A DNA stretch of 64,000 nt, from the NCBI GenBank assembly GCA_001800675.1, contig MGVW01000035.1, positions 6,731 through 70,730 of the forward strand. The letters are read 5' to 3'. Numbering within the stretch: the stretch's first letter is position 1; each line of letters begins with the position of its first letter. This document shows positions 1-64,000 of this stretch, piece by piece. The translations under genes and the position numbers were made by a program. A model generated the notes under the pieces. That model made no database searches. It saw only the letters and a list, made by a program, of their open reading frames with translations, and had not been told where the DNA came from. The stretch comes from Euryarchaeota archaeon RBG_13_57_23. GTDB taxonomy: Archaea > Thermoplasmatota > Thermoplasmata > UBA10834.

Positions 1-304
1 GCCTGTAATCTGTAAGGAACTGGCTGAACTGCCCCTGAAGGGTGTACATCTCGTTGTATCTGGTGCTGGAATAGGGGTCGTCCGGGTCCAGGACGATGAT
101 CATGATCAGCTCGTGGGCTGATGCCAGGTCGTTCCCGGCCCCAGCGATGGCTTGCACGACCAGCGTCGACTCATCGTGTATCGTTTCGGCGTTGGCCTTG
201 ATCTCGTACATGCCCTGAATCGAGATCACGCTCACAACCGCTACCGGCGCTAGCGACAGACCCAAGATCACGGCAATCAGCTTTGCCGTCAAGCTCAGCC
301 TCAA
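1..304 (-). CDS. Membrane sensor resembling a methyl-accepting chemotaxis protein N-terminus (5' part only; the gene runs off the window start)
   Basis: Absent from the ORF track because it is truncated. The minus-strand frame from TTG at about 302-304 reads LRLSLTAKLIAVILGLSLAPVAVVSVISIQGMYEIKANAETIHDESTLVVQAIAGAGNDLASAHE. That is one TM helix followed by a helical sensor-like sequence, as in MCP N-termini. A GAAGGTGGTG SD-like run lies directly upstream, and the gene is divergent from cheR. Confidence 0.45.
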   Translation of the reverse strand, partial: MRLSLTAKLIAVILGLSLAPVAVVSVISIQGMYEIKANAETIHDESTLVVQAIAGAGNDLASAHELIMIIVLDPDDPYSSTRYNEMYTLQGQFSQFLTDYR

Positions 305-515
305 TGCACCACCTTCTCGCGCTCATGCAAAAGCTTCCTAGCTGGGGGTAGTTTCCAGCAGGGGGGAGCCTTGCTGTGTCTCAACATCCGTCTGGGGTTT
401 ATTAAATGATGTCGTATTCGTTTTCAACATCGATAACAAGTAGCCAGCATGATGGAAAAAGCGCATTTTCGACCCGGGTAAGGCATATCTACTGACAGAC
501 CCATAAGAGCGCCAG

Positions 516-1337
516 ATGGACATCTCAGAGCAAGATTTCGTCACCCGTGTGATGAGACATCTGTTCAGGGCCAGGGGCATAGACCTCTCGGGATACTCCC
601 AATCGTTCGTCCTGCGCAGCATGAAGAAGAGGCTGGGCAGGTCAGGGGCTGCGGACTACTCCAGCTACCTTAGCCTTCTGACACACAGCGAGGTGGAGAC
701 CAACGAGCTACTGGGTGCATTGTCCATCAATGTGACCGAGTTCTTCAGGGACAAGGGGGCCTTCGAAGGGTTTTCCTCACAGGTCATACGTCCACTCCTC
801 GCCTCCAAGATCAGGGAAGGAGGCGTGCTGCGGATTTGGAGCGCGGGCTGCGCCACGGGTCAGGAGACTTATACGCTCGCGATCTGCGTTGCCGAGGAGA
901 TCAAGAAACTCCAATGCATCTCTGCGCCAGTGGTAGGAATTCAGGGAACGGACATATCGTCGAAAGCGGTCGCGAAGGCAAAGGCAGGAGTCTACACGAA
1001 AACCGAAATGAAGGGTCTGAACGAGAAGTATCTCAATCACTACTTCGAGAAGAACGGCGATCGTTACGAAGTGGTCCAGCCTCTTCGGAAGGGTGTGAGA
1101 TTCGCAGTCGAGAACTTGCTGGATCCTCCAAGTGGCAGCTACTACGATGCCATCGTCTGCAGGAACGTCATGATCTACTTCACGCGCACGATGCACGACG
1201 TGGTCACGATGCACCTGTTCAAAGCTCTGAGGAGTGGCGGTTACCTGATGCTGGGCAGGACCGAGACGCTCATGGGGACGCCAAGGGCGAGTTTCGAGGT
1301 AGTGGACCTCGAGAACAGGATACTCAGGAAGAAGTAG
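516..1337 (+). CDS. cheR: Chemotaxis protein methyltransferase CheR
   Basis: 273 aa. It has the SAM-methyltransferase core VLRIWSAGCATGQETYTLAI and the CRNVMIYF motif, preceded by a helical CheR N-domain-like region. ATG start, TAG stop. Confidence 0.9.
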   Translation: MDISEQDFVTRVMRHLFRARGIDLSGYSQSFVLRSMKKRLGRSGAADYSSYLSLLTHSEVETNELLGALSINVTEFFRDKGAFEGFSSQVIRPLLASKIREGGVLRIWSAGCATGQETYTLAICVAEEIKKLQCISAPVVGIQGTDISSKAVAKAKAGVYTKTEMKGLNEKYLNHYFEKNGDRYEVVQPLRKGVRFAVENLLDPPSGSYYDAIVCRNVMIYFTRTMHDVVTMHLFKALRSGGYLMLGRTETLMGTPRASFEVVDLENRILRKK

Positions 1338-1342
1338 CAGAC

Positions 1343-1591
1343 TTAGTCGATTGCTCGGGCGAGGCCGGTCTCAGAAATCGACTCCGCCTCCATGATGTCC
1401 TCAAGCGATGGAACTTCGACCTCGCTCATGAAGTCACAGATGCATTCATAGCCCTCGCTCAGCTCGTCGGCGAGTTCCTGCTGGAGCCTGTCTATCTGGG
1501 AGGCAGTGAGTGTTCTCGCCATGACCTCCGCGAGCGTGACCCCTTCAGTCTCCGACTGGCGCACTAGTTTCTGCAGTAGAGCATGTGACAT
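1343..1591 (-). CDS. Hypothetical small acidic protein (82 aa from the internal ATG)
   Basis: It fills the otherwise non-coding gap between ilvE and cheR. Starting at the internal Met (MSHALLQKLVRQSE...) avoids an overlap with ilvE, and a purine-rich GAAGGGATGGG lies upstream. I recognise no family. Confidence 0.35.
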   Translation of the reverse strand: MSHALLQKLVRQSETEGVTLAEVMARTLTASQIDRLQQELADELSEGYECICDFMSEVEVPSLEDIMEAESISETGLARAID

Positions 1592-1668
1592 CGCGACCCA
1601 TCCCTTCGTATGACAATCGTCAGACGATGAATGGATCTCTAGCATATATAACATTTGTCTGGACAGGG

Positions 1669-2589
1669 CTAGACGGGCGTCAGCCAATCTCCGTGCTTCT
1701 TGTCATTACCTCTGACGATGGCCATGAACCGGCTCTGAATCGCCTTGGTGATAGGACCTACCTTTCCGTCCCCCACGGATCTTCGGTCGATCTCCCTAAC
1801 CGGGGTGACTTCGGCTGCGGTGCCAGTTAGGAAGATCTCGTCCGCAAGATAGAGCTCAGGTCGCGCGATGTCCTGCTCGACCACCTCATGGCCCATCTCC
1901 TTCGCCAGAACCATGATTGACTCCCTTGTTATTCCGGGAAGGATGCCTGCACTGATCGGCGGAGTTGATATCCTGCCCTTCCGGACCATGAACAGATTCT
2001 CGCCAGAGCCCTCTGCGACCATGTGGGTGTCGTTGAGCATGATCGTCTCGTCGAACCCGTTCATCTTGGCTTCCATGATCGCGAGCGCACTGTTCAGATA
2101 GTCTCCGCAGACCTTCGCCGTTGCGGGAACCGACCCGGTCGTGACCCTGTGCCAGGACGAGGTGTGGGCCCTGATGCCGTTCTTCATTCCCTCCTCGCCC
2201 AGGTACGCGCCGATCGGGAACGCGATGATGAAGACCTCAACAGGATAGCCGGTCGGGTTGACACCGAAGCCGTGGACTCCGTAGAACGCGATCGGTCTGA
2301 TGTAGCACGCACCCAGCTTGTTCGATTTCACGGTATCCTTCGCCGCGCTGCAGAGTTCGTCGACCGTGTATGGAAGCTTGATGTGGAGGACTTTGCACGA
2401 GCTTTGCAGTCGTTCCATGTGCTCCTTGAGCCTGAATATGGCCGGCCCCTTCGGAGTGCTGTACGCTCTTATGCCTTCAAAGGCTCCTGTCCCGTAGTGC
2501 AGTCCATGTGTCATCACATGGACCGTCGCGTCCTCCCACGGGATGAGCTTGCCGTTCTTCCAGATCTTCTCCGTCGGCTGTATCTGCAT
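1669..2589 (-). CDS. ilvE: Branched-chain amino acid aminotransferase (class IV)
   Basis: 306 aa with motifs HYGTGAFEGIRAY, EGSGENLF and GILPGITR, at the typical IlvE length. Confidence 0.9.
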   Translation of the reverse strand: MQIQPTEKIWKNGKLIPWEDATVHVMTHGLHYGTGAFEGIRAYSTPKGPAIFRLKEHMERLQSSCKVLHIKLPYTVDELCSAAKDTVKSNKLGACYIRPIAFYGVHGFGVNPTGYPVEVFIIAFPIGAYLGEEGMKNGIRAHTSSWHRVTTGSVPATAKVCGDYLNSALAIMEAKMNGFDETIMLNDTHMVAEGSGENLFMVRKGRISTPPISAGILPGITRESIMVLAKEMGHEVVEQDIARPELYLADEIFLTGTAAEVTPVREIDRRSVGDGKVGPITKAIQSRFMAIVRGNDKKHGDWLTPV

Positions 2590-2610
2590 ATCCCTACTCT
2601 CCTGGTCTGC

Positions 2611-3399
2611 TTATCGTGCTCGGACTACTTGGTTTCTGAGGCTTCCGACACCGTCCACCTCAACCTCGACTACGTCCCCTTCCTTCATCGGGGCGATGCC
2701 AGAGGGGGTACCAGTGGCAACTATGTCTCCCGGCTCGAGAACCATTATCCTCGATATGTACTCGACTAGTGCAGCGTCCCCGAACACCCTGTCTGAGAGC
2801 GGGCAATCCTGAACCACCTTCCCATTGAGCTTGGTCGTCACCCGAGTCGGGACGTTGTTCGTTAGGAAAGGCCCAACAGGTGCGAATGTGTCGAAACCCT
2901 TTGCCCGAGTCCAGTCCATGTCCGTTTTCTGCAGGTCTCGCGCGGTGACGTCGTTTAGGCACGTGTACCCAAACACGTGTTTGAGGCCGTCCTTCACATG
3001 ACTGGCTCTCTTCCCGACAACGAAAGCGCTCTCTCCTTCGAAATCCACTCTCGCGGACATCTCGGGAAGTAGTATCTTCTCTCCCGGGCCGATGATGGCG
3101 GACGACGGTTTGGAGAAGATTACAGGCTCCTTCGGCGTCGGTGCTTTCATCTCGGCGATGTGGCTTTTGAAGTTCAGGCCGACACACACTATCTTGGACG
3201 GTCGGTCGACTGGTGCGAGGACTTTCAGCTCCGAGAGTCTGTGCGTCCTCGTCGTCTGTTCGACTCCGTACCTGATCGCGTCCATCATGCACGAGGCGTC
3301 CGTCTCGATGACCTGATCTCCGACGACCTCGCCGACGAATGTCCTCTGGTCACGGGCGAACTTGCCAAGCCTCCATATCTGTGATTTGCGAGCGGTCAT
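2611..3399 (-). CDS. Fumarylacetoacetate hydrolase (FAH) family protein
   Basis: 262 aa with the FAH C-terminal domain pattern: CVGLNFKSHIAE, DFEGESAFVVGK, GDIVATGTPSGI. Confidence 0.8.
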   Translation of the reverse strand: MTARKSQIWRLGKFARDQRTFVGEVVGDQVIETDASCMMDAIRYGVEQTTRTHRLSELKVLAPVDRPSKIVCVGLNFKSHIAEMKAPTPKEPVIFSKPSSAIIGPGEKILLPEMSARVDFEGESAFVVGKRASHVKDGLKHVFGYTCLNDVTARDLQKTDMDWTRAKGFDTFAPVGPFLTNNVPTRVTTKLNGKVVQDCPLSDRVFGDAALVEYISRIMVLEPGDIVATGTPSGIAPMKEGDVVEVEVDGVGSLRNQVVRAR

Positions 3400-3472
3400 C
3401 GTACCGTCTGTCCCCTTGAATCACGGACAACTTGACCTCGAAGTGAGCGATAGTTCGTGTTCGATCAGCTGC

Positions 3473-4453
3473 TCACTCGAACATCTTGCGTATCCTTCTG
3501 CCGACTACCTCAATCTGGGATCTCTCTCCTTCTTCTCGCAGCTTTGTGAGCGTCGGCATGCCAGCCTTGTGCTCGTCGACCCACTCTTTGGCGAACTTCC
3601 CCGATCGTATGTCCGCCAGCAAGGTCTTCATCATGGCTTTCACCCTGTCATCGATTATGACCGGGCCTCGGGTCCTGCCGCCGTACTCGGCCGTGTTGGA
3701 CACTCCGTCCCACATGCCCTCGATCCCGCCCTTCTGGACGAGGTCGATTATCAGCTTGAGCTCGTGTAGCACCTCGAAGTAGGCGATCTCCGGCTGGTAG
3801 CCAGCCTCGACGAGCACCTCGAAGGACTTCTTGATGAGCTCGCTCGCGCCACCGCAGAGGTCCGCCTGTTCCCCGAACAGGTCTGTCTCGGTCTCCTCGT
3901 CGAAGGTTGTTTCGATGACTCCCCTGGTGGTCGCCTTCAAACCCTTGGCGATTGCCAGTGCTGTCTTCTTGGCCTTGCCGGAGTGGTCCTGGTAGACTGC
4001 CACGAGAGCCGGGACCCCTATGCCAGAGAGATAGGTCTCCCTGACGAGGGCGCCTGGCCCCTTAGGGGCGACCATGATCACATCGATGTTCTTGGGGGGC
4101 ACTATCCTCTTGAAATGTATGTTGAACCCGTGCGCGAAGTCGAGCGTCATGCCCTTCCGCAGGTACGGAGCCACGTCCTTGTCGTAGACTGTTTTCTGTA
4201 CCTCGTCCGGGATCAGCATCATGACGATATCCGCGCTCTTGACCGCCTCCGGTATTGTGGCGATCCTCATCTTGTCGGCCCTAGCCCTCTTCCAGGTCTC
4301 ATCCTTCAGGTTGAGTCCGAGGACAACGTCGACTCCGCTGTCCCGTAGGTTCAGGGACTGGGCCCTGCCCTGTATTCCGTATCCTATTACTGCGACCCTC
4401 TTGCCCCTCAGGACCTTCAGGTCGGCGTCCTTGTTGTAGTATATCTTCGCCAT
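3473..4453 (-). CDS. ilvC: Ketol-acid reductoisomerase
   Basis: Rossmann motif VAVIGYGIQGRAQSLNLRDSG and EETETDLFGEQADLCGG. The ORF-track start at 4462 is TTG and directly abuts AAGGAGAG. The ATG at 4453 (MAKIYYNKD) has proper SD spacing. Confidence 0.9.
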   Translation of the reverse strand: MAKIYYNKDADLKVLRGKRVAVIGYGIQGRAQSLNLRDSGVDVVLGLNLKDETWKRARADKMRIATIPEAVKSADIVMMLIPDEVQKTVYDKDVAPYLRKGMTLDFAHGFNIHFKRIVPPKNIDVIMVAPKGPGALVRETYLSGIGVPALVAVYQDHSGKAKKTALAIAKGLKATTRGVIETTFDEETETDLFGEQADLCGGASELIKKSFEVLVEAGYQPEIAYFEVLHELKLIIDLVQKGGIEGMWDGVSNTAEYGGRTRGPVIIDDRVKAMMKTLLADIRSGKFAKEWVDEHKAGMPTLTKLREEGERSQIEVVGRRIRKMFE

Positions 4454-4472
4454 CGCGTTCAACTCTCCTTGC

Positions 4473-4835
4473 TCAGATCGCGTTCATCGCCTGTATGTAC
4501 TTCTCCGGCTGGCTCTTGCTGACGATCGCCTCGACCTCTTGGACGCTCCCCGTCACTCTGCACAGGCCTTCCTTGCTGGACAGAAGCGCATAGGCTTCGT
4601 GTCTCGAATGGTCGACCAGGTCGCACTCGATGACCTCTTGGAGCGCCCTCATGTGCTCCAGCACGTTGAGGGCCTTCTCCTTGTCCGTGATCGACAGAAC
4701 TATCCTCGCCCGGTCAGGTATCTCGCACTTCCCGACGACGATCGTTTCGACGTTGATCCTCTTCCTGTTGAACTCGCCCATTACCCGTTGCATCACACCT
4801 GGCTGGTCGTAGACCAGCAGCATCATGACTTCCAT
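4473..4835 (-). CDS. ilvN: Acetolactate synthase small (regulatory, ACT-domain) subunit
   Basis: 120 aa with ACT-domain N-terminus LLVYDQPGVMQRVMGEFNRKRINVETIVVG. Its start codon directly abuts the ilvB stop (TGAATG). Confidence 0.8.
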   Translation of the reverse strand: MEVMMLLVYDQPGVMQRVMGEFNRKRINVETIVVGKCEIPDRARIVLSITDKEKALNVLEHMRALQEVIECDLVDHSRHEAYALLSSKEGLCRVTGSVQEVEAIVSKSQPEKYIQAMNAI

Positions 4836-6521
4836 TCAGCACACCCCGCCTTTCCAGGGGCACCTGCCCTTGATACAGTCCGCCGAAGTCTTCCCCGGGG
4901 GCGTCATGGGGAGCACATCCTCCTCAGGATCCACCACGAAGTCTATCAGGAAGGGCATCTCGGACTTGGTTGCCTTCTGTATAGCTTCCGCGACCTCGGA
5001 AGGCCTCTCGACTCTTATTGCTTCCGCTCCGTAGGCCTCCGCCAGCTTCACGAAGTCCGGTGTCGGGACCGTGAACTGGGAGGCCATATACCTAGAGCCG
5101 TAGAACAGCTTCTGCCACTGCTTGACCATGCCCAACCATCCGTTGTTCAGCAGCGCCACAACCACGGGTATGTCATTCTCGACCGCAGTCGCGAACTCCT
5201 GGGAGACCATCTGGAGGCTGCCGTCCCCCGCGATGTCCACGACCACGCTCTTGGGCCTGGCGATCTTAGCACCGAGGGCCGCAGGGAACCCGAACCCCAT
5301 CGTTCCCAAGCCACCGGACGTGATGAACATGCGCTTCCCGTAGCACTTGTAGAAGTGAGCGGCCCACATCTGGTTCTGCCCCACCTCCGTCGTGACGATC
5401 GCATCATCCGGGAGGTTCTTCGAGAGCTCGTAGATCACTTTCTGGGGCTTCAGCGGCTCTGACTTGAGGTTGTAGTCGCATGAACACTCCTTGTTGAGCT
5501 CTATGATCCTCTGCTTCCATGTGGCAGCCTTCTTCCGTTTCTGCAGCCCGGCGAGGAGCGCGTTGACTACGGTCCACGCGTCGCCTACCAGCCCCACCCT
5601 GCCTTTGACGTTCTTGCCTATCTCCGAGGAGTCGATGTCCACATGGACGACCTTCGTCTTGGCGCCGAACTCGCTGAGTTTCCCCGTCACGCGATCGCTG
5701 AACCGTGTGCCTATTGCCAGGAGCACATCGCAGTTGTTGAGGGCATAGTTGGCGACCTGTCTCCCGTGCATGCCACATACCCCAAGTACTAAGGGGTGAT
5801 TCTCAGGGACTGATCCCTTGGCCATCAACGTGGTGACCACAGGGGCCATGAGCATCTCCGATAGTCTCATGATTTCCGTCCCAGCCTGTGACCAGCTGAC
5901 CCCGCCTCCGACCATTATCGTGGGGCGTTCCGAGTTCTCCAACAGCTTGATCGCATCCAGGAGTCCTTCGAGGTTACGTTTCGGCTTCGGCACCCGAACC
6001 TCCCTCGCCATCTGCTCATCGGTTATCTCCGCCTGGAATATGTCGACTGGTATGTCCACATGGACCGGACCGTATCGACCTGTCATGGCGATGAGGAACG
6101 CCTTCTTCATCGTCTCCGGGAAGACCTTGGGGTCAACAACCCTGAAGTTGTGCTTCGAGACCGGCATCATCAGGCTGAAGGAATCGGCCTCTTGAAAGGC
6201 ATCGTTGCCGAGCACATGGGTTGCTACTTGACCGGTGATAGCCACCATAGGGGAGGAGTCCATGAACGCCGTGGCAACTCCTGTCACAAGGTTCGTTGCA
6301 CCAGGACCCGATGTCGCCACGCATACACCCGGCTTTTTCGCCACTCGCGCGTAACCGTCGGCCATGTGTCCAGCGCATTGTTCGTGCCGGGGAAGTATGT
6401 GCCTGATGTCGGACTGCACAAGCTCGTCGTAGAACGGAAGTAGGACGCCGCCTGGAATGCCGAACATTACCTCTACGTTTTGCTTTTCCAGCAACTCCAC
6501 GGCAGCCCGAGCACCTTTCAT
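4836..6521 (-). CDS. ilvB: Acetolactate synthase large subunit (TPP-dependent)
   Basis: TPP-binding motif IAGDGSLQM...NNGWLGMV at AHAS length. The ORF-track start is 6539. The ATG at 6521 (MKGARAAVELL) follows a GAGGAG SD, so it is preferred. Confidence 0.9.
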   Translation of the reverse strand: MKGARAAVELLEKQNVEVMFGIPGGVLLPFYDELVQSDIRHILPRHEQCAGHMADGYARVAKKPGVCVATSGPGATNLVTGVATAFMDSSPMVAITGQVATHVLGNDAFQEADSFSLMMPVSKHNFRVVDPKVFPETMKKAFLIAMTGRYGPVHVDIPVDIFQAEITDEQMAREVRVPKPKRNLEGLLDAIKLLENSERPTIMVGGGVSWSQAGTEIMRLSEMLMAPVVTTLMAKGSVPENHPLVLGVCGMHGRQVANYALNNCDVLLAIGTRFSDRVTGKLSEFGAKTKVVHVDIDSSEIGKNVKGRVGLVGDAWTVVNALLAGLQKRKKAATWKQRIIELNKECSCDYNLKSEPLKPQKVIYELSKNLPDDAIVTTEVGQNQMWAAHFYKCYGKRMFITSGGLGTMGFGFPAALGAKIARPKSVVVDIAGDGSLQMVSQEFATAVENDIPVVVALLNNGWLGMVKQWQKLFYGSRYMASQFTVPTPDFVKLAEAYGAEAIRVERPSEVAEAIQKATKSEMPFLIDFVVDPEEDVLPMTPPGKTSADCIKGRCPWKGGVC

Positions 6522-6544
6522 CACTAACACACTCCTCATTCACT

Positions 6545-6587
6545 GCCCGCATGGACACCCGAAAAACCGCTTGTGTCCATTACGGGC
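6545..6587 (-). promoter_or_regulatory. Imperfect 13-bp inverted repeat/hairpin in the ilvB leader
   Basis: GCCCGCATGGACAC-(14 nt)-GTGTCCATTACGGGC, lying about 25 nt upstream of the ilvB SD. A TATA-like TATAAAAAC (minus strand, about 6708-6716) sits about 170 nt further upstream. Confidence 0.4.
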
Positions 6588-6738
6588 GCAAGATCCGCAG
6601 GTCGACCAGAACCCCTAGCACGACGAGAATAGGTGCCAATCCACAATGACCAGCGGACGCTCGCATCGGGGCTCACAATGGCCAAGCGGATATTAATATC
6701 TTGTCTGGCCGTTTTTATACACGTTCGGATGTGCTGGC

Positions 6739-7689
6739 TCAATGCTTTCCGAAATGACCCCGGCCCGACAGCACCGAAACGAAAAGGTGGTTCCTGGAGT
6801 CTAGCTTCGAGATGCCCCACACCGCCCCTGCGGATGCCGGGAGGATGTCGAGCTTCTCCTCGAGCTTGATGACTCTGGAAGCCTCGATGAGCTGCTCGTC
6901 GGGGATCTCCACGCCCGTACCATTCGAGTCCAGCATGGCCGATATGGCTTCGTCGGGGTCCGCGAGGAAGTTGCCTGATAGGGGCTCGTTTATTTCGGTG
7001 ATCTTCAGGTCGGGCACGTTCAGTGAAGTCCTCAATCCAGATGCTACCCCGTGGACTGCCGAGTTGTTGTTCGAAACCCCCAGGATCCTGGGTTTCATGC
7101 TCATACCCCGAAAGCCGTGCCACACTCCCCCAATCAGAGATCCGTTGCCGACGGGGACGGAGACCCAGTCAGGCGGTCGTCCAATCCCCTGGGCGATCTC
7201 TTTCGCTATGTAAGTATAGGCAAAGATGTCCAAGCCGCTGTTCACTCCTCCGGGGTTGGCGTTGTACCATTTGTTGGCTGTAGACTCCTCAGCGGCTTTC
7301 CTGAGGGCGTACTCGTAGTCCCCATCCACGTCCTTGACCTCAGAGGACAGGGACTCTATCTCGGCCCTTCTCGGAGCTGCGAAGTCCTTCGGGATGTAGA
7401 TGCGGGCCTGCATGTTCAGCTTATCAGCGACATACGCAAGCGCGGCGCCGTAGTTGCCGCAGCTGACCGCAGTCACCTTCTTCATGCCCTTGTCCCTGGC
7501 ATTCAGGCAGTGGACGAGCGCAGCGCGGTCCTTGTGGGTGCCCGAAGGGTTCTCCCCTTCTAGCTTCAGGAACAACCGGCGGATTCCGAGGCGCTTCTCG
7601 AGCTTCTGTGCCCTCACCAGCGGAGTCCCCCCGATCCTGAGAGCTTTCATCTGCATCTCGAGTTCTCTTATCAGTTCAAGCGGGATCAA
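6739..7689 (-). CDS. PLP-dependent enzyme, fold type II (threonine synthase/cysteine synthase-like)
   Basis: 316 aa. The PLP-lysine context is NPSGTHKDRAA, followed by SCGNYGAA. TTG start. Confidence 0.7.
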   Translation of the reverse strand: MIPLELIRELEMQMKALRIGGTPLVRAQKLEKRLGIRRLFLKLEGENPSGTHKDRAALVHCLNARDKGMKKVTAVSCGNYGAALAYVADKLNMQARIYIPKDFAAPRRAEIESLSSEVKDVDGDYEYALRKAAEESTANKWYNANPGGVNSGLDIFAYTYIAKEIAQGIGRPPDWVSVPVGNGSLIGGVWHGFRGMSMKPRILGVSNNNSAVHGVASGLRTSLNVPDLKITEINEPLSGNFLADPDEAISAMLDSNGTGVEIPDEQLIEASRVIKLEEKLDILPASAGAVWGISKLDSRNHLFVSVLSGRGHFGKH

Positions 7690-7773
7690 TCGAAGTCATT
7701 ACTCCTCAAAGGGGTTGGAATTACAGGCGGATATCATATCCGCCTGCTTTGATGTTTGGCAGGGCTGCTGCGC

Positions 7774-9240
7774 TCAGTCTAGCCCGTGGCTGCTGATATC
7801 TCTTTCGGCTTCCTTCACGATCCGCTCGAAATCTCTCGCGACATCGCTCGGAACAGGCTGCACGACATGCTCTTTCATGATCTTGGCCGCCTTCTCTCTC
7901 GCCCTGTCAACTACGGACTTCTTGCCATCCGCTTCCCATGTCTCTCCGGTCCTGCGGTCCGTTATGTCCGTCATGAAGTGTTCCTTGTGCAACCATTGCA
8001 TCGTGTGTCTCTCCGAGAGGAAGCTCCCTCCTGGACCGACCTTCTTTATGATGTCCACTGCCAGGTGGTCGTCGTCGATCGTGACGCCCTGGGCCAATCT
8101 TGCCATTATCCGTGCCATCTCGTCATCGATGACCATCTGCTCATACGAGAGCATGGTCACGTCGTCAAGGAGCCCAAGCCCGGCGATCATGTCACAGCCC
8201 GCGTAGAACTGCGGCATGCCGCTCGACATCTTCTCGTAGCACGCTTGAGGCCCAGGAAGCTTCGCCGAGGTCACGATGCCCCCGCAGAGAATCGAGAACC
8301 CGTAGTGGTGCGCGAGCTCTCCGGCTCCTGCGGATATCAGAGCCCTCTCGGGTCCGCCACCCGCCCAAGTCATGGTTCTCATGTCGAACGCTGCTCCGCC
8401 CGTGCCGTACATGAACGGCGACCCAGGTGCGGCCAGCTGGGCCATGGTGAGTCCTCCCAGGACCTCCGCGTTGTTAACTATGATGGATCCTGCGAGAGTC
8501 ACTGGTCCGGTTATGCCCGCCTGAGGCATCCCGTAGAACGAGATCGGCACCCCCGCGCGCGCTAGCTCGAGCGCTCCTTCCGTGGAGCCGCCATCGAGCT
8601 GCAAGGGCGAGAAGGGACAGTGCATCGAGGAGAAAATGGGCTTCCTCCGGAGGGCCTTCTTGTCCCCCGCAAGGGCTGCTCCGATCTCCACGAGCCATTT
8701 TGCCTCACGTCTGTGGCTTGTGGTCTCTACCTGCACGTGCTTTTCTATGCTAGATAGCGCCACCTTCAGGTCAACAACATGCCTGATGTAGTCCGGAACA
8801 TCCTGGCAGCTCACGCATGGCCAGAAGATATGCGCGGAGTCGAGGGCATTCGCGACCTTGCCGACAGTTGCGAGATCCTCGGTCGTGGACATCCTTCGCT
8901 TGCCCGTCCTGAAGTCCATCACGCTCGTTCCATTGCCATCAGTTGTGCAGTAAGTCCGCCTGCCGTCAAGGACCACGTTGTGTTTCGGAGTTCTCGAATA
9001 CAGCGTCAGATTCTTCTTCGCCTTATGAATCGCCTCTTCAACGAGGTTGCCTGGGATTTTGGCAATGCTCGTCTTGTGGTCGACCGAGCAACCCGCGTCC
9101 TCGAGCAGTCCGAGGCATTCCTTGCTGATCACCTTGATGCCCGCGTTCTCGAGGACGTCCAGCGTTCCCCAGTGCAATGAGCGCAGATCGCTCTTCTCGA
9201 ACATGCGGAACGCGATTTTCCCCTTCGGAAATCCTATCAT
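7774..9240 (-). CDS. MttB-superfamily methyltransferase, non-pyrrolysine type
   Basis: A 488-aa uninterrupted ORF whose overall sequence is characteristic of the trimethylamine methyltransferase MttB family (e.g. GLLEDAGC, FSSMHCPFSPLQLDGGSTEG, GPGGSFLSERHT). It has no in-frame TAG. Confidence 0.8.
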   Translation of the reverse strand: MIGFPKGKIAFRMFEKSDLRSLHWGTLDVLENAGIKVISKECLGLLEDAGCSVDHKTSIAKIPGNLVEEAIHKAKKNLTLYSRTPKHNVVLDGRRTYCTTDGNGTSVMDFRTGKRRMSTTEDLATVGKVANALDSAHIFWPCVSCQDVPDYIRHVVDLKVALSSIEKHVQVETTSHRREAKWLVEIGAALAGDKKALRRKPIFSSMHCPFSPLQLDGGSTEGALELARAGVPISFYGMPQAGITGPVTLAGSIIVNNAEVLGGLTMAQLAAPGSPFMYGTGGAAFDMRTMTWAGGGPERALISAGAGELAHHYGFSILCGGIVTSAKLPGPQACYEKMSSGMPQFYAGCDMIAGLGLLDDVTMLSYEQMVIDDEMARIMARLAQGVTIDDDHLAVDIIKKVGPGGSFLSERHTMQWLHKEHFMTDITDRRTGETWEADGKKSVVDRAREKAAKIMKEHVVQPVPSDVARDFERIVKEAERDISSHGLD

Positions 9241-9256
9241 GTTTTGGCTCTCCTCA

Positions 9257-9293
9257 GGTCCTGTCTGTCAGGGCACAGCCGCCCTGGAGGACC
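9257..9293 (-). promoter_or_regulatory. Two-tier hairpin in the 5' leader of the MttB-family gene
   Basis: GGTCCT..CAGGGC-ACAGCC-GCCCTG.AGGACC, lying immediately upstream of the GAGGAGAG SD and the ATG at 9240. Confidence 0.3.
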
Positions 9294-9456
9294 AGATTTG
9301 TTCCTGTATTGACGCCAAGTATATAGTTAGTCGTGATTCGCGGGAATTCGTGTAGGGAGTGATGCGTGATGGCTTGCCCCTGCGAAATCGCGGCGTCCTC
9401 ACTCCCAAAAGGCTTTAATCGAACGAGAGATATGGGCGGACATCCAGCATGACTAT

Positions 9457-9541
9457 GCGGGGGTAGCCAAGCTCGGTCAACGGCGCCAGATTGAGGGTCT
9501 GGTCTCGCAGGAGTCCCTGAGTTCAAATCTCAGCCCCCGCA
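9457..9541 (+). tRNA. tRNA-Leu (anticodon GAG), class II with a long variable arm
   Basis: Acceptor stem GCGGGGG/CCCCCGC with discriminator A. Anticodon arm CCAGA-TTGAGGG-TCTGG. T-arm CTGAG-TTCAAAT-CTCAG. Coordinates were anchored on the antisense ORF 9254..9526. Confidence 0.85.
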
Positions 9542-9670
9542 CCTCACCCTCCGCCTCTTTTAGGTCATCAAACGGGCCGTGGAACCGGAACATTGATATC
9601 TAGTGCGATAGAATCTGATATATCGTCGCGCTACATAGTTTGTCCAGCAGAGCTCAATAATCGGTGCCGA

Positions 9671-10168
9671 ATGATCGCTTTAACACACTTGGTCGTCTGC
9701 CTTCTACTCATCGAGCTGATGCACCTCGACAGAAACGACGCTTTCGTCGCGTTGGTATTCGGCGTCTTCATTGATCTCGATCACCTGTTCGGGCTGAGAG
9801 ACTATGTCCAGGCAAACGGCGTGATGGCTGTCTTCGACATGGACGATATCGTCAACCCAGGGGGTCACTGGAAATCATTGATGCACAGTCCGATCGCGGT
9901 GATGGTCGTAGGACCAGTTTCCATCGCATCTCGTCTAGCCGTTCCACTTCTGTTCTGGGGAATACACGTTCTCATGGACATCGTTCAGGAGCAGGTGCTC
10001 GGTGTGCTGTCTACCCAGGAGTTCGTGTTTCTGTTCCTCGCTGCTGCTGGCCTGGTAACCATGAGATACGCCAGATGCATCGCTGCGGGGAGTGCCTCCA
10101 CGCTTGCCGAGTACTTGAGGTTCGAGGTCGGAGGAATAAAGGCATTGTCAAAGCCGCGCATTCTGTGA
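9671..10168 (+). CDS. Membrane protein, possibly a DUF457/YdjM-like membrane-bound metal-dependent hydrolase
   Basis: Starting from the internal ATG: MIALTHLVVCLLLIELMH...FIDLDHLFG, with several TM helices and conserved His/Asp positions. The family call is tentative. Confidence 0.45.
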   Translation: MIALTHLVVCLLLIELMHLDRNDAFVALVFGVFIDLDHLFGLRDYVQANGVMAVFDMDDIVNPGGHWKSLMHSPIAVMVVGPVSIASRLAVPLLFWGIHVLMDIVQEQVLGVLSTQEFVFLFLAAAGLVTMRYARCIAAGSASTLAEYLRFEVGGIKALSKPRIL

Positions 10169-10172
10169 TGGT

Positions 10173-11177
10173 TCAGCTAGCGCCTCGTTTCAACCGTCGG
10201 ACAACGTGTTCTGTGAAGCCTTTGGTGCCATGCCTGCCGCCGATGTCCATCGTGAGATGTCCCGAATCGTAGGTCGATTTCACAGCTTGTCTGATCATGG
10301 CTGCCTCGTTTCGCAACTTCAGGTGATCGAGCATCATCGCGCCCGCGAGGATTGTGGCAGTTGGGTTGGCAACGGCCTTGCCAGCGATATCGAGAGCGGA
10401 GCCGTGTGCCGGCTCGAACACGGAATGAACTTTGCCCAAGTTGCCAGAGGGTGCGAATCCGAGCCCACCTGCGGTCCCAGCAGCAACGTCGGAGAGGATG
10501 TCGCCGTAGAGGTTCAGTGTGACAACGACATCGAACTCGTGCGGACTGTTCACGAGCTTCATGGCAGCGGAGTCAACGAGCTGCTCCCTAGCTTCCAGCT
10601 CCCTGCCCTCGGATGCCATCAGCTCTCTGAATACGCTCACGAAAAGTCCATCTGAAGCCCTGAGCACGTTCGATTTGTGCACACAGCAGATGCTCTTTCG
10701 GGCGTTCTTCAACGAGTAGTCGATTGCGAATCTGACGATTCTCTCCGACGCAGCCCTCGTGACCCGTCTAAGAGTCGTCACCCCTTTGTCATCATACTGC
10801 TCGTTCTGCGTGTAGAGGCCTTCCGTGTTTTCCCGGACCATCACGACGTCAATGGAAGGCCTTCCTGCAAGCTTGACATAGTTCTTGACTGGTCTGAGGT
10901 TCGCAAACAGGTCGAGCTCTTTCCGGAACCTGAGAACGGGCGACGCATCAGCCATTGAATCCGACGAGGTTACTGCTCCGAAGAGCGCGCTATCGCATTT
11001 CCTCAATAGGTCGAGGGTCTCGTCAGGCATTGTGCTTCCGACCTTCCCGAATGCGCTCTGCCCGATCTCAGCATATTCGAACTCGAGTTCGTCGGTCACT
11101 GCTTTCAAGACCGCGACCGCTGATTCGACGACCTCCGGGCCGATTCCGTCTCCTGGCAAAACACAGATGCGTTTCAT
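10173..11177 (-). CDS. leuB: 3-isopropylmalate dehydrogenase-family (beta-decarboxylating) dehydrogenase
   Basis: 334 aa with motifs ICVLPGDGIGPEV, ENTEGLY and NLYGDILSD. It could also be a homoisocitrate or isocitrate dehydrogenase-type enzyme. Confidence 0.8.
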   Translation of the reverse strand: MKRICVLPGDGIGPEVVESAVAVLKAVTDELEFEYAEIGQSAFGKVGSTMPDETLDLLRKCDSALFGAVTSSDSMADASPVLRFRKELDLFANLRPVKNYVKLAGRPSIDVVMVRENTEGLYTQNEQYDDKGVTTLRRVTRAASERIVRFAIDYSLKNARKSICCVHKSNVLRASDGLFVSVFRELMASEGRELEAREQLVDSAAMKLVNSPHEFDVVVTLNLYGDILSDVAAGTAGGLGFAPSGNLGKVHSVFEPAHGSALDIAGKAVANPTATILAGAMMLDHLKLRNEAAMIRQAVKSTYDSGHLTMDIGGRHGTKGFTEHVVRRLKRGAS

Positions 11178-11184
11178 GGCGACA

Positions 11185-12252
11185 TTACTCTTGGATCATC
11201 TTCGCCAGGTCTACAAAGTGCTTCTCCATCCTGGCGATTCTCTTCCTGCTGTCGTGGATATCCTTCTCCATCTTGGCAGTCATTCTGCGCATCTCATCGA
11301 CGAGGGTCAGGGCCTCCTTCTCTAGGCTCTGGATCTTGGAGTCGTGTTCGATTGACCTGCCAAGGTGGTCCTCGATGCGTCTTTCCAGGTCTGCCTGCCG
11401 TTCCTTCTCAGCGGTCTTGGAGAAGTAGCTCTCCACTTTCGAGTTCAACATTGTGAGTATGTTCGAGACCTTCTCGAGCTGTTTCTCGAGCCTGTCCACC
11501 CGCTCTTGTACCTCGGCCGCTAGGGCCGTTTCGTCTTCGGTCGAGGCGGTTTTCTCCACCTCGAAGATGCGGTTCTCAATCATCTCGAGTTTGTTCTCTA
11601 TCCCGGTCACGTTCTTGATGCCGTCTGAGATGCTCTCCAGCAATTCCTTGTCGGGGAAGTCGATGGTGACACTGTCTGCACCTGGCACATATGTCTTGAG
11701 CGACTGGAGAGTCGCGATAGCGTCTACCGTCGGGAAACCCTGTTTCACGCGAGATTCGAGGCTCCTGAGCGTCGTTACGATCTCCGTGCCTGATCTGCCC
11801 AGCCATGGGTTCGCCTTGACCATTCTCATGACATTCTCGATGGTCCCCTCGAGTTCAGCACCGCTCTTGGACAATTCCGACTTGTCGAGCAGCCTCACGT
11901 CCCTGTGCGCGTCCCGTCTGCCACGTTTGTTCCAGTCCCCTAAGGAGCGCCCCTCGAACGGAAAGAATCCGGCGAAATGGTCAACTCCCTTGACGATGAG
12001 CTCCTGTACGTTGTCCCAGTCTTTCGTGCCGCTCTCGACCTTCAACTCCTGCGAGGAATTGAAGATCATGCAAATGCAGCCATTCGGGAGGTAGATACAC
12101 CTGATGAGGTATGGGGCCTCTTGGGCGAACTTCGGAGGTGTCTGTGGCTTCTTCTCTCCGACGGCCTCCATGTATGATTTGAAGTACTCCTTCGCGAAGG
12201 CCGCAAGGTCCTGCGCTGACGGTATCTCGGGGCCGATGTCCCGCGGGTTCAT
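11185..12252 (-). CDS. Hypothetical protein with a globular N-terminal half and a C-terminal coiled coil
   Basis: 355 aa. The last ~130 aa are heptad-like and E/K/R-rich (VQERVDRLEKQLEKV...IARMEKHFVDLAKMIQE). The gene ends 8 nt upstream of leuB on the same strand. I recognise no family. Confidence 0.6.
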   Translation of the reverse strand: MNPRDIGPEIPSAQDLAAFAKEYFKSYMEAVGEKKPQTPPKFAQEAPYLIRCIYLPNGCICMIFNSSQELKVESGTKDWDNVQELIVKGVDHFAGFFPFEGRSLGDWNKRGRRDAHRDVRLLDKSELSKSGAELEGTIENVMRMVKANPWLGRSGTEIVTTLRSLESRVKQGFPTVDAIATLQSLKTYVPGADSVTIDFPDKELLESISDGIKNVTGIENKLEMIENRIFEVEKTASTEDETALAAEVQERVDRLEKQLEKVSNILTMLNSKVESYFSKTAEKERQADLERRIEDHLGRSIEHDSKIQSLEKEALTLVDEMRRMTAKMEKDIHDSRKRIARMEKHFVDLAKMIQE

Positions 12253-12297
12253 CTGAAGCGTTCCTCTGTCTGGTATGGCGTATTTGTGCGGAGGTTA

Positions 12298-13251
12298 TTA
12301 ATGCCTTCCCGGACGGCCACTTGACAGGACCGAACCGACCAACATCGGGAGCGTGATTGTGGCATCACCCTCCACGGTGATGTACTGGGCGTTCTCCTTC
12401 ACCTTTCCCCAGCTGACGGCCTCCCGTATCCTGGCTCCGGAGAGGGATCCGTCCCACTCCTCCGCAGTCGTGAGGTATACTGCGTACTCCATGCCGCCCC
12501 TGAATTGGTTCCACCAGATGACGTGATGCTTCGAAATGCCTCCTCCGAGCATGATCGCGCCGGTCTTTTTCGCGGTGAACACAATGTCAGAGAGATCCTG
12601 CTCGTCCTTCATCACATCAACATTGAAGTCAGAGTGCTGCTGCTTGAAAAGCCAGAGCTGAGACCCGAATGCCCCGTCCGTGATTCCAGGCACAAATATC
12701 GGGATGTCGTTCTTTGCCGCCCAATACAATATGGATTTTCTGTCGGTGAGCCTCTTTCCGAACTCATATGCTAGCTCCCTGCTCGAGAGGATCTTCTTCC
12801 CTGACTTGTATATCTCGTCCAGGATTGGCTGCATCTTCTGCTCTAGGACGATTCCATAGCTCTCGTTCGGGATCAGGATGTTGCCCAGTCTGTTGATGCC
12901 TTTCCTGTGAAGGTCTGCGTCGTCCATTAGGAAATCGCCGTGGTAGTATTTTCGCCACACTCTGGCCAGGTCGTGATCGAGCATGCCGCAGGTCGTTATG
13001 ATCACGTCCACCAGCTTGTCCTCGACGAGCTTCCTTATGACGCCCCTCGTGCCGGTAGAGATGATGCATGCTGGAAACGAGAGGAAGATCGTGCACTCCT
13101 TCTCCTGAAACATCTTGCGGACTATGTCGCACGCTACCCCCAGTTTCTTCGCGGTGAAGCCCCCAGAGGCGAGCATCTGTGCGGTAAGATCTTTGACGTT
13201 CATGTCAGCATCAATTTCGATGTCCGTGATCGGCTTGAGTTTCATCTGCAT
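12298..13251 (-). CDS. dys: Deoxyhypusine synthase
   Basis: GAIMLGGGISKHHVIWW together with ITTCGMLDHD. The ORF-track start is 13302; the internal ATG at 13251 (MQMKLKPITDIE) gives the usual length. Confidence 0.85.
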   Translation of the reverse strand: MQMKLKPITDIEIDADMNVKDLTAQMLASGGFTAKKLGVACDIVRKMFQEKECTIFLSFPACIISTGTRGVIRKLVEDKLVDVIITTCGMLDHDLARVWRKYYHGDFLMDDADLHRKGINRLGNILIPNESYGIVLEQKMQPILDEIYKSGKKILSSRELAYEFGKRLTDRKSILYWAAKNDIPIFVPGITDGAFGSQLWLFKQQHSDFNVDVMKDEQDLSDIVFTAKKTGAIMLGGGISKHHVIWWNQFRGGMEYAVYLTTAEEWDGSLSGARIREAVSWGKVKENAQYITVEGDATITLPMLVGSVLSSGRPGRH

Positions 13252-13338
13252 ACCATCAACACCTGGACTGAGCGGCGTTCCGAGAGAACCTGCCGAAAAC
13301 ATTTATAACTTTCCAGGCGATGTTCAGTTTGAACCGCT

Positions 13339-13818
13339 ATGCTGAAAGTCAGAGACGTCATGACATCACCAGTGGTCTCGATCAGCCCCGACACTTCCGT
13401 GAAGGACGCATCGGCGCTCCTTGCTCAGAAGAACGTCTCTGGCCTGCCGGTCGTCGACGGTGACCGCGTCGTGGGCATCTTCAGTGAAGCGGACGTCCTT
13501 CGCTCGATGAAAACTATGAAGAAGGACCTACGGCTCGTCTATCCATCGATATCATCCCTTGGCATCGCATTCCAGGAGGAGGTCACCCAGCGCGAGATCA
13601 TCGAGGCCTACAACGAAATTGGCAGGATGCCAGTGAAGCAGGTGATGTCTTCCAATGTGGTGACAGTCACTCCGGATGAAGCCATCAACGAGGCAATCGC
13701 CAGCATGGTTCACAGGGGGATAAACCGTCTGCCGGTTGTCGAGAAGAATAGGCTGGTGGGGATCATCACGAGGGGCGATGTGATAAGGGGCCTCGCAAAG
13801 GAAGGGTCTACCCGCTGA
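13339..13818 (+). CDS. CBS-domain pair protein
   Basis: 159 aa with two CBS repeats (VMTSPVVSISPDTSVKDA...GLPVVD and VMSSNVVTVTPDEAINEA...RLPVVE). Confidence 0.85.
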   Translation: MLKVRDVMTSPVVSISPDTSVKDASALLAQKNVSGLPVVDGDRVVGIFSEADVLRSMKTMKKDLRLVYPSISSLGIAFQEEVTQREIIEAYNEIGRMPVKQVMSSNVVTVTPDEAINEAIASMVHRGINRLPVVEKNRLVGIITRGDVIRGLAKEGSTR

Positions 13819-13845
13819 GGTTCCCGCATCCGATGAGGTCTACAT

Positions 13846-15396
13846 TCACCATCTGATCAGGCGCCTTTTTCTCGCGCCGGGCGCGGTGGCCGTAGCGTCC
13901 TCGGCCGGTTGCGCTGCAGGCTGCCCAGGTCCGGCGGTTGATGTTGTCACCGAAATCGGCTGGGGTGATCCGGTCTCCGGAGGGTTTGGCGCCTGGATCA
14001 TGAATCCGCATGTGAGGCATTTCCTGGAAGTGTTCGGATAGTCGTACAAGGACTCCTGACTGCACTTCTCGCACTTGGTCCCATCGACGTGCTTGATCGT
14101 GCCTAGCTCGAGGCGTTTGTTGTCCATATCCTTCTCGATTCTGTGGATAGTGTCCTTGATGTATCGGCCGAATTTCGAGGCATTCACTGGATCTTTGTTC
14201 ATTATCGCGGCCTTTGCCATCACCATCTTTGCCTGGGCATCTTTGACGTCGAAGCCGTACGACGCGGCTTCCGTGAGGATAGGTTCGCATTCCACGACCC
14301 ACGCAGTCGCCTTCTGCAGCTGAACTACCTCGAGTTCTCTGCGTCTTCTTAGCATCTCCACATGGTGGCCGTCCAACGCTCTGTCAACGGAGGCCAGCAG
14401 CTCGACGGTCTTTTTGAACGAACCGTCTTCATACGCCTTTCTGGCATCTCCTATGTTCGTCTCAACCACGGCCGTGTCGGCACCGAGTTCCTTCGCCTCC
14501 GCTGCGGAGGCAGCGATCAGATGGAATATGCCGCCAATTTCCCGGACTCGGTCCTGCTTGGCGACCTTAGCCCTCTGCCTCGCCTCGTTGACATATCTGG
14601 AATATTCCTCCATGTTGAACGTCTGTTTCGCGCTCGCAGCTATCTCCAGGTATCTTCTGGATTCCTCGGTGCGCGTGCCGAAAGATTCGTAGTCCAAGAG
14701 CATGTTCTTGAGGTCGAGCTCGTCTCCCTCGGTGTGCTTCACGAAGGCGTCGTAAGTCTTGGCGGCTAGTGATTCCAGACTCTCCAATGCCTCCTCCCTC
14801 TGTCTCGGGGGTCCAGTAAGGAAAGCCCGCTTCGCGGCGGTGACCGCAATCTTGAGTGATGAATCTGTCTTCGGCATGCTGTCCGGCAATCTGGCCAAGA
14901 GCTCATCGACGGCGCGTATCGCGAGGGCGGCAGAATAGACCTGGAACGTGCTGAAGTTGTCGAGGCACTTCAGTCTGGCCTCTCGATTCGTTTTGATGGC
15001 CTCGTTGAAGTCCCCGATGAGCATCCTGTTCATCGCGCTCTCGGTCATGGAATCGACGTCAAAGAAAGATGGCCTCATCGTCAGGGCTTCGTCGATGTGC
15101 CTCTCGACCAGTGCTTCGTCATGCGATGGCATCTCTGTCGGCTCAAGTGGTCTAGCTGCTATCTCTTCGAGGTCTTTGCCTATCTCTTTCAGCTCCTCGG
15201 AGGGTTTCCCTTCCTCGGCTTTTGCTTTCGCAAGGACTTTTCTCACCTGTTCTTCTGTGATCTTCTTGCTCTTTATCTTGGAAACGTAGTCCTTCTTGTA
15301 TTTGCAGGATGACACGTCGATCTTGTATTCTGCGGCTACAGCTTTCAGTTTCCAGATGGGCAAGTCGTTCAAGAAGTGAGCCGGATCCGAGGGCAT
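13846..15396 (-). CDS. Hypothetical protein: HeH/SAP-like N-terminus, long helical domain, C-terminal zinc ribbon and a Pro-rich tail
   Basis: 516 aa. N-terminus LPIWKLKAVAAEYKIDVSSCKYKKDYVSKI (Rho-N/SAP-like). C-terminal CEKC-x14-CLTC ribbon, then APNPPETGSPQP...ARKRRLIRW. Confidence 0.6.
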   Translation of the reverse strand: MPSDPAHFLNDLPIWKLKAVAAEYKIDVSSCKYKKDYVSKIKSKKITEEQVRKVLAKAKAEEGKPSEELKEIGKDLEEIAARPLEPTEMPSHDEALVERHIDEALTMRPSFFDVDSMTESAMNRMLIGDFNEAIKTNREARLKCLDNFSTFQVYSAALAIRAVDELLARLPDSMPKTDSSLKIAVTAAKRAFLTGPPRQREEALESLESLAAKTYDAFVKHTEGDELDLKNMLLDYESFGTRTEESRRYLEIAASAKQTFNMEEYSRYVNEARQRAKVAKQDRVREIGGIFHLIAASAAEAKELGADTAVVETNIGDARKAYEDGSFKKTVELLASVDRALDGHHVEMLRRRRELEVVQLQKATAWVVECEPILTEAASYGFDVKDAQAKMVMAKAAIMNKDPVNASKFGRYIKDTIHRIEKDMDNKRLELGTIKHVDGTKCEKCSQESLYDYPNTSRKCLTCGFMIQAPNPPETGSPQPISVTTSTAGPGQPAAQPAEDATATAPGARKRRLIRW

Positions 15397-15508
15397 GGGT
15401 ATCTCCTGCTCTTCTCAGCCTTATCCTAGTAGATGCCTATTAACTCTTTCGAAGAACGCGTACACCACGGGAAAAACCTAAGTACCAGCGTCAGCATCGA
15501 AGCTGGGT

Positions 15509-16471
15509 ATGGGAGCAGCTGAGGAGAAGCTCGCAGTTGCCAAGCTATCTGTCTATTCCAACTGCACCCTTGTGATTCTCAAGCTTGTCGCAGGGTTTCT
15601 CATGATGTCCGTGGCCGTCATGTCGGAGGCCATCCATTCGGGAATCGACCTTCTCGCGGCTATGATTGCGCGATATTCCGTCAAGAAATCGTCTGAGCCC
15701 GCAGACAAGGATCACACCTACGGCCACGGAAAGTACGAGAACCTCTCGGGCATGATCGAGGGGGCTCTGATATTCGTGGCTGCAGTCTGGATCATGTACG
15801 AAGCTGCCAAGCGCCTCATGGTCAGGGAATTCGAGGTAGAGCTTCTCGAAACTGGCATGGTGATCATGGGATTGTCGGCGGTGTTGAACTTCTACGTGTC
15901 TTCGAGACTGATGAAGGTCGCGAAGCGCACGGATTCGTTGGCCCTCGAAGCAGACGCGTATCATCTCAAGACGGATGTCTGGACCTCTGTGGGCGTTTTC
16001 GTCGCTTTGGCTCTGATATGGGTGACCGACATCCATCTGATAGACCCCGTTGTGGCCATCATCGTTGCCGGCTTCATAATACACGCAGCCTATGACATCA
16101 CGAGCAGATCCGCGGAAGGTCTTCTGGACAGGAGCCTGCCCGAAGAGGAGATGCGCCTAATAGAGAGGGTCATCGAAGAGCACCGTTCGGACATACTGGG
16201 TTATCACAGACTGAGGGCGAGGAAGATGGGGGCCGAGAGGCAAGTCGATGTGCACATGATAGTGCCGCGCAACCTCAGCGTGAAGGACGGGCATGATCTG
16301 GTGGATCACCTGGAACGGGAGATTAGAAAGGAGCTGCCCAGGTGCGTCGTCGTCATACACATGGAACCTTGTGATGCGAAATGTGAGGAATGCAGGAAGG
16401 CTCCGCCTCCGAACCAACTTATGATCGAGGGGGCTGACGAGAAGGGCTCAGACTGCAGGCCGAAGCATTGA
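15509..16471 (+). CDS. Cation diffusion facilitator (CDF) family metal efflux transporter
   Basis: 320 aa with six TM helices, HxxxD metal sites (AIHSGIDLLA, AYHLKTDVWTS) and a cytoplasmic C-terminal domain. Confidence 0.9.
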   Translation: MGAAEEKLAVAKLSVYSNCTLVILKLVAGFLMMSVAVMSEAIHSGIDLLAAMIARYSVKKSSEPADKDHTYGHGKYENLSGMIEGALIFVAAVWIMYEAAKRLMVREFEVELLETGMVIMGLSAVLNFYVSSRLMKVAKRTDSLALEADAYHLKTDVWTSVGVFVALALIWVTDIHLIDPVVAIIVAGFIIHAAYDITSRSAEGLLDRSLPEEEMRLIERVIEEHRSDILGYHRLRARKMGAERQVDVHMIVPRNLSVKDGHDLVDHLEREIRKELPRCVVVIHMEPCDAKCEECRKAPPPNQLMIEGADEKGSDCRPKH

Positions 16472-17134
16472 CCTCTCCCTGAGCAGCCTCTCGACTTCTC
16501 GGAAAGGCCCCTTGCCGTCTTCGCTATTGTCGACGGTCACCCATTCGCTAGATGCGAGCTGTTGGGCGACCTTCCGCATGGCTTCGAGTTTGTCAAGAGT
16601 CTCGAACATCTCATGGGCAAGACCCCTGGCAGCGATCCTTCTCATAGCCACTTTCGGTTCGATATCGATGAACAACGCGAGGTCGGGGAATGGGAGGTAC
16701 TTCCTGAAGAATCTGTATCCAAAGGGAGCAAGGTGCCTCGGGAGATACGCCGTTCCCATCAGGTATCTCACGAAGATCACGGTCTCTCCCTCGACGCCCT
16801 TGAGCCACCTCACGGACCAGAGTATGTCCGCTGTGAAAAACAGAGTGGCAAAAAACCTCGCGACCGACCCCGTGCCTCTGAGGAATCTCTTGGACATGCG
16901 ACCGAAGAATCGTTTCGACGGATGGGAGACGAGGATGACTCTGGTTCCCTCCGATTCGAGCAGGGTCCGAATCCTTTCTGCGTGAGTATCCTTGCCAGAG
17001 CCGTCCAGCCCATCCACAACAATGAGCCTCAGCGCTAAACCCCCAATCCGTGTAAGAACGCAGCGACCACCAACGGGATTACTAGGTTGTCCACGGACCC
17101 TGGGGTCACTGCTTCCAGGCAAGCTATGAAACAT
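16448..17134 (-). CDS. Thymidylate kinase-like P-loop kinase
   Basis: P-loop LIVVDGLDGSGKDT. The only ATG/TTG starts lie about 90-100 nt inside the 3' end of the upstream gene, so the start is uncertain. Confidence 0.55.
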   Translation of the reverse strand: MFHSLPGSSDPRVRGQPSNPVGGRCVLTRIGGLALRLIVVDGLDGSGKDTHAERIRTLLESEGTRVILVSHPSKRFFGRMSKRFLRGTGSVARFFATLFFTADILWSVRWLKGVEGETVIFVRYLMGTAYLPRHLAPFGYRFFRKYLPFPDLALFIDIEPKVAMRRIAARGLAHEMFETLDKLEAMRKVAQQLASSEWVTVDNSEDGKGPFREVERLLRERSMLRPAV

Positions 17135-17727
17135 GAGATCGAAACCGCGAAAAGGGTCGGAGCGTATGGCACTGTCCCACCCGGGTACGCTATCAGGTCG
17201 AAGTAGAACCAGAGCAGGACTAGGATGCCAAGCAGAGTGGCGGCGAATACAGCTGCTGTGCCCTCGAGGCTTCTATTGGAGTAGTAGTGGTGTTTGCCGT
17301 ATTTCCTTCCGATGAGCTCCCCCATTCCATCTCCGAACGACATGGCGGCTATCGCGACTGAGGCCGCAAAGAGGTCGTCGAACAGCATGTACGCTATAAT
17401 CGTCCACGAGATTGCGTACATCACGAGGCCATACGGATGTCCTTCTGACGACCTTGTTCCCAGTGGGCCCTGGCGCAGGAACTTGATGGGTGATCTGGGA
17501 GTTGCGAGCAGGAGCAAGGGCACGAAAGGAAAGGCGGCCAGACCTGCCATAACCAGTCGAGTGTCGAAACTCCACCAAAAGAACACGATCCCGCCTGTCA
17601 GGATGTGCACGAGCTTGCGGGGGTTACCGACACGGTCCTTCAGCACGTAGGAGAGTGCCACGACCGAGAGCACATACCCGTAGACCCCAACCAATCCTAG
17701 GATGTCGCCTTCCGTCAACAGGTCCAC
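17035..17727 (-). CDS. Polytopic membrane protein of the dolichol/polyprenol kinase and CdsA-like cytidylyltransferase family
   Basis: 230 aa and multi-TM. The motif SFGDGMGELIGRKYGKH is typical of CTP-dependent polyprenol kinases and CdsA relatives. Confidence 0.55.
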   Translation of the reverse strand: MDLLTEGDILGLVGVYGYVLSVVALSYVLKDRVGNPRKLVHILTGGIVFFWWSFDTRLVMAGLAAFPFVPLLLLATPRSPIKFLRQGPLGTRSSEGHPYGLVMYAISWTIIAYMLFDDLFAASVAIAAMSFGDGMGELIGRKYGKHHYYSNRSLEGTAAVFAATLLGILVLLWFYFDLIAYPGGTVPYAPTLFAVSISCFIACLEAVTPGSVDNLVIPLVVAAFLHGLGV

Positions 17728-17784
17728 GCTGACGGATTATCCTCAGTGCTAGCTTATACTTTTGCAGATAGCGGGGCTGTCGGG

Positions 17785-19065
17785 CTATGCGGAACCGCGC
17801 TTTCGCTTCAGCTCTTCTATGACCTCTTGGGCCCTGTCCATCCTGATCTTCTTCTCTGCGATGATGATCTCTGTGACTTCTTCGACGAGTTCGGGAGGAC
17901 AACCGACGCTCGCGACTATGTTCCGGGCGTGAAGAGCCATGTGACCCTTTTGGATTCCCACGGTCGCCAATGCTCTCAGCGCTGCGAAGTTCTGAGCCAG
18001 GCCCACAGCCGCAGCGACCTCTCCAAGCTCCTGAGCGGTCTTGACCCCCAGCAGCTTGACGCACGCCTTTGCAGTGGGGTGGACCTTGGTCGCACCGCCC
18101 ACTAGTCCAACAGCCATAGGCAACTCGATAGTCCCTGCGAGGTCTCCCTCCGGGGTCTTCTCAAATATGGTCAGAGGTTTGTACATCCCTGACCGGGCCG
18201 CATACGAGTGAGCTCCCGCCTCGATCGCCCTCCAGTCGTTTCCGGTGGCTATCACGACTGAGTCGATGCCGTTCATTATGCCCTTGTTGTGAGTCGCGCA
18301 TCGGTAAGGATCAGCCTCTGCGAACAGATAGGCCCCGATGACTCCATCCACCACGCTTTCCCCGCCGATGGCCTCCTTGGGCCATAGCGCACGCGCGCGC
18401 GCCAGTCTGTTAGAGGCGAGGTTGGACAGAATCCTGAGATTGACCTTCCCTCCGGATATGCTCTCAATGACCGGAGCGACCGCTTCGGCCATCGTATTGA
18501 CTGCGTTGGCTCCCATCGCGTCTCGTACATCAATGTGAAGGTGCACCACCACAATGTGCTCTTTCAGGGTTTGGATCACTCGGACTGCGAGGTCCTTCGC
18601 GCCCCCTCCGAGCTTCACCAGCATCGGGTCCTGTTTGTTGGCGAGATCGATTATCTCGTCCTTGTGCTCCAAGAGCAGATGTTTCACCCTGCTGGGATCC
18701 CTGATGTTCGTGAGTTGTATCTGTCCGATCATGATGGGAGCCGTGCTACTCGTGTGGAATCCCCCGGCGTCTCTGGCCATCTTGGCCGCATTCGACGCAG
18801 CGGCCACGACTGACGGTTCTTCGATTGCCATGGGAACGAGGTAGTCCTTCCCGTTGATCAGGAAGTTCGTCGCGATGCCTAGCGGAAGCTGGAACGACCC
18901 AACGGCGTTCTCGATCATCTTGTCGGGTATGGACGGGTCCATCCCTCCGAAGCCGGCGAGCGCCATCACTTCCTCGTCTGTGAGCGCCGCGAACTCCTTG
19001 ACTATCCTCAGCCTCTCCGCCATGCCCAGTTTGTAGAACCCTTCGATCCTGGAGGTCTTTTCCAT
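17785..19065 (-). CDS. hmgA: HMG-CoA reductase, class II
   Basis: Class II signatures ENAVGSFQLPLG, EEPSVVAAASNAAK and DAMGANAVN. The internal ATG (MEKTSRIEGFYKL) is preferred over the ORF-track start at 19134. Confidence 0.9.
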   Translation of the reverse strand: MEKTSRIEGFYKLGMAERLRIVKEFAALTDEEVMALAGFGGMDPSIPDKMIENAVGSFQLPLGIATNFLINGKDYLVPMAIEEPSVVAAASNAAKMARDAGGFHTSSTAPIMIGQIQLTNIRDPSRVKHLLLEHKDEIIDLANKQDPMLVKLGGGAKDLAVRVIQTLKEHIVVVHLHIDVRDAMGANAVNTMAEAVAPVIESISGGKVNLRILSNLASNRLARARALWPKEAIGGESVVDGVIGAYLFAEADPYRCATHNKGIMNGIDSVVIATGNDWRAIEAGAHSYAARSGMYKPLTIFEKTPEGDLAGTIELPMAVGLVGGATKVHPTAKACVKLLGVKTAQELGEVAAAVGLAQNFAALRALATVGIQKGHMALHARNIVASVGCPPELVEEVTEIIIAEKKIRMDRAQEVIEELKRKRGSA

Positions 19066-19214
19066 GTCCACACCGGTCGCGTACGGACAACCCATTCGCG
19101 CTTTCTTAATCCTTTTGGAGGGGGCGTTCGGCATTCACCGTCAGCGTGCGCTGCCAGGCATTGACATCGGCATACGGAAAAGGATATATTCGGACTCGCG
19201 ACTGGAGGAACGAT

Positions 19215-20159
19215 ATGGTGACCTGTTCTGCCCCTGGCAAGATGATACTCTTCGGAGAGCATGCGGTCGTTTTTGGAAAGCCCGCGCTCGCCCTCGCCAT
19301 CAACCTCAGGATAACATCCACGGTCAAGGGCGCGAACCAGTATTCTGTCAACGGCCATCCGATGAAAAAACGTCACCACATGTACATATCCGCGGCACTG
19401 GACGAGGCATGGGGCGGCCCTCCAATCAACATTGACACCAGTTCCGAGATACCTTCAGGTTCGGGGTTGGGCTCCTCCGCTGCTGTCACGGTATCGTGCG
19501 TGGGTGCGATGATGGCGCACAGGGGCGGGCTAGAGCCTGAGAAGATCGCGCTCAAGTCCTTCCTTGTCGAGAACAAGGTTCAGGGACGCGCGAGCCCGAC
19601 GGACACCTCGACCTCCACCCATGGCCAGGGGATAATCGTCTCCCCGGAGAAGGTGGACAACTTCCTTTGGCGGATAGAGAACGGACAGAGATGCTGGAAC
19701 ATCCATCATTGCGAGGTCCCGAGGCTGCATTTCGTCGTGGGCTACACTAGAATCCACGCGTCGACGGGGCCACTCGTCGCCGGGGTCAAGAGACTGGTTG
19801 ACTCGAGCCCGGAAGCAGTCCGCGCGATCGATAGGATTGGAGAGATAGTCCTCGAGGGGGTCGACGCGATGGCCCATTCGGACAAGAAGAGACTGGGGGA
19901 GCTTATGGATGAGAATCACACGTTGCTCAATTCGATCCAGGTAGGTCACCCCGAACTGGACAGGCTCGTCGAGGCCTGCAGGCCGTTCTCGTACGGAGCC
20001 AAGCTCACTGGAGCGGGGGGCGGGGGAAGCATGATTGCCCTGACCGACAATCCCTCCGCGGTCGCGAAGGCCATCAAGGAGACGGGGAGCGAGCCGATCA
20101 TTGTCGACGTAGGGGTCGAAGGCGTCAGGCTCGAGGATGAGGGAACTACGAGGAAATGA
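19215..20159 (+). CDS. mvk: Mevalonate kinase (GHMP family)
   Basis: APGKMILFGEHAVVFG, PSGSGLGSSAA and KLTGAGGGGSM. The ATG at 19215 is preceded by GGAGG. Confidence 0.9.
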   Translation: MVTCSAPGKMILFGEHAVVFGKPALALAINLRITSTVKGANQYSVNGHPMKKRHHMYISAALDEAWGGPPINIDTSSEIPSGSGLGSSAAVTVSCVGAMMAHRGGLEPEKIALKSFLVENKVQGRASPTDTSTSTHGQGIIVSPEKVDNFLWRIENGQRCWNIHHCEVPRLHFVVGYTRIHASTGPLVAGVKRLVDSSPEAVRAIDRIGEIVLEGVDAMAHSDKKRLGELMDENHTLLNSIQVGHPELDRLVEACRPFSYGAKLTGAGGGGSMIALTDNPSAVAKAIKETGSEPIIVDVGVEGVRLEDEGTTRK

Positions 20160-20196
20160 TAAATCGCTGGAAATGATTGACCCGGATGGTGTGTAA

Positions 20197-20394
20197 TTGG
20201 TCGAGAAGGTCGCACAGCACAGACACTGTCAGAACTGCGATAAGGCGATTCCGTACAAGGATGAGTTCTGCGACGAGAAGTGCGAGAGCGAATACGAGGT
20301 GAATGTCAAGTCCAAGAAGAAGCAGCTGACCTACTTCTATGTGGTGATGGTGGTCATCTTCGTGTTGGCCATGGCCATGCTGTTCCTGGGGTGA
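20197..20394 (+). CDS. Small zinc-ribbon protein with a C-terminal TM helix (DUF2116-like)
   Basis: 65 aa with a TTG start. It carries HCQNCDKAIPYKDEFCDEKCE followed by the hydrophobic YFYVVMVVIFVLAMAMLFLG. Confidence 0.55.
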   Translation: MVEKVAQHRHCQNCDKAIPYKDEFCDEKCESEYEVNVKSKKKQLTYFYVVMVVIFVLAMAMLFLG

Positions 20395-20399
20395 ATGGG

Positions 20400-21413
20400 A
20401 TGCGGGTCGGTGTCGGCGGCACATTCAACGTGATTCACAAGGGCCACGAACTGCTTTTCGAGACCGCCTTCACGGTGGGCGACACGGTCGAGGTGGGCCT
20501 GACATCGGATGAGTTCGCGAGTTCGCAGAAGGGCGTCCCGGTCACACCTTACTTCATCCGAAAGGAGAATCTTGCCAAGTTCCTCCAAAGGTACGGCAAG
20601 CCGTTCGAGATCGTGATGATAACGGATACGAATGGGACGGCCGCGACCTCGAAGATACTGGATGCCATCGTGGTCTCTCCTGAGACGAGATCGAATGCAG
20701 ACAGGATCAATGATCTCCGTAAGAACAGCGGACTGAAAGCCCTCCAGGTGTTCGTGATTCGGGACGTCCGGGCAGACGACGCGCGAAGGATAAGCGCGTC
20801 CAGGGTTGTGCGGGGAGAGATCGACAAGGACGGGCGCCTGCTGAGGCCGATTAGGGTGGCTGTGGGAACGTCAAACAGGGTCAAGGTCGACGCTGTGACT
20901 AGAGTCTTCACCCAGGTTTTCGGGCTCGTGGAGGTGGAACAGGTCGAGCAGAAGCACTCGGTCGGCAGGCAGCCGATGGAGGAGGACACGATAACGGGCG
21001 CCATCGAGCGCGCGAGAAACGCTGTGGCTGCGAACAAGGCGGACTTTGGGGTCGGGATTGAGGCCGGTCTGTTCTTCAACAAGGTCCTGGAGAAACATCT
21101 CGATCTCCAGTACTGCGCAATCGTGGATTCCTCAGGCAGGATGACCGTTGGCCACGGCCCAGGTTTCGAATATCCACCAGAGGTCATCAGGTCAGTGCTT
21201 CAGGGAAAGACCGTAGGAGACACGATGAGCATGATAACCGAGATCGAGGAGATCGGTCACAAGATGGGTTCGATCGGCTACCTGTCAGACGGACTGATAG
21301 ACCGGACCTCACTGTCCGAGATATCGGTACTGATGGCTCTGATACCGAGAATAAGGAGTGAGTTGTACGAGGAGGACTCTCAGGCTTCTTCCTCAGCGAA
21401 GGCTTCCAAATAG
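20400..21413 (+). CDS. Fusion protein: archaeal-type phosphopantetheine adenylyltransferase (N) plus YjjX/DUF84-type inosine/xanthosine triphosphatase (C)
   Basis: The N-terminal ~148 aa read MRVGVGGTFNVIHKGHELL...ISASRVVRGEID (cytidylyltransferase HxGH). The C-terminal ~185 aa read IRVAVGTSNRVKVDAV...DFGVGIEAGL...GSIGYLSDGLIDRTS...ALIP (NTPase I-T pattern). The start at 20400 follows the stop of the preceding small gene. Confidence 0.8.
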   Translation: MRVGVGGTFNVIHKGHELLFETAFTVGDTVEVGLTSDEFASSQKGVPVTPYFIRKENLAKFLQRYGKPFEIVMITDTNGTAATSKILDAIVVSPETRSNADRINDLRKNSGLKALQVFVIRDVRADDARRISASRVVRGEIDKDGRLLRPIRVAVGTSNRVKVDAVTRVFTQVFGLVEVEQVEQKHSVGRQPMEEDTITGAIERARNAVAANKADFGVGIEAGLFFNKVLEKHLDLQYCAIVDSSGRMTVGHGPGFEYPPEVIRSVLQGKTVGDTMSMITEIEEIGHKMGSIGYLSDGLIDRTSLSEISVLMALIPRIRSELYEEDSQASSSAKASK

Positions 21414-21604
21414 TCAACTAGTGTCTCGCAGCTCTCTTTGCCCACGCATCCGAATCTGCCGTACTTCTTGCAGTAATCCCCGGTCAGTTCGTGGTGTTCG
21501 CACTTGAGTGCGTCCTGATAATGAGCGCACTGTTTCTTGATACACGCAAAACCCGAGTACGTTCCAGAGCACAGTCCATCCTTGGTGAGGTTCTTGCACT
21601 TCAC
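21380..21604 (-). CDS. Cys-rich miniprotein (8 Cys), paralog A
   Basis: 74 aa with Cys at positions 3, 12, 21, 26, 35, 45, 53 and 59. It shares the YCKKYGRFGCVGKESCET block with the upstream paralog. Confidence 0.55.
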   Translation of the reverse strand: MKCKNLTKDGLCSGTYSGFACIKKQCAHYQDALKCEHHELTGDYCKKYGRFGCVGKESCETLVDYLEAFAEEEA

Positions 21605-21608
21605 AGTA

Positions 21609-21899
21609 TCACAGCTCCTCCTTGGGTCTCATGAGCCGCTCCTGATGGATCACGAGCTGCTTTCTGTATGATTCCGGGGTAACGCAGTGCTCTCGCCCAG
21701 GACAGAAGAACCTCTGATATTTCTCGCAGTACAAGCCGAGCCATTTCTCGTGCCCGCACCCGTCCGATTCGCTACCTGGCTTCTTGAGAACGAGTATGTT
21801 CAAGCCAGAGAACTCGCACTTGTCGGCACCGATGCACTCCAGGCTGTCGACATGTTTGTTGGCGCATGCTCCGCTAAGATAGCTATACCTGCAGCTCAT
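21609..21899 (-). CDS. Cys-rich miniprotein (8 Cys), paralog B
   Basis: 96 aa with Cys at positions 3, 12, 22, 28, 48, 58, 66 and 72. The YCEKYQRFFCPGREHCVT block has the same last-four-Cys spacing (10/8/6) as paralog A. It lies 4 nt upstream of A. Confidence 0.55.
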   Translation of the reverse strand: MSCRYSYLSGACANKHVDSLECIGADKCEFSGLNILVLKKPGSESDGCGHEKWLGLYCEKYQRFFCPGREHCVTPESYRKQLVIHQERLMRPKEEL

Positions 21900-22076
21900 C
21901 CCATCCCGTGCTCTTGCGAGCGTACTGTCATGCGCGTGCGCGCAAATAAACGTATCCGGAATGTCGCTTTTTGTGATCGTTGAGTATGGAGGCTTTTTTT
22001 GACGACAAGTTTTCCTTGACGCATCAACATCATAAAGGTCTAGAAGGCCACTAGGGACTCCGACCAGAGGGAGCGC

Positions 22077-23033
22077 GTGGAAGTCAGGAGTACCTACATT
22101 TCGGTCGTGCTGATTTCTGCCCTCGTAGTTGCTTTTGAATCCGTGGCTGTAGAGGGCGCGCTGAACATCGCAGATCTCGATGTGTTCATTGTGACTGCAA
22201 TCCCTTCCATTGTGGGCGGTTTGATACTGATGTCGGCGAGGCCGTCAGGCACTGCCTCGTTCGTCAGAGGATTGGATGGAAAGGGATGGTTCTGGATGAC
22301 TGTCCTGTGCCTGTTCGTCGCGGTGGGAATCCTCTTGTGGTTTGATGCTGTGGGACGCATCGGGGCTGGGAAGGAAGCGCTCCTGGGAGGGGGATCGTCC
22401 GAGGTGCTGTTCGTAGTCCTGCTGAGCGCGATATTCCTCTCCGAGAGGCTCAGCAAGCTTGAGGCGGTCGGCGGCCTGATGGTAGTAGTCGGGGTCTTCT
22501 TGGTGTTGTTGAACACGGATGACATGTCCCTCGGCTTCGGATTCGGGGAATTGGAGGTCTTGGTCAGTTCCTTCTCTTTTGGATGCTCGATCGTGCTGAC
22601 CGCTGCATTGCTGAAGGAGCACGACCTGATTCCGCTGTCCGGGGTAGAACTCTTCTTGTCTGGGGTCATCGTGCTCTCGTTCGGTGTCGTTTTCGGGCTC
22701 ATCACTTGGCCCGGGACGAACGGCCTGCTCCTGATGGTGCTTCTGGGGCTGTTTCCATCGGTCGGTTTGCTGACGTACAACGCCGGGCTGCCGAAGATAG
22801 GAGCTCCCCTGACTTCGGTGCTGTTTGCCCTGACTGGCATTTTGACCGTATGCGCTCAGGTCCTTGTCCTGCAGTTCTTCCCGGATGCCGATTTCTTGCC
22901 TCCAGAGAACTTGGCCCTCGCGGTCACGGGGGGCGCAGTCGCGTTCCTCGGTGTGTATCTCCTGAATATCAGACCCACGGCCAAGACGCCATCGATCGAG
23001 ACGACGAAGAAGAGCGCTGAGGGGGAGATTTGA
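22077..23033 (+). CDS. EamA/DMT-superfamily transporter
   Basis: 318 aa with about 10 TM helices in two EamA-like halves. GTG start. Confidence 0.75.
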   Translation: MEVRSTYISVVLISALVVAFESVAVEGALNIADLDVFIVTAIPSIVGGLILMSARPSGTASFVRGLDGKGWFWMTVLCLFVAVGILLWFDAVGRIGAGKEALLGGGSSEVLFVVLLSAIFLSERLSKLEAVGGLMVVVGVFLVLLNTDDMSLGFGFGELEVLVSSFSFGCSIVLTAALLKEHDLIPLSGVELFLSGVIVLSFGVVFGLITWPGTNGLLLMVLLGLFPSVGLLTYNAGLPKIGAPLTSVLFALTGILTVCAQVLVLQFFPDADFLPPENLALAVTGGAVAFLGVYLLNIRPTAKTPSIETTKKSAEGEI

Positions 23034-23101
23034 ACTCCCGAGGTACGGAGTACCACCAACTCTCAAGGCTGGCGCCGTGAACCGGGCTTAGCTACCTCAG
23101 C
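23015..23101 (-). tRNA. tRNA-Ser (anticodon UGA), class II
   Basis: Acceptor GCTGAGG/CCTCAGC with discriminator G. Anticodon arm CCAGC-CTTGAGA-GTTGG. Variable-arm hairpin GGTAC-TCC-GTACC. T-arm GGGAG-TTCAAAT-CTCCC. Coordinates were anchored on flanking ORF-track frames. Confidence 0.85.
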
Positions 23102-23155
23102 AGATGGTGAACAAGATATCCGCTGATATCAGGGTTTCGGAGAACTCAGAGGTGC

Positions 23156-24823
23156 TTATGATGAAAGCGGGCTCTCGGCACGCATGGCGCGCAGTCTGTC
23201 AAGGTCCAGTTCGAACGCCACCATTGGGTATTTGAGCTCGAACGATTCTATCACGAAGGGCGATATCTCTCCCATGATACCGACTTGCCGTCCCTTGATC
23301 TCGACAGCCGCACACCTTCCACCGATGAAGCTGGGATTGGAGTGCTGGACGATGTCGAAATCGAGCCCGAGCCCTGACACCACAGACTGAACCAGCGACT
23401 TGATCTCCGTGAAACTCGCTTTTGCGTGGATGGCCACGCCCGACAACAACACACGGTTCTTGCCGTTCAGGACCACGTCGCCGACCTCGAATATCCGCTG
23501 AGGCAGCTCTCTGTGCTTGTTCCTCCTGAGAACCGTCATCAGGCTCGGGAGCAGTGAGGTCCTGACAAGCGTGTGTTCCATGCTGACGGGGTTGCGGACC
23601 CGCGTGGCGTTCTTCTCATCAGGGAGATTCATGGAGACGAACTGGTCCTTCGGATTCGACAAAGAGAGAGTGACGACCTCGAAGTAGCCTAAGCCGACCA
23701 TGATGGTCTTCACGGAGCTTCCGAATTCAAGGACCGGATCCTGGACCCCGAAGGTGGCCCTGAGCGGAAGAGAGGCGCCGAATCTCTCGAACCCGAACCC
23801 GATCGCCACGTCCTCTGCGAGGTCGACGGGATGCAGGATGTCCGTCCTGTATCTCGGGACTAGGACATCCAGTCCCGTGGTCCCCGAGCTAGCGCCATAC
23901 CCCATGCGTTTGAGGCAGTCCGCCATCTCGTCAGGGGTTAGTCTCGTCCCGATCCACTTGTTCGCGTAGGCGGCATCAAGGGACATCGTCTGAGGGCTCA
24001 GGTCTGGTGCAAGGGATTTCTGTCCGTCTTGCGTGATTCTGACCGTCTTTATCTTGCCCCCCCGCTCGGCCAGGGCCGTGGTAAGTATGTTGACCGCACC
24101 CTTCACCGCGTTCAGGTCAGTGCCTGTGCAGTCGACGAAGATGTCCGTGGTCTCTTCAGTTATCGCGGTCGTGATGCCGTTGATGATCGGAGGGAAAGAC
24201 AGGACCTCACCCTCTCTGTCGACGATTATCGGGTACCGTTTCTTGCCGTCGAGGACGAACGCGTATGCCATGCCCTTCTCGTGCTCCTTCAGGATCTCCG
24301 CTGGAGTCATCCTCCTGGAACCCTGCAAGGGAACGAATGACAGCTCGTCCGGGAGGACGGCTTTGTACGTGAACGGTGGTTTCACGGTCCTGAAGTCGTG
24401 AATCCCAATCGCCACCTTCTTCCTGTTCCTGCCATGAGTGAGATGAAGCTTCTCCTGAAGGTCCATCATCGAGCGGATGAGAGGATCGGTGATCAAGTTC
24501 CCCTCGACCAGGGCGGACCATATGTACGGCCTGACCTCGTTCACGGACGGGTCGACATTCAGGTCGACATCCGAATCGTCCACCTTATATGTCCGAAGCC
24601 CGGGCTCGTATCCGAAGAACGCTCGCACCGCCCTCGAGATCCCCTCGACTGAGAACAGATCTGGTCTGTCGGGGAAGAACTCGAAAGAGAGTTCGTCCCC
24701 GTCTTCCGGTACGGATTTCAGATCCGCGCCTATCAGAGGGAGCTTCTCGCGGAGGAGGTCTCGAGGCACTTCCCTGCCCACGAGCTCGCATAGATCCGAG
24801 TAGCTGAAATTGATGACTGGCAT
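23156..24823 (-). CDS. pheT: Phenylalanyl-tRNA synthetase beta subunit (archaeal type)
   Basis: 555 aa from the internal ATG (MPVINFSYSDLCELVG), with archaeal PheT length and B3/B4-B5 style organisation. The ORF-track extension to 24988 is unlikely. Confidence 0.85.
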   Translation of the reverse strand: MPVINFSYSDLCELVGREVPRDLLREKLPLIGADLKSVPEDGDELSFEFFPDRPDLFSVEGISRAVRAFFGYEPGLRTYKVDDSDVDLNVDPSVNEVRPYIWSALVEGNLITDPLIRSMMDLQEKLHLTHGRNRKKVAIGIHDFRTVKPPFTYKAVLPDELSFVPLQGSRRMTPAEILKEHEKGMAYAFVLDGKKRYPIIVDREGEVLSFPPIINGITTAITEETTDIFVDCTGTDLNAVKGAVNILTTALAERGGKIKTVRITQDGQKSLAPDLSPQTMSLDAAYANKWIGTRLTPDEMADCLKRMGYGASSGTTGLDVLVPRYRTDILHPVDLAEDVAIGFGFERFGASLPLRATFGVQDPVLEFGSSVKTIMVGLGYFEVVTLSLSNPKDQFVSMNLPDEKNATRVRNPVSMEHTLVRTSLLPSLMTVLRRNKHRELPQRIFEVGDVVLNGKNRVLLSGVAIHAKASFTEIKSLVQSVVSGLGLDFDIVQHSNPSFIGGRCAAVEIKGRQVGIMGEISPFVIESFELKYPMVAFELDLDRLRAMRAESPLSS

Positions 24824-24881
24824 CGTCCTTTGTTCCGTCGAATGGAATCGGTTGCGTCTATAATAAAGTTGGCCGACTCGA

Positions 24882-26192
24882 TTAGTGTTCACCGTGGTCA
24901 GGTCTGACCGGCTCCACGGACGCTTTGCTCGTTGTCGGCTGAGGTTTGCGTGTCTCAGCGACATACACCGCGATGATCCCAGTAGCAATCGCGAGCATGG
25001 CAGTGCATAGTATGATGGGCGCCTCAGGGCTGATGGCTTCGTAGAGGAATCCGAGCATGACGAATCCGACTATGTTTCCTGTCCCCTGAAACATGTGATA
25101 CGCTCCCACGACCCTGCCTCGTTCCTCCTCAAGCATTATGTCCGCAAGCATCGCCCCGACTGCAGGGTTTGATATGGAGCCTCCTATGTCGGAAATCACC
25201 ACAATGAGTACAACCTGCCAGAAATCCGTCACGACAAGGTTGAGGGACAAGCCGAACGCCATGATTATTCCGCCGATGATCATGTTGGGCCGTCGCCCGA
25301 TTTTATCCGCAATCGCGCCGGCCGGGATGGTGCCGAGCATCATGGCGAGCATGCCCACGGAGAGTGCAATGCCGATTTGCGCTGTATCGAGTCCGAGCTC
25401 GTCATCCCAGTAGAGCAGCAGCCCTAGGTTCCACAGACCCTGGACGACGCCCATGACGGTCCCTCTCACGGTCACGGCGTAGAGTGACCTGTTGTGGGAC
25501 GCGTTTCTCTTCCATGATTGGAACATGGAGAACATGCTTGGCTTCTTCTCCGAAAGGACAATCTTCGGCGCACGAATCTGAAGTGTCAAGAGCGCGCAAA
25601 CGAAGGCGAGTATTGCTGCGAAGTAGAACGGGGAATTGAGGCCGAACTCGGAAGCGAGTATGCCCCCTAGGCCTGGACCGCCCATTGCCCCTAGGAGTTC
25701 GGCCGTGCCTTCCGCGCCCATCGCGACCCCTCGTTTGCTCTCCGGGACTATGTCAGCTGTGAGGGCAAAGGCGGCGGGTGTCGCGAGCGCCGCACCTAGT
25801 CCTTCGAGGAATCTGAGCACTGCGAATTGATAGGCATCGGTGATGAACGCCATCAGAAGCGTCGTCAGGGAGAATATCAGCACGCCCGCGACGATCATCT
25901 GCTTTCTGCCGATCTTGTCCGCCCAGTATCCTGCGGGGATCATGAAAATGACCATGGACACGGCGAACAGCGCGTACGCCAAACCCATGAACGACGCGGA
26001 CATATGCAGCCTGTCCTCGGCAAGCCTCGGCATTATTGGCCCTAGGATCCCGAACCCGAGACCTATCACTGCCAGAGATAGCAACAAGATCGTGAAGTCG
26101 CGAGAGATGCGAAGAGGGTTGATCCGGTCTCCCTTTCCCTTCTGGACTTCTGGAGCGGACATGGACTTCCCGGCAGTATCAGCGGCGGTCAT
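24882..26192 (-). CDS. MFS transporter
   Basis: 436 aa with 12 TM helices and the MFS loop motif GYWADKIGRK between TM2 and TM3. Confidence 0.85.
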   Translation of the reverse strand: MTAADTAGKSMSAPEVQKGKGDRINPLRISRDFTILLLSLAVIGLGFGILGPIMPRLAEDRLHMSASFMGLAYALFAVSMVIFMIPAGYWADKIGRKQMIVAGVLIFSLTTLLMAFITDAYQFAVLRFLEGLGAALATPAAFALTADIVPESKRGVAMGAEGTAELLGAMGGPGLGGILASEFGLNSPFYFAAILAFVCALLTLQIRAPKIVLSEKKPSMFSMFQSWKRNASHNRSLYAVTVRGTVMGVVQGLWNLGLLLYWDDELGLDTAQIGIALSVGMLAMMLGTIPAGAIADKIGRRPNMIIGGIIMAFGLSLNLVVTDFWQVVLIVVISDIGGSISNPAVGAMLADIMLEEERGRVVGAYHMFQGTGNIVGFVMLGFLYEAISPEAPIILCTAMLAIATGIIAVYVAETRKPQPTTSKASVEPVRPDHGEH

Positions 26193-26260
26193 TGTGGTTC
26201 TCCTAGATGGTCATTATTGACTAACTCATGGCCACTTTGCAGCCCCCGAGTACAGGAGGC

Positions 26261-26270
26261 AAAAATATAA
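26261..26270 (+). promoter_or_regulatory. TATA-like box upstream of the KaiC-like gene pair
   Basis: AAAAATATAA, about 70 nt upstream of the ATG at 26337. It lies in the divergent intergenic region shared with the MFS gene. Confidence 0.35.
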
Positions 26271-26336
26271 GCCTAACCATGGGGAATCCAGAAGACAAGC
26301 GGTACCACGGTCTCTTCCAGCGCATGGTGGCGAAAG

Positions 26337-27296
26337 ATGATCAAAGAGAAAGTCAAAACCGGAATCCCGGGACTTGACCAGATGCTGGACGGCGGGCTAC
26401 TCCAAGGACGCACATACGTCATCTCGGGGACTTCTGGATCTGGCAAAACTACACTGGCGATGCAGTTCCTTCTCGAGGGCGCCAGGAACGGGGAGAGAGT
26501 ACTCTACATGGCAATCGACGAGCCCCCGAACGAAGTCAAGAGCAACATGAAATCGTTCGATTGGGACATCTCCAGGGTACAGGTTTTCGATGCGACGCCC
26601 GATGTAATGAGCTATGATAAGACACCTGTCAGGGATGTGTCGACTGAGCGAAAGGTCGTCTACTTCCAGAGCATCGGCGAGAACATCAGGAAGACCTCCG
26701 AGAGAAGCCCTGTCGACATGACCGTCAACACAATCCAAGAGCTCCTGAAACAGGAGATGAAGGTCGCGAGGTATACGAGAATCGCAGTGGATTCCCTCAC
26801 ATCGATGAGGTACTTCTACATCAAGACGAGCGAGGAGAACGCGACCTTGATGAGCTTCCTCCGACTGCTCTCCGACATAGGAGTGACATGCCTGGTCACT
26901 ATACAGCTTCCAGAGATATCCAAACCGGACGTTGAAGCGCACGTCGCTAGGGGAGAGATCAGACTGCACAAGTGGTTCGATGGCCGCGGGTTAATGCGCG
27001 GGGTGACCATAGAGAAGTACAGGGGTTCGGCTCACGACAATGAGTTGAGACAGCTGCGGATAGGCCCGCAGGGGATAGTCGTCAAGGCACCGTCACTTGA
27101 GAAACCTGACGGGCAGCCAGCAATCGACGCGGGGCCCGCTGTCGCCGAATCTGCAGCGCCAAGCGAACCTCCTCCGCCTCCGGACGAAGAGCTTCTCCCT
27201 GCCCCGCCAGCTCCTCCGCAACCTTCAAGTCCTCCGGATTCAGGCGGCAGTCTTCAAGAGCCGCCCAAACCTAGCGATGGGGGTGAGGGCACGTGA
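26337..27296 (+). CDS. KaiC-like/RecA-superfamily ATPase (single domain) with a Pro-rich C-terminal tail
   Basis: GIPGLDQMLDGGLLQGRTYVISGTSGSGKTTLAMQFL (Walker A), RIAVDSLTS (Walker B) and RGVTIEKYRGSAHD. The last ~68 aa are Pro/Ala/Ser/Glu-rich. Confidence 0.85.
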   Translation: MIKEKVKTGIPGLDQMLDGGLLQGRTYVISGTSGSGKTTLAMQFLLEGARNGERVLYMAIDEPPNEVKSNMKSFDWDISRVQVFDATPDVMSYDKTPVRDVSTERKVVYFQSIGENIRKTSERSPVDMTVNTIQELLKQEMKVARYTRIAVDSLTSMRYFYIKTSEENATLMSFLRLLSDIGVTCLVTIQLPEISKPDVEAHVARGEIRLHKWFDGRGLMRGVTIEKYRGSAHDNELRQLRIGPQGIVVKAPSLEKPDGQPAIDAGPAVAESAAPSEPPPPPDEELLPAPPAPPQPSSPPDSGGSLQEPPKPSDGGEGT

Positions 27297-28123
27297 GCGA
27301 CGAGCACGGGCCCAGAGTGAGCACGGGCATCCCCGGATTGGACGAAATGCTTCAGGGAGGACTGATCCGGAGCAGGCCTTACGTGGTCTCGGGGACCACG
27401 GGCAGCGGCAAGACGACGCTTGCAATCCAGTATTTGCACAATGGCGTGAAGAACGGCGAACGGTCTCTTCTGGTGGCCATCGACGAACCTCCTGCGGAGA
27501 TCAGGGAGAACATGAGGGCGCTAGGGTGGGATATCGGGAAGATCAGGATCCTAGATGCGCATCCCGCGGCGAGACAGTACAGCAAACGAGTATCGCTTGT
27601 CGAAGTAGCGGCGCAACGGAGCGTGGCCACACTCAGAGAGGCGGGCCCGAGTGAGAAGACCGACCAGCTGAAGAAAGCTGCACCCGATATCTCAATCCAG
27701 TCTCTCCAGCTGATGCTTAAGCAAGAACTTCAGGAAACCAGGTACTCCCGAGTTGTGATTGATTCTCTCACATCCTTGAAGAAGCTGTCCGAGACAATGG
27801 AGGATACCAACTCGAGCGTCATGTCCCTCCTGAGGTTCCTTTCAGAATCGAATGTAACGACCTTGATAGTCACGGATCTGCCGGATCCGACAGTGCTGGA
27901 ACCCGAGATATTCATCTGTAGAGGCGAGATCAGGCTTCACAAGCGCATGGTCGGCAGTAGGCTCGACAGGTGGGTCACCGTTGAGAAGTTCAGGGGCTCA
28001 TCTCACGATATCATGCCAAGGAGCATGACCATAACGGAAAAGGGCATCACGGTCGATCACAAGAAGAAGATACCGAGAGCGTCCTTGAAGGTGCTCCAGG
28101 CCTTCACGCAGTTTGCCAGGTGA
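27293..28123 (+). CDS. KaiC-like/RecA-superfamily ATPase (single domain), paralog of the preceding gene
   Basis: GIPGLDEMLQGGLIRSRPYVVSGTTGSGKTTLAIQYL, RVVIDSLTS and RWVTVEKFRGSSHD. The GTG start overlaps the upstream stop (GTGA). Confidence 0.85.
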   Translation: MSDEHGPRVSTGIPGLDEMLQGGLIRSRPYVVSGTTGSGKTTLAIQYLHNGVKNGERSLLVAIDEPPAEIRENMRALGWDIGKIRILDAHPAARQYSKRVSLVEVAAQRSVATLREAGPSEKTDQLKKAAPDISIQSLQLMLKQELQETRYSRVVIDSLTSLKKLSETMEDTNSSVMSLLRFLSESNVTTLIVTDLPDPTVLEPEIFICRGEIRLHKRMVGSRLDRWVTVEKFRGSSHDIMPRSMTITEKGITVDHKKKIPRASLKVLQAFTQFAR

Positions 28124-28180
28124 CCGCAGGTACTAGCATCAGCTTATTCTACCGAAAAGCCGTTCAGGACCAGAGTTACC

Positions 28181-29251
28181 ATGGTGAGGAAGGAAACGCT
28201 CCCGCTCATCGAAGCATCCGGGAAGCCATATGATTTCGGGAAGGGTGTTGGCAAGAAGTGCGCCTCGAGGGCGGTCACATATCGGAAAAGCATCTCAGAC
28301 TCAATCATGCACTCGACTGGAATGAACTGGAAGGCTGCAGTCGAACAGGCCAAGCTATTCCTGCCCTATGCGGAGGATTTCTATCCCGACTACGTTGAGG
28401 AGATCAGAGGATACGCAGATGGGGCGAGGATGCCATTTGAAGAGGCTTTCGCCCTGACATGCCACGAGCTGTTGTTTCCATCGGGCTTCAAGGGCTGCAC
28501 AGACATCGCGGTCAACATGGACGTGACTGCGGAGGGCAAAGTAATCGCAGCGCATAACGAGGACTGGTCGAGTGACGCGGTTGCGACCGTGGTACTTCTT
28601 CATGGCAAGCCATCGGGGAAGCCCGAGTTCTTCGTCACCTCGTACGCCGGTCTGGTGCCATCCTGCGGCATGAACAGCGCAGGCATAAGCCTCACGGGAA
28701 ACGCGTTGGAACCCAACGACTCAAGGCTGGGGATACCGAAGGTGTTCCCAGTCCGAAAGGTGATGGAGGCCAAACGAATAGGCCAGGCACTGGCCTCCGC
28801 GATGCCTGGAGAACGCGCATCCAGCTACAACAACATCCTCTCCGATAAGAGCGGGGAGATATACTCATTGGAGGGCTCCGCCACGGACTGCGCTTGGCTG
28901 TATGCCGCAGACGGCTATCTGGTGCACACGAACCACTACACCTCCCCGAGGATGCAGAAGTATGAATCGAGCCCAAACGAGATCGCCTGTTCAATCTTCA
29001 GATACAACAGGGCGACGCGACTTATCGAGGACCAACTCGGAAGCGTCACGGTCGAATCGCTGAAGGCTATTCTGAGGGACCACGTGAACAAGCCCTGTTC
29101 GGTCTGCAGGCACGCTGACCCCAACGTACACCCGCTAGATGTCTCTGAGACTATTTTCTCGGTAATCTACGACCTGACCAAGCTGGAGGCGCATGTGCTC
29201 AAGGGCAAGCCCTGCTCCGCGGAGTATGCCAGATTCTCGTTGCGCGGATGA
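28181..29251 (+). CDS. Peptidase C45 / acyl-CoA:6-aminopenicillanic-acid acyltransferase-family Ntn hydrolase
   Basis: 356 aa. The candidate nucleophile context is FKGCTDIAV, followed by AAHNEDW. Confidence 0.7.
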   Translation: MVRKETLPLIEASGKPYDFGKGVGKKCASRAVTYRKSISDSIMHSTGMNWKAAVEQAKLFLPYAEDFYPDYVEEIRGYADGARMPFEEAFALTCHELLFPSGFKGCTDIAVNMDVTAEGKVIAAHNEDWSSDAVATVVLLHGKPSGKPEFFVTSYAGLVPSCGMNSAGISLTGNALEPNDSRLGIPKVFPVRKVMEAKRIGQALASAMPGERASSYNNILSDKSGEIYSLEGSATDCAWLYAADGYLVHTNHYTSPRMQKYESSPNEIACSIFRYNRATRLIEDQLGSVTVESLKAILRDHVNKPCSVCRHADPNVHPLDVSETIFSVIYDLTKLEAHVLKGKPCSAEYARFSLRG

Positions 29252-29272
29252 GCTCGAGAGCCATCAGGGAAA

Positions 29273-29282
29273 GTATTTAATC
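29273..29282 (+). promoter_or_regulatory. TATA-like box upstream of tRNA-Ile
   Basis: GTATTTAATC, about 30-40 nt upstream of the tRNA 5' end. Confidence 0.4.
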
Positions 29283-29312
29283 CACATCGCTGTATTGCGC
29301 AAGAGCCTCAAC

Positions 29313-29387
29313 GGGCCCATAGCTTAGCATGGTTGGAGCACCCGGCTGATAACCGGGAGGTCACCGGTCCGAATCCGGTTGGGCCCA
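29313..29387 (+). tRNA. tRNA-Ile (anticodon GAU)
   Basis: 75 nt. Acceptor GGGCCCA/TGGGCCC with discriminator A. Anticodon arm CCCGG-CTGATAA-CCGGG. T-arm ACCGG-TCCGAAT-CCGGT. Confidence 0.9.
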
Positions 29388-29472
29388 CTCCTTTTCCTCT
29401 CGGTTTCCCAGGGCTTCTTGCCACCTGAGCGCATCGAAAGGTACGATAACAGGAACGACATACACCCTATCC

Positions 29473-29871
29473 ATGGACGAGACTGATCTCAAGATCCTCA
29501 ACCTGCTTCGGCAGAATTCGAGGACGAAGAATACGGAGATAGCCAGACAGGTCAGTCTCACCGAGAGGGCGGTCAGGGCCAGGATTGAGAAGCTCGTTCG
29601 GGAAGGTATTATCAAGCGTTTCACTGTGGAAACCTCTCCAGTTGGTGTGGAAGGCCTCGTACTCATAGGAACGAACGTGGGCAGGACCACCTCCGTCAAG
29701 GAGAAGGCGCGGCAGATGTCGGACAGTGTTTTCGAGTGCACTGGTGAGTACGATGTGGCGGTCAGGCTGCGTGCGGACTCTCTCGACGAGCTGAACAAGA
29801 GGGTCGACGAACTCAGATCGTTCCCGGGCGTGGTTCGAACATCAACCCTCATCAAGCTCGTCGAGGGCTGA
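29473..29871 (+). CDS. Lrp/AsnC-family transcriptional regulator
   Basis: 132 aa with an HTH (DLKILNLLRQNSRTKNTEIARQVSLTERAVRARIEKL) and a C-terminal RAM-like domain. Confidence 0.9.
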   Translation: MDETDLKILNLLRQNSRTKNTEIARQVSLTERAVRARIEKLVREGIIKRFTVETSPVGVEGLVLIGTNVGRTTSVKEKARQMSDSVFECTGEYDVAVRLRADSLDELNKRVDELRSFPGVVRTSTLIKLVEG

Positions 29872-29980
29872 ACCGCTTTTCGCGGAGCCGGACAAGGCGA
29901 GTGCCAGGCGTTCTCAGCAATGAGAAATCATGAGGAAAGGTTAATACTCCCCAGTGGACATACTAATGGTAAGTGACTCC

Positions 29981-30499
29981 ATGGACTTGATGGAGGCCAT
30001 CAAGACTAGGCGGAGCATTCGAAGGTTCAAGGAGATACCTGTACCCGAATCGCTCCTGAAAGACGTACTGAACGCATCGAGGTCGGCCCCCTCGGCAGAC
30101 AACGCCCAACCTTGGAAGTTCGTCATAGTACGGGACGAGCAGACAAAGGTCAAACTAGCCGCCGCGTGCAACGGTCAGAAGTTCATCGCCCAGGCACCCA
30201 TAGTCGTGGTCGCGTGCGGTATACCCGACGAGGCTTTCCAGACCGTTGGCGGGTACATGAGCAGCCACGTGATCGATGTGTCCATAGCAATAGACCATTT
30301 GACCCTCGCGGCTCATGCGCTTGGCCTAGGGACCTGCTGGATAGCATGGTTCAAAGAAGACAAGGTCAGGGAGGTCGTGGGCATACCGGAAGACGTCAGG
30401 GTCGTCGCCCTGACCCCGCTAGGATACCCCGCGGAAACGCCAGAACGCACCCCGAGGAAGAGCCTCGAAGAGCTTGTGGTGTACGACAGATATCAATAA
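29981..30499 (+). CDS. Nitroreductase-family protein
   Basis: MDLMEAIKTRRSIRRF and APSADNAQPWKFVIV. The internal ATG is chosen because a TATA-like AAAGGTTAATA sits about 45 nt upstream. Confidence 0.85.
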   Translation: MDLMEAIKTRRSIRRFKEIPVPESLLKDVLNASRSAPSADNAQPWKFVIVRDEQTKVKLAAACNGQKFIAQAPIVVVACGIPDEAFQTVGGYMSSHVIDVSIAIDHLTLAAHALGLGTCWIAWFKEDKVREVVGIPEDVRVVALTPLGYPAETPERTPRKSLEELVVYDRYQ

Positions 30500-30580
30500 G
30501 TCAACTCAGCTCGCTGACATTCACGGATCCAGCCAATCTCGGAGGCGCGTCCCCCGAGCCCCGGAAAAGGAGAGATGTGA

Positions 30581-31879
30581 TTGGCATCAAAGGGACTGAC
30601 ACGGACAGGAGAAGCGTACTGCCTCTCCTGCCACCAGATGGTCGACAGGGACGCCACCAAATGCCAGGGGTGCCTGTCAGAGCTCACATCGGAGGTAAAG
30701 GCCTTCCCTTGCCCGAAATGTAAAACCGTCATAGCCCTCGGTGTATCCGAGTGTCCGACTTGCGGTCTCCGGTTCAAGGTCAAGACTATCAGACCGCGAG
30801 AAACCGCAGAGGACGATCAGTTCCTGGTCAAATTGATCGAGTGGGGAAGAGACGGGGCTGACAAGGGCACGGAGGAGACGGTCAGCCCGGCAACACCATC
30901 CTCTACTGGGACATCGCAAGCTGAGGTGCCGGTGCAGACTCCGGCGCCCAAGGCGGAGCCATCCGATATCACAAGGCTCGCGCTGCTCAAGGACAGCATC
31001 AAGGACCTCATGGCCAACCGCTCCCAGATGCTGGAACGCATGGAGAGGCGCATCGAAGAAGAGAAAGCCAGGTTGGCCAAGATCGCCGTCATGGACGAGA
31101 GCACTACTGACGCTTCACATGTCGAGGCTGAGATAGTATCACTCGCCGACGAGATGGCCGACATAACGATGCTTCAGGCCCACATGGAGGCGCTCTCAGA
31201 TGAGGTCTCTTCGCTGTTAGATTCAGTGGACATAGGCGATGAGGCGAAGCAGCGGGGCCTCGCAGCGCGCGCCCTCAAGAAGAAGCTCGAGGCCAAGGAG
31301 AAAGAGGTCGAAGAGCTCAGGTCAAAGGAAGAGCAGCTGGTCAAGCGCGAGGAGATGGTTGACCGCAAGATCCACGCCTACGCTCAGAAGAAGAAGGAGC
31401 TGGACGATCGTGAGAGCGAGCTCCAGTCCAAGCTGTCCGAGCTCGAGAACGAGAGGGCCAGACTCCAAAACCTGCACTCGGAGGCGGTCGGCGCCAGCAC
31501 CGAGGTCGAACGGGAACGGGCCAATGAGGAGTGGAAGGAGGAACAGAAAGGATTGAACCAGCGCCTCCTTGGAATGAAGGTGTCAATCACCGCGCACAGG
31601 CTTGGAAAGGACGCGGCAGAGGCGGATATGAGGAGCTTGGAGACCGACCTGGACGCAACGATCGCCAAGCTGGAGGAACAGATCGGGGCTCTGATCAGCG
31701 AGAAGGTAGACCTTCAGGCAAAGATGCAGGAAGCCACGGTCGTCGATGAGGATCTCAAGAAGCTTCTCAAGGTCCTGGACCAGATGCTTGGCCAGTTGCC
31801 CGAGGAGGCCATCGAGAAGTTCTCGAAGTCTGACGATTTCACCGTCTACGAACGCATCCTTGACAAGTTCAAAATCTGA
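30581..31879 (+). CDS. Double zinc-ribbon plus coiled-coil protein
   Basis: 432 aa with a TTG start after AAAAGGAGAG. Two identically spaced ribbons are present: C14xxC17-x10-C28xxC31 and C44xxC47-x10-C58xxC61. An acidic/Pro linker follows, then ~270 aa of heptad-like coil, then a short tail (FTVYERILDKFKI). Confidence 0.7.
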   Translation: MASKGLTRTGEAYCLSCHQMVDRDATKCQGCLSELTSEVKAFPCPKCKTVIALGVSECPTCGLRFKVKTIRPRETAEDDQFLVKLIEWGRDGADKGTEETVSPATPSSTGTSQAEVPVQTPAPKAEPSDITRLALLKDSIKDLMANRSQMLERMERRIEEEKARLAKIAVMDESTTDASHVEAEIVSLADEMADITMLQAHMEALSDEVSSLLDSVDIGDEAKQRGLAARALKKKLEAKEKEVEELRSKEEQLVKREEMVDRKIHAYAQKKKELDDRESELQSKLSELENERARLQNLHSEAVGASTEVERERANEEWKEEQKGLNQRLLGMKVSITAHRLGKDAAEADMRSLETDLDATIAKLEEQIGALISEKVDLQAKMQEATVVDEDLKKLLKVLDQMLGQLPEEAIEKFSKSDDFTVYERILDKFKI

Positions 31880-31898
31880 TGAGCCATTCGATTAAGAC

Positions 31899-31908
31899 CA
31901 TATATTAC
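31899..31908 (+). promoter_or_regulatory. TATA-like box upstream of the giant coiled-coil gene
   Basis: CATATATTAC in the 93-nt gap, about 65 nt upstream of the ATG at 31973. Confidence 0.3.
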
Positions 31909-31972
31909 CAGACTAATACAATACAGAAAACCCCCCCCAAACTTCACCCTTCAGACATGGAGCCCGGCTAGC

Positions 31973-34900
31973 ATGGGTCTCAGAGACAAAGCGAGAGAGA
32001 GCGTTTCCAAGCCAGTCAGCCCTGCTGCTGGCGAGACTGAGACAGATCCACCGACCAAGCCGCCATTGCAGGCGCCCCTCGACGCGGTGCCCGCCCCACA
32101 GCCGGGAGCCCTTGAGCCTTCGGTAACGTATCTGGTCGCGGGAGAGAAGCCGGATCTCGCCTATTCGCTCTTCATGACCGCCTCCGCGCAGGGCATGCGG
32201 GGCCTAGTCGTTTCTCGGACGTACCCGAAGAACCTGCGGAAGGCACTGGACCTGCGAGACGCCCCGGTCTACTGGCTCACCAATGCGGTGAGCGACGAGG
32301 CGATCGGCCCTAAGGACTTGGAGCGGCTGTCGCTGGTAATCAAGAGATTCCTCGATGAGGGCGGCGGCCAGCTGGTTCTGATCGACTCGCTCGAGTATGT
32401 CATCACGAACAACAAGTTCGTGAGCGTGCTGCGGCTCGTGGAGACGATCAGAGACCTGATCGCGATTCATAAGGCTGTTGGCATAATTGCTCTGAAGTCG
32501 TCGACGCTTGAGGCATCAAAGCTGGCATCCATCCAGAGAGAGCTCGAGGTGTACTCCGCTGACAAGAGTGTTTCAGCTCCGTCTGTTCCACGCCCTCCTG
32601 CGGAAAGCCCTGTCATTGCCGAGCTCAAGCAGGACGAGCTTATGCTTGAGGCCGAACGGCTGGAGCAGCAAAAGAAGACGGTTGCGGCCGCAGCCGACAA
32701 GGTTGCCAAGGACGCCCAGAGGCTCTCGCTCGAAAGACAGGAGCTTGAGAAGGAGCGCGCCGAGGTAAGGAACACCTTGGTCCGGGTTCGTCAGACAAGG
32801 AAGGAACTCGAAGATTTCCGCATAAAGCTCACGAAAGAGGAGGCCGAGTTGACCTCCAGGGTCAGGAGTAAGTTGACCAAGGAGATGCAGGGACTCGACT
32901 CGAAGAAGGCCACGCTCGAGATGATGGAGAAGGAGATCGAGTCGAGGTACCAACAGCTCGACAGGATCGTGAGCCTCAAGACAGAGCAAAGGCTCTACGA
33001 GGTTCAGGGGGAGAAGAAGCGGCTCGAGGCTGAGAGACAGAAGCTGTCCGAGATGATGTCTCAGCTAGAGGCGGACCATACGAATCTCGAAGAACGCATC
33101 AACGAGATTCAGCAGAAGGAAATCACGCTTCAGAAATCGTCCGAGGAGGCAAGGGAGCGCGAGAAAAGGCTCCAGGAGAGGGAGCACGCCATCGCCTTGG
33201 ACAAGGTGGAATTCGAGAAGCTAAGGGCCGCAGTGGACACTGAGAAGCAAGAACTGGAACAACGTCGAAAGGGTCTGGAGGACGAGTTCGCCCGGGCCCA
33301 GGCGGAAGCCGCGAGGCTCAATTCCGATGTGACGCAGAGGGAGGAAGCCGTCACCAAGATCACTCGGGAGCTGGACATGCTCAAGTCCAAGCTCGTCGCA
33401 CAGGAGCAGATGTTGAGCGACCGGGACAGGTCCGTAGGAACGCGCTTGCAGGACATCGAGAAGCGTGAGAAAGCCCTGGCGACGCTCGAGACGGAGGCGA
33501 AGCAGCTCTTCGAGAAAGCAACGATGCTCGACCAAGCCGCTAGAACGAAGGAAGAGCACCTGACGAAGGACCGGGAGAATCTTCAAACGGATATCGACAA
33601 CCTTCGGACGGAGCTCAGCAAGCGTTTGTCAGATGTGCAGAAGCGCGAGGAAAAGCTGCGCGCGGATGAGGACCGTCTCTCCAAGGAATCGGACTCAAGG
33701 AACAAGGCACTCAAGGACCTCGAAGACCAGATGAAGGAACAGAGCGCGAGCATGGCGAAGCTGAGGGAGGCGCTCGATCAACGTGAGGCCGCCATGAAGC
33801 AGGCCGAGAGCGACATCGCTGCGGTCCGGAAGGAGGCTGAGGAGTTCGCCGCATCCGTGAACGACGAGCGAACGGCACTCGACAAGGAGATCCAGGCAGC
33901 GAGGCAGAAGGTCATAGAGGAGAGGAATTCCTTCGAGCAGGACAAGCTCGCATTCGAGAACGAGCGCAACGATGCCGAGCGCCAAATCTCTGAGGCGCAG
34001 AAGGAGATAGATGACAAGCTAGGGAAGGTCGAGGAAGAGCGCAAGGAGATGGATGAGAAGGTGCTCGCCATCGAGGAGATGCGCACCATCCTCAACCAAC
34101 GCGCGAACGACGTCGCCTCGTCTGAGCTGAGGATGGCGGAGGAGCGGGTCACTATCGATTCCATGAGGCGCGAGATGACCCGAAAGGCCGAGGAGATAGA
34201 GTCTCTCGAGCGGGACTTCACTTTGAAGCAACAGAACCTGCAAGGGTCCGCAGAGCTTGTCCAGAAATCCAAGGCCCAGGTTGATGAGAAGGAGCGGGTG
34301 TTGAGGGAACAGCTCCTGGTGACCGAGAACGAGCGCACGGAGCTGGAGAGCAAGCGAGCATCATTGGACACCGAAGAGGCGGAGTTCCAGAAGTCGAAGG
34401 CAGAGGTAGAGGAACTCCAGGAGCAAATCACAACTCAAAGGATCGAGCTGGAAGAATGGAATAAACAGCTCGACGAGATATCCGATTCACTCGATTCAAG
34501 AAAGAATGAGATCGCGGCCAAAGAAGCGGCCGTAAGATCAGTCGTTGACGAGAACACAAGGGCTAGGGAACAGCTCGCTGCGGAGAAGCAGAGGTTGGAG
34601 GAGGATTTCAACTCCAAGTTCTCCGAGCTGGAGCAGAGGCGTAATGCGCTGGAGGCGGAGTCTGCGTCGCTCGCGACCGTCAGGAACAAGATGACGGTTA
34701 CCGAGCAGGAGGCCGGCAAGAGGGAAGAGAAACAGGTCGCGATGCAGAATGCGCTAGCGGAGCGCGAACAGAAGATTTCGGATACGGAGACGGCTGTCCA
34801 GACTGCGAAGAAGGCCATCGCGGAACAGGCTGAAATCATACGGGCGGACCGACAATCGGCGGAACAGCAGAAGGCCGAGATGGCCAAGGGCTGGGAAACG

Positions 34901-37261
34901 CTCCAGAAAGAGCGGGACACAGTCCAACAGGAGATCGACCGGAGCTGGGAAGACCTAGAGTCTGCGAAGAAGGCCCTGGAAGACAAGGCAAAGGACCTCG
35001 AGAAAACGGAAGAGGCTTTATCCGGGAGGAACAAGGAGCTCAATGCCGGACTCGCAGACATCTCCGAGAGGGAGAAGGACGTTGCGTCACAGAATCTGAA
35101 GTTTGAGGATGTCAAGCAGCAGCTTGCGTCTAGGGATTCAGACCTCCAGAGACGCGCGATCGAGCTGGAGGCGTTCAAGAACGACTTAACGCAGAGAGAA
35201 CAGCAGTCCCTGGCCAGCATAGAGGCCGCCCAGAAAGTCCTCGACAACGAGCGCATGACGATAGCTTCTGAGAGAACCGTTGTAGGAGACGAGAAGGCGC
35301 ACCTTGAAGCGCAGGCGGCCGGCTTCGTGACGCGCGAGAAGGAGCTGGAGCAGGCAATCACGATGCTCGAGCGGAAGACCCAGGAGATAGAGGAAGCTGA
35401 CCAGGACCTCAAACGGAAGGAATCGGAGATCCTGGGACAGGCAAAGCTCCTCGGTGAGAAGGACGCCTCCATCAAGCTTCTCGATCAGAAGAACCGCCAG
35501 GAGTTGGATGCTAGGAAGGCGGAGATTGACAGCAGAGCTGCCGAGACAGATAGGCTGCAGAATGATGTCAGGCAATCGGAGACCGCTCTGCGGCAGAAGG
35601 AGGCGTCTCTCGCAGCCAAGGAGAAGGCCTTTGCGGAAGTCGAAGAGAAAACTCGTTCGGAGTTGGAGGCGGCAATCACAGACGCCGACACGATGAAATC
35701 CCAGCTTGATGGAGTTGCGGAACACCTGAGGGGTCGGGAAGTGGAGATCGCGAATACGGAGAAGGTTCTCGTTGAGCGCGAGACCACTCTATCTGAGCTG
35801 GAGACTGAGACGAGAAAGCAGCTGGATTCGCGTCTTGCGGACATCGAGTCCCGAGAGAAGAATCTTCAGAGGGTCGCCAAGGAGCAGGCGGCCAAGGCAA
35901 CGCAGATCGCGGGCATTGAGAAGGCACTCGGGGAGAGAGAGTACGCGTTGTCGGAGGTGGAGAAGGGCTCCAAGCAGGAGATACAGGCACTAACGTTAAA
36001 GCTAGACGATGAGAGAACAAGGCTGGAAGCCGCTCTAGAGGACTTGAAGGGCCAGAAGGCCGAGGTCTTGCAGAAGGAGAAGGCGTTGGCTGCCCTGCAG
36101 ACTTCCCTCGAGACGGCAGAGGCGAAGTTCAATCAGGACAGAGATGCTCGGCTGGCTGAGCTTCAGGACGTCACCACAATGCTCGAGCAGGGTCAGGCGC
36201 AGCTCGAGCGCGACAAGGCTGCACTGGATGCCGCAACCGTTTCTTTTGAGAAGGAGAAGAGCGGCATTGCGCAACAGAAGGCGACCGTGGAGCACGAGCG
36301 CGCGAATTCAGAGGAGCTGCGAGCGTCGCTAGCGAACCTGCAGCGGGAACTGGGGGAAAGGGATTCGGCCATGAAGGAGAAGGAGGCAGATGTTCACTCC
36401 AGGCTTCAGGATGCAGATACCAGACTCGCTGGAATCGCCCGCCGGGAGTCAGAGATTGCTGAGGTCCAGAGCAGGTTCGAGAGCCAGGGCATGGCACTTG
36501 CCATGAGGGAGCAGGAAGCGAACAAGGCGCTCGACGAATACAAGGACATTCTTGACGAGATCGCTAAGCAGAAGGACGGGTTGGACGCGCGCGAAGTCGA
36601 GATCAAGACGAGGACCAACAAACTGGAGGAGAGCGCGATCGAGGTCGAGCTGCTTCACGAGGACATTGAGAAAGAGCGGCAATTGCTTGCGCAGAAAGAT
36701 GCTGGGCTGGAACAGCTTCGAGCGGAGCTTGAGAAGTGGCGTGTAGACCTGATGGAGAAGCGGGCTCAGCTGGAGGAAGACAGCAAGAAGCGGATATCTG
36801 AGATCGTCCGCGAGGCGGCCTCGAAGAAGGAGACGGCGACTTCTGCGACCCAAGAGCAGCTCTCGAGGAGAGAGATAGAGCTCAGATCGCGCGAGGAGAG
36901 GCTTCGGGCAAGGGAGATGGATCTGGAGACCAGTGAGCGGACCGTGGCAGTCGAATTCGAGAAGCTTGAGCGTGAGCGTGCCGAGGTCAAGGACCTCTGG
37001 GACAAAGTAGAGGCTTCTAAGAAGGGAATGACCATCGTGCTCGATGAGAGATCGATCAAGGTGCTCGAGGACAGGAAGACAGAGCTGGATAGCGCCTACC
37101 TGAAGCTCTCCGACAGGGAGGAAAACCTGCGCAAGGATGAGCAGCGGCTCGAAGACGAGCGCCTGAGATTGGATGCAATCAGAGAGGAGCTGGAAGACCT
37201 AGCTAGGGTCCTCAGGCCGAAGGAAGATGAAATCAAGAAGTCGGACGGCTCAGCTGCCTGA
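31973..37261 (+). CDS. Giant (1,762 aa) protein: Pro-rich leader, DUF835-like P-loop-less KaiC/RecA-like head, very long coiled coil
   Basis: A single uninterrupted ORF whose shadow ORFs on other frames are Ser/Arg-rich junk. The head is aa ~50-195. The remainder is E/K/R/L/A/Q-rich heptad-like sequence. Confidence 0.85.
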   Translation: MGLRDKARESVSKPVSPAAGETETDPPTKPPLQAPLDAVPAPQPGALEPSVTYLVAGEKPDLAYSLFMTASAQGMRGLVVSRTYPKNLRKALDLRDAPVYWLTNAVSDEAIGPKDLERLSLVIKRFLDEGGGQLVLIDSLEYVITNNKFVSVLRLVETIRDLIAIHKAVGIIALKSSTLEASKLASIQRELEVYSADKSVSAPSVPRPPAESPVIAELKQDELMLEAERLEQQKKTVAAAADKVAKDAQRLSLERQELEKERAEVRNTLVRVRQTRKELEDFRIKLTKEEAELTSRVRSKLTKEMQGLDSKKATLEMMEKEIESRYQQLDRIVSLKTEQRLYEVQGEKKRLEAERQKLSEMMSQLEADHTNLEERINEIQQKEITLQKSSEEAREREKRLQEREHAIALDKVEFEKLRAAVDTEKQELEQRRKGLEDEFARAQAEAARLNSDVTQREEAVTKITRELDMLKSKLVAQEQMLSDRDRSVGTRLQDIEKREKALATLETEAKQLFEKATMLDQAARTKEEHLTKDRENLQTDIDNLRTELSKRLSDVQKREEKLRADEDRLSKESDSRNKALKDLEDQMKEQSASMAKLREALDQREAAMKQAESDIAAVRKEAEEFAASVNDERTALDKEIQAARQKVIEERNSFEQDKLAFENERNDAERQISEAQKEIDDKLGKVEEERKEMDEKVLAIEEMRTILNQRANDVASSELRMAEERVTIDSMRREMTRKAEEIESLERDFTLKQQNLQGSAELVQKSKAQVDEKERVLREQLLVTENERTELESKRASLDTEEAEFQKSKAEVEELQEQITTQRIELEEWNKQLDEISDSLDSRKNEIAAKEAAVRSVVDENTRAREQLAAEKQRLEEDFNSKFSELEQRRNALEAESASLATVRNKMTVTEQEAGKREEKQVAMQNALAEREQKISDTETAVQTAKKAIAEQAEIIRADRQSAEQQKAEMAKGWETLQKERDTVQQEIDRSWEDLESAKKALEDKAKDLEKTEEALSGRNKELNAGLADISEREKDVASQNLKFEDVKQQLASRDSDLQRRAIELEAFKNDLTQREQQSLASIEAAQKVLDNERMTIASERTVVGDEKAHLEAQAAGFVTREKELEQAITMLERKTQEIEEADQDLKRKESEILGQAKLLGEKDASIKLLDQKNRQELDARKAEIDSRAAETDRLQNDVRQSETALRQKEASLAAKEKAFAEVEEKTRSELEAAITDADTMKSQLDGVAEHLRGREVEIANTEKVLVERETTLSELETETRKQLDSRLADIESREKNLQRVAKEQAAKATQIAGIEKALGEREYALSEVEKGSKQEIQALTLKLDDERTRLEAALEDLKGQKAEVLQKEKALAALQTSLETAEAKFNQDRDARLAELQDVTTMLEQGQAQLERDKAALDAATVSFEKEKSGIAQQKATVEHERANSEELRASLANLQRELGERDSAMKEKEADVHSRLQDADTRLAGIARRESEIAEVQSRFESQGMALAMREQEANKALDEYKDILDEIAKQKDGLDAREVEIKTRTNKLEESAIEVELLHEDIEKERQLLAQKDAGLEQLRAELEKWRVDLMEKRAQLEEDSKKRISEIVREAASKKETATSATQEQLSRREIELRSREERLRAREMDLETSERTVAVEFEKLERERAEVKDLWDKVEASKKGMTIVLDERSIKVLEDRKTELDSAYLKLSDREENLRKDEQRLEDERLRLDAIREELEDLARVLRPKEDEIKKSDGSAA
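32120..32557 (+). other. DUF835-like module (degenerate KaiC/RecA-like fold lacking Walker A) of the giant protein
   Basis: VTYLVAGEKPDLAYSLFMTASAQGMRGLVVSRTYP...GGGQLVLIDSLEYVITNNKFVSVLRLVETIRDL. It aligns block-for-block with the KaiC-like ATPases at 26337 and 27293, but GEKPD replaces GTSGSGKT. Confidence 0.6.
32615..37225 (+). other. About 1,530-residue coiled-coil tract with no Pro or Cys
   Basis: By eye there is no Pro or Cys between aa ~215 and ~1748. The tract has recurrent motifs such as RLQDIEKREKAL, RLSDVQKREEKL, RLADIESREKNL and GLADISEREKDV. Confidence 0.7.
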
Positions 37262-37285
37262 ATGGGCCAAGGCCGTCACCCGTTA

Positions 37286-38485
37286 TCAGAAAACGTTGAT
37301 TTTTCCGCTCACGATCTGCTCAGTAAGATCGGTTATGTTGGCCAGCTTCTCGTCGAAGATGGCGGTGATTTCCTTCTCGTACTTCTTCTGATTGACATTC
37401 GAAGCGTAGATGACCTTAGCGCTGGCAGCCTGAGGCATATCGATGGGATGTCCGATCTGGGAGAGAATCCGCGTGTGCACCTCTACAACGTCTCCACGCC
37501 CAGCCTTCACTATAGCGTCGGCCACCTGGATTGCCAGTATGTTGTAGAGCTTCCCGACATGCGTCACGGGGTTTTTCCCTGCTGAGGCTTCCATGCTCAT
37601 GGGCCTCATCGGAGTAATGAGCCCGTTTGCCCTGTTCCCTCGGCCGACAGACCCGTCGTCCCCGTTCTCCATGCTCAGACCCGATACCGTGAGGTAGTAG
37701 ATCCCCTTCCTGTAGTCGTCCGCAGTGTTCACGTAGACCTTGACTTTCCTCTTGGTGAACTTCTGCGCAAAGTCCTCTATCTTCTCGGTGGCCTGTTCGA
37801 TCGTGCTCTTGTAGTGGCTAGCATCAGGTACGTGGCAATCCACAAGCGCCACCGCGACAGTCAGGTCAATCTCGTCGCCCATGCGGCAGGCCATCACTTT
37901 GACGTCCTCTCCAAGTTCTGGTAGCGTCTTGCAGAGCTTGCCGTTGATGTACTTCTCGGTCTCGAGCGTTATCGTCTCGGTCTCACTCAGCGGGGCGAAA
38001 CCGACTCCGAATGAAGTGTCGTTCGCCAACAGTTTCTTCGTCTCATAGAGCCCCCTGAGGTCGACGCTGCCCTGGCCGATCTTGCAGTCGAGTGTGACAT
38101 CCCAGTCCACGTTGAGGTTCCGGCAGTTATTCTCGAGATAATCGCTCGCCGCCTTGATCGCGCAGGTTCTGTACGGAAGCCTTTCTCCGTTGACCTCGGT
38201 TACTGCTCGACCTACGAGGAGTATGTAGATTGGTTCAAGGATCGAGCCTCCCCCGAACTTCGGTGCGGACTGGCCGCCCACCACCTCGACTTCGTCCGTG
38301 TTATGGTGAAGAATCCGATTGTAGCGTTTCTTGTACATCCCGCACAGCGCCCGAGAAACGCTCTCAGCTAGTCCGTCCGCGATGCTATCCGGATGGCCGA
38401 TACCCTTTCTCTCGACGAATTCAACGTTCTGCTCTTCGATTGGAATCTGCGTGAGTTTCTCGACGAATATCTTTCTCTTAGTCAT
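37286..38485 (-). CDS. mat: S-adenosylmethionine synthetase, archaeal type
   Basis: [14 protein letters not shown] at about 400 aa. The internal ATG ([11 protein letters not shown]) is preferred over 38512. Confidence 0.9.
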
Positions 38486-38578
38486 TGGCTCATCCCATAA
38501 GAATTGGGGCAAAGAAAGAATATCCGCACTTAACCTTTTCGGACCTTAAACAGTCCTGTCATCAGAGTGGCCAGACTG

Positions 38579-39850
38579 TCACTTCTTCTTGATTCTCTTG
38601 CGCCTGGCCTCTCTTAGGCTCCCCTCCGGTACAAGGCACATCTTCCTTCCGGAAAGGACGCCTGCGACACCTTCCTTGCTCTCCACCCTGCTGTAGTCAT
38701 CGCACATCTTGCAGTTCGGAGGGCAAACGCTCACCCTGTCCTTCGGTTGGGGATAGGAGAATGTTCCTCCCTCGTAATTCCTAAGCACGACTTTCTTGTC
38801 GGACATCGATATGAGATAGGTCGGCGCGACCGGTATCTTGCCGCCACCTCCAGGGGCGTCAACGATGAATGTCGGGACCGAGAATCCGGACGTGTGTCCT
38901 CTGAGTGCCTCCTGGATCTCGATGCCTTTTGCAACATCTGTCCTGAAGTGCTCCAACCCCTTGGAAATGTCGCACTGATAGTAGTAGTATGGCCTGCACC
39001 TGATCTTAACGAGTTCCTGGTTGAGCTTCTTCATGATGGTCGGGCAGTCGTTTAGCCCTTTCAGTAGCACAGTCTGATTCCCAACCGGTATTCCGTGGTC
39101 CGCTAGCATCTCCACAGCCCTCTTCGATTCCGGGGTGATTTCCTTCGGGTGGTTGAAGTGGGTGTTGAGCCAGAGCGGGTGGTATTTCGCCAGCATCTTG
39201 CAGAGCTCTGGAGTGATCCTCTGCGGGAGAGTGCACGGCGCCCTGCTGCCTATCCTGACTATCTCCACATGGTCGATCGCTCGGACCCGCCTGATGATAT
39301 CCTCAAGGAAGGCATCGGAGACCATGAGCGCGTCGCCTCCGGACAGTAGAACATCTCTGACCTCCTCGTGCTCCTTGATGTACTTAATCGATGCGTCGAT
39401 CGCGGACCTATCCCTATGCCTGTCCGTCTGACCGGCGAACCTCCTCCTCGTGCAGTGCCTGCAGTAGTTGCCGCACATGTCGGTGATGAGGAACAAGACC
39501 CTGTCCGGGTACCTGTGTGTCAGGCCGGGAGCAGGCGAGTCGACGTCCTCGAACAGCGGGTCCTCCATATCGGATTTGCTGAAATCCAATTCGCTAATGG
39601 TCGGAACCGCCTGCATTCTGATGGGGTCGTGCGGGTCGTCGGGATCCATCAACGCGGCGAAGTACGGGCTGATCGCCATCCTCAGCACTTTGAGCGATTC
39701 GTGGACTCCCTCCTCCTCCTCGCGTGTGAGATTGATCACCTGCTTGAGCTGGTCCACGGTGGTGATCCTGTTCCTGAGCTGCCAGTGCCAGTCGTCCCAG
39801 TCTTTCTTTGAGACGTCTTTCCATAGCGGTATCTGCTTGTATGATCGCAT
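38579..39850 (-). CDS. kamA: Lysine 2,3-aminomutase (radical SAM, KamA/AblA family)
   Basis: Radical-SAM cluster motif CGNYCRHCTRRR, the N-terminal WKDWxWQLRNRIT pattern and a C-terminal Zn/Cys region. The internal ATG is at 39850. Confidence 0.85.
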   Translation of the reverse strand: MRSYKQIPLWKDVSKKDWDDWHWQLRNRITTVDQLKQVINLTREEEEGVHESLKVLRMAISPYFAALMDPDDPHDPIRMQAVPTISELDFSKSDMEDPLFEDVDSPAPGLTHRYPDRVLFLITDMCGNYCRHCTRRRFAGQTDRHRDRSAIDASIKYIKEHEEVRDVLLSGGDALMVSDAFLEDIIRRVRAIDHVEIVRIGSRAPCTLPQRITPELCKMLAKYHPLWLNTHFNHPKEITPESKRAVEMLADHGIPVGNQTVLLKGLNDCPTIMKKLNQELVKIRCRPYYYYQCDISKGLEHFRTDVAKGIEIQEALRGHTSGFSVPTFIVDAPGGGGKIPVAPTYLISMSDKKVVLRNYEGGTFSYPQPKDRVSVCPPNCKMCDDYSRVESKEGVAGVLSGRKMCLVPEGSLREARRKRIKKK

Positions 39851-40164
39851 CAGGGCTGCCCCCAAGTAGGTGTGTGATTTCCGCATTGTTCCACAGTCTA
39901 TTTATCACCTGTCCACATCGTTCGTCGCAGCGTTACGAACTCGGATTCTGCGATTCGAAATCGGAAACAATTCGAAGCCCAGTCGCCTTTTCGTAGCCGA
40001 TTGTCTAATTCAGACGGAGCGCGCGTGTAAATCGCATATCGTTAAATACGCTGACCCTGATTCGAGAAAACACCATTCCAGACGGCTCGGAAACGACGTC
40101 GAAAACGCATGTTCCTCTAACATGGGTTCACCATCCTTGGCGGGGGTAAGCGGAAGGGATTGAC

Positions 40165-41331
40165 ATGAAGAAAGTAGCAATCGTCGGAGCAGGGCAGAGC
40201 AGATACGGAGACTTCCCCGACAAGGGCATCAAAGAATTGTTCTTCGAAGCGTACAAGGACATGAAAGCTAGCGTCGACAAGGGGCTGGACCCCAAGGCCA
40301 TCGAGTCCGCCTACATAGGCAACCTGGGCTCGGGCGGCTTCCAGCTAGGCAACATGTCCGCCCTTGTGACGGAGTACTGCGGGCTCACTCACATCAACAC
40401 CATGAGGATTGAGAATGCATGCGCTTCCGGAGGCTACGCCCTGGTAGCTGCCGTCATGGACGTGATGTCTGGGACCCACAAGGCCGTGCTCGCAGGCGGC
40501 GTCGAGAAGATGACCGATGTTTCTGGTGTCAAGCAGAAGTACTGGCTCGGAGTCTCCGGAGATACCGAGTACGAGAGGCTCGCAGGGACGACCTTCTCCG
40601 GCCTTTACGCACTGATCGCGCAGAGGCACATGCACGATTTCGGCACGAAGAGAGAACATCTCTCAATGGTGGCCGTCAAGAACCACAAGAACGGCGCGCA
40701 GAACCCCAAGGCCCAGTTCCAAAGGGAGATCACCCTCGAACAGGCCATCAAGGGACCGATTGTGGCGAGCCCTCTGAACCTGTTCGATTGCTGCTCGACC
40801 ACAGACGGGGCGTCCGCGGTGCTCGTCTGTGACGCGGAGATCGCAAAGCAGTACACGGACACACCAGTCTACGTCGCGGGGTTCGGAACCGCTAGCGACT
40901 TCTTGGCAATCCACGACCGCCCGGACACGACGACCCTCGAAGGAACGAGGAGAGCGGGCGAGATGGCCTACAAGATGTCCGGGCTGACTCCTAAGGACAT
41001 ACAACTGGCCGAAGTCCACGACTGCTTCACGATCGCGGAGCTACTTGCGTACGAAGACCTGGGATTCTGCGAGAAGGGTAAGGCAGGTCCGTTCATCGAG
41101 CAGGGCCATACGCAGATCGGAGGGGACAAGCCGGTCAACGCCAGCGGAGGTCTGAAGTCCAAGGGCCACCCGATCGGGTCCACAGGCACGGGCATGGCGT
41201 ACGAGATGTTCAACCAGCTCAGAGGGAGCGTCCAGAAGCCAACCAGACAGATCAAGGGCGCGGAGATCGGGCTGATTCACAATGTTGGTGGGTCGGGCGG
41301 GACCGTCGCGGTCACCATTATGAGGAGGTAA
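40165..41331 (+). CDS. Acetyl-CoA C-acetyltransferase (archaeal thiolase)
   Basis: 388 aa with IENACASGGYAL (nucleophile Cys), EVHDCFTIAE and NASGGL. Confidence 0.9.
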   Translation: MKKVAIVGAGQSRYGDFPDKGIKELFFEAYKDMKASVDKGLDPKAIESAYIGNLGSGGFQLGNMSALVTEYCGLTHINTMRIENACASGGYALVAAVMDVMSGTHKAVLAGGVEKMTDVSGVKQKYWLGVSGDTEYERLAGTTFSGLYALIAQRHMHDFGTKREHLSMVAVKNHKNGAQNPKAQFQREITLEQAIKGPIVASPLNLFDCCSTTDGASAVLVCDAEIAKQYTDTPVYVAGFGTASDFLAIHDRPDTTTLEGTRRAGEMAYKMSGLTPKDIQLAEVHDCFTIAELLAYEDLGFCEKGKAGPFIEQGHTQIGGDKPVNASGGLKSKGHPIGSTGTGMAYEMFNQLRGSVQKPTRQIKGAEIGLIHNVGGSGGTVAVTIMRR

Positions 41332-42353
41332 TGGCAATGGCAATCGGTATCTCTGGATATAGCGCGTACATACCAAGGCTGAGGATCAAGAAGGAAGATT
41401 ATGCGAAGGCCTGGGGGTCGTTCTCGGCGGCGGGCGTGGCGGAGAAATCCGTCATGGGCTTCGATGAGGATGTACTGACCGCAGCTGCCAAGGTGTCCAA
41501 GAGGGCGTTGGAATCCGTGCCGATGGCTCCCGACAAGGTGACCAGGTTCGCATTTGCGTCGACGTCTCCACCATACTTCGAGAAGCTGCTCTCGGGGACT
41601 GTGCTTTACTCCGTGGGAATGCCGAATTCAGCCTTTTCGAGTGACCACACGACCTCGACCCGCGCGGGCACCGAGGCAATGATCGCGGGGTTTGAGCACA
41701 TCTCGGCCAACCAGACAGGAATGGCTGTCGTAGTGGCTGCGGATGCACCCAGCGCGAGCATGTGGGATTCCGTGGAGCACGCGCTTGGGGCTGGAGCAGC
41801 GGCATTCGTCTTGTCCGCAGATAATCTCGTCGCGGAACTCGAAGGACATGCCTCATACGCGAGCGAGTACTTCGGGGAGCGTTTCAGGCCGAGGGGAAAT
41901 CCCTACCTACACGACCTGAATGTGAAGAAGTATGCCGAGGGTTCACTCATAACGAATACCACGCGTGCGGCCAACGCGCTTCTTAAGAGCCTGAACAGGA
42001 AGCCGGAGGAGTACCAGCACGTCGTAATCCAACAGCCGGACGCGAGGGTCCCAACGACTGTCGCATCGAGGTTGGGTTTCACGGACGCACAGCTCGCATC
42101 ATCTCTTGTGTCCAAGTCGTTGGGAGACCTTGGGGCGGCGTCGGTCCCCGTGGCGCTTGCGGCAGCTCTGGATGTGGCGAAGGTGGGAGACCAGATAATG
42201 GTCATTTCCTACGGATCAGGGGCAGGTAGCGACGCGTTGAGCTTCAAGGTCGTCAGCGACCGAAAGGCTCCTGTCAAGGTCCAGGCGGAGATGGACCGCA
42301 AGGAGTACATTGACTATGTCAAGTACCTCAAGATCAAAGGAGCCATTGTGTGA
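41331..42353 (+). CDS. HMG-CoA synthase (archaeal type)
   Basis: 340 aa with N-terminus IGISGYSAYIPRLRIKKEDYA. It overlaps the thiolase stop by 1 nt (TAATG). Confidence 0.85.
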   Translation: MAMAIGISGYSAYIPRLRIKKEDYAKAWGSFSAAGVAEKSVMGFDEDVLTAAAKVSKRALESVPMAPDKVTRFAFASTSPPYFEKLLSGTVLYSVGMPNSAFSSDHTTSTRAGTEAMIAGFEHISANQTGMAVVVAADAPSASMWDSVEHALGAGAAAFVLSADNLVAELEGHASYASEYFGERFRPRGNPYLHDLNVKKYAEGSLITNTTRAANALLKSLNRKPEEYQHVVIQQPDARVPTTVASRLGFTDAQLASSLVSKSLGDLGAASVPVALAAALDVAKVGDQIMVISYGSGAGSDALSFKVVSDRKAPVKVQAEMDRKEYIDYVKYLKIKGAIV

Positions 42354-42362
42354 GGTGATGTT

Positions 42363-42776
42363 GTGGCACATGTTTCAGTTCCGATGTACTGGAGGACCAT
42401 ACCTCAGAGATACAAGATGATTGGACAGAAGTGCAAGAAGTGCGGCGCGATCAACTTCCCGCCTAAGGGCGTGTGCAAGTACTGCCAGACCTCTTCCGAG
42501 TTCGAGGAGATCCAGCTCAGTGGCAGAGGGAAGGTCCACACGTTCGTCCTGATCAGCGCCGGTGGAGCCCCTCCGGAGTTCGCCGAACAGGAGAAGGCAG
42601 GGGGCCAGTACCCGGTCGCAATTGTGCAGCTGGAAGAAGGGCCCAAGGTGATCGGCCAGATAGCGGATGTCGATCCCAAGGAAGTGAAGATCGACATGCC
42701 GGTCAAAGCAGAGCTCAGGAAGATCTACACTGAGGAAGAGGTCATCAGATACGGATTCAAGTTCGTTCCAGGATGA
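42363..42776 (+). CDS. DUF35 Zn-ribbon/OB-fold protein (scaffold of the thiolase/HMGCS complex)
   Basis: 137 aa with the CKKCGAINFPPKGVCKYC ribbon followed by an OB-fold-like region. It sits in the canonical third position of the archaeal trio. Confidence 0.85.
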   Translation: MAHVSVPMYWRTIPQRYKMIGQKCKKCGAINFPPKGVCKYCQTSSEFEEIQLSGRGKVHTFVLISAGGAPPEFAEQEKAGGQYPVAIVQLEEGPKVIGQIADVDPKEVKIDMPVKAELRKIYTEEEVIRYGFKFVPG

Positions 42777-42792
42777 AAGGGAGTGAGATAAG

Positions 42793-43710
42793 ATGAGCAC
42801 AGGCAAACTGACCACGATGAGGGAGGCCGTCTCCAGATACGTGAAGGACGGAGACGAGATTTACTTGGCGGGATTCACGCACATGATCCCGTTCGCAGCA
42901 GGGCATGAGATCATCAGGCAGAAGCGGAAGGATCTGACGCTCTGCCGTGCAACTCCGGACATCATCTACGACCAGATGATCGCCGCAGGATGCTGCAAGA
43001 AGCTCATGTTCAGCTACGCTGGTAACCCCGGTGTGGGGTCGCTCAGATGCTTCAGGAGAGCCCTGGAGAAGGGCATACCGAACAAGATAGAGATAGACGA
43101 GTACTCGCACTTCGGACTCTCGGGGAGGTTGTTCGCGGGGGCGACGAACATGCACTTCCTGCCCATGAGGACCAACAGGGGCTCCGACCTTCCGCAACAG
43201 AACCCGAACATCAAGACGGTAAGGGACCCGTACACAGGGGACGAAGTGTCAGTGGTCCCACCGCTGAAGCCAGATGTGGCCGTGGTGCATGTCCAGCGCT
43301 GCGATTCCAACGGGAACTCGCACATATGGGGCATCATAGGCGAGCAGAAGGACGCGGCCTTCGCGGCAAAGAAGGTCATCATAAGCGCGGAGGAGATCGT
43401 GGACGAGAGCGTCATCAGATCGGATCCCAACCGCACTCTCATCCCTGATTTCATAGTACACTCAGTAGTGCACGAGCCATGGGCCTGCCATCCGTCATAT
43501 GTCCAGGGATACTACGACAGGGACAACGAGTTCTACATGCAGTGGGACGAGATAACCAAGGAGCACGACACCACGATGAAGTACATGGACGAGTGGGTTT
43601 TCGGGGTCGAGAACCGCCAACAGTACATGAAGAAGATTCAGCAGGACAAGATCAACAAGCTCACGCCGAAGGCTTGCATGAGCGCCCCCGTCAGCTACGG
43701 GAGCGTGTGA
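42793..43710 (+). CDS. Family I CoA-transferase, alpha subunit (glutaconate/3-oxoacid CoA-transferase-like)
   Basis: 305 aa beginning MREAVSRYVKDGDEIYLAGF. It is paired with a beta subunit 7 nt downstream. Confidence 0.8.
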   Translation: MSTGKLTTMREAVSRYVKDGDEIYLAGFTHMIPFAAGHEIIRQKRKDLTLCRATPDIIYDQMIAAGCCKKLMFSYAGNPGVGSLRCFRRALEKGIPNKIEIDEYSHFGLSGRLFAGATNMHFLPMRTNRGSDLPQQNPNIKTVRDPYTGDEVSVVPPLKPDVAVVHVQRCDSNGNSHIWGIIGEQKDAAFAAKKVIISAEEIVDESVIRSDPNRTLIPDFIVHSVVHEPWACHPSYVQGYYDRDNEFYMQWDEITKEHDTTMKYMDEWVFGVENRQQYMKKIQQDKINKLTPKACMSAPVSYGSV

Positions 43711-43717
43711 GGAGGTC

Positions 43718-44485
43718 ATGAACATGTCAGAATGCACACCGAGCGAGCTGATGGTCGCAGTGGCTGCAAGAGAGCTCAAGGACCATGATACGGTACTGGT
43801 CGGGGTTGGCATACCGAACCTCGCGGCCAACCTGGCCAAGAAGCTGCAGGCGCCGAACCTGGTGATGGTATACGAGTCAGGAGCGGTCGGGTCAAATCCG
43901 AGCAGAATGCCGCTCTCGATCGGAGACCCATGCCTGGTGACAGGTGCGAAGAGCGTGTGTTCGATGTACGAGCAGTTCGCGTACTACCTTCAGGGTGGGC
44001 GCATCGATGTCGGGTTCCTGGGAGGCGCTCAGATCGACAAGTACGGGAACATCAACTCGACCGTCATCGGCAGCTATAAGGCCCCGAAGGTTCGGCTGCC
44101 GGGGAGCGGCGGGGCATGCGATATCGCCTCGAACGTCAAGAAGATCATTGTAATCACGCCGCACGAGAAGCGGAGGTTCGTGGAGAGGGTCGACTTCCTC
44201 ACGAGCCCAGGATTCGTTGACGGCAAAGAGAAATGGAAGCAGCTGAAGCTCATTGGCGGGGGACCATATGCGGTCATCACAAACCTCTGCACGATGAAGT
44301 TCGACGATGTCACCGGTGAGATGATGGTCACCTCCCTTCATCCAGGTGTCACGATCGAGAAGGTCTGGGAGAACACCCCGTGGAAGGTCAAGGTGTCGGC
44401 GAATTTGGAGCAGACTCCTCCGCCGACGGAGAAGGAGATATCCGCCTTGAGGGCCCTGGACCCGAACAAGACCTACCTAGGGTGA
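43718..44485 (+). CDS. Family I CoA-transferase, beta subunit
   Basis: 255 aa with the catalytic-glutamate context VMVYESGAVG and LPGSGGACDIA. Confidence 0.8.
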   Translation: MNMSECTPSELMVAVAARELKDHDTVLVGVGIPNLAANLAKKLQAPNLVMVYESGAVGSNPSRMPLSIGDPCLVTGAKSVCSMYEQFAYYLQGGRIDVGFLGGAQIDKYGNINSTVIGSYKAPKVRLPGSGGACDIASNVKKIIVITPHEKRRFVERVDFLTSPGFVDGKEKWKQLKLIGGGPYAVITNLCTMKFDDVTGEMMVTSLHPGVTIEKVWENTPWKVKVSANLEQTPPPTEKEISALRALDPNKTYLG

Positions 44486-44491
44486 GGAACC

Positions 44492-45841
44492 ATGAGCCCG
44501 AGCTTTGATCCGATGGCGGAGTACAACGCGAAGACGAAGAGGAGCGCTCAGTGGTTCGAGACGGCTAGCAAGCATCTTCCGGGAGGCGTGACCGGGAACG
44601 TCAAGTTCTATCCTCCGTATCCCGTGTACCTGAAGAAGGCGAAAGGTTCGCATGTCTGGGACCTCGACGGGAACGAGTACATCGACTATATGCTGTGCTT
44701 CGGCCCGTTGATTCTTGGACACGCACACCCAAGGGTCGTGGAGGCCGTTAGGAAGCAGGTCGAGCAGGACGGCACACACATATTCGGCGCTCCACACGAA
44801 CTCGAAGCAAAGATGGCGGAGCGACTGAAGGGCATCTTTCCGTTCGCTGACAGCGTTAGGTTCACGAACTCCGGGCTTGAGGCAACGATGCACTCGTTGC
44901 GGGTCGCAAAGGGCTTCAGGAAGAAGACGAAGGTGGCCAAGTTCGAGGGAGCCTATCACGGATGCTACGACGAGGTTCTTTGCAGCTTGGCACCAGCAGA
45001 GAGCGCCGCTGGCCCGAGAGCTTCGCCCAAGACGGTTCCCGGGTCCTATGGCACCTCCGAGACTACAGTAGAGAACGTTCTCGTGCTTCCCTACAACGAT
45101 ATCGAGAATTCGGTGAGGATCATGAGGGCGCACAAAGACGAACTCGCAGCCGTCATCATGGAGCCGGTTCAGCGGGGGTTCGTGGTTCCAGACATCGAGT
45201 TTCTCAGAGTGGTCAGGGAGACCACGAGGGAGCTCGGCATCCCGTTGATTTTCGATGAGGTGATGTCGGGGTTCAGGATGGAGGTCTTCGGCGGCGCGTG
45301 CACACAGTACAGGGTGGAACCTGACATGATCTGCCTGGGCAAGATCATCGGGGGCGGGTTCCCGAGCGGAGCATTCCTCGGGAAACGTGATATCATGGAC
45401 ATGGTCAACCCTGTCACCCGCGCCAAAGACCAGCGCGTGTTCCACGGCGGCACTTTCAACGGGCATCCGACGGTGTTGTCCGCAGGCTGGGCCACGCTCG
45501 ATGTACTTCAGGAACCCAAGACCTACCCGTACCTGAACAGGATCTCCGACAAGCTGAGGGATGGCTTTAACGATCTGTTCAGCCGGATGGGTTTCGAGGC
45601 GAGGGCCATCGGTCCCGGTTCGACCTTCAACCTCGTGTTCTCGAAGGGCAAGATAGGCGACTACAGGGATGCCGCGAGAGCAGATGCGAAGCTAAGGCAG
45701 AAGTTGGACTACGGAATGCTCGCCAGAGGGTTACACTTCCATCCAGACAAGCCGTTCTATACTTGCACGGAGCACTCCGATAATGATGTCGCCCGCACGC
45801 TTAGCGTAGCCGATGAAGTCCTGAAGAAGATGAAGCAATAG
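44492..45841 (+). CDS. Class III aminotransferase, glutamate-1-semialdehyde-2,1-aminomutase-like
   Basis: 449 aa with HLPGGVTGNV, KFEGAYHG, FDEVMSGFR and the PLP-Lys context CLGKIIGGGFP. It is divergent from canonical HemL at the N-terminus. Confidence 0.8.
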   Translation: MSPSFDPMAEYNAKTKRSAQWFETASKHLPGGVTGNVKFYPPYPVYLKKAKGSHVWDLDGNEYIDYMLCFGPLILGHAHPRVVEAVRKQVEQDGTHIFGAPHELEAKMAERLKGIFPFADSVRFTNSGLEATMHSLRVAKGFRKKTKVAKFEGAYHGCYDEVLCSLAPAESAAGPRASPKTVPGSYGTSETTVENVLVLPYNDIENSVRIMRAHKDELAAVIMEPVQRGFVVPDIEFLRVVRETTRELGIPLIFDEVMSGFRMEVFGGACTQYRVEPDMICLGKIIGGGFPSGAFLGKRDIMDMVNPVTRAKDQRVFHGGTFNGHPTVLSAGWATLDVLQEPKTYPYLNRISDKLRDGFNDLFSRMGFEARAIGPGSTFNLVFSKGKIGDYRDAARADAKLRQKLDYGMLARGLHFHPDKPFYTCTEHSDNDVARTLSVADEVLKKMKQ

Positions 45842-45845
45842 ACAC

Positions 45846-46706
45846 TCAGATTTCGGCGACTAGCTTGCCACGGAATTCGCACTGCGCAGGGCCGGTCATG
45901 AAGGCCCGCCCATCCATGTCCAGCTCCACTTCGATGGTCCCTCCAGGCGGTCGCACTTTTACGGTTCCAGGCTTCACCCACTTGAGCATTAGCGCCACGG
46001 CGGCACTCGCCGTCGCACCGGTGCCGCAGGCTAGCGTCTCGTCATAGACTCCTCGCTCGTAGGTCCGGATCCTGATCTCGTGAGGGCCTGCGACCTCGAC
46101 GAAGTTGAGGTTCACACCGTGTGGGAAGCGCTTCACGTCGGCATTGATCTCCTCTCCCAAGGCCCTGACATCTATTGCGGCTACATTTCGGACCCTGATG
46201 ACAATGTGGGGTTCGCCCGAGTTCACGATTGATGCGTTTAGCTTCCCCGCATGTGCGCTGAGAGGGAACCGAAGCATCGAGTCAGTATCTCTGCCTTTGT
46301 CCATCACGTACGCCTTAAGATCCTTCCTTTCTGTGCGCACGATCCCCATGTCCACTCTGAACTCATCGCCGACCCGAACGATGTGCTTCACACCGTCCCT
46401 TGTCAGGATGTCGAGTTTCGATTTGCCGAGCTTGTCCGCAAGGTAAGAAGCGACGCACCTGATGCCGTTGCCGCACATGACCGCCTCGTTCCCCGCGGGT
46501 TCGAACAGACGCATCGAGCCATCCACATCCCTGGCCCTTTCCAGGAATATCACCCCGTCCGCTCCCACCTTGAAATGTCGGTCGGTCAATGACTTGGCCA
46601 GCTTGCTCCTTGCGGTGTCCGGAGTCTTGCGGCCCTTGAGTTCGTCAACGATGATGAAATCGTTTCCGCACCCCTGGAACTTGCTGAAATCTAGCTTGAC
46701 CCTCAT
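45846..46706 (-). CDS. dapF: Diaminopimelate epimerase
   Basis: FSKFQGCGNDFIIVD and ETLACGTGATA, the two catalytic Cys contexts. Confidence 0.9.
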   Translation of the reverse strand: MRVKLDFSKFQGCGNDFIIVDELKGRKTPDTARSKLAKSLTDRHFKVGADGVIFLERARDVDGSMRLFEPAGNEAVMCGNGIRCVASYLADKLGKSKLDILTRDGVKHIVRVGDEFRVDMGIVRTERKDLKAYVMDKGRDTDSMLRFPLSAHAGKLNASIVNSGEPHIVIRVRNVAAIDVRALGEEINADVKRFPHGVNLNFVEVAGPHEIRIRTYERGVYDETLACGTGATASAAVALMLKWVKPGTVKVRPPGGTIEVELDMDGRAFMTGPAQCEFRGKLVAEI

Positions 46707-46730
46707 CTGCTACCGTCATGGCGCGGTAGG

Positions 46731-46770
46731 ATTTAATCGTGCTTCAAGCCACATCAGAAAACGATTAAAT
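46731..46770. promoter_or_regulatory. Symmetric pair of divergent TATA-like boxes
   Basis: ATTTAATCG-(22 nt)-CGATTAAAT, a perfect 9-bp inverted repeat between dapF (minus strand) and the D-aminoacylase gene (plus strand). Confidence 0.45.
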
Positions 46771-46835
46771 AACCACTGTGGGATTTCGGACAGCACACGC
46801 CAAGGCCAGCGATTTGCGCCGAAGGGAGAACTCCA

Positions 46836-48446
46836 TTGCACAGCATTCTCATCAAAGGCGGAACGGTCATTGACGGTATCGGGACTCCAGCTGCTCCTTA
46901 TGATCTCGCCATCAACGGGGCCAAAATAGCAGGGTTCTACAAGCACTCCGAGTCAGACGCCTCAATGGTCATCGACGCCAGCGGGATGGTCGTTTGCCCA
47001 GGGTTCATAGACATACACTCCCACTCAGAGATACATCTGTTGAGCAATCCGCTGGCCGAGAGCAAAATCCGGCAGGGAGTCACCACCGAGCTCGTGGGCA
47101 ATTGCGGCACATCTCCAGGACCAGTGACTGGAGCGGCGAGAGAATTGCTCTGGGACTACTCGCATGCGCTGGAAGTCAATCTGGACTGGGCGTCTATGGA
47201 CGAGTACCTTCTGAGGCTCGCCAATGTCAGGCCCTCTGTCAATGTGGCCACCCTCGTAGGCGCTTCGATGCTCCGGGCGAGCGTTCTCGGCAACGAGGAC
47301 CGAGCGCCAACCGGAGACGAGGTGACCAGGATGCAGGAGCTACTCTCCGAGGCGATGCTCCAGGGCGCCTGGGGCCTTTCGTCCGGGTTGATATACGCAC
47401 CTGGATGCTACGCCTCCACGGAAGAGCTGGTCTCTCTTGCTTCCACGGCCGCTTCTTTGGGGGGTATCTATGCGAGCCACATCAGAGGCGAGGGTCGTAC
47501 TTTGGTCAAGGCTGTAGAAGAAGCTATAAGGATTGGCCGGGAAGCGCGTATCAGGGTCGAGATCTCGCACCACAAGGCGTGCGGGAAGTCGATGTGGGGA
47601 ACTGTTTCGAAGACCATCGCGTTGATGGAAGAGGCAAGGAAGTCAGGTGTGGATGTCGCGTTCGATGTCTATCCGTACACTTCTTCCAATACAAGCTTGG
47701 ACACCATCATGCCGACGTGGGCGAGAGAGGGCGGGAAGGAGCGGATCCTCCAACGTCTGAAAGACCCAGCAACTCGCGCGAAGATTGCCAGTCAGGTCGA
47801 GTCCGGAACGGACAACGTCGAGGATGTCGTCAAGGAGACCGGCTGGGAGAACGTTATTCTCGTAGGCTTCATGAAACCGCAGAACAAGCCATTCGAGGGC
47901 AAGTCGGTGCTCGAGATATCCAAGTCACAGAAAAAGCCGCCCGTCGAGGTCGCGCTCGACCTGATAGTTGACGAGGAGCTACAGCTGGGCGCAATCTTCC
48001 ATGAGATGGTTGAAGAAGACGTGATCACGGTCATAAGTCATCCATTGGCTAGCATCGGTTCTGACGGAGAAGCGCAGTCTCCATACGGAATCACCGGCGA
48101 TTCTGCCGTGCACCCTAGATCGTACGGTACCTTTCCGCGCGTGCTCAGGCGCTACGTCTTCGAGAAGCATGCGTTAAGCATCGAGGAAGCCGTCAGGAAG
48201 ATGACCTCGTGGCCTGCGGACAGATTGCGAATCAGAGACCGGGGTGTTCTGGCGAAGGGTATGGCGGCTGACGTCGTGGTCTTCGACCCTGCGACCGTCC
48301 GGGACACTGCAACCTTCGAGAAACCTCACAGCTATCCCACAGGGATCAAGTATGTGATTGTCAACGGGGCGGTCACTGTGTCCAACGGAGAGCACACCAT
48401 GGAGAGAGCTGGCCTGGTCTTGAGACACCCTCCTGGAGTAGCCTAG
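46836..48446 (+). CDS. N-acyl-D-amino-acid deacylase (D-aminoacylase)-type amidohydrolase
   Basis: 536 aa with metal site PGFIDIHSHSE and the overall D-aminoacylase layout. TTG start after GAAGGGAGA. Confidence 0.8.
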   Translation: MHSILIKGGTVIDGIGTPAAPYDLAINGAKIAGFYKHSESDASMVIDASGMVVCPGFIDIHSHSEIHLLSNPLAESKIRQGVTTELVGNCGTSPGPVTGAARELLWDYSHALEVNLDWASMDEYLLRLANVRPSVNVATLVGASMLRASVLGNEDRAPTGDEVTRMQELLSEAMLQGAWGLSSGLIYAPGCYASTEELVSLASTAASLGGIYASHIRGEGRTLVKAVEEAIRIGREARIRVEISHHKACGKSMWGTVSKTIALMEEARKSGVDVAFDVYPYTSSNTSLDTIMPTWAREGGKERILQRLKDPATRAKIASQVESGTDNVEDVVKETGWENVILVGFMKPQNKPFEGKSVLEISKSQKKPPVEVALDLIVDEELQLGAIFHEMVEEDVITVISHPLASIGSDGEAQSPYGITGDSAVHPRSYGTFPRVLRRYVFEKHALSIEEAVRKMTSWPADRLRIRDRGVLAKGMAADVVVFDPATVRDTATFEKPHSYPTGIKYVIVNGAVTVSNGEHTMERAGLVLRHPPGVA

Positions 48447-48448
48447 AT

Positions 48449-49663
48449 TCATACGCCCGGGCCGCAAACATCCAAGGCTACGAGAGAGTAGATCTGCGAG
48501 CACTTGACTAGGTCGTCGACAAGCACGTACTCAACGCGCGCATGCGCGCCTGCTCCACCAGGACCGAAGACGACGGTAGGAGTCTTCGCGAAGTGGGTCA
48601 GTAAGGCTGCGTCTGTCCATCCCCAGAAGCTCGTGATCTTCGCAGGGCACTGCGTTACCGTCCTGACGGATTGTTGGAGCGACTTTACTACCGGATGGCC
48701 CGTGCTGACCACGTTGGGAACGTGGGTCATTGTCATCATGTTGGACGGGTCGCGCTTCAAATCGGCTTTGAATGACGGATCCTCCTTCTTCAGTCTGTCA
48801 AACACGTCGTAGATTTCCGTGAACACCTGTTGGAGCTTCTCCTCAGGGACCCACCGCCTATCGACCTTGATCACACAGTGGTCAGCGACCGAACTTGGCT
48901 GTTGTCCGCCTGTGATGACTCCCATGTTCAGAGTCGGAGGGAGAGTGTACTTGGCTCTCTTGGCCCTGAGCCTGGGCAGGAGGTCCTTCTCCACTTCGTT
49001 AACGAATCTGGCGGCCATCGATATCGCGTTCACACCTTTGTCCGCCTGGCCTCCATGCGCCGACTTGCCGTAGAAGTGAATGTCTAGCCATTCCAATCCC
49101 CTGTGGGAAGGCTGGATTTCCATATCCGTGGGCTCACCTATGATCCCCATGTCGGCCTTCGGCCCGCGCAGCACAAGATCTTCGGTACCCTCGCTCTTCC
49201 GCTCCTCGCCTACCACCGCGGCAAATATCAGGTCACCCTCAAGCTTCAACCTGGCCCTCCTGATGGCAACTAGGGTCATGGCCATCGCGCCGAGTCCCCC
49301 TTTCATGTCCAAGGAACCCCTTCCGTAGAGCCTTCCTTTGATGATTCTAGGAGAGAAGGGATCGATGTCCATTTGGAAGGCTGGGACCGTGTCTGTATGC
49401 CCGCTGAGGAGAAGGCGCTTGCCCGACCCCGAACCCTTGATGGTCGCAATCACGTTTGGCCTGTTCTTCTCGACCATCCTCAGCTTGGAATCGATGCCTT
49501 CGTCTCGGAGGAACTCGTTCAAGAACTCCGCGGCTTCCTTTTCCTGGGTAGGCACTTCGCAGTGGCTCGGTATCTTCACCATATCCTTGACGAGCCTTTC
49601 GACTTCGAGCCGCTTGATATGCTTCTTGACCTTCTCGAAAGGTGCCTTCACTTTAGCCGACAT
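48449..49663 (-). CDS. M20-family deacylase/peptidase (ArgE/DapE-like)
   Basis: LLLSGHTDTVP, GRGSLDMKGG and AAVVGEE, the typical M20 metal ligands. Confidence 0.85.
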   Translation of the reverse strand: MSAKVKAPFEKVKKHIKRLEVERLVKDMVKIPSHCEVPTQEKEAAEFLNEFLRDEGIDSKLRMVEKNRPNVIATIKGSGSGKRLLLSGHTDTVPAFQMDIDPFSPRIIKGRLYGRGSLDMKGGLGAMAMTLVAIRRARLKLEGDLIFAAVVGEERKSEGTEDLVLRGPKADMGIIGEPTDMEIQPSHRGLEWLDIHFYGKSAHGGQADKGVNAISMAARFVNEVEKDLLPRLRAKRAKYTLPPTLNMGVITGGQQPSSVADHCVIKVDRRWVPEEKLQQVFTEIYDVFDRLKKEDPSFKADLKRDPSNMMTMTHVPNVVSTGHPVVKSLQQSVRTVTQCPAKITSFWGWTDAALLTHFAKTPTVVFGPGGAGAHARVEYVLVDDLVKCSQIYSLVALDVCGPGV

Positions 49664-49734
49664 GCTGACCCACAACCTCACCGTTACCTGGCTAATGGGA
49701 TGGGAATGAGCTAAGAAAAAGGTATCTGATTGGT

Positions 49735-50826
49735 TCAGCGGATGAGCCTGCCATGCTCCTTCATGAGCTCGATGGTCCTGTCAATCGGCAGCGCATTTAC
49801 GACGTGCCCGTCCCTGCCCTCCATCGTCTCGGCCTTGAACAGCGAGTTGACTATCGATTCCGTTGTGGAATCTATCGCCGCTCTGAAGAGAGAGTCAATC
49901 TCGCCGTCCCTCAGCAGGTGGTCTACGAGAAGGCCGTTACCTTTGTTTCTGTCGTGCAGGTTCGCCGTCGAGAAGGATATGACGATATCTCCGCTCCCAT
50001 TGTGTGAAGCGGATCCCGTGACGGCGAGGCCCAGGACCGCTCTCCGAGCTATCCTGCCTAGCTGTCTGGCATCAAGAGGCGCATCGGTCCCGACCACCAT
50101 CACGATGGAGCCCTTCTCCGGCCTTTGAACATCCGGAGCGCCAAGGAGGCTGCCGACGGGAACTCCGTCGATCCTCAGCTCCTGCCATTCGCCATGGTTG
50201 CTCATGACGAGAGTCCCGACGGTGTACTTCCCTGCCGGCGTGGTGACAGTCCTCGAGCTGGTGCCTATCCCACCCTTGTAGTCGTATGCGGACATGCCTG
50301 TCCCGCCGCCGACACAGCCCTCTTCGACGTCTGAAGAGGCATTCTCGATGGCCTCGTTCACATGCTCCTCTCGTACATGGAGACCCCGGGAATCATTTAG
50401 CCAGCTGTCGTCGCACTCCGACACTATCGGAATGATCGTGTCATCGGTCACACCGGAGGTCGGGTTCTGCTTCAGCATGTACTTCACGACCGCGGTTGTC
50501 GCAGTGCCCATCGACATTGTGTTCGTTAGCGCTATCGGCGTGTCAATCAATCCGAACTCTCGTATCTGAAGCGCACCACCAAGTCCGCCGCAGCCGTTGT
50601 AGTCGAAGTATGAGGCCTTCACCGGCCGTTCGAACAAATTCCCATCATGTGGCAGGATCGCGGTCACTCCGGTACGCACAGGTCCATTGCCTGGGTCAAG
50701 CCGTCCGCTGCCCTTGATGATGGTGCAGTGACCGACTTTGACTCCTGAGATGTCAGTGATCGAGTTCCTCGGGCCCGTTGGTTGCTCACCAAACCAGATT
50801 CCCGCCTCACGGGCTCTCGATCTCAT
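49735..50826 (-). CDS. DmpA/BapA-family (peptidase S58) self-processing aminopeptidase
   Basis: The autoprocessing-site context is YKGGIGTSS. The internal ATG at 50826 forms an ATGA overlap with the oppF stop. Confidence 0.8.
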   Translation of the reverse strand: MRSRAREAGIWFGEQPTGPRNSITDISGVKVGHCTIIKGSGRLDPGNGPVRTGVTAILPHDGNLFERPVKASYFDYNGCGGLGGALQIREFGLIDTPIALTNTMSMGTATTAVVKYMLKQNPTSGVTDDTIIPIVSECDDSWLNDSRGLHVREEHVNEAIENASSDVEEGCVGGGTGMSAYDYKGGIGTSSRTVTTPAGKYTVGTLVMSNHGEWQELRIDGVPVGSLLGAPDVQRPEKGSIVMVVGTDAPLDARQLGRIARRAVLGLAVTGSASHNGSGDIVISFSTANLHDRNKGNGLLVDHLLRDGEIDSLFRAAIDSTTESIVNSLFKAETMEGRDGHVVNALPIDRTIELMKEHGRLIR

Positions 50827-51932
50827 TGCGCTTTGCCCTCGCCAGTGACCAGCCAGCACGTGACCCAGTGCTCCTGGGAAACGTACATCGGCTCCGGCTC
50901 CTCGACCCTGCACTTGTCCATGGCATACGGGCATCTCGGGTGGAACCTGCATCCCGGCGGGATGTGCGCAGGATCTGGCCGCTCGCCCTTCAGGATGATC
51001 TTTTCGGTCTTCATCCTCGGGTCAGGCTTCGGGACGACCGATATGAGCGCTTTCGTGTACGGGTGTCTCGGACCCTTGATGACCTCTTCCGTCGGGCCCA
51101 GCTCGACTATCTTGCCCAGGTACATGATGCCTATCCTGTCGCTGAAGACATATGCGACGGACAGGTCGTGCGTGATGAACAGGTATGTCAGTCCTCTCTT
51201 CTCCCTGAGGTCTAGCATGAGCTTCAGGATCTCGGACCTGATGGACACATCGAGCATGGACACGGGTTCGTCAGCGACCAGGAACTGCGGCTGCAAAACC
51301 AGTGCGCCCGCAATGCCCACTCTCTGCCTTTGGCCACCGGACACCTCGTGAGGATACCTCCACATGAAGTGCTTGGGAGGCCTCAGGCCTGCATCATCCA
51401 GAGCCTTTTCGACGCGCGTCTCGCGGTCCGCTTCATTCTGACCGAGGTTGTTCACGACCAGAGGCTCAGCGACTATATCGTAGATGGATTGTTTCGGGTT
51501 GAGGGACTCATACGGGTCCTGGAAGATCATCTGCATCTTCTGTCTCAGGAGTTTCATCTTGTCCTTCGGCAGCCTCGTGACTTCGACGCAGCCGCCAGAC
51601 AGGCATTCCTCGGCCTCCTTCTTTGTCATCAACTTCTTGGAGACCGCCTTCTCCATGGCGTCCTTGACCTGCTGTGTCGTGAGGCCCTCGCCACCGTACT
51701 GGACCTTTCCGCCGGTCGGTTCTACGAGCCTCAAGATGGCTTTGCCAGTAGTGGTCTTGCCACAGCCTGACTCGCCCACTAGGCAGAATATCTCTCTCTC
51801 CTTGATGTTGAACGACACTCCGTCAACGGCCTTGACCCATCTCTGCTCCTTGGATGTCAGGCTCTCGACGAATCCACGTCTGACCGGGAACCATACCTGG
51901 AGGTTATCCACATTGATGATTTCCTTGCTCAT
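50823..51932 (-). CDS. oppF: Oligopeptide/dipeptide ABC transporter ATP-binding protein (OppF type)
   Basis: [18 protein letters not shown] and a C-terminal Cys motif [17 protein letters not shown]. It carries a ~35-aa insertion after the P-loop region. Confidence 0.85.
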
Positions 51933-51935
51933 TGC

Positions 51936-52901
51936 TCACACCCCCTTCGGGTTGACGAAATGACATGCAGCGAAGTGGCCTGGCAGAACCTCAATCAGTG
52001 ATGGCTCCTCCTGCTTGCACAGGTCCTGGGCCACGTGGCATCTGTCCGAGAACCTGCATCCTGGCGGAGGCTTGATCAGGTTCGGTGGGTTGCCCGAGAT
52101 TGACGCGGGCATTATCCTCTCCCCCTTGATGTTGGGGAAGGCCGCGATCAGCCCCTTTGTGTAAGGGTGCTGCGGGTTCGAGAAAACCTCGACCGCGGAT
52201 GACCTCTCCACTATCTTGCCGGCGTACATGATGGACAGCAGCTCGCAGGTCTCCGCGAGCACGGATAAGTCGTGAGAGATGATTATCATGGCCAGCTCGA
52301 GCTCCTGCTGAAGGTTCTTCAGCAGGGTCAGTATCTGCGCCTGGATCATGACATCCAGTGCGGTCGTGGGTTCGTCGCAGATGACCAGTTTCGGTCTGCA
52401 TGCGAGTGCCATCGCGATCATGACCCTCTGTCTCATGCCTCCCGAGAACTCGTGCGGATACTCCCTGATCCTGCTCGGGTTGATGCCGACGAGCTCGAAG
52501 AGCTCCTTGACGCGCTTCTCGGCGGTGGCCTCATCGACCTTCTCGTGGAGGAGTATGGGTTCCGTGATCTGGTCTCCGACCCTCTTGACGGGGTTCAGAG
52601 CGTTCATCGCGCCTTGGAATATGATCGAGATGTCTCTCCACCTTATGGCCCTCAGCTTATCGCCGGTGACCTTGGCCATGTCCTGGCCCATGAAGTTGAT
52701 TGAGCCCCCCGCGATGTAACCGTTCGCGGGCAGAAGCTTCATGATTGAAAGCGCGGCGGTGGTCTTTCCGCAACCGGATTCTCCGGCAAGCCCCATCGCC
52801 TGTCCTTTTTCCAGGTTGAAGCTGATCCCGTCGACTGCCTTCAGCGTTCCCTCTTGGGTCTTGAAGTATGTCTTCAAATCACTAACTTCGAGTAAGCTCA
52901 T
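51936..52901 (-). CDS. oppD: Oligopeptide/dipeptide ABC transporter ATP-binding protein (OppD type)
   Basis: [18 protein letters not shown] and [17 protein letters not shown]. The ATG at 52901 follows AAGGGGGAACGAAGGG; the ORF-track TTG at 52922 is the alternative. Confidence 0.85.
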
Positions 52902-53070
52902 CCCTTCGTTCCCCCTTAACAATATGAGTTGTCGGTCGCCTCATTCTTTGAAGCTGTTAGGAGATGTAACAATCGTCTTCCCGCAGCTCTCTGGACCTTC
53001 GGTGAACCTGATAATGCTATAAATGCGTTTGGGGGCGACAGCAAACGGCTGTTGCGAGCCCCGGAGGCTG

Positions 53071-53979
53071 TTACTCGCGCAATCTGACCAAATGTTCTGC
53101 GAACTCCTGGGCGATATGTGACTCGGAGAAGATGGATCTGGCCTCCTTCTCGAGGATGCTTGTATCGTCGTACCTGGGGCTGATGTGGACCAAGAAGAGA
53201 ATCCCAACTCCGGCATCCTTGGCCACCTGAGCAGCCTCGGCGGCTGTCGAGTGTCCGAAGTCAGACGCCAGCTTCGAGTGTGACGAGTCGAGCGTGCAGT
53301 CGTGTATCAGGACGTCGGCCCCTTTGGCCATCGCAGTAATCGCTTTGCTCGGTTTCGTGTCTCCGCTGTACACGACCTTTCGTCCGGGTCTAGGAGGGCC
53401 AAGCACCTGGTCAGGGTCGATCTTCCGGCCTCCCAGTGAGACCGTCCTTCCCTCCTGGAGCTTCCTGAACAGCGGCCCTTCCGGGATCCCCAAGCGCGCA
53501 GCCTTCTTCACATCGAACTTCCCCGGCCTTGGATCCTCCTCAAGCGAGAACGCCAACGAAGGAACGCTGTGAGACGCCTGAAGGCTCCTGACCTTGTACC
53601 CGGGGAAGTGCAGGTCCGTCCCGGCCCTGAGGTCTTTGGTCTTGACCTCAAACCCGCACTTGAAGTATCCGAGTTTCAGCATCGAATTCACGTTGGACTT
53701 CGTCTCCCGAGGCCCGAATATGAATAAAGGCTCCTCCCGACCGTTCAGGCTCATACTCTGGATGAGTCCTGGCAGGCCGAGGAAGTGGTCTGCGTGAAGG
53801 TGCGAGATGAATATCTTCGATATCTTCATGAACGAAATCGGGGAGTGCATCAGTTGTCTCTGGGTGCCTTCACCGCAGTCGAACATCAGGACTTCGCCAG
53901 GCATCTGAATCGCAATCGATGTGACGTTCCTGAGCTTGGACGGATAGGTCCCGCCGGTGCCGAGGAACACGAGCTTCAT
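53071..53979 (-). CDS. rnz: Ribonuclease Z (tRNA 3' endonuclease)
   Basis: 302 aa metallo-beta-lactamase fold with SHLHADHFLGLPG. Confidence 0.9.
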   Translation of the reverse strand: MKLVFLGTGGTYPSKLRNVTSIAIQMPGEVLMFDCGEGTQRQLMHSPISFMKISKIFISHLHADHFLGLPGLIQSMSLNGREEPLFIFGPRETKSNVNSMLKLGYFKCGFEVKTKDLRAGTDLHFPGYKVRSLQASHSVPSLAFSLEEDPRPGKFDVKKAARLGIPEGPLFRKLQEGRTVSLGGRKIDPDQVLGPPRPGRKVVYSGDTKPSKAITAMAKGADVLIHDCTLDSSHSKLASDFGHSTAAEAAQVAKDAGVGILFLVHISPRYDDTSILEKEARSIFSESHIAQEFAEHLVRLRE

Positions 53980-55103
53980 GTCGTCCCCCTCGAGCGCACT
54001 CTCAGCCGATAAAACTCTCCCGACTGCTTGAGATCATACAGGAATATGAGAAACGCCACGAGCGACATGGCTGTAGCGATCCAGATGGTGCCTTTGAAGC
54101 CGAGTACTGTCGCCGCGATTCCCCCTAAGATGGGGCCTGTGATGCCCGAGATGCTCATGGTCGATGACAGTATCCCGGATACCGTTGCCTTCTCCGCATT
54201 CCTGTCCATCACATACCGGAGGCAGCCCACGTACATGCACGCCCACGCGAACGCCAGTATAACCTGCGATGGGATGATCTGCCAGTAGCTTCCTGCAAGC
54301 GTGAACGTGAAGAACGTGACCGCGGAGCTCCCCAAACCGATCGCCACGAGCAGGGAGGGATCCGGCCTATCGAGGAAGAGCATGAAGAACACCTGGCCGA
54401 AGGCGTTCACAGAGTAGATGATTCCTATCCATATGGGAGGCGCTCCAAGAGCTGCAAGGAACAGGGGGTACGTGACCCAGATCATGTTCGCGCCCGTGTG
54501 CCTGATGAGCATCGCGAGATAGATGGGCGCGTTCTTCTTGATGAGTGCCGCCGGGAAGAAAGGCACGTCTAGCTTGATTTCCTTCCCGAATGGCAGGGTC
54601 AGCGCGATGGCGTAGGACGCGAAGATGACAAATGCACAGAACAAGTACCCTTCCTGGTACAACAGACGATCTCCGAAGACCCCCAATACAAGGTTCCCTA
54701 TCCCCCAGCCAGCCGATCCGAAGGCGCTGAACCTACCAATCTTACCTCTGGCGTCATGGACATACGCCATGAGGGCCGCGGGGAACATGCCCGCGCAGAA
54801 CCCAATCAGCACTCTCACTGCCACGAACAGCTCCAAGCCGCCATATCTCAGTGAGACCGCCTGGAGGACCGTCGCAAGACCTGACAGGAACAGCCCCGTC
54901 AACAGGACGAAGCGCCTGCCATAGACGTCCGAAGCCCGGCCAAAGAGGTAACTGGAGGCGAAGCCCGCAGCGGCGAATCCTCCTGCCACCAGCCCGATCA
55001 GGTCCTTGCTGGCCCCGAACTCGTCCTGTAATATGATTGGCACGAGCACTACCGGGCCGAACAGGCCTACGTTCGAGAGCAGCTGGATTGCCTGGGGCTT
55101 CAT
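53976..55103 (-). CDS. MFS transporter
   Basis: 375 aa with about 11-12 TM helices and the GRASDVYGRR loop motif. Its stop overlaps the rnz start (ATGA). Confidence 0.8.
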   Translation of the reverse strand: MKPQAIQLLSNVGLFGPVVLVPIILQDEFGASKDLIGLVAGGFAAAGFASSYLFGRASDVYGRRFVLLTGLFLSGLATVLQAVSLRYGGLELFVAVRVLIGFCAGMFPAALMAYVHDARGKIGRFSAFGSAGWGIGNLVLGVFGDRLLYQEGYLFCAFVIFASYAIALTLPFGKEIKLDVPFFPAALIKKNAPIYLAMLIRHTGANMIWVTYPLFLAALGAPPIWIGIIYSVNAFGQVFFMLFLDRPDPSLLVAIGLGSSAVTFFTFTLAGSYWQIIPSQVILAFAWACMYVGCLRYVMDRNAEKATVSGILSSTMSISGITGPILGGIAATVLGFKGTIWIATAMSLVAFLIFLYDLKQSGEFYRLRVRSRGTT

Positions 55104-55165
55104 TGGACGACGAATCTTACTGTGGTATATCCTAGTTTCGGCGGTGGCGGCTCAGGGTGTAGAGC

Positions 55166-55387
55166 TCATGGCAACCAGCCGAGGCGCTCTAGCGTGCGAT
55201 CCTTCTTCGTAGCCTTCTTGAACTCCTTGTAGTGCTCCTTGCACAGGTGCGCGCTCTGTGTCGGGTCTGCGATGCTCAGGCCTGCTTTTTCGACCTTCTT
55301 TCCAGAAATCGATCTCTCCGCATCCTTGGAGCAGCCCTCGACGTCGCACTTGTGAACTTGCTCGACAGCGTGTTTCGGCTCAGGCAT
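55166..55387 (-). CDS. Small basic putative zinc-binding protein
   Basis: 73 aa with CDVEGC...HLCKEHYKEFKK (a C-x4-C...H-x-C-x2-H arrangement) and a Lys-rich C-terminus. I recognise no family. Confidence 0.45.
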   Translation of the reverse strand: MPEPKHAVEQVHKCDVEGCSKDAERSISGKKVEKAGLSIADPTQSAHLCKEHYKEFKKATKKDRTLERLGWLP

Positions 55388-55474
55388 GATATGCGGATTC
55401 CGATGATGGTATTAAAACAGTTCGCACATGGCACACCAAAACCCATAATATCGTGCGAGTAGTTCGCCGATGAC

Positions 55475-56137
55475 ATGCCACTTGTGGCTCCTTCCATCTT
55501 GGCTGCGGATTTCGCGAACCTTGGCGAGGAAGTGCGGAAGGTCTCGGATGCGGGGGCGGACTTCATCCATGTCGATGTCATGGATGGCATCTTCGTCCCC
55601 AACATCACCGTTGGCCCGTCAATGGTGAAGGCGATCAGAGGGTTTTCAAAGCTGCCGTTCATCGTTCATCTGATGATCACTCATCCTGAGAATCATGTGA
55701 AGGCGTTCGCCGAGAGTGGGTCGGACATCATCGAAGTGCACATAGAGGCCGAGCAGGATCTCAGGTCGACCATCAGGTTGATACACGACCTTGGCAAGAA
55801 GGTGGGTCTTGCAGTCAACCCGCCCACGCCCATTGAGAGCGCCTTCCCATATCTGAAAGACATCGACATGCTCCTGGTCATGTCCGTCAACCCGGGTTTT
55901 GGAGGACAGACGTTCATCCCCGGTGTTCTCCCGAAGATCCCTAAGGCAAAGGAGGAGATGCGCAGGCAGGGATATGTGGTCCCGGTGGAGATCGACGGGG
56001 GGATAACCCCTGAGACAGGCGAGCCTTCTGCCAGAGCCGGTGCCGATATCCTCGCAGCTGGGACTTCAGTGTTCAAGGCCCCAGACGTCCGCGAGGCCAT
56101 CAGAAGGCTGAGAGAGTGCGGCGCTTCGAAGCTTTAA
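55475..56137 (+). CDS. rpe: Ribulose-phosphate 3-epimerase
   Basis: VAPSILAADFANLGEEV, HVDVMDG and MSVNPGFGGQ. Confidence 0.9.
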   Translation: MPLVAPSILAADFANLGEEVRKVSDAGADFIHVDVMDGIFVPNITVGPSMVKAIRGFSKLPFIVHLMITHPENHVKAFAESGSDIIEVHIEAEQDLRSTIRLIHDLGKKVGLAVNPPTPIESAFPYLKDIDMLLVMSVNPGFGGQTFIPGVLPKIPKAKEEMRRQGYVVPVEIDGGITPETGEPSARAGADILAAGTSVFKAPDVREAIRRLRECGASKL

Positions 56138-56170
56138 TAAGACCGAGCACTCTCAGGGGGACTGGTTGCG

Positions 56171-56359
56171 ATGGCAGATAAGATATCCGAGCATCCCATG
56201 CTTGCATACCTGGTATTCGTTGTGCCCATGGCCCTACTTGCCATAGCGATGCTCTTCAAGGCCAACGTCCTGGTGCTGATTGCCATCACCGCTTGGCTGG
56301 GAGTGGCTTTCGTCATCCTCTTCCTGCCGGTCGCTTCGGATAACGGCTCATCCCAGTAG
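56171..56359 (+). CDS. Hypothetical small membrane protein (2 TM helices)
   Basis: 62 aa with two hydrophobic helices, lying between rpe and fen on the same strand. Confidence 0.35.
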   Translation: MADKISEHPMLAYLVFVVPMALLAIAMLFKANVLVLIAITAWLGVAFVILFLPVASDNGSSQ

Positions 56360-56394
56360 CAAGATTGGTCCCTGAGAACGGGGGTCTGGGGAAA

Positions 56395-57414
56395 ATGGGG
56401 GTAGACATCTCCGATCTTGTGGAGGGCAAGAAGATCGCCCTCGAGGACCTGTCCGGCAGGTCCATCGCGATAGATGCGTTCAACACGTTGTATCAGTTTC
56501 TTTCTATGATACGTCAGCCAGATGGCACTCCTCTGATGGATCGGGACGGACGCGTGACCTCTCACCTGTCCGGACTGTTCTACAGGAGCGCTGCACTCCT
56601 GGAACTCGGCATCAGGCCAGCATTCGTGTTTGACGGCAAGCCCCCAGAGCTCAAGAAGAAGACGCTGGAGGAACGAAGGGCCGTCAAGGAAACCGCGGAG
56701 CGGGAGTGGAAGAAGGCAATCGAAGAGGGTGACCTCAAGAAAGCGCTATCAAAGGCCAGCAGGACCTCGAGACTGGACTCAGCTATGATCGAGGAATCCC
56801 TGTCTCTCTTGGATGCGCTTGGAATCCCCTGGATCAGGGCTCCGAGCGAGGGAGAGGCTCAGATGGCGCACATGGTCAGGAAGGGGGATGTGTGGGCAGG
56901 TGCCTCGCAGGATTTCGACGCCATCCTCTTCGGCACGCCGAACCTGGTCAGAAACCTGACGTTGTCGGGCAAGCGGAGGCTGCCTTCCGGCAAGACAGTT
57001 GAAGTCAATCCCGTGATGGTGACCCTTGCCGAGGTGCTCTCGGCCCTCGGAGTCTCCAGAGAGCAACTGGTCGACATGGCGGTCCTGATGGGGACGGACT
57101 TTAACGAAGGGATCAAAGGGATCGGGCCGAAGAAGGCGCTGGCCATCATCAAGAAGGCAGGAAACCTGGAGCGTGTGGTGTCGGAGGGCAAGTTCAGTGT
57201 GCCCAAGGAGTACGGCGACATCAGGAGGCTCTTCCTGGAACCCGAAGTGACCGACGACTACCGGCTCCTGTGGGGAATCGTAGACGACGAGGGGGTCCGC
57301 AAGATCATGTGCGACAAGCACGGATTCTCCGTCGATCGCATCGATTCCATCCTCGCAAAGATATCGGTCACGGGAAGCGCGAAGTCCCAGAAAAGCCTCG
57401 ATTCTTGGTCGTGA
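56395..57414 (+). CDS. fen: Flap endonuclease 1
   Basis: MGVDISDLV...IAIDAFNTLYQFL, SEGEAQMAHM and GTDFNEGIKGIGPKKA (H3TH). The internal ATG is at 56395. Confidence 0.9.
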   Translation: MGVDISDLVEGKKIALEDLSGRSIAIDAFNTLYQFLSMIRQPDGTPLMDRDGRVTSHLSGLFYRSAALLELGIRPAFVFDGKPPELKKKTLEERRAVKETAEREWKKAIEEGDLKKALSKASRTSRLDSAMIEESLSLLDALGIPWIRAPSEGEAQMAHMVRKGDVWAGASQDFDAILFGTPNLVRNLTLSGKRRLPSGKTVEVNPVMVTLAEVLSALGVSREQLVDMAVLMGTDFNEGIKGIGPKKALAIIKKAGNLERVVSEGKFSVPKEYGDIRRLFLEPEVTDDYRLLWGIVDDEGVRKIMCDKHGFSVDRIDSILAKISVTGSAKSQKSLDSWS

Positions 57415-57480
57415 GCCAGACCCGCTAGGAAGGCCTGGCCAGATATTTCCCAGCAGGACTGAGTTTGATTCCGAGCACAA

Positions 57481-57493
57481 TATATTTAAAATA
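57481..57493 (+). promoter_or_regulatory. TATA box upstream of ileS
   Basis: TATATTTAAAATA, about 36-48 nt upstream of the ATG at 57529, implying a very short leader. Confidence 0.5.
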
Positions 57494-57528
57494 CTCGCCA
57501 TCAATATGGCCTGTGCGAAGGATTGGTC

Positions 57529-60500
57529 ATGCGCCAAGTAGACGAGAATTACTCCCCCGTCCAGTTGGAAAAAGACGTAAGGGCGCAGTGGGACAAGGCC
57601 CGCACTTATGAGAAGGTCAAGAAGGCCCTCGAGTCGGGTAAGACATACTACTTCGTCGACGGCCCCCCCTACACCACGGGCTCGATCCATGTGGGCACTG
57701 CTTGGAACAAGATCCTGAAAGACACGATGGTGAGGTACAGGCGCATGCAGGGCCTCCAGGTGAGGGACCAACCCGGGTTCGACATGCACGGGCTCCCCAT
57801 CGAGGTCCGGGTCGAGCAATCCATGGGCATCAAGAGCAAGAAGGAGATCGAAGCCCAGGGGATCGACAAATTCATCAGCACCTGCAGAGACTATGCGATA
57901 CGCTTCAAAGCCAAGATGACCGAGGAATTCAAGATGCTCGGGGTCTGGCTCGACTGGGACAAGCCCTATCTAACTGTAGATCCCAACTATATCGCCTCGG
58001 TCTGGTGGACTCTCAAGCAGGCCTACGACAAGCAGCTTCTGACGATGGATTTCAGGGTTCTACCCTGGTGTCCTCGATGTGAAACCGCCCTTGCGGAAGC
58101 GGAGATCGAGTACTGGGACGAGACTGACCCGTCCATCTACGTCAAGTTCCCCGTTGAGGGGGAAGTCAACACATACTTGCTGGTCTGGACGACCACACCT
58201 TGGACCATCCCTGGAAACCTCGCGGCTGCCGTTCACCCTGAATTCATGTATGCGTTCGTTCGCGTGAAGCGTGGCATGCTGGAGGAGACTCTCATCGTCC
58301 TCGAAGAGAAGCTGGAGGAGCTCAAGAAGATTGCGGGGATCGAGGAGATGACGGTCCTCGACCGGACCAAGGGCTCCGAGTTGGTCGGGGTCGTGTACAA
58401 GCATCCACTAACGGACCTGGTGCCGTATCAGAGTCAGGTCAAGGGGGATGCGGCCCACGCTGTCCTCTCATCCGAGACGGTAACGAACGAGAGCACGGGC
58501 ATCGTTCACATCGCCCCGGGTCACGGTCCTGAGGACTTCGAGCTGGGCAAGGAGTACGGCCTGGAACCGTTCTCCCCCGTGGACGAGACCGGCTCCTACA
58601 CCGAGGACGCGGGGAAGCACTACGCCGGCAAGAACGTCCGAGAGGCCAACTCCATGGTCATAAGCGACCTCGTCGAACGGGGCGCGATGTTCCATCAGGC
58701 CAACATCACTCACAGATACGGTCACTGCTGGAGATGTCATCAGCCAATCATCTACCGCATCACCGACCAGTGGTTTCTCAAGGTCAGCGAGATCAAGGAG
58801 CAGCTCAACGCAGCCAACGCCCAGGTCAAATGGTACCCCGAATGGGCAGGAGCCAGCAGAGAGCGCGATTGGATCGCGAACGCGAGGGACTGGTGTATCA
58901 GCAGGCAGAGGTACTGGGGCACCCCTCTTCCGATATGGAACTGCGAGTGCGGCAATTTCAGGCTCGTATCTTCTCTAGAAGAGCTCAAGACCGCCAAGGG
59001 ATACGTCGAGGGCATGGACTTGCACAGGCCCTGGATCGACAAGCTGTCTTTCACTTGCGAGAAGTGCGGCAAGACAATGACCAGAGTGCCCGACGTGCTC
59101 GATGTCTGGTTCGATGCGGGCGTGTGTTCATGGGCCTCACTAGGCTACCCCGCGAGCAAGGAGGAGTTCCAGAAGTGGTGGCCCTGCCAGTGGATCACGG
59201 AGGCCCACGATCAGACGCGAGGATGGTTCTACTCGCAGCTCGTGACCGGTGTCGTTGCCTTTGGCAGGTCTCCGTACGACTCCGTGCTCATGCACGGTTG
59301 GGCGCTAACGCCACAGGGGACGCCCATGTCCAAGAGCGAGGGCACGGCCATCGATCCGATTCACATAGTGAACACCCTTGGCGCGGATTCGCTTAGACTA
59401 TACCTTCTGAAATCGAACGCGCCATGGGAGGATGTCCCGTTCCAGCCAGAAGGCGTGAAGGCTGCGAACCGGACATTGAACATCCTGTGGAACGTCTACA
59501 AGTTCGCAACGCTATACATGTCAATAGACAAGTTCGACCCCGCAACAGTTCACCTCGAGCACATCGCGGAATCTCTGAGGCCAGAGGACAGATGGATGCT
59601 CTCGAGGACCGAGACCCTGAAGAAGGAGGTCTCGGAGGCCATCGAGTCTTACGAGCTGCACAGGGCTGCAAGGGCAATCGAAGTCTTCGTCAACGAGGAC
59701 CTCTCCCGATGGTATGTGAAGCTCGTAAGGGACCGGCTGTGGAAAGAGGGCGATGATCGCGATAAGACTGCCGCGTTCAAGGTCCTCCACGAGGCACTGA
59801 GCACTGCAGTAGCCGTTATGGCGCCTATGACGCCGCATATCACCGAGGCAATGCACGCTAACCTCAACGGGAAGCCGGAGAGCGTGCACATGCTCTCCTG
59901 GCCAGGCTTCGACCCGAGATGGATAGACACGAAGTTGGAGGAGGGCATGCTCATGGTGCGTGAGATCTCCGAGCTCATCGCGCGTATCAGGCAGGACTCC
60001 AACATCAACCTCAGGTGGCCCCTGAAGCGCATAGTCATAAAAGCGCAGACGCAGGAGGTTGCCGACTCGATCACGGTTCTCAAGGATGCGCTCCTGTCGC
60101 AGAACAACATTAAGGAACTGCACATCGTGCCCATGGGCGAGGAATGGGACGAGATGATACTCGGCGTCGTCCCCAACCCGAACGCAATTGGCAAGGTCTA
60201 CAGGCAGTGGTCGAGCAAGATAGCGGTCATGCTCAAGAACCGGCCCGCAAGGACCATCAAGGCTGGTATAGACAAGGGCGAGTACTCGTTGGGCATCGAA
60301 GGTCAATTGGTCAAGATACTTCCGAACATGGTTTCGTTCACATCGACGGTGCCCCCGGAGGTCATGGGGGCGCAGTTCGCCAAGGGAGAGGTCTACATAG
60401 ACCTCGAGCAGACCCCCGCCTTGGAAGCCGAAGGGTTCTCGAGGGAGATGATCAGGCGCATACAGCAGATGAGAAAGGATATGAAGCTCAACGTCGAGGA

Positions 60501-61788
60501 ATTCGTCAAGGTTGATATCCAGTGCTCAAAGCGCGTGGAAGGATTCCTCGAGACATGGAAGGACAAGGTGGCGCGCGAAACCCGGGCGCGGGCCTTCGAA
60601 GTGGTTGACTCCGTCAAAGGAGACTACATCGTCGAATGGAATGTCGACACCGAAGCCCTTGTCATCGGAGTCAGCTCGATGAAGGTGAAGCAGAACATCG
60701 ATATGCTGGCCGGCATACAGGGAATGACTCCAGAAAAGGCGCTCAGGATAGTCGAAGCCGGGTTCTCAACGTCCGCGCTGATCAAGAGTGCAAGTGCCGA
60801 GGACCTCTCACTGGTCGACGGGATCTCCAAGCTCGACGCCAAGAGGATTCATGACCACTTCCACCAGGGGGAGGAAGCTCCTCCAGCGGCACCAGCTCCT
60901 GGTCCGGCACCGCCCGCCCAGCCAGTTCCACAGCCGGAGGCCCCACGGGCGCCAGCGCCTGTGCAGGCACCACCACCTGCTCCGGAGTCTGTTGTCCAGG
61001 CGCCTGCTCCGGCTCAAGTGCCAGCTCCAGAGCCGCCACCGGTTCAGCAGGCCCCAGCGCCTGCACCTGTCCCCGCACCGCCACAAGAACCGTTCATCGA
61101 AACCCTGCGCAGGGTCGAGGGGATAACGCCAGAGGCCGCAAACGCGGTCTATGACGCAGGATACACCACTTCCCAATCGTTGAAGAACGCTACCGTCCCG
61201 GACCTCGTGAAGGTGAAGGGCGTCTCCGACAGGGCTGCCACACTGCTGATCGAGCACTTCATGAGCGAGCCCGCGGTCGCAGCGGGCAGGCCGGTCAAGG
61301 CGGAGATAAGATCCGCCCCGCAGGTCCAGGAACTGGAGAAATCGTTCTCCTACCTGGTAGAAGAGGACAAGCCTGAGACATCTTACCAGCTCTTCATGAA
61401 TTCTCTGAAGAAAGGGATGAGGGGCTACTGCGTAACTAGGAACTACCCCGCGAAGATACGGACGAAATTCGACCTGGGGGAAACGCCAGTGGTCTGGCTC
61501 TCGAATGTCGGTCGCGAGAACACCATCAGGCCCAAGGATCTCGAGAAGCTGAGTCTCTCGCTGGAGCAGTTCCTGTCGCAGCCGGGTGGAGGAGTCGTGC
61601 TCCTCGACGGACTGGAGTACCTTATCACCAACAACAACTTCATCACGGTCTTGAGGCTCATACAGTCACTTCGGGACCAGGTCGCCATAAATCAATCCAT
61701 CCTCCTGATGGCGGTGAACAGGTCCACGCTCGAGAGCCACCAGCTGAATTTGCTGGAGCGCGAAGTGGATTATACGATCACCGGATAA
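57529..61788 (+). CDS. ileS: Isoleucyl-tRNA synthetase with a 364-aa non-canonical C-terminal extension
   Basis: The class I core carries PPYTTGSIHVGTAWNK (HIGH-type) and GTPMSKSEG (KMSKS), plus the CP1 editing domain and Zn-cluster Cys pairs. The core ends near aa ~1056, but the ORF continues to 1,419 aa. Confidence 0.9.
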   Translation: MRQVDENYSPVQLEKDVRAQWDKARTYEKVKKALESGKTYYFVDGPPYTTGSIHVGTAWNKILKDTMVRYRRMQGLQVRDQPGFDMHGLPIEVRVEQSMGIKSKKEIEAQGIDKFISTCRDYAIRFKAKMTEEFKMLGVWLDWDKPYLTVDPNYIASVWWTLKQAYDKQLLTMDFRVLPWCPRCETALAEAEIEYWDETDPSIYVKFPVEGEVNTYLLVWTTTPWTIPGNLAAAVHPEFMYAFVRVKRGMLEETLIVLEEKLEELKKIAGIEEMTVLDRTKGSELVGVVYKHPLTDLVPYQSQVKGDAAHAVLSSETVTNESTGIVHIAPGHGPEDFELGKEYGLEPFSPVDETGSYTEDAGKHYAGKNVREANSMVISDLVERGAMFHQANITHRYGHCWRCHQPIIYRITDQWFLKVSEIKEQLNAANAQVKWYPEWAGASRERDWIANARDWCISRQRYWGTPLPIWNCECGNFRLVSSLEELKTAKGYVEGMDLHRPWIDKLSFTCEKCGKTMTRVPDVLDVWFDAGVCSWASLGYPASKEEFQKWWPCQWITEAHDQTRGWFYSQLVTGVVAFGRSPYDSVLMHGWALTPQGTPMSKSEGTAIDPIHIVNTLGADSLRLYLLKSNAPWEDVPFQPEGVKAANRTLNILWNVYKFATLYMSIDKFDPATVHLEHIAESLRPEDRWMLSRTETLKKEVSEAIESYELHRAARAIEVFVNEDLSRWYVKLVRDRLWKEGDDRDKTAAFKVLHEALSTAVAVMAPMTPHITEAMHANLNGKPESVHMLSWPGFDPRWIDTKLEEGMLMVREISELIARIRQDSNINLRWPLKRIVIKAQTQEVADSITVLKDALLSQNNIKELHIVPMGEEWDEMILGVVPNPNAIGKVYRQWSSKIAVMLKNRPARTIKAGIDKGEYSLGIEGQLVKILPNMVSFTSTVPPEVMGAQFAKGEVYIDLEQTPALEAEGFSREMIRRIQQMRKDMKLNVEEFVKVDIQCSKRVEGFLETWKDKVARETRARAFEVVDSVKGDYIVEWNVDTEALVIGVSSMKVKQNIDMLAGIQGMTPEKALRIVEAGFSTSALIKSASAEDLSLVDGISKLDAKRIHDHFHQGEEAPPAAPAPGPAPPAQPVPQPEAPRAPAPVQAPPPAPESVVQAPAPAQVPAPEPPPVQQAPAPAPVPAPPQEPFIETLRRVEGITPEAANAVYDAGYTTSQSLKNATVPDLVKVKGVSDRAATLLIEHFMSEPAVAAGRPVKAEIRSAPQVQELEKSFSYLVEEDKPETSYQLFMNSLKKGMRGYCVTRNYPAKIRTKFDLGETPVVWLSNVGRENTIRPKDLEKLSLSLEQFLSQPGGGVVLLDGLEYLITNNNFITVLRLIQSLRDQVAINQSILLMAVNRSTLESHQLNLLEREVDYTITG
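60694..61785 (+). other. IleRS C-terminal extension: HhH pair, Pro-rich linker, HhH pair, DUF835-like module
   Basis: HhH-1 at 60703-60861, linker at 60865-61092, HhH-2 at 61093-61260, DUF835-like module at 61342-61785 (SYLVEEDKPETSYQLFMNSLKKGMRGYCVTRNYP...GGGVVLLDGLEYLITNNNFITVLRLIQSLRD). Confidence 0.7.
60865..61092 (+). repeat. Low-complexity Ala/Pro/Gln/Val-rich coding tract (76 aa linker)
   Basis: QGEEAPPAAPAPGPAPPAQPVPQPEAPRAPAPVQAPPPAPESVVQAPAPAQVPAPEPPPVQQAPAPAPVPAPPQEP. It is an imperfect GCN/CCN-rich DNA repeat and is in frame. Confidence 0.8.
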
Positions 61789-61805
61789 TGCGACAATCCC
61801 TGCGG

Positions 61806-62585
61806 TCACAGGAGCCTGAGGATTATCTGTTGCAGTCCAGGGACGGTGTCGAACCTCGACACATCCCCCGGTTGTATCCATTCGAGAGATTGATGCTCCC
61901 AGTCGGTCCGGACATGGCGATCCTTCACATCGAACAGGAACGGGTGGACGCACCAGATGGTCGGGCCGTCCCTGAAGCACTGCGTGTCGATGTGTTTTGA
62001 GAGTCTCGCTCTGTCCCGTCCGATTTCCTCCTTCAGCTCACGCCTTGCAGCCGACTCGTCCGACTCTCCGCTCTCGATGAACCCGGACACGCCGGCCCAC
62101 ATGCCATTGTATGAGCCGACCTTGTCGCTCCTCTGGAGAAGCAGTATTCTCCCGGCGTTGCGGACGATGCACGTCACAACATGCCTCTCGTCTAACCCTA
62201 TGATCTCGACTGTTCCCCTGTTGGCATCCACAGACACATCGTCTCCAGTTCTCAGAAGGCCGACATCGATTCCGTCGACCATCGGCACATCGGCAATTAT
62301 GGCTCCCGTGGCCACTATCGGCTCTGCCGAGTTGTTGATTATCGCTGCCGGAGCCTTCTTGTTCAATCTCAGCTGGTACAGCGCGTAGGAGCCGACTGTG
62401 CTCCCCTTTCCGAACGGGAAGCAGAAGATCCTCCCGGAGATGCTCTCTCCTCTGGACTCGCACTCCTCATCCATGATTCTTCCAGTTAGCGGGTCAACGC
62501 CACCGAGGAACGAGATCGGGCTCTTGCAGACGACCGCCTTCCCCGAGGCCATCCCTCCCCTGATCCGCCTGCCCACAAACTTCAT
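61806..62585 (-). CDS. Fusion: aconitase-X swivel subunit (DUF126; putative phosphomevalonate dehydratase small subunit) plus Nudix hydrolase
   Basis: The N-terminal ~130 aa read SPISFLGGVDPLTG...FPFGKGSTVGSYALY (DUF126 pattern). The C-terminal ~125 aa carry a canonical Nudix box, GFIESGESDESAARRELKEEIG. The ATG at 62585 forms an ATGA overlap with the upstream gene. Confidence 0.8.
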   Translation of the reverse strand: MKFVGRRIRGGMASGKAVVCKSPISFLGGVDPLTGRIMDEECESRGESISGRIFCFPFGKGSTVGSYALYQLRLNKKAPAAIINNSAEPIVATGAIIADVPMVDGIDVGLLRTGDDVSVDANRGTVEIIGLDERHVVTCIVRNAGRILLLQRSDKVGSYNGMWAGVSGFIESGESDESAARRELKEEIGRDRARLSKHIDTQCFRDGPTIWCVHPFLFDVKDRHVRTDWEHQSLEWIQPGDVSRFDTVPGLQQIILRLL

Positions 62586-63763
62586 CTTGAGATCGCCTCC
62601 AGGAGAGCTGTCGTTGTCCGGAAGGACGCGCGTTGCCTGCCCAAGGTAGGCAAGTAGACCATCGCCTTTCCGCTGTCGGAGGCGGTCCGCTTGTACATCG
62701 ACTCGATTGGCGCGACTACCATGCACGTGTCGCATAGCACCTTTCCGAATTTCCGAAGGATTCCGATTTCCTTGGGGCAACTTCTGTAAACGTTTCTGGA
62801 GGTGCAGAACCAGACATCGCTGCTATTGGCTGGTTTCCGTCGCTTGAGATAACTGGCCATGCGCTTGATCTCGTTTCTTGAGCAGTGAGGGCACCCGATG
62901 GCCACGAGGTCCCAGTCATCATCCCCTCTCAGCCCGTCCGATAGCGACTCGAGCTCAGATATGGGCAGGGCGACGCGCTCTTCAATGAGAGAGGTGTCCA
63001 CCCTCTCCCGGTCGCCAGGCGCAGCGAACTCGTACATCGACACGGCACCGGTTGCTGCCATGGCGGCTCCGAATGCCTTGTGCTGGTCGGCAGTGAGCCG
63101 AAGGCCCGGCAGATACGGTATCCGCTTCCCCGCGATCTTGCCAACCAAGAACCCCGCCAGAGGTGCCAATCCCTCAGGAATCTCCTGAATGTCGATCCTA
63201 ACTCTGGGCGCCCTGTTCTCTGCAAGGTGCAAGCCGTATTCAGCTGTCTTTCCTATTATTGCCGCCGCCAGCGCGGATGGCCCGCCCTCCCTGTTGGTCA
63301 TGGCACCTAGATACGAGTTCGCGAACACGGTGGCTGATGATTCCGCCCAGGCTATGTGCTGACCCCCGCGAGGCCTGTTCCCAGCTAGATACGGCGTGCA
63401 AGTGTACAGTGGTTCAACGCCAAGAGACGCGTACGCTCTGACTATCCTCTCTTGCTTGGCGTGGAACTGCGAGCCTACCCCCATGGTCTTCCAGCGCCTC
63501 ACGTCCATGCCCAGGGGGTTCAATGAGGCCCTCACCGTGACCCTGGCCTGCTCGGAGAAGTCCTCGAGGAACTTGATGCCAGCGTCTCCAATCGTCTTGA
63601 AGGACGCTCCTGAGACCTGGGCGGAGGAGATCGGTATCAATCTCTTGGCTCGGTAGATGTCGCCGAGAGCGACCAGCAGCTCCATCGCCTTCTGTCTGCC
63701 GTGTCCTTCCTCGCCGACGAGAATGCGCTCTTCTCGGGCGGTTAGATGCATCGAACTGGTCAT
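62582..63763 (-). CDS. Aconitase-X catalytic subunit (DUF521; putative phosphomevalonate dehydratase large subunit)
   Basis: 393 aa. Its size and sequence pattern fit the DUF521 family, and it is translationally coupled to the DUF126-containing gene downstream. Confidence 0.75.
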   Translation of the reverse strand: MTSSMHLTAREERILVGEEGHGRQKAMELLVALGDIYRAKRLIPISSAQVSGASFKTIGDAGIKFLEDFSEQARVTVRASLNPLGMDVRRWKTMGVGSQFHAKQERIVRAYASLGVEPLYTCTPYLAGNRPRGGQHIAWAESSATVFANSYLGAMTNREGGPSALAAAIIGKTAEYGLHLAENRAPRVRIDIQEIPEGLAPLAGFLVGKIAGKRIPYLPGLRLTADQHKAFGAAMAATGAVSMYEFAAPGDRERVDTSLIEERVALPISELESLSDGLRGDDDWDLVAIGCPHCSRNEIKRMASYLKRRKPANSSDVWFCTSRNVYRSCPKEIGILRKFGKVLCDTCMVVAPIESMYKRTASDSGKAMVYLPTLGRQRASFRTTTALLEAISR

Positions 63764-63813
63764 TAGTGGACGCGTATAATAGAATGATGGAGGAGGGAGC
63801 GGGCCTGTCGGGA

Positions 63814-63836
63814 ATTTCGGGGATCTCCAAATCCCA
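63814..63836 (-). other. tRNA-Arg intron 2 (T-loop, position 59/60)
   Basis: TGGGATTTGGAGATCCCCGAAAT. The central helix TTCG/CGAA is flanked by the 3-nt bulges AA|T and AT|T, with an inner hairpin GGGAT-TTGGAG-ATCCC. Confidence 0.7.
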
Positions 63837-63857
63837 TTCGAACCCGAGTTTGAGGCT

Positions 63858-63880
63858 GTCTCCAGCGCGTTAAGTGCGCT
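63858..63880 (-). other. tRNA-Arg intron 1 (canonical position 37/38)
   Basis: AGCGCACTTAACGCGCTGGAGAC. The central 4-bp helix CTCC/GGAG is flanked by the 3-nt bulges GG|A and AC|A, with an inner hairpin GCGC-ACTTAAC-GCGC. Confidence 0.7.
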
Positions 63881-63940
63881 CCGGAGGCCTCAGTGATATC
63901 CAAGCTACACTACAGGCCCGTTTCCGTTGAAAGCCTAGTC

Positions 63941-63954
63941 CGTATATCTATCTT
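63941..63954 (-). promoter_or_regulatory. TATA box upstream of tRNA-Arg
   Basis: The minus strand reads AAGATAGATATACG, ending about 22 nt upstream of the tRNA 5' end. This matches the archaeal -26/-27 TATA position. Confidence 0.5.
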
Positions 63955-64000
63955 GGCACGGAGTGGGAAACGGGTCGTCAGAGCGTCAGCCCAATCATCA

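Follow-up and report, generated by a model that had tools for sequence, protein, structure and literature searches.

A giant archaeal protein that combines a predicted P-loop-less DUF835 head with a length-conserved coiled-coil rod

The giant gene and its neighbourhood

The window analysed in this study is a stretch of 64,000 nucleotides from a MAG of the GTDB order UBA10834, and the features described below, apart from a SAM synthetase gene, lie on its plus strand. At positions 31973-37261 it carries a single ORF that starts with ATG and encodes a giant protein of 1,762 aa, rich in E (16%), A (11.5%), L (10.8%), K (9%) and R (8.9%). The protein contains no Cys, and its Pro residues are confined to aa 14-49 (11 of the 49 residues of the leader), 60, 85, 98, 113, 203-213 and 1749, so that the tract aa 214-1748 is free of Pro, very much as the original prediction had it for a single ORF lacking Cys and Pro over about aa 215-1748, with a Pro-rich leader at aa 1-49. 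The same prediction held that Walker A, a CxxC hook and transmembrane segments are missing. Our scans agree, since neither the Walker A pattern G....GK[ST] nor CxxC has a match across the whole giant protein and the highest 19-residue Kyte-Doolittle mean, 1.27 in the head and 0.23 in the rod, gives no transmembrane segment. A short charged tail, aa 1749-1762, closes the protein and together with the stop codon occupies positions 37217-37261. The intergenic signals upstream (31899-31962), read straight from the sequence, comprise a TATA-like CATATATTA at 31899-31907, a C8 run at 31931-31938 between the Zn-ribbon gene and the giant gene, and a GGAG at 31959-31962, 11 nt 5' of the ATG; the TATA-like and GGAG elements are a putative promoter and ribosome-binding site. 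An ORF at 37262-37585 that abuts the stop codon merely shadows the SAM synthetase gene encoded on the opposite strand, and we discarded it as a partner gene.

Directly upstream, at 30581-31879, lies a gene whose product consists of a double Zn-ribbon (Pfam DZR at aa 14-62), a disordered linker, a helical region of about 300 aa and a conserved C-terminal motif. Eight Cys residues of this protein are invariant in an alignment of 45 homologues. Its AlphaFold2 model has a pLDDT of 73, a Foldseek search with the model gives no match below E = 0.1, and BLASTP detects no specific similarity to the giant protein (best E 0.053). Some of its homologues carry the JGI annotations "SbcCD ATPase subunit" or "chromosome segregation ATPase", which were set aside, as no ATPase domain was found in the Zn-ribbon protein. 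A check on the conservation of this gene, suggested beforehand, shows that 33 of 34 loci have it directly 5' of the giant gene. About 4 kb upstream of the giant gene, two tandem overlapping genes (26337-28123) encode KaiC-like ATPases (Pfam KaiC PF06745, E 6e-44 and 4e-48) with intact Walker A motifs, GTSGSGKT and GTTGSGKT, which by their context are candidate docking partners of the giant protein. Further downstream, at 57523-61788, Pfam domains identify an isoleucyl-tRNA synthetase (IleRS) with HhH motifs and a C-terminal DUF835 domain, which is paralogous to the head of the giant protein (47% identity, E 9e-53). Outside the orthologues, the closest DUF835 relatives most often have such an IleRS-DUF835 fusion, and about 37 of 141 relatives combine DUF835 with CxxC..CxxC motifs in one protein. 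In this lineage synteny is conserved over the entire neighbourhood, housekeeping genes included; for this reason the adjacency of the KaiC-like genes carries little weight and that of the Zn-ribbon gene reduced weight. A defence-system reading was also considered and rejected, because PADLOC models gave only weak matches to the coil regions of JetC and LmuB.

The giant ORF is a genuine and strongly constrained gene. The same gene recurs in independent assemblies: 25 full-length orthologues of 1,602-1,762 aa were found in Thermoplasmata MAGs from 25 independent assemblies, and complete chromosomes that carry one include CP070736.1, CP070732.1 and OY970070.1. The closest orthologue has the same length with zero indels, and the comparison with it gives a dN/dS of 0.106 overall, with 0.03 for the head, 0.07-0.16 for the rod, 0.16 for aa 940-1480 and 0.085 for aa 1481-1748. 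Searches for DNA repeats and tandem repeats within the gene return nothing significant, by which repeat-driven misassembly and recent internal duplication are rejected. Most database homologues are "partial" fragments of 100-480 aa, and one homologue scaffold has an N-gap within the gene. Since short-read assemblies usually break inside the giant gene, the real size of the family is hidden in protein databases. An exact look-up with the full giant protein sequence finds no record, and two word-indexed homologue searches with the head return truncated fragments and no distant DUF835 relatives.

Head, rod and conserved ends

The first 49 residues (31973-32119) form an N-terminal peptide and a Pro-rich leader of variable length, predicted to be disordered (AlphaFold2 pLDDT <50). 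The nonapeptide MGLRDKARE at aa 1-9 occurs only once in the window and is found in the form MGLRD[KR]A[RK]E in 34 of 34 orthologues, some of which have a leader about 90 aa longer with a rod of unaltered length. The leader is followed by the head at aa 50-195 (32120-32557). DUF835, the family expected for it, is the only one found by a Pfam search of the giant protein: aa 61-191 match PF05763 over profile positions 6-136 of 136 with 97.6 bits against a cutoff of 33.1 (E 7e-28). In the AlphaFold2 model strands and helices alternate over aa 51-194, in line with the alpha/beta module proposed for about aa 50-195, and the core pLDDT is 84-92. The top Foldseek matches of the model are FlaH (4yds, E 2e-5), PH0284 (2dr3), KaiC (7dy1), RecA (4psa) and DnaB; those to FlaH, PH0284, KaiC and RecA have a probability of 1.00, E values of 2e-5 to 5e-4 and a target-normalised TM of about 0.5, which bears out the proposed KaiC/RecA-like fold. 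A PDB sequence search with the head gives only a spurious local match to a designed repeat protein. Where Walker A would be expected, the loop after beta1 reads AGEKPD, while a Walker-B-like strand, LVLIDS, is kept at aa 134-139 (family form hhhD[SG]LEY). Judged from its sequence and modelled structure, the head is a DUF835 pseudo-ATPase with a KaiC/RecA fold and no P-loop, and ATP binding and autophosphorylation are unlikely because Walker A is absent. Its column conservation is 0.87. The JGI name "FtsZ-interacting ZipA" on one head fragment was not followed, DUF835 being the sole Pfam family recorded for that fragment. A short Pro/Ser-rich neck, aa 196-214 (32558-32614), with Pro at aa 203, 206, 208, 209 and 213 and a pLDDT of 46-60, joins the head to the rod.

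The main rod spans aa 215-1613 (32615-36811), about 1,400 aa or about 208 nm if continuous. We call it a coiled coil on the basis of our own periodicity and register analysis, in which the register was assigned with a fixed scoring matrix; an EM-trained heptad model was dropped because it mixed the a and d labels. The hydrophobic spectrum of the rod has a resolution-limited peak at a period of 3.521 with a power of 12.3, whereas 100 shuffles never exceed 1.85 and the power is 0.22 at 51/14 and 0.03 at 11/3, and every 140-aa window over aa 351-1610 peaks at 3.50-3.55. Positions a and d are 53-66% hydrophobic, whereas the remaining five positions are 5-12% hydrophobic. AlphaFold2 models a helix at aa 213-299 with a pLDDT of 92-96, and a hydrophobic period of 3.51-3.525 is found in all orthologues, even in the one (L033) that has 25% identity. 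As far as sequence can tell, the rod forms a genuine coiled coil built on heptads. The original prediction had called it unbroken and heptad-like; the heptads are confirmed, but the rod is interrupted by 11-17 register shifts (skips and stutters of the +1 and +4 types, evenly spread) and by a hinge. The four recurring blocks that had been noticed are present at aa 491, 551, 1026 and 1287 (4 against 0.01 expected in register-preserving shuffles, for a pattern defined post hoc), yet their conservation ends at the closest orthologue. Self-comparison of the rod gives a best off-diagonal score of 43.5 bits, so near the maximum of 43.1 bits in register-preserving shuffles that long internal repeats are not significant. 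With 371 D+E and 288 K+R, the rod carries a net acidic charge. No peak in its charge-periodicity spectra, at 28, 28/3 residues or any other period, exceeds the shuffles, so that nothing points to staggered lateral packing.

Across the orthologues the rod measures 1,429 +/- 53 aa despite 25-50% sequence identity, and this length is independent of that of the leader. Conservation of the giant protein peaks at the head, at aa 241-360 (surface heptad positions included) and at aa 1520-1748. The first of the two rod segments, the near-invariant proximal coil at aa 241-360 within the main rod (32693-33052), has a conservation of 0.73-0.80, and its b, c and f positions reach 0.63-0.74, compared with about 0.5 in more distal parts of the rod; such a pattern suggests that the proximal coil is likely to be an interaction site or a part of the head assembly. 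Near the midpoint of the rod conservation is 0.4, with no conserved globular insert. A spacer at aa 940-1480 (34790-36412) varies in both sequence and length, with a conservation of 0.2-0.45 and lengths that differ by up to about 160 aa among orthologues. Nearly all orthologue indels fall within it, and nearly all are of 7n or 7n+4 residues, as suits a heptad coil, while aa 215-940 is indel-free in 24 of 25 orthologues. The main rod ends at a conserved non-helical hinge, aa 1614-1628 (36812-36856), which is S/T/A-rich here and contains Pro in most orthologues: of 41 prolines in the rods of the orthologues, 34 fall at aa 1616-1625, the hinge also has small indels, and the register analysis places a break at aa 1628. 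Beyond the hinge lies a conserved distal coil, aa 1629-1748 (36857-37216), which keeps its length of about 120 aa in all orthologues, with a conservation of 0.67-0.73 (0.79-0.82 at a and d positions) and no match to any Pfam family. No C-terminal globular domain was found in the giant protein, and both Pfam and the conservation profile are consistent with the prior statement that this domain and an SMC hinge are missing. The hinge and distal coil, the invariant nonapeptide, the conserved proximal coil and the IleRS-borne DUF835 paralogue are features that the original prediction did not contain.

The same indel pattern bears on the orientation of the chains. In a full-length antiparallel or fold-back arrangement, each indel would have to be balanced by another in the segment it pairs with, but aa 215-940 is nearly free of indels, and parallel pairing is thus indirectly favoured. 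Scoring of e/g ionic pairs for the parallel, in-register arrangement gives 29 attractive and 37 repulsive pairs (z = -0.5), and a scan over parallel, staggered and antiparallel arrangements gives no significant signal and favours no antiparallel centre; with the ionic pairs thus silent, it is the indel asymmetry from which the orientation is taken.

A tentative tether or scaffold and its alternatives

Our preferred reading, to which we assign a probability of about 0.45, is that the giant protein is a parallel, length-constrained tether or scaffold, likely cytoplasmic, that docks through its pseudo-ATPase head. The chains would pair parallel and in register, probably as dimers, into a rod of about 190-230 nm whose length would be under selection. 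Such a rod would act as a passive spacer, tether or scaffold, and would be neither a motor nor an ATPase. Behaviour as a spacer or ruler is suggested by the constant length of the rod in the face of divergent sequence and variable leaders, and two binding ends are suggested by the conservation peaks at the head, the proximal coil and aa 1520-1748. At one end, the head and proximal coil may dock onto other RecA/KaiC-fold proteins, for which the candidates in the window are the IleRS-fused DUF835 and the two intact KaiC-like ATPases. At the other, the hinge and distal coil may bind a second partner, the best candidate being the co-conserved upstream Zn-ribbon/helical protein. We further speculate that a tether or ruler of about 0.2 µm is built on a pseudo-KaiC head that co-assembles with the IleRS DUF835 and/or KaiC-like rings, while a hinged distal foot binds the Zn-ribbon partner, so positioning part of the translation or signalling machinery in the cell; taken as a whole, so specific a picture is improbable.

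A rod of about 1,500 aa that dominates the giant protein could also belong to a self-assembling cytoskeletal filament similar to crescentin, FilP, Scy or Mycoplasma HMW2, in which dimers polymerise end to end via the conserved rod ends and the DUF835 head regulates or anchors the polymer. In intermediate filaments head-to-tail overlap is mediated by the rod ends, and the finding that the two ends are the most conserved segments of the rod is equally compatible with such head-to-tail assembly. However, the charge periodicity does not rise above shuffles, the period of 3.52 is unlike the 51-residue (3.64) repeat of Scy and FilP, a region whose length varies by up to about 160 aa would sit badly in a paracrystalline lattice, and known intermediate-filament-like proteins have no globular pseudo-ATPase head on a long leash. 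We therefore consider a filament possible but unlikely.

The RecA/DnaB-like fold of the head, together with the HhH motifs and Zn-ribbons that adjoin its closest DUF835 paralogues on tRNA synthetase and the two Zn-ribbons in the product of the neighbouring gene, would fit an organiser of nucleic acids or chromosomes, a non-ATPase analogue of SMC, Rad50 and MukB whose head, perhaps with the Zn-ribbon protein, binds DNA or RNA and whose coil bridges distant sites. We find this quite unlikely, because the giant protein has no ABC-ATPase head, SMC-type hinge, zinc hook or Cys, its matches to SMC, ASRP and Rad50 cover coil arms only and fall far under the cutoffs, its one-sided indels speak against an SMC-like antiparallel fold-back, and its rod is net acidic; the JGI "chromosome segregation ATPase" names are attached to homologues of the neighbouring Zn-ribbon product rather than to the giant protein. 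Very unlikely, in our judgement, is that the protein is primarily a signalling output or adaptor of an archaeal KaiC-like network, whose head enters or caps KaiC-like hexamers and whose rod is secondary, serving oligomerisation or localisation. In its favour are the role of DUF835, an inactivated KaiC, as an output of archaeal response regulators (PMC5847659), the conserved synteny with two intact KaiC-like ATPases 4 kb upstream and the existence of a KaiC homologue with a coiled-coil extension (KaiC-RS, PDB 8fwi/8dba), but a rod of about 1,400 aa, conserved in length and under purifying selection throughout, exceeds what an oligomerisation handle needs, and Pfam detects no sensor or receiver domain. 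Finally, an origin of the ORF in faulty assembly or in low-complexity sequence that codes for no protein, as the mainly truncated "partial" homologues and the one scaffold N-gapped inside the gene might suggest, is effectively refuted by the full-length orthologues in 25 independent assemblies, closed chromosomes among them, by the closest orthologue of equal length without indels, by the dN/dS of 0.11 and by the lack of DNA repeats in the gene.

Comparison with known systems

In agreement with what was first surmised, we have found no characterised protein with this architecture in the literature. The sole literature found on DUF835 describes it as an inactivated KaiC-like output domain ("iKaiC") of archaeal signalling proteins and response regulators (PMC5847659). 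The giant head shares with the family the motifs TYLV, [ST]R..P, WL[ST]N, P.DLE.L, hhhD[SG]LEY and ITNN as well as the loss of the P-loop. Described DUF835 members, unlike the giant protein, are proteins of 250-300 aa, or the domain closes a membrane sensor at its C-terminus or serves REC/PAS response regulators as their output. In the set of the 150 best representatives, drawn from 2,718 profile hits, only two others (P0138 and P0153) have an N-terminal DUF835 followed by a long helical tail, and these tails consist of repeats of about 95 aa and a C-terminal transmembrane anchor in contrast to the heptad coil of the giant protein. The primary description of inactivated KaiC domains is reportedly that of Makarova et al. 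2017 in mBio. If our reading is correct, DUF835 gains a testable role as a docking module, in keeping with a close paralogue on the IleRS of the same genome and with Zn-ribbon fusions in relatives. With FlaH/ArlH, PH0284 and KaiC the giant head has in common the RecA/KaiC fold and a Walker-B-like hhhhDS strand, although the identity is only 11-18% and the giant head has no Walker A. The coiled-coil extension of KaiC-RS is about 50 residues long. KaiC-RS (PDB 8fwi/8dba) likewise places a coiled-coil helix after its domain, but the coil of the giant protein is about 30 times longer.

Very long heptad coils are shared with SMC, Rad50, MukB and ASRP. NCBIfam models of SMC, Rad50 and ASRP match the giant protein at coil-arm positions only, scoring 18-77 bits where the cutoffs are 300-729 (in one case 77.5 where 567 is required), so that the end-to-end match that would have spoken against the original prediction is not found. 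The N- and C-terminal ABC-ATPase half-heads, the hinge and the CxxC hook of SMC, Rad50 and MukB are all missing, the indel pattern argues against their antiparallel intramolecular coil, and the coil per chain is about four times as long as one SMC arm. Its sequence thus marks the giant protein as neither SMC nor Rad50. Scy, FilP, crescentin and Mycoplasma pneumoniae HMW2 are comparable as rod-dominated prokaryotic giants of >1,300 aa without nucleotide hydrolysis, but they show no homology to the giant protein, which has a 3.52 period instead of 51-residue repeats, no charge periodicity and a globular pseudo-ATPase head. With a pseudo-ATPase head and a conserved, strongly selected coil that spans about 1,400-1,550 aa, the protein is a new archaeal candidate for an intracellular spacer, tether or cytoskeletal element, in a lineage without cultured members. 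If it does act as a tether or ruler, its rod would, to our knowledge, be longer than any continuous coiled coil so far described from archaea. Prokaryotes have few long coiled-coil proteins, the longest known being SMC, Rad50 and MukB (PMC1322226). The golgins, EEA1 and p115/Uso1 are unrelated in sequence to the giant protein, for which no membrane or Rab-like partners are known, and the analogy that we infer is one of function only: a rod of about 200 nm, conserved partner-binding ends and a divergent middle of constrained length. Should this analogy hold, the giant protein would do in a prokaryote what long coiled-coil tethers do in eukaryotic cells.

A conserved giant gene and its DUF835 head

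The open reading frame at 31973-37261 (+) starts with ATG and encodes a product of 1,762 aa. A pattern search covering one genome of each GTDB species identified 35 loci, 34 of them in MAGs of the Thermoplasmata/Thermoplasmatota; the order UBA10834, in which RBG_13_57_23 is placed in GTDB, is a non-methanogenic relative of Methanomassiliicoccales (Zinke et al., bioRxiv 10.1101/2020.03.09.984617). Complete orthologues of 1,602-1,762 aa were found at 25 of these 34 loci, including the closed chromosomes CP070736.1, CP070732.1 and OY970070.1, while nine were left out as incomplete, most of them with the gene running off the contig end, one with a sequence gap and one with an early stop (192 aa). 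The nearest orthologue, from RBG_19FT_COMBO_56_21, also has 1,762 aa and shares 82.6% of identity without a single indel. Against this orthologue dN/dS is 0.106 for the whole protein, 0.03 for the head (aa 50-200), and 0.068, 0.16 and 0.085 for rod residues 215-940, 941-1480 and 1481-1748, respectively. The giant gene is a real, conserved gene, and the 25 complete orthologues, closed chromosomes among them, together with the whole-protein dN/dS effectively exclude an assembly artefact. Most database proteins of the family are 'partial' DUF835 fragments of 100-480 aa (P0001-P0026). Short-read MAG assemblies typically break off, or have N-gaps, within the gene (such as at 10001-10833 in locus L001 and 8129-8480 in locus L002), so protein databases conceal that members of the family really have about 1,600-1,760 aa. 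These breaks occur although the gene has no DNA repeats.

DUF835 (PF05763) is the only significant Pfam family in the protein (aa 61-191, E 7e-28, 97.6 bits against a cutoff of 33.1), as the original prediction had expected of the head. An AlphaFold2 model of aa 1-300, built with 17 homologous fragments as input (mean pLDDT 76; core 84-92), shows an alternating beta/alpha domain with strands at 51-56, 77-81, 99-101, 134-137, 169-174 and 192-194, preceded by a disordered N-terminus and followed by a neck of low confidence and an uninterrupted helix from aa 213 to 299 (pLDDT 92-96). Foldseek searches of the PDB with this head model ranked FlaH/ArlH first (4yds, E 2e-5), then the RecA-superfamily ATPase PH0284 (2dr3), KaiC (7dy1 and others), RecA and DnaB, all with probability 1.00, in agreement with the remote KaiC/RecA fold proposed earlier. 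The loop after strand 1 reads AGEKPD in place of GxxxxGK[ST], while a Walker-B-like strand, LVLIDS, is retained. The modelled head is thus a KaiC/RecA-fold domain without P-loop. The one paper that mentions DUF835 in the literature searched, by name and by accession, lists it as an 'iKaiC', an inactivated KaiC-like domain that forms the output of archaeal response regulators (PMC5847659).

Scanning all 1,762 residues revealed no Cys and no Walker A or CxxC motif, nor is there a transmembrane helix, the highest 19-residue Kyte-Doolittle mean being 1.27 in the head and 0.23 in the rod. Prolines occur at aa 14-49 (11 of the first 49 residues), 60, 85, 98, 113, 203-213 and 1749, leaving aa 214-1748 Pro-free, as had been read from the sequence. 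Orthologues share the first nine residues, MGLRD[KR]A[RK]E, virtually without change, and differ in both the sequence and the length of the Pro-rich leader behind them.

A profile search of the full protein library yielded 2,718 DUF835 proteins. Among the best 150 of these matches, the closest relatives outside the orthologues are isoleucyl-tRNA synthetases (IleRS) carrying C-terminal HhH motifs, often Zn-ribbons, and DUF835; such fusions account for 22 of 34 long representatives, and about 37 of 141 relatives contain CxxC..CxxC motifs. The fusion is more frequent than any other architecture among the closest DUF835 relatives listed and reaches 2,329 aa in Thermoplasmatota, and the sources annotate it merely as 'isoleucine--tRNA ligase'. 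The window itself encodes one at 57523-61788 (+), a protein of 1,421 aa that has two HhH motifs, a linker rich in Pro and Ala and, at its C-terminus (aa 1270-1421), a DUF835 domain sharing 47% of identity with the head of the giant protein (E 9e-53).

The rod and the probable pairing of its chains

The hydrophobic spectrum of aa 215-1748 displays one dominant, resolution-limited peak at a period of 3.521, whose power of 12.3 compares with at most 1.85 in 100 shuffles; harmonics lie at 7.0 and 2.33. All 140-aa windows from aa 351 to 1610 peak at 3.50-3.55, and every orthologue has a period of 3.51-3.525, including L033, which shares only 25% of identity. Viterbi register assignment places hydrophobic residues at 53-66% of a/d positions and 5-12% of the others. 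The rod is a genuine heptad coiled coil. It is not unbroken, however: the register is shifted at 11-17 points, nearly always by +1 (skip) or +4 (stutter), and these shifts set the period at 3.52 rather than 3.50. It is also interrupted at aa ~1614-1628, where an S/T/A-rich stretch coincides with a register break and 34 of 41 orthologue rod prolines map to aa 1616-1625, which marks a conserved hinge; a conserved distal coil of about 120 aa follows. The four recurring blocks noted in the rod (RLxD[IV]xxRExxL) are all present, but their conservation ends at the nearest orthologue. No DNA repeats were detected in the rod-coding sequence, nor long repeats in the rod protein, for which self-comparison peaked at 43.5 bits off the diagonal, register-preserving shuffles reaching 43.1.

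Column conservation across the window protein and its 25 full-length orthologues is 0.87 in the head, 0.73-0.80 at aa 241-360 (0.63-0.74 at surface positions b, c and f), 0.2-0.36 at aa 1040-1440 and 0.56-0.73 at aa 1520-1748. Nearly all orthologue indels of more than 2 aa fall within aa ~940-1480 and nearly all have lengths of 7n or 7n+4 residues, while 24 of the 25 orthologues have no indel in aa 215-940. The rod measures 1,429 +/- 53 aa (range 1,387-1,549), or 206-230 nm at 0.1485 nm per residue, and its length is independent of leader length. If the chains paired antiparallel over their full length, or folded back as in SMC, aa 940-1480 would lie against aa ~480-1020, where no compensating indels exist, and this pattern indirectly favours parallel, in-register pairing of the chains. 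The e/g ionic pairs do not tell the arrangements apart, with 29 attractive and 37 repulsive pairs in parallel register (z = -0.5) and z = 1.9 for the best of 53 antiparallel centres tested.

Gene neighbourhood and the Zn-ribbon protein

At almost every locus the giant gene lies between the genes for a Zn-ribbon protein and SAM synthetase (-). The upstream order is two KaiC-like genes, an AAT-family acyltransferase, an AsnC regulator, a nitroreductase and the Zn-ribbon protein; SAM synthetase is followed by a lysine-aminomutase-like radical SAM protein (-), thiolase and HMG-CoA synthase. Since synteny extends equally to housekeeping genes, adjacency by itself argues only weakly for a functional link. 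The syntenic KaiC-like ATPase genes, about 4 kb upstream (26337-27296 and 27293-28123, +), are tandem, single-domain and overlap by 4 nt, both with an intact Walker A, GT[ST]GSGKT. A 107-aa frame directly after the giant-gene stop (37262-37585, +) was rejected, since it is antisense to the 3' end of the SAM synthetase gene (37286-38512, -) and its apparent conservation elsewhere reflects that of SAM synthetase. Also encoded in the window are an MttB-family (trimethylamine methyltransferase-like) protein and the mevalonate-pathway proteins HMG-CoA reductase, thiolase and HMG-CoA synthase, jointly at 7774-9240 (-), 17785-19134 (-) and 40165-42353 (+), and a 516-aa frame at 13846-15396 (-) matching no Pfam family at E <= 1e-5.

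In 33 of 34 loci the giant gene is directly preceded, in the same orientation, by the Zn-ribbon gene (30581-31879, +), a conservation that the original prediction had proposed to check. In the Zn-ribbon protein eight Cys are invariant; it further comprises a DDQFLxKLIEWG helix, a disordered linker, a helical stretch of about 300 aa and a conserved motif at the C-terminus, and its model has no structural neighbour below E = 0.1. The public annotation (P0178, 413 aa), a 100% identical protein from RBG_13_57_23, begins 19 codons downstream of the TTG-start frame, so that the double zinc ribbon would lose its first CxxC. The longer N-terminus (ASKG.TR.GEAYC..C) is kept in orthologues of 417-445 aa, and the TTG-start form is therefore probably correct. 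The 93-nt gap before the giant gene holds a TATA-like CATATATTA, eight consecutive C and, 11 nt ahead of the ATG, a GGAG (together 31899-31962), so that the giant gene possibly has a promoter of its own.

Possible role and relation to known coiled-coil systems

The giant protein is cytoplasmic, conserved and built as a head on a rod: a pseudo-KaiC head is followed by a long heptad coil, a hinge and a distal coil. We tentatively propose, with a probability of roughly 0.45, that it acts as a length-selected spacer, tether or scaffold. The chains would run parallel in a rod of about 190-230 nm, its length being under selection; the head and invariant proximal coil would dock onto RecA/KaiC-fold partners, either IleRS-DUF835 or KaiC-like ATPases, and the distal hinge-coil would bind a second partner, most plausibly the Zn-ribbon protein. 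The main rival, head-to-tail filament assembly through the conserved rod ends, is less likely, since the rod shows neither a Scy/FilP-type period of 3.64 nor a charge periodicity exceeding that of shuffles. We consider a role in bridging nucleic acids improbable, and a pure adaptor of a KaiC network more improbable still. The family itself is real, conserved and accessible to experiment, and it is linked to the unexplained DUF835 fusion on IleRS.

The DUF835 domain and the coiled-coil principle are known, but their combination is not described in the literature searched, where no characterised relative was found. The coil of the giant protein is several-fold longer per chain than those of SMC, Rad50 and MukB, the longest known in prokaryotes (PMC1322226). 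The protein lacks an ABC head, an SMC-type hinge and a Rad50-type hook. Its NCBIfam matches to SMC (77.5 bits, cutoff 567), ASRP (73 bits, cutoff 300), HmpF and Rad50 are confined to the coil-arm parts of the models, with no end-to-end match to SMC or Rad50, an outcome that the original prediction had named as refuting it. PADLOC returned only weak JetC coil matches. A second family, P0138 (1,378 aa) and P0153 (1,329 aa), labelled 'Thermoplasmata archaeon' by one source, joins an N-terminal DUF835 to a long helical tail of about ten repeats, a TM helix and an extracellular domain, so that DUF835 heads on long helical stalks evolved more than once. That stalk consists of repeats of roughly 95 aa with a TM anchor, whereas the giant protein has a heptad coil without one.

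Follow-up and report, generated by a model that had tools for sequence, protein, structure and literature searches.

A 64,000-nucleotide stretch of the genome of Euryarchaeota archaeon RBG_13_57_23 (here referred to as the window) encodes two KaiC-like ATPases and, downstream of them, two very different proteins that share a small domain: a giant coiled-coil protein and an isoleucyl-tRNA synthetase (IleRS). What is this domain, and what could it do for two such carriers? The domain belongs to DUF835 (PF05763), which is described as “DUF835 (iKaiC),” an output domain of response regulators and an inactivated KaiC-like ATPase domain (Galperin et al. 2018, PMC5847659); the iKaiC class itself was defined by Makarova, Galperin, and Koonin (2017, mBio 8:e01959-17), as cited in PMC5847659. 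An earlier note on this DNA had read the domain as a pseudo-ATPase that might tether both proteins to active KaiC-like rings.

The modules and their carriers

Only two DUF835 modules occur in the whole window, one at the N-terminus of the giant protein (positions 32090 to 32563, forward strand; aa 40 to 197 by HMM envelope) and one at the C-terminus of IleRS (positions 61312 to 61785, forward strand; aa 1264 to 1421). Both are bona fide members of the family, with Pfam scores far over the PF05763 gathering cut-off of 33.1 bits: 97.6 bits for the giant head (E = 6.7e-28, aa 61 to 191) and 123.5 bits for the IleRS tail (E = 6.8e-36, aa 1282 to 1414). The segment at 32120 to 32557 that had drawn attention is aa 50 to 195 of the giant protein and corresponds to its DUF835 domain. 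All of the peptides on which the earlier note had built its alignment were located in the sequence at the positions it gave, including SVTYLVAGEKPDLAY (aa 50 to 64 of the giant open reading frame, 31973 to 37261; nucleotides 32120 to 32164) and LVLIDSLEY (aa 134 to 142) in the giant protein, and SFSYLVEEDKPETSY (aa 1274 to 1288 of the IleRS open reading frame, 57523 to 61788; nucleotides 61342 to 61386) and VVLLDGLEY (aa 1358 to 1366) in IleRS. The identity between the modules, estimated by hand at ∼45%, is 47% (71/152, E = 3e-54). In the giant head, strand 1 (TYLVAG) runs into a short EKPD loop at the P-loop position, SRTYP stands where KaiC has IDEPP, and VYWLT and a retained Walker B-like LVLIDSLEY are also recognizable; the motifs of the IleRS tail are SYLVEEDKPE, VTRNYP, VVWLS, and VVLLDGLEY.

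Pfam matches and motifs identify the carrier of the second module (positions 57523 to 61788, forward strand) as a class Ia isoleucyl-tRNA synthetase. Its core matches PF00133 (E = 1.4e-122) and PF08264 (E = 7e-36), its signature motifs HVGT (aa 56 to 59) and PMSKS (aa 601 to 605) are of the HIGH and KMSKS types, and an anticodon-binding domain is present. Domains follow in the order class I core, Anticodon_1, DUF5915, HhH_5, a P/A-rich linker of 75 aa (nucleotides 60868 to 61092), a second HhH, and DUF835. The same IleRS-HhH-DUF835 architecture was found in five homologues (P0139, P0145, P0148, P0153, and P0168), an IleRS-DUF835 fusion occurs in about 45 GTDB genomes or species, and IleRS was present in 30 of 146 newly retrieved representatives of 50%-identity clusters. 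The fusion is a conserved feature in both Thermoplasmata and Methanomassiliicoccales.

The giant protein (positions 31973 to 37261, forward strand; 1,762 aa by translation of the open reading frame) opens with a conserved MGLRDKARES motif, followed by a P/A-rich linker, DUF835, and then a coiled coil of about 1,300 to 1,500 aa in which the heptads are uninterrupted. Its coiled-coil character was established by heptad periodicity: a hydrophobic period of 3.5 was seen in 18 of 21 windows along the rod, versus 7% in shuffles. The rod segment contains a single proline in 1,547 residues and has no match among PDB sequences. We predict a coiled-coil rod of roughly 220 nm. Orthologues of 1,600 to 1,780 aa are present in about 27 Thermoplasmata genomes, and the protein is kept in a Thermoplasmata clade. 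Ending 93 nucleotides upstream of the giant gene is a gene for a 432-aa protein (positions 30581 to 31879, forward strand), whose translation has the CxxC pairs of a zinc ribbon together with a coiled coil and for which a Pfam scan returned no match. A gene for 404 to 423 aa holds the same position in three related loci (L001 to L003), and the zinc-ribbon protein may be a partner of the rod.

Relation to KaiC and loss of the ATPase motifs

The claim that the modules align with the window's own KaiC-like proteins stood in part. Neither module aligned significantly with either KaiC-like protein in pairwise BLASTP (E = 0.8 to 1.3). Comparison by hhalign of a DUF835 profile with a profile of the window KaiC-like proteins and their orthologues gave P = 0.018 to 0.034 in two separate runs; the latter profile had little depth (Neff about 2.4), as close orthologues were all that could be retrieved for it, and 11 of 200 column shuffles reached the real score. 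Given these values, the hand alignment is marginal when taken alone, although both runs recovered its register, with a P-loop 3 to 4 residues shorter and LLDGLEY placed over VVIDSLTS, and the first run also aligned the LRFL helix.

Pairwise nonsignificance and a score equalled by about 5% of shuffles would be compatible with a resemblance due to chance or convergence, DUF835 being an unrelated alpha/beta fold. That explanation is, however, effectively refuted by the motif-by-motif colinearity that hhalign recovered independently and by comparisons with known structures. When a profile of 30 DUF835 sequences was searched against 177,635 PDB sequences, the top match was the KaiC-like protein FlaH (4yds_A, E = 2.4e-4); the Walker B strands of the two coincide in this alignment, and the aspartate of DUF835 LLDG lies over that of FlaH IVIDS. 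NCBIfam gave weak FlaH and KaiC matches in the same region. The check by AlphaFold and Foldseek that the earlier note had suggested also came out in favor of a RecA/KaiC-like fold. The AF2 model of the module (pLDDT 94.6, pTM 0.89) matched, at a Foldseek probability of 1.00, FlaH (E = 2e-6, TMq 0.68), RecA, DMC1, KaiC (TMq 0.72), and PH0284 (TMq 0.70), and the best 50 of its 110 matches at E ≤ 1e-3 were mostly RecA/KaiC-superfamily ATPases, FlaH first. The model thus predicts the KaiC/RecA-superfamily core that characterizes iKaiC, and homology between DUF835 and KaiC is solid by way of the FlaH profile match and the fold. Placement in the KaiC branch, and not among RecA-like folds generally, rests mainly on FlaH, the best match by both sequence and structure.

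What has been lost from this fold can be followed motif by motif. At the Walker A position stand AGEKPD in the giant protein and EEDKPE in IleRS, and the GxxxxGK[ST] P-loop, absent from both modules, occurs in none of 161 DUF835 family domains. In the AF2 model, only 4 residues separate the strand at 12 to 17 from the helix at 22 to 33; the strand 1-loop-helix 1 element is retained, and the 8-residue GxxxxGK[ST] loop has given way to a 4-residue E/D-x-P loop, in agreement with the proposed replacement of the P-loop by a shorter E/D-K-P loop. The catalytic D-E that follows strand 2 in KaiC is aligned to T-R in both hhalign runs, so that the catalytic Glu of IDEPP falls within SRTYP or TRNYP, where R82 (giant numbering here and below) is 86% conserved. 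The hhhhD strand of Walker B is present (LVLID and VVLLD), and its aspartate aligns with those of FlaH (IVIDS) and of the window KaiC (VVIDS); the acidic residue is indeed kept, D138 being Asp in 69% of the 161 family domains and Glu in a further 14%. Across the same domains, W101 is conserved in 100%, P85 and S/T103 in 98% each, and N147 and D161 in 86% each. This pattern argues for purifying selection on a new surface and for a retained function, not decay.

The domain is also short, ∼150 aa versus ∼230 aa for a full KaiC domain. Its end aligns to residue 177 of 228 in FlaH and coincides with the place where KaiC has its RGEIRLHK strand, such that the last ∼50 residues (the C-terminal third) of the KaiC/FlaH domain are missing. 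None of 30 DUF835 members matched PF06745 at E ≤ 1. Compared with an active KaiC-family ATPase, DUF835 therefore has Walker B and lacks Walker A, the catalytic Glu, a PF06745 match, and the full length, and its ATPase motifs are disrupted in the manner of iKaiC. Motif content and the predicted structure together establish that DUF835 is a truncated offshoot of the KaiC/RecA fold (ASCE P-loop class), to all appearances devoid of catalytic activity. The modules had been called pseudo-ATPase paralogs of the KaiC-like proteins; they are P-loop-less degenerate relatives, but “paralogs” of the window pair puts them too close, and they are better described as remote superfamily relatives.

KaiC-like neighbors and the probable role of the module

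The two genes taken to encode intact KaiC-family ATPases do so, each with a GT[ST]GSGKT P-loop. KaiC-like ATPase 1 (positions 26337 to 27296, forward strand; 319 aa; PF06745, E = 5.9e-44) has Walker A GTSGSGKT (nucleotides 26427 to 26450), Walker B RIAVDS, and a C-terminal tail, rich in Pro, that spans about 65 aa. KaiC-like ATPase 2 (positions 27293 to 28123, forward strand; 276 aa; PF06745, E = 3.6e-48), the start of which overlaps the stop of its neighbor by 4 nucleotides, has Walker A GTTGSGKT (nucleotides 27392 to 27415) and Walker B RVVIDS; among 120 listed of its 853 homologues, the named ones are all from Thermoplasmata or Thermoplasmatota. Both proteins match MEDS weakly (E about 0.02).

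Do the modules work through this pair? DUF835 could insert into or stack on hexamers of the neighboring KaiC-like proteins, tethering IleRS and the rod to them as cargo. The fold is common to the ring-forming KaiC, FlaH, and RecA; PMC5847659 cites Makarova et al. (2017) for the proposal that KaiC-like ATPases and inactivated homologues of them act as signaling hubs in archaea; and of 22 related genomes in which the flank is long enough, about 20 have the rod gene 3 to 9 kb downstream of, and in the same orientation as, the KaiC pair. This proximity is nevertheless little informative, because four unrelated genes (for an AAT acyltransferase, a nitroreductase, and others) lie between and the whole block is syntenic, and the 10 kb to either side of L030, a more distant homologue of the rod (52% identity), contain no KaiC-like gene. 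With a KaiC HMM built from one subfamily, which could miss very divergent KaiC-like proteins, we found no KaiC-like gene within 10 kb of any of about 45 IleRS-DUF835 loci and only one beside the 29 sensor-type DUF835 loci (7.6 kb off, on the opposite strand). The subunit interface of RecA-like rings is built from the C-terminal segment together with the nucleotide site. DUF835 has neither, and a canonical ring interface is doubtful because the last ∼50 residues are absent. We regard ring tethering as unlikely, and these neighborhoods lend no support to the earlier idea that the modules co-assemble with, or are regulated by, active KaiC-like rings.

Clues to function come from the wider family. 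DUF835 is C-terminal in 132 of the best 165 family matches, its N-terminal place in the rod protein being the minority orientation, and architectures include REC-PAS-PAS-GAF-DUF835, HisKA_7TM-PAS-GAF-DUF835, TPR-DUF835, and HisKA_7TM with four DUF835 stretches. Two to four tandem copies per chain, seen in about 23 of the best 165 matches, suggest domain packing as in double-domain KaiC, and RecA/KaiC folds readily oligomerize; DUF835 might accordingly be a self-association module, a dimer or ring that bundles rod ends and clusters IleRS with no KaiC partner. Yet the canonical interface elements are gone, and a single C-terminal copy after sensor domains would suit output or docking equally well, which leaves self-association improbable.

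Alternatively, the former nucleotide pocket might bind a small molecule or nucleotide noncanonically, a mode already suggested for MEDS, and act allosterically on IleRS and the rod. Conserved polar and aromatic residues, including the Asp of the Walker B strand, do cluster at motif-equivalent positions (R82, W101, D138, E141, N147, and D161), and MEDS, a related inactivated KaiC-type domain that is also labeled iKaiC, is described as sensory (PMC5847659). But DUF835 usually lies downstream of PAS, GAF, 7TM, and REC sensors, in an output and not an input position, and no DUF835 member matches the MEDS model at E ≤ 1; we hold a ligand sensor to be very unlikely.

We favor, as the probable reading, a dead KaiC-like fold used as a docking or output plug that IleRS and the rod have in common. 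Such a module would forgo canonical ATP binding and hydrolysis and would serve nucleotide-independent protein-protein docking, or output, in an archaeal KaiC-centered signaling network. Docking may proceed through the remodeled face of the former active site, with R82, W101, S/T103, D138, E141, N147, and D161 as likely contributors. In sensor proteins (7TM-PAS-GAF-DUF835 and REC-PAS-GAF-DUF835), the domain would occupy the transmitter or output position; flexible P/A-rich linkers would join the same plug to a putative housekeeping IleRS and to a ∼220-nm rod, and a common partner would most likely recruit or regulate both in trans. KaiC-like hexamers are plausible but unproven as that partner. 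The gene neighborhoods of the IleRS fusions and sensor-type genes are without a KaiC link, which counts against the KaiC tie of the docking proposal.

Comparison with known systems

FlaH/ArlH of the archaellum motor (PDB 4yds and 4wia) is the best match to DUF835 by sequence profile and by structure. Both are single RecA-like domains, colinear in the Walker B strand and the next helix. The 4yds structure of FlaH contains bound ATP and Mg, which shows that FlaH binds nucleotide, whereas DUF835 lacks a P-loop and is about 50 to 70 residues shorter at its C-terminus. DUF835 is not an ArlH orthologue: of the two FlaH/ArlH NCBIfam models tested (NF052589 and NF004723), neither gave a score above its cut-off, NF004723 reaching 14.9 bits versus 194 and no ArlH match being returned.

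Archaeal single-domain KaiC-like proteins (PF06745), among them PH0284 (PDB 2dr3, TMq 0.70) and the products of the genes at 26337 to 28123, have the same fold and a common order of strand 1, helix 1, strand 2, helix 2, the ILD/WLS strand, helix 3, the Walker B strand, a helix, and strand 4. Unlike them, DUF835 has no Walker A, has Arg in place of the catalytic Glu, and lacks both an insert of roughly 40 aa that precedes helix 3 and the C-terminal RGEIRLHK...EKxRGSxH segment. MEDS (PF14417) is likewise inactive, KaiC derived, and used in archaeal and bacterial signaling but belongs to another Pfam family, and at E ≤ 1, its model matches none of the DUF835 members in the diverse alignment.

The reading of DUF835 as an inactivated KaiC-like domain had already appeared in print (Galperin et al. 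2018, PMC5847659), and our dead-KaiC result, which re-derives this assignment, changes little. In the searchable literature, outside which the 2017 paper defining iKaiC lies, we found no description of an IleRS-DUF835 or a rod-DUF835 fusion, and these two fusions, IleRS-HhH-DUF835 and rod-DUF835, may be all that is new here. Their possible significance is in the cargo: throughout an archaeal class, a putative housekeeping aminoacyl-tRNA synthetase permanently bears a signaling-type output domain, and a conserved giant coiled-coil rod has a plug of the same kind. Should the two share a partner, it would offer a testable way into uncharacterized archaeal KaiC-based signaling and a possible link between signaling and translation. 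It is a long shot that the essential IleRS and the ∼220-nm rod of Thermoplasmata and Methanomassiliicoccales are wired into KaiC-type signaling through a shared iKaiC plug; if they are, one ATPase hub or partner would recruit, sequester, or tune isoleucine charging, and hence translation capacity, together with a cytoskeleton-like filament, which would be a previously undescribed form of aminoacyl-tRNA synthetase regulation.

The published iKaiC domains and the modules described here belong to the same Pfam family, have a KaiC-superfamily core, and have lost the ATPase motifs. They differ in setting: published iKaiC (PMC5847659) sits with signaling domains, whereas here, the domain is fused, behind HhH domains and a P/A-rich linker, to a putative housekeeping IleRS and, at the opposite end of the chain, forms the N-terminal head of a 1,762-aa coiled-coil rod.

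Two DUF835 modules and two KaiC-like ATPases

The window is archaeal (GC, ~57%), and its nearest public relative is contig MGWC01000065.1, from "Euryarchaeota archaeon RBG_19FT_COMBO_56_21," with 96% amino-acid identity over the giant head; the remaining relatives are all Thermoplasmata or Thermoplasmatota metagenome-assembled genomes (MAGs). The four genes named by an earlier note all exist as described. KaiC-like 1 (26337-27296, 319 aa; PF06745, E = 6e-44) and KaiC-like 2 (27293-28123, 276 aa; PF06745, E = 4e-48) overlap by 4 nt, and both have intact GT[ST]GSGKT and hhhhDS motifs. The giant open reading frame (ORF; 31973-37261, 1762 aa) carries DUF835 at aa 61-191 (PF05763, E = 7e-28) and, beyond it, has no match to a Pfam family above its threshold. 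The IleRS ORF (57523-61788, 1421 aa) encodes a complete class I IleRS (tRNA-synt_1, Anticodon_1, and DUF5915; HVGT and PMSKS motifs) whose core continues into HhH_5, a P/A-rich linker of 75 aa, another HhH, and, at the C terminus, DUF835 (aa 1282-1414, E = 7e-36). An HMM built from the modules found only these two DUF835 copies in the six-frame translation. Long Pro/Ala-rich low-complexity stretches occur in three of the four proteins, at 27100-27296 (KaiC-like 1, whose C terminus is a Pro-rich tail of ~65 aa), 32000-32110 (giant linker), and 60868-61092 (IleRS linker). Separately, the gene cluster at 38579-45841 (lysine 2,3-aminomutase-like radical SAM enzyme, thiolase, KAS-III-like protein, both CoA-transferase subunits [A and B], and class III aminotransferase) resembles a module for the catabolism of lysine or beta-lysine or for an osmolyte.

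DUF835 as an inactivated KaiC-like domain

The earlier note had aligned the two modules by hand with each other and with the KaiC-like proteins of the window, and every peptide string that it quoted was found in place. Its estimate of ~45% identity between the modules compares with a computed 47% over 152 residues (E = 3e-54). BLASTP of the modules against the window's KaiC-like proteins gave no significant match (E ~ 1). Profile-profile comparison with hhalign recovered the hand-drawn register in two separate runs (P = 0.018 to 0.034), with a 4-residue deletion in DUF835 at the P-loop position and with KaiC "IDEPP," "RILD," and "VVIDSLTS" paired with DUF835 "SRTYP," "YWL[ST]," and "LLDGLEYL," respectively; the "LRFLS" helix was also aligned in the first run. 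When columns of the KaiC alignment were shuffled, the real score was matched in 11 of 200 trials. Taken alone, the alignment of the modules to these two KaiC-like sequences is not significant: the proposed register stood, while its statistical support in this comparison came down to borderline values.

Despite that marginal direct alignment, family profiles and a predicted structure indicate that the homology of DUF835 to KaiC-like ATPases is real. The family was collected by searching 1.84 billion cluster representatives with a profile, which gave 3,211 representatives at E ≤ 1e-3 (1,977 at E ≤ 1e-10); a diverse 30-sequence alignment (A3) was then built. The best match of the A3 profile against all PDB sequences was FlaH of Sulfolobus acidocaldarius (4yds_A, E = 2.4e-4), a single-domain KaiC-like protein; the alignment runs from helix 3 through the Walker B strand to the helix and strand that follow, and places the aspartate of DUF835 "LLDG" on that of FlaH "IVIDS." The next FlaH entry was 4wia (E = 0.2), and NCBIfam models for FlaH and KaiC gave weak matches to that region (E = 0.014 and 0.03). 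An AlphaFold2 model of the giant head, computed with A3, was very confident (pLDDT, 94.6; pTM, 0.89), and Foldseek returned 110 PDB matches at E ≤ 1e-3, headed by FlaH (E = 2e-6), RecA, DMC1, KaiC (TMq, 0.72), and the Pyrococcus KaiC-like protein PH0284 (TMq, 0.70), all at probability 1.00. These structural matches, together with the FlaH profile match, support a RecA/KaiC-like fold for the modules. Two other Pfam families were matched weakly, DUF7504 (PF24336) by 11 of 30 DUF835 members (best E = 3e-5) and DUF7090 (PF23365) by 4 of 30 (best E = 6.6e-5) and by KaiC-like 1 (E = 0.009); both are probably further KaiC-derived families and possibly inactivated too.

Conservation was scored over 161 DUF835 domains (133 after reduction at 70% identity). 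The GxxxxGK[ST] P-loop is absent from all 161, and in the model only four residues separate strand 1 from helix 1. Where KaiC has its catalytic glutamate ("D-E"), DUF835 reads "T-R," and this Arg is conserved in 86%; the acidic residue of Walker B is retained (Asp 69%, Glu 14%). DUF835 stops at the site of the KaiC "RGEIRLHK" strand, residue 177 of 228 in FlaH, and so lacks ~50 residues from the C-terminal end of the KaiC/FlaH domain. Positions newly under strong constraint (giant-protein numbering) are Y53 (90%), P85 (98%), W101 (100%), S/T103 (98%), P113 (93%), G139 (87%), E141 (82%), Y142 (85%), N147 (86%), and D161 (86%), a pattern typical of a pseudo-enzyme with an acquired binding function, not of a decaying gene.

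The pseudo-ATPase reading put forward from the sequence is thus supported by the lost P-loop, the Glu-to-Arg change, and the fold. It is nevertheless a rediscovery, since "DUF835 (iKaiC)," PF05763, was already listed by Galperin, Makarova, Wolf, and Koonin in 2018 (PMC5847659), whose reference list gives, as number 41, Makarova, Galperin, and Koonin 2017 (mBio 8:e01959-17). Mentions of DUF835 or PF05763 in the searchable literature come down to PMC5847659, and neither the IleRS-DUF835 nor the rod-DUF835 fusion was found described in that literature. What may be new here is the fusion partners of an already known domain class.

An essential synthetase and a giant rod as fusion partners

Rather than a local oddity, the IleRS-HhH-DUF835 fusion is a conserved feature in both Thermoplasmata and Methanomassiliicoccales. 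IleRS sequence was present in 30 of 146 newly retrieved 50%-identity cluster representatives, and five that were scanned had the full architecture, at up to 2,329 aa. A GTDB scan with one genome per species found ~45 fusion loci, from Thermoplasmata MAGs to Methanomassiliicoccus/Methanomassiliicoccales. The fusion is represented by homologous proteins P0139, P0145, P0148, P0150, P0151, P0157, and P0158 and by loci L031-L083. Some versions reach 1,650 to 2,330 aa, which points to sizeable insertions separating the IleRS core from the tail. The genes next to IleRS are ordinary (FEN1, AcnX/NUDIX). The main question raised is why an essential IleRS bears DUF835 across a whole archaeal class.

Between residues 216 and ~1500 of the giant protein, hydrophobic residues recur with a period of 3.5 in 18 of 21 windows, compared with 7% of windows in shuffled sequences, and 1547 residues contain one proline; the protein is therefore an unbroken coiled-coil rod, roughly 200 nm long. 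This rod, with its N-terminal DUF835, is conserved at 1,600 to 1,780 aa in ~27 Thermoplasmata genomes. A near-invariant N-terminal motif, MGLRDKARES (31973-32002; also in the orthologues of alignment A1 and from 14750 in related locus L001), is separated from DUF835 by a variable P/E/Q-rich linker and could serve as a short linear motif for interactions. Encoded 93 nt upstream of the rod gene, a 432-aa protein (30581-31879) combines two CxxC-type zinc ribbons with a long coiled coil and has no Pfam match; it may partner the rod, and loci L001-L003 have a gene of 404 to 423 aa at the matching position. Coding-strand purine excess reaches its window maximum at 32001-36000 (AT skew, +0.32; GC skew, +0.155); the Glu/Lys/Arg/Ala-rich composition of the coiled-coil gene accounts for it, and a replication signal is ruled out. 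Public gene calls for rod orthologues (P0001-P0015 and P0284) are almost all partial or frameshifted, at 130 to 280 aa and often at contig ends, so the family is under-represented and under-annotated; one fragment is wrongly labeled "FtsZ-interacting protein ZipA."

Proposed roles: ring insertion or docking

The earlier note had further proposed that the modules may co-assemble with, or be regulated by, active KaiC-like rings. In ~20 of the 22 loci whose flanks are long enough, the rod gene does lie downstream of the KaiC pair, at a distance of 3 to 9 kb and on the same strand. However, the intervening genes are unrelated (an AAT-family acyltransferase, a nitroreductase, and the Zn-ribbon protein; in relatives, an AsnC regulator) and synteny extends over the entire stretch between HMG-CoA reductase and SAM synthetase, so this proximity is block synteny, not operon linkage. 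No KaiC-like gene occurs within 10 kb of rod homologue L030 (52% identical) or of any of the ~45 IleRS-fusion loci, and 29 metagenomic loci of sensor-type DUF835 genes, together spanning 304 kb, gave a single KaiC-like match, which lies on the opposite strand at a distance of 7.6 kb. The subunit interface of RecA-like rings is built from the nucleotide site together with the C-terminal segment, and DUF835 has neither. Gene context thus leaves co-assembly unsupported and, with the interface elements missing, we regard insertion of DUF835 into KaiC-like rings as unlikely; interaction in trans with KaiC-like hubs is possible.

Mechanistically, the data are best read as making DUF835 a probable KaiC-derived, nucleotide-independent docking or output module, which in this window would plug IleRS and the giant rod into a putative partner. 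Among the top 165 family members, DUF835 is C-terminal only in 132 and N-terminal only in 9, and ~23 carry two to four tandem copies. Sampled architectures include REC-PAS-PAS-GAF-DUF835, HisKA_7TM-PAS-GAF-DUF835, HisKA_7TM followed by four DUF835 stretches, TPR-DUF835, AAA_16-DUF835-TPR, and Zn-ribbon-DUF835. DUF835 thus sits in the transmitter/output-domain slot behind classical sensor domains, which fits the published "signalling hub" proposal, and its architectures and conservation suggest a role in protein-protein docking or output. Outside the window, chains with two to four tandem DUF835 domains (P0268, P0183, P0164, P0200, and P0208) recall double-domain KaiC, a likeness hinting that DUF835 domains may pack against each other.

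Follow-up and report, generated by a model that had tools for sequence, protein, structure and literature searches.

An archaeal isoleucyl-tRNA synthetase joined to a tail of helix-hairpin-helix domains and DUF835

The fusion gene and its surroundings

The window analysed here, a stretch of 64,000 nucleotides, carries on its forward strand an ORF (57523..61788) that starts with TTG, runs without a stop or change of frame and encodes a protein of 1421 aa. From N to C terminus the product consists of an isoleucyl-tRNA synthetase (IleRS), a helix-hairpin-helix domain of (HhH)2 type, a disordered Pro/Ala/Gln linker of 76 aa, a second (HhH)2 domain and a DUF835 domain (Table 1). The identity of these parts is near certain. 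The protein is a full IleRS under selective constraint, from an uncultured archaeon of the Thermoplasmatota, and is permanently joined to its tail.

Table 1. Parts of the fusion ORF, and two loci given for context, by window position
Feature	Position	Strand	Basis
IleRS core, aa 1-1056	57523..60690	+	Pfam, TIGR00392
First (HhH)2 domain (HhH1), aa 1060-1112	60700..60858	+	PF14520 HHH_5
Pro/Ala/Gln-rich flexible linker, aa 1115-1190	60865..61092	+	Low pLDDT
Second (HhH)2 domain (HhH2), RadA N-terminal-domain type, aa 1193-1246	61099..61260	+	PF14520
Short second linker, aa 1249-1271	61267..61335	+	pLDDT <50
DUF835 / iKaiC domain, aa 1272-1421	61336..61785	+	PF05763, AF2, Foldseek
Stop codon of fusion ORF	61786-61788	+	
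DUF835/coiled-coil giant protein, 1762 aa	31973..37261	+	Pfam; context only
Two adjacent KaiC-like ATPase genes	26337-27296, 27293-28123	+	PF06745; context only

The synthetase core comprises a Rossmann catalytic domain, a CP1 editing domain, an anticodon-binding domain and a C-terminal DUF5915, with Pfam matches to tRNA-synt_1 (aa 21-632), Anticodon_1 (PF08264, aa 689-836) and DUF5915 (PF19302, aa 862-1051). The NCBIfam equivalog model for ileS, TIGR00392, scored 968.7 bits against a cut-off of 621.4. Both catalytic signatures are in place, a HIGH-type HVGT at aa 56-59, whose HxGT form is shared with unfused archaeal IleRS, and PMSKS at aa 601-605. Alignment also revealed intact CP1 editing motifs (TTTPWT, GIVHIAPGHGPEDF and WCISRQR). 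Judged by these motifs, the window protein is predicted to be a catalytically intact IleRS. Since unfused IleRS with DUF5915 are 1036-1071 aa long, the 364 aa encoded from position 60694 on are truly extra, and an earlier note on this DNA was right to end the core near aa 1056.

That note had read the extension as an HhH pair, a Pro-rich linker, another HhH pair and DUF835, a four-part order that profile searches bore out with two HHH_5 matches and one to DUF835, all above gathering thresholds. HHH_5 (PF14520) was found in both HhH stretches (E 2e-19) at 70-74 bits, the Pfam threshold being 27. Each domain was modelled by AF2 with pLDDT >90 as the five helices of an (HhH)2 fold, and the two are 38% identical, in keeping with the suggested duplication. 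HhH1 directly adjoins the IleRS C-terminal domain. The linker proved to be 76 aa long, as counted earlier, and is predicted to be disordered (pLDDT 46-54, no predicted secondary structure); its GC content reaches 65%. Confidence also falls below pLDDT 50 in the second linker, at tail residues 198-206. DUF835 (PF05763) was matched at aa 1282-1414 with E 7e-36 and 123.5 bits, against a gathering threshold of 33.1.

An HMM scan of the six-frame translation found one other DUF835 in the window, at aa 61-191 of the giant protein, of which the remaining ~1550 aa are rich in Glu, Lys, Gln and Arg and coiled-coil-like. This domain is 47% identical to that of the IleRS, close to an earlier hand count of 45%. 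The giant protein is a candidate partner or scaffold for DUF835. Products of the two adjacent KaiC-like genes matched PF06745 with E values of 6e-44 and 4e-48 and are candidates for the hub ATPases in a DUF835 network. Conserved neighbours of ileS are housekeeping genes, with FEN1 upstream and NUDIX/AcnX downstream, and no gene-neighbourhood link of ileS with KaiC-like genes was found.

Conservation of the fusion and its catalytically dead paralogues

The 120 nearest IleRS relatives comprised 116 full-length fusions, with core identities from 94 to 56% and lengths of 1277-1446 aa, and four shorter entries, of which two lie on contigs of less than 6 kb. Tail motifs are encoded in 184 species-representative genomes, and core and tail share a single stop-free frame at ~57 of 80 genome loci inspected; the remaining loci break off at contig ends or belong to long-read assemblies rich in frameshifts. 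The in-frame continuation noted earlier is therefore borne out by open frames, by full-length orthologues and by purifying selection. Comparison of these sequences indicates that the fusion is the usual IleRS in a large part of Thermoplasmatota. Closed MAG chromosomes that carry it are OY970070.1, CP070748.1, CP070732.1, CP070736.1, OW818644.1 and OY968769.1. The appendage is thus no one-off. The earlier note knew of no described case, and we found no published account of an IleRS-DUF835 fusion in the literature searched, with Makarova et al. 2017 outside that search, and NCBIfam holds no model for the variant. Public records of the fusion name it only 'isoleucine--tRNA ligase'.

The suggestion that a stand-alone HhH-DUF835 gene might adjoin ileS elsewhere was not borne out, as apparent cases were fragments of gene calls or frameshifts. 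P0050 sits within an intact 1439-aa ORF, P0006 is the product of one frameshift, and frameshifted assemblies gave rise to P0041 and P0073. A truly truncated copy, of 611 aa, occurs only in L001.

Constraint differs sharply along the protein. DUF835 is its best-conserved part, with a median identity among orthologues of 88% versus 73% for the catalytic core, and dN/dS, calculated against the nearest genome (dS ~0.8), was lower in DUF835 (0.023) than in the core (0.034). Corresponding values were 0.12 for HhH1, 0.26 for the linker and 0.10 for HhH2, which places the entire tail under purifying selection. Of 117 active orthologues, 114 have HhH1 and 91 have HhH2; their sequences are weakly conserved (median identity 39%). 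The 76-aa linker varies in length and has a median identity of 17%, with the frame always kept. Some orthologues lack HhH (P0340, P0245 and P0157 of Ca. Sysuiplasma), and others have Zn-ribbons in addition, or acidic linkers that measure 500-1100 aa. The HhH domains are accessory and DUF835 is the constant element of the tail. The strong constraint on DUF835 is hard to reconcile with a tag that serves solubility or tRNA affinity and nothing more.

A second class of fusion, class C, consists of paralogues encoded at loci other than that of the active fusion. All 13 lack both HIGH and KMSKS and keep the anticodon-binding half, HhH1 and DUF835. Identity within the class is lowest over the catalytic and editing parts (0.30-0.33) and climbs through the anticodon-binding domain (0.44), DUF5915 (0.50) and HhH1 (0.52) to DUF835 (0.55). 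Class C is rare, amounting to about a dozen 90% clusters, and a homologue search with its profile was dominated by ValRS and gained only ~7 further members. One cluster bears no closer NCBI title than 'class I tRNA ligase family protein'; such motif-less paralogues ought not to be annotated as IleRS.

Fold and domain company of DUF835

AF2 modelled DUF835 as a six-stranded alpha/beta fold with pLDDT 91 and pTM 0.88. In Foldseek, the domain alone best matched FlaH, PH0284 and KaiC (TMq 0.65-0.71), with FlaH 4yds at E 5e-6 and TMq 0.69. Single-sequence and profile searches against PDB sequences returned nothing meaningful, and the similarity is seen by fold comparison only. Walker A is missing throughout, with neither [AG]xxxxGK[ST] nor any GK[ST] in 117 orthologues, as the earlier description of a P-loop-less RecA-superfamily domain implied. 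All that is left of the Walker motifs is a Walker-B-like hhhLDG within the retained hhhLDGLEYL; WLSNV..E..IRPKDLEKLS and EYLITNNNF are invariant. Because Walker A is missing and PF06745 had no Pfam match in the fusion protein at E up to 1, DUF835 is KaiC-like in fold only and not a KaiC-family ATPase. The model thus points to a KaiC-like, RecA-superfamily fold without a P-loop, and binding of ATP in the manner of Walker ATPases is therefore impossible. DUF835 was already termed inactivated KaiC (iKaiC) by Galperin et al. 2018 (PMC5847659). Among the best structural matches, FlaH/ArlH (4yds, 4wia), PH0284 (2dr3) and PH0250 (2ekd), at E 5e-6 to 3e-4 and TMq 0.64-0.71, are single-domain archaeal KaiC-like proteins with oligomerising, regulatory roles; they bind ATP by a P-loop, which DUF835 lacks, and show no similarity to it that profile searches against PDB sequences could detect.

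The tail had also been called RadA-like, a description that holds for layout only. HhH2 plus DUF835 superposed on the N-terminal domain and core of Rad51/RadA over 250-290 columns (Foldseek E 2e-6), both following the order of an N-terminal (HhH)2 and a RecA-superfamily alpha/beta domain. Family membership failed: the RadA profiles TIGR02236 and NF003301 scored 28-32 bits, where the cut-offs are 361 and 259, and aligned only at model positions 2-58, the HhH N-terminal domain, where HhH2 matched positions 2-51 of the former and 5-58 of the latter. A RadA/Rad51 ATPase core was ruled out, since DUF835 has no Walker A, measures ~150 aa versus ~230 aa and, taken alone, ranks KaiC and FlaH above RadA.

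Outside IleRS, DUF835 keeps the company of sensors. Partners among the 73 nearest non-IleRS proteins included HisKA_7TM (12), PAS (~8), GAF (7), V4R (5), CBS (3) and REC (2). In such proteins DUF835 lies C-terminal to the sensor domains, and many have a receptor-like, membrane-anchored TM...TM-DUF835 layout. Makarova et al. 2017 reportedly treated iKaiC (DUF835) as an output domain of archaeal response regulators and receptors. REC-DUF835 response regulators have been described (PMC5847659). The IleRS fusion shares with these response regulators and receptors the same Pfam domain, C-terminal behind an input-type module, the same P-loop-less KaiC-like fold and the same lineages (Thermoplasmata). 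It differs in that its N-terminal partner is an essential translation enzyme rather than REC, PAS, GAF or 7TM, in the HhH domains and long disordered linker interposed, and in the unusual conservation of its DUF835 sub-family. We found no demonstrated partner of DUF835 in the literature searched. Other IleRS with added domains occur in other taxa, namely the curator-recognised NCBIfam family NF040702 ('ileS_w_GNAT') and the IleRS/His_Phos_1 fusions P0398 and P0418, and carry different domains.

A possible coupling of IleRS to KaiC-like signalling

Our best reading of these data, inferred from domain company and fold, is that the tail tethers IleRS to a KaiC-like/DUF835 assembly. We propose, tentatively and as a mechanism that may well prove wrong in whole, that the tail couples IleRS and its binding of tRNA-Ile to such a signalling assembly. 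DUF835 would act as a protein-protein signalling or assembly module that, behind 7TM, PAS, GAF, CBS, V4R and REC sensors, would hold the position of transmitter. The synthetase would take the place of the sensor, chiefly through its tRNA-binding C-terminal half and the adjacent HhH1. Occupancy or charging state of IleRS (tRNA-Ile or isoleucine) would be relayed via the flexible tail to DUF835, which might dock on further DUF835 or KaiC-like proteins through the interfaces by which this fold typically builds rings or filaments, with the HhH domains contributing non-specific contacts to nucleic acid (tRNA). Such a relay would make the tail a coupling device, not a catalytic aid. The sensor-to-transmitter logic, read from domain order, is circumstantial; the architecture retained by class C would count toward coupling.

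The arrow may instead be reversed, an alternative that we regard as possible but rather unlikely. DUF835 would then be a docking tag, and a DUF835/KaiC-like assembly would use it to localise, oligomerise or modulate IleRS; the assembly could take in the giant DUF835/coiled-coil protein or DUF835 membrane receptors. Such a tag would parallel, in archaea, the appended domains (IleRS C-terminal UNE-I repeats, WHEP, EMAPII, GST-like) that build the eukaryotic multi-synthetase complex. The same conservation data fit this reading, as do the KaiC-like oligomerising fold, a scaffold-like protein of 1762 aa in the same window, the frequent membrane anchoring of DUF835 proteins and a long flexible linker of the kind usual in tethering. 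Eukaryotic cytoplasmic synthetases likewise include housekeeping class I enzymes extended C-terminally by non-catalytic modules that sit on flexible linkers and mediate interactions. The folds of those modules are unrelated to that of the tail, and none of WHEP, EMAPII, GST-like or UNE-I had a Pfam match in it at E up to 1, which speaks against homology; the host is archaeal. Docking accounts poorly for paralogues that have lost HIGH and KMSKS yet retain the tail and the half that binds tRNA. There is no pointer to a multi-synthetase assembly either, because no other synthetase or translation factor with DUF835 occurred among the 150 nearest DUF835 representatives.

We consider it unlikely that the tail is a cis-acting tRNA-binding helper, in which HhH, and perhaps DUF835, would strengthen the binding of tRNA-Ile or keep the tRNA in place for editing or channelling after the fashion of Arc1p/EMAPII/Trbp111-type or C-Ala-type appended domains. 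Domains of the (HhH)2 type bind nucleic-acid backbones non-specifically, and the nearly universal HhH1 follows right after the anticodon-contacting C-terminal domain. C-terminal appended domains of other synthetases bind tRNA and DNA (PMC8887476). Against a helper stand the weak conservation of HhH and its loss in several lineages; the most conserved part of the tail is DUF835, which has no known role in binding nucleic acid and elsewhere accompanies sensor domains, not RNA-binding proteins. Unfused archaeal IleRS, moreover, function without such a helper.

Rad51 paralogues modulate recombinase filaments, and a tail resembling one might let IleRS moonlight in recombination or repair, by DNA loading via HhH and modulation of RadA filaments. 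We judge this very improbable. The best whole-tail Foldseek matches, which are to Rad51/RadA and cover both HhH domain and core, the local NCBIfam matches to the RadA N-terminal domain and the conserved FEN1 gene upstream are outweighed by the closer likeness of DUF835 to KaiC/FlaH, by RadA scores confined to ~55 aa of HhH, by the missing Walker A, by the pairing of DUF835 relatives with signalling rather than repair domains and by replacement or loss of HhH in some lineages. An artefact, in which a missed stop, frameshift or chimeric assembly joined ileS to a separate HhH-DUF835 gene, was rejected as refuted in practice: although the linker is GC-rich, low in complexity and error-prone in assembly, and some public records hold the tail as a separate 'protein' of 240-630 aa, these entries lie within intact 1439-aa ORFs or stem from one frameshift each in draft or long-read assemblies, ~57 independent assemblies and 116 full-length orthologues agree on one open frame, and selection acts over junction and linker.

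IleRS-DUF835 and its dead paralogues could form the input arm of an archaeal sensor of amino-acid starvation or tRNA charging; this is a speculation that we think unlikely to hold. Uncharged tRNA-Ile would bind the anticodon-binding/DUF5915/HhH half, and the inactive KaiC-like domain would pass the signal to KaiC-like ATPase hubs. In GCN2, uncharged tRNA is sensed by a catalytically dead HisRS-like domain to which a protein kinase is joined. Class C resembles GCN2 in being synthetase-like without HIGH and KMSKS, with the tRNA-binding half kept and a signalling-type domain fused. The window protein differs from GCN2 in that it is catalytically intact by its motifs and would have an inactive KaiC-like fold rather than a kinase as its output. 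If the sensor exists, its function would parallel that of GCN2 or of the stringent response; to our knowledge, the host organisms have neither.

Interaction domains appended to synthetases are seen for the most part as an invention of eukaryotes. In the present case such a tail has stayed on an essential synthetase of archaea across a whole lineage, with a DUF835 more tightly constrained than the catalytic core, in an architecture hidden in hundreds of public records behind a plain synthetase title. KaiC-like proteins have been proposed, computationally, as archaeal signalling hubs, and the fusion would connect this network, if it exists, directly with the machinery of translation. Being a single soluble enzyme whose activity can be assayed, and having dead paralogues in nature, IleRS-DUF835 offers a tractable handle on what DUF835 binds and on how archaea may sense amino-acid or tRNA status.

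The IleRS fusion and its relatives

The isoleucyl-tRNA synthetase (IleRS) gene of the window is uninterrupted, and its product scored 968.7 bits against the NCBIfam IleRS equivalog TIGR00392 (cut-off 621.4). DUF5915-bearing IleRS without the fusion are 1036–1071 aa long; thus, the coding sequence after 60694 adds 364 residues as an extension, as proposed in an earlier note made from the sequence alone. Profile searches for the helix-hairpin-helix (HhH) and DUF835 signals expected there recovered DUF835 and two HHH_5 domains, 38% identical to each other, upholding the described HhH duplication. Disorder was predicted for the intervening 76-aa Pro/Ala/Gln linker, and the likeness of DUF835 to the head of the 31973 ORF, counted by hand at about 45%, came to 47% identity. 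The window protein is an IleRS family member with bona fide HHH_5 and DUF835 domains. Two minus-strand ORFs opposite the linker are most likely shadow ORFs of GC-rich, low-complexity coding sequence, not genes.

Features of the window and of compared loci (L, genome locus; P, database protein)
Feature	Position	Strand	Details
KaiC-like ATPase	26337-27296	+	PF06745, E 6e-44
KaiC-like ATPase	27293-28123	+	PF06745, E 4e-48
Double-zinc-ribbon protein	30581-31879		directly upstream of 31973 ORF
DUF835-headed giant protein	31973-37261	+	1762 aa, DUF835 at aa 61-191
IleRS fusion ORF	57523..61788	+	TTG start, 1421 codons
tRNA-synt_1 in fusion	aa 21-632	+	Pfam
Anticodon_1 in fusion	aa 689-836	+	Pfam
DUF5915 in fusion	aa 862-1051	+	Pfam; C-terminal domain of archaeal/eukaryotic-type IleRS
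HHH_5 in fusion, two copies	aa 1060-1112 and ~1193-1246	+	Pfam
DUF835 in fusion	aa 1282-1414	+	Pfam, E 7e-36
ORFs opposite linker	60782-61257	-	100 and 149 aa
Aconitase-X large subunit	61806-62780	-	PF04412
AcnX swivel-NUDIX fusion	62582-63763	-	PF01989 + PF00293; after large-subunit gene
Truncated fusion gene	L001 6001-7836		GCA_041320395.1, 944-kb contig; 611 aa
Class C genes	L087 7497-11747; L090 8001-12140; L091 5815-9954		P0257, P0372/P0237 and relatives
Giant IleRS-like/DUF835 proteins	L088/L089 8001-13322		P0223; also P0225, P0226, P0227, P0233

The comparison of IleRS lengths suggested in the note was made with the 120 best relatives of the IleRS core alone (94 to 56% identity). Full-length fusions ending in DUF835 made up 116 of them (1277–1446 aa); the other four are shorter entries (829–1216 aa), at least two on contigs below 6 kb, with DUF835 in one. 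The fusions are recorded only as 'isoleucine--tRNA ligase' and belong to Thermoplasmata, Methanomassiliicoccales or Methanobacteriota MAGs. Two peptides from the tail, RPKDLEKL[SN] and EYLITNNN, were used to scan the genomes of species representatives, and 184 of these contained a relative. At about 57 of 80 loci kept, a complete core and DUF835 share one stop-free frame of 1314–1497 codons, the others being broken at contig ends or from frameshift-rich long-read assemblies. A separate HhH-DUF835 gene as precursor was not borne out: the short database entries that look like 'stand-alone' tail proteins arise from fragmentary gene calls or single frameshifts. Gene order is also conserved, with FEN1 followed by ileS, NUDIX/AcnX-swivel and AcnX. 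The fusion is neither artefact nor one-off; given the stop-free frames and the number of full-length relatives, an artefactual origin has a negligible probability.

In locus L001, the usual place before NUDIX/AcnX is taken by a gene whose product begins at the counterpart of IleRS residue 769 and so retains the last part of the anticodon-binding domain together with DUF5915, both HhH domains and DUF835; an opposite-strand EamA transporter gene lies where the catalytic part is expected. This copy may reflect rearrangement, a split gene or misassembly. The AcnX swivel-NUDIX fusion is conserved, together with its place downstream of ileS, in L001, L003 and L004. In the archaeal mevalonate pathway AcnX serves as a dehydratase, and IPP isomerase of type 1 has a NUDIX fold; two steps in the making of isoprenoids may therefore be combined in this fusion.

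Across the 116 full-length orthologues, median identity to the window protein was 73% in the core, 39% in each of HhH1 and HhH2, 17% in the linker and 88% (minimum 61%) in DUF835. The terminal domain is thus more conserved than the enzyme. Relative to the nearest genome, Euryarchaeota archaeon RBG_19FT_COMBO_56_21 (L007; dS ~0.8), dN/dS was 0.034 for the core, 0.12 for HhH1, 0.26 for the linker, 0.10 for HhH2 and 0.023 for DUF835. When the window protein is included (n=117), HhH1 occurs in 114 fusions, two HhH domains in 91 and additional CxxC zinc ribbons in 27. Some orthologues have DUF835 and zero HhH domains (Ca. Sysuiplasma acidicola P0340, 1228 aa; P0245; P0157), and others contain acidic low-complexity inserts of 500–1100 aa that yield proteins of up to 2329 aa. 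DUF835 is the constant partner of IleRS; HhH domains, zinc ribbons and linker are variable spacers.

Fold and domain company of DUF835

DUF835 (PF05763), also termed inactivated KaiC (iKaiC), a class reportedly defined by Makarova et al. in 2017, lacks a solved structure, and sequence searches tied it to no PDB entry. Modelled by itself with AlphaFold2, the domain was predicted confidently (pLDDT 91, pTM 0.88) as a six-stranded alpha/beta fold whose best structural matches were exclusively KaiC-family proteins (TMq 0.64–0.71): FlaH/ArlH (4yds, E 5e-6; 4wia), PH0284 (2dr3), PH0250 (2ekd) and cyanobacterial KaiC. Neither a Walker A motif nor any GK[ST] was present in the 117 tails, and all 117 keep a Walker-B-like hhhLDG[LI]EYL. 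This combination agrees with the iKaiC label of Galperin et al. 2018 (PMC5847659), where the domain is an output module of archaeal response regulators.

The whole tail matched Rad51/RadA best (E 2e-6, 250–290 aligned columns), as the pairing of HhH2 with DUF835 imitates that of N-terminal domain and core in RadA. That match would favour a role in recombination, but we consider such a role very improbable, since the likeness is confined to layout and RadA models hit only the HhH part (~55 aa), with scores well short of their cut-offs. Those sub-threshold hits and the missing Walker A rule out RadA/Rad51 identity, and the latter a KaiC ATPase; the window protein is neither, having failed the defining tests of both families. 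Of the RadA-like, P-loop-less tail described in the note, the layout and absent Walker A stand, and DUF835 by itself is closest to the KaiC family.

When the window's DUF835 was run with HMMER against 1.84 billion representative proteins, there were 2905 matches, 103 of them below E 1e-30. Among 73 of the nearest non-IleRS proteins scanned against Pfam, partners were HisKA_7TM (12), several PAS families (about 8), GAF (7), V4R (5), CBS (3) and REC (2). A receptor-like layout of signal/TM segment, large ectodomain, TM segment and DUF835 was common in a crude hydropathy scan, and 10 further proteins scanned singly either had no Pfam match or carried PEGA, CARDB or TPR parts of ectodomain type. 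No further synthetase or translation factor occurred among these proteins. DUF835 thus usually occupies the place of a transmitter, C-terminal to sensor modules.

In the window's 1762-aa protein, the other ~1550 aa are Glu/Lys/Gln/Arg/Leu-rich and coiled-coil-like without a Pfam match; it may be a scaffold of a DUF835 assembly. Relatives P0330 (1329 aa) and P0341 (1378 aa) share its N-terminal DUF835 placement. The two KaiC-like genes, which overlap by 4 nt and lie about 4 kb upstream of the gene for the 1762-aa protein, encode candidate hub ATPases.

Paralogues without catalytic motifs and the proposed role

The nearest DUF835 proteins include IleRS-like paralogues with catalytic signatures gone. 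All 13 class C sequences (~1290–1500 aa; e.g. P0237, P0251, P0257) lack both HIGH and KMSKS, and WCISRQR and DVWFD are likewise missing from the seven included in the initial alignment. Their cores are only 25–30% identical to the window protein, versus 48–55% for DUF835. Mean identity within the class increases along the chain, from 0.30–0.33 in catalytic and editing parts to 0.44 in the anticodon-binding domain, 0.50 in DUF5915, 0.52 in HhH1 and 0.55 in DUF835. NCBI names one cluster 'class I tRNA ligase family protein' (Ca. Thermoplasmatota). Class C genes occupy loci distinct from ileS; in L090/L091 archaeosine tRNA-guanine transglycosylase lies next to the gene, and a gene for a lone 82-aa AsnC-type RAM domain comes after it. 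In other systems, RAM domains bind branched-chain amino acids. Class B comprises giant IleRS-like/DUF835 proteins (1436–2329 aa) with KMSKS degenerate or missing. The tabulated giants, annotated isoleucine--tRNA ligase, have long acidic linkers and repeated HhH/zinc-ribbon units; their genes adjoin Rpb7, Spt4, S24e and S27, with a KaiC-like gene ~7.5 kb upstream.

Judged by motif content, the unit of tRNA-binding half, HhH and DUF835 persists without catalysis, which argues that the tail's role would not be simply to help aminoacylation. Domain order and the dead paralogues lead us to favour, tentatively, a signal running from IleRS to a DUF835/KaiC-like network. Less probable is that IleRS is itself a scaffolded or regulated, localised enzyme of this network. 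A plain tRNA-affinity helper is less probable still.

Eukaryotic synthetases with appended domains are known, and GCN2 carries a HisRS-like sensor domain; by analogy, the former may resemble the window fusion in function and the latter the dead class C paralogues. NCBIfam has models for other fusions of IleRS, ileS_w_GNAT among them, but none for the DUF835 fusion. In keeping with the note's remark that no IleRS with this appendage was described, we found no paper in the library searched that links IleRS with DUF835, KaiC or HhH, an earlier passing mention being possible; the one paper there in which DUF835 occurs, Galperin et al. 2018 (PMC5847659), makes no mention of synthetases. Interaction domains appended to synthetases are known as a kind, and we rate IleRS as a new partner for an iKaiC output module. 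DUF835 would serve in signalling or assembly by docking onto further DUF835 or KaiC-like proteins, the window's KaiC-like pair and 1762-aa protein being candidate partners, and in the fusion would couple IleRS, most likely its tRNA-Ile-binding state, to the DUF835/KaiC-like network.
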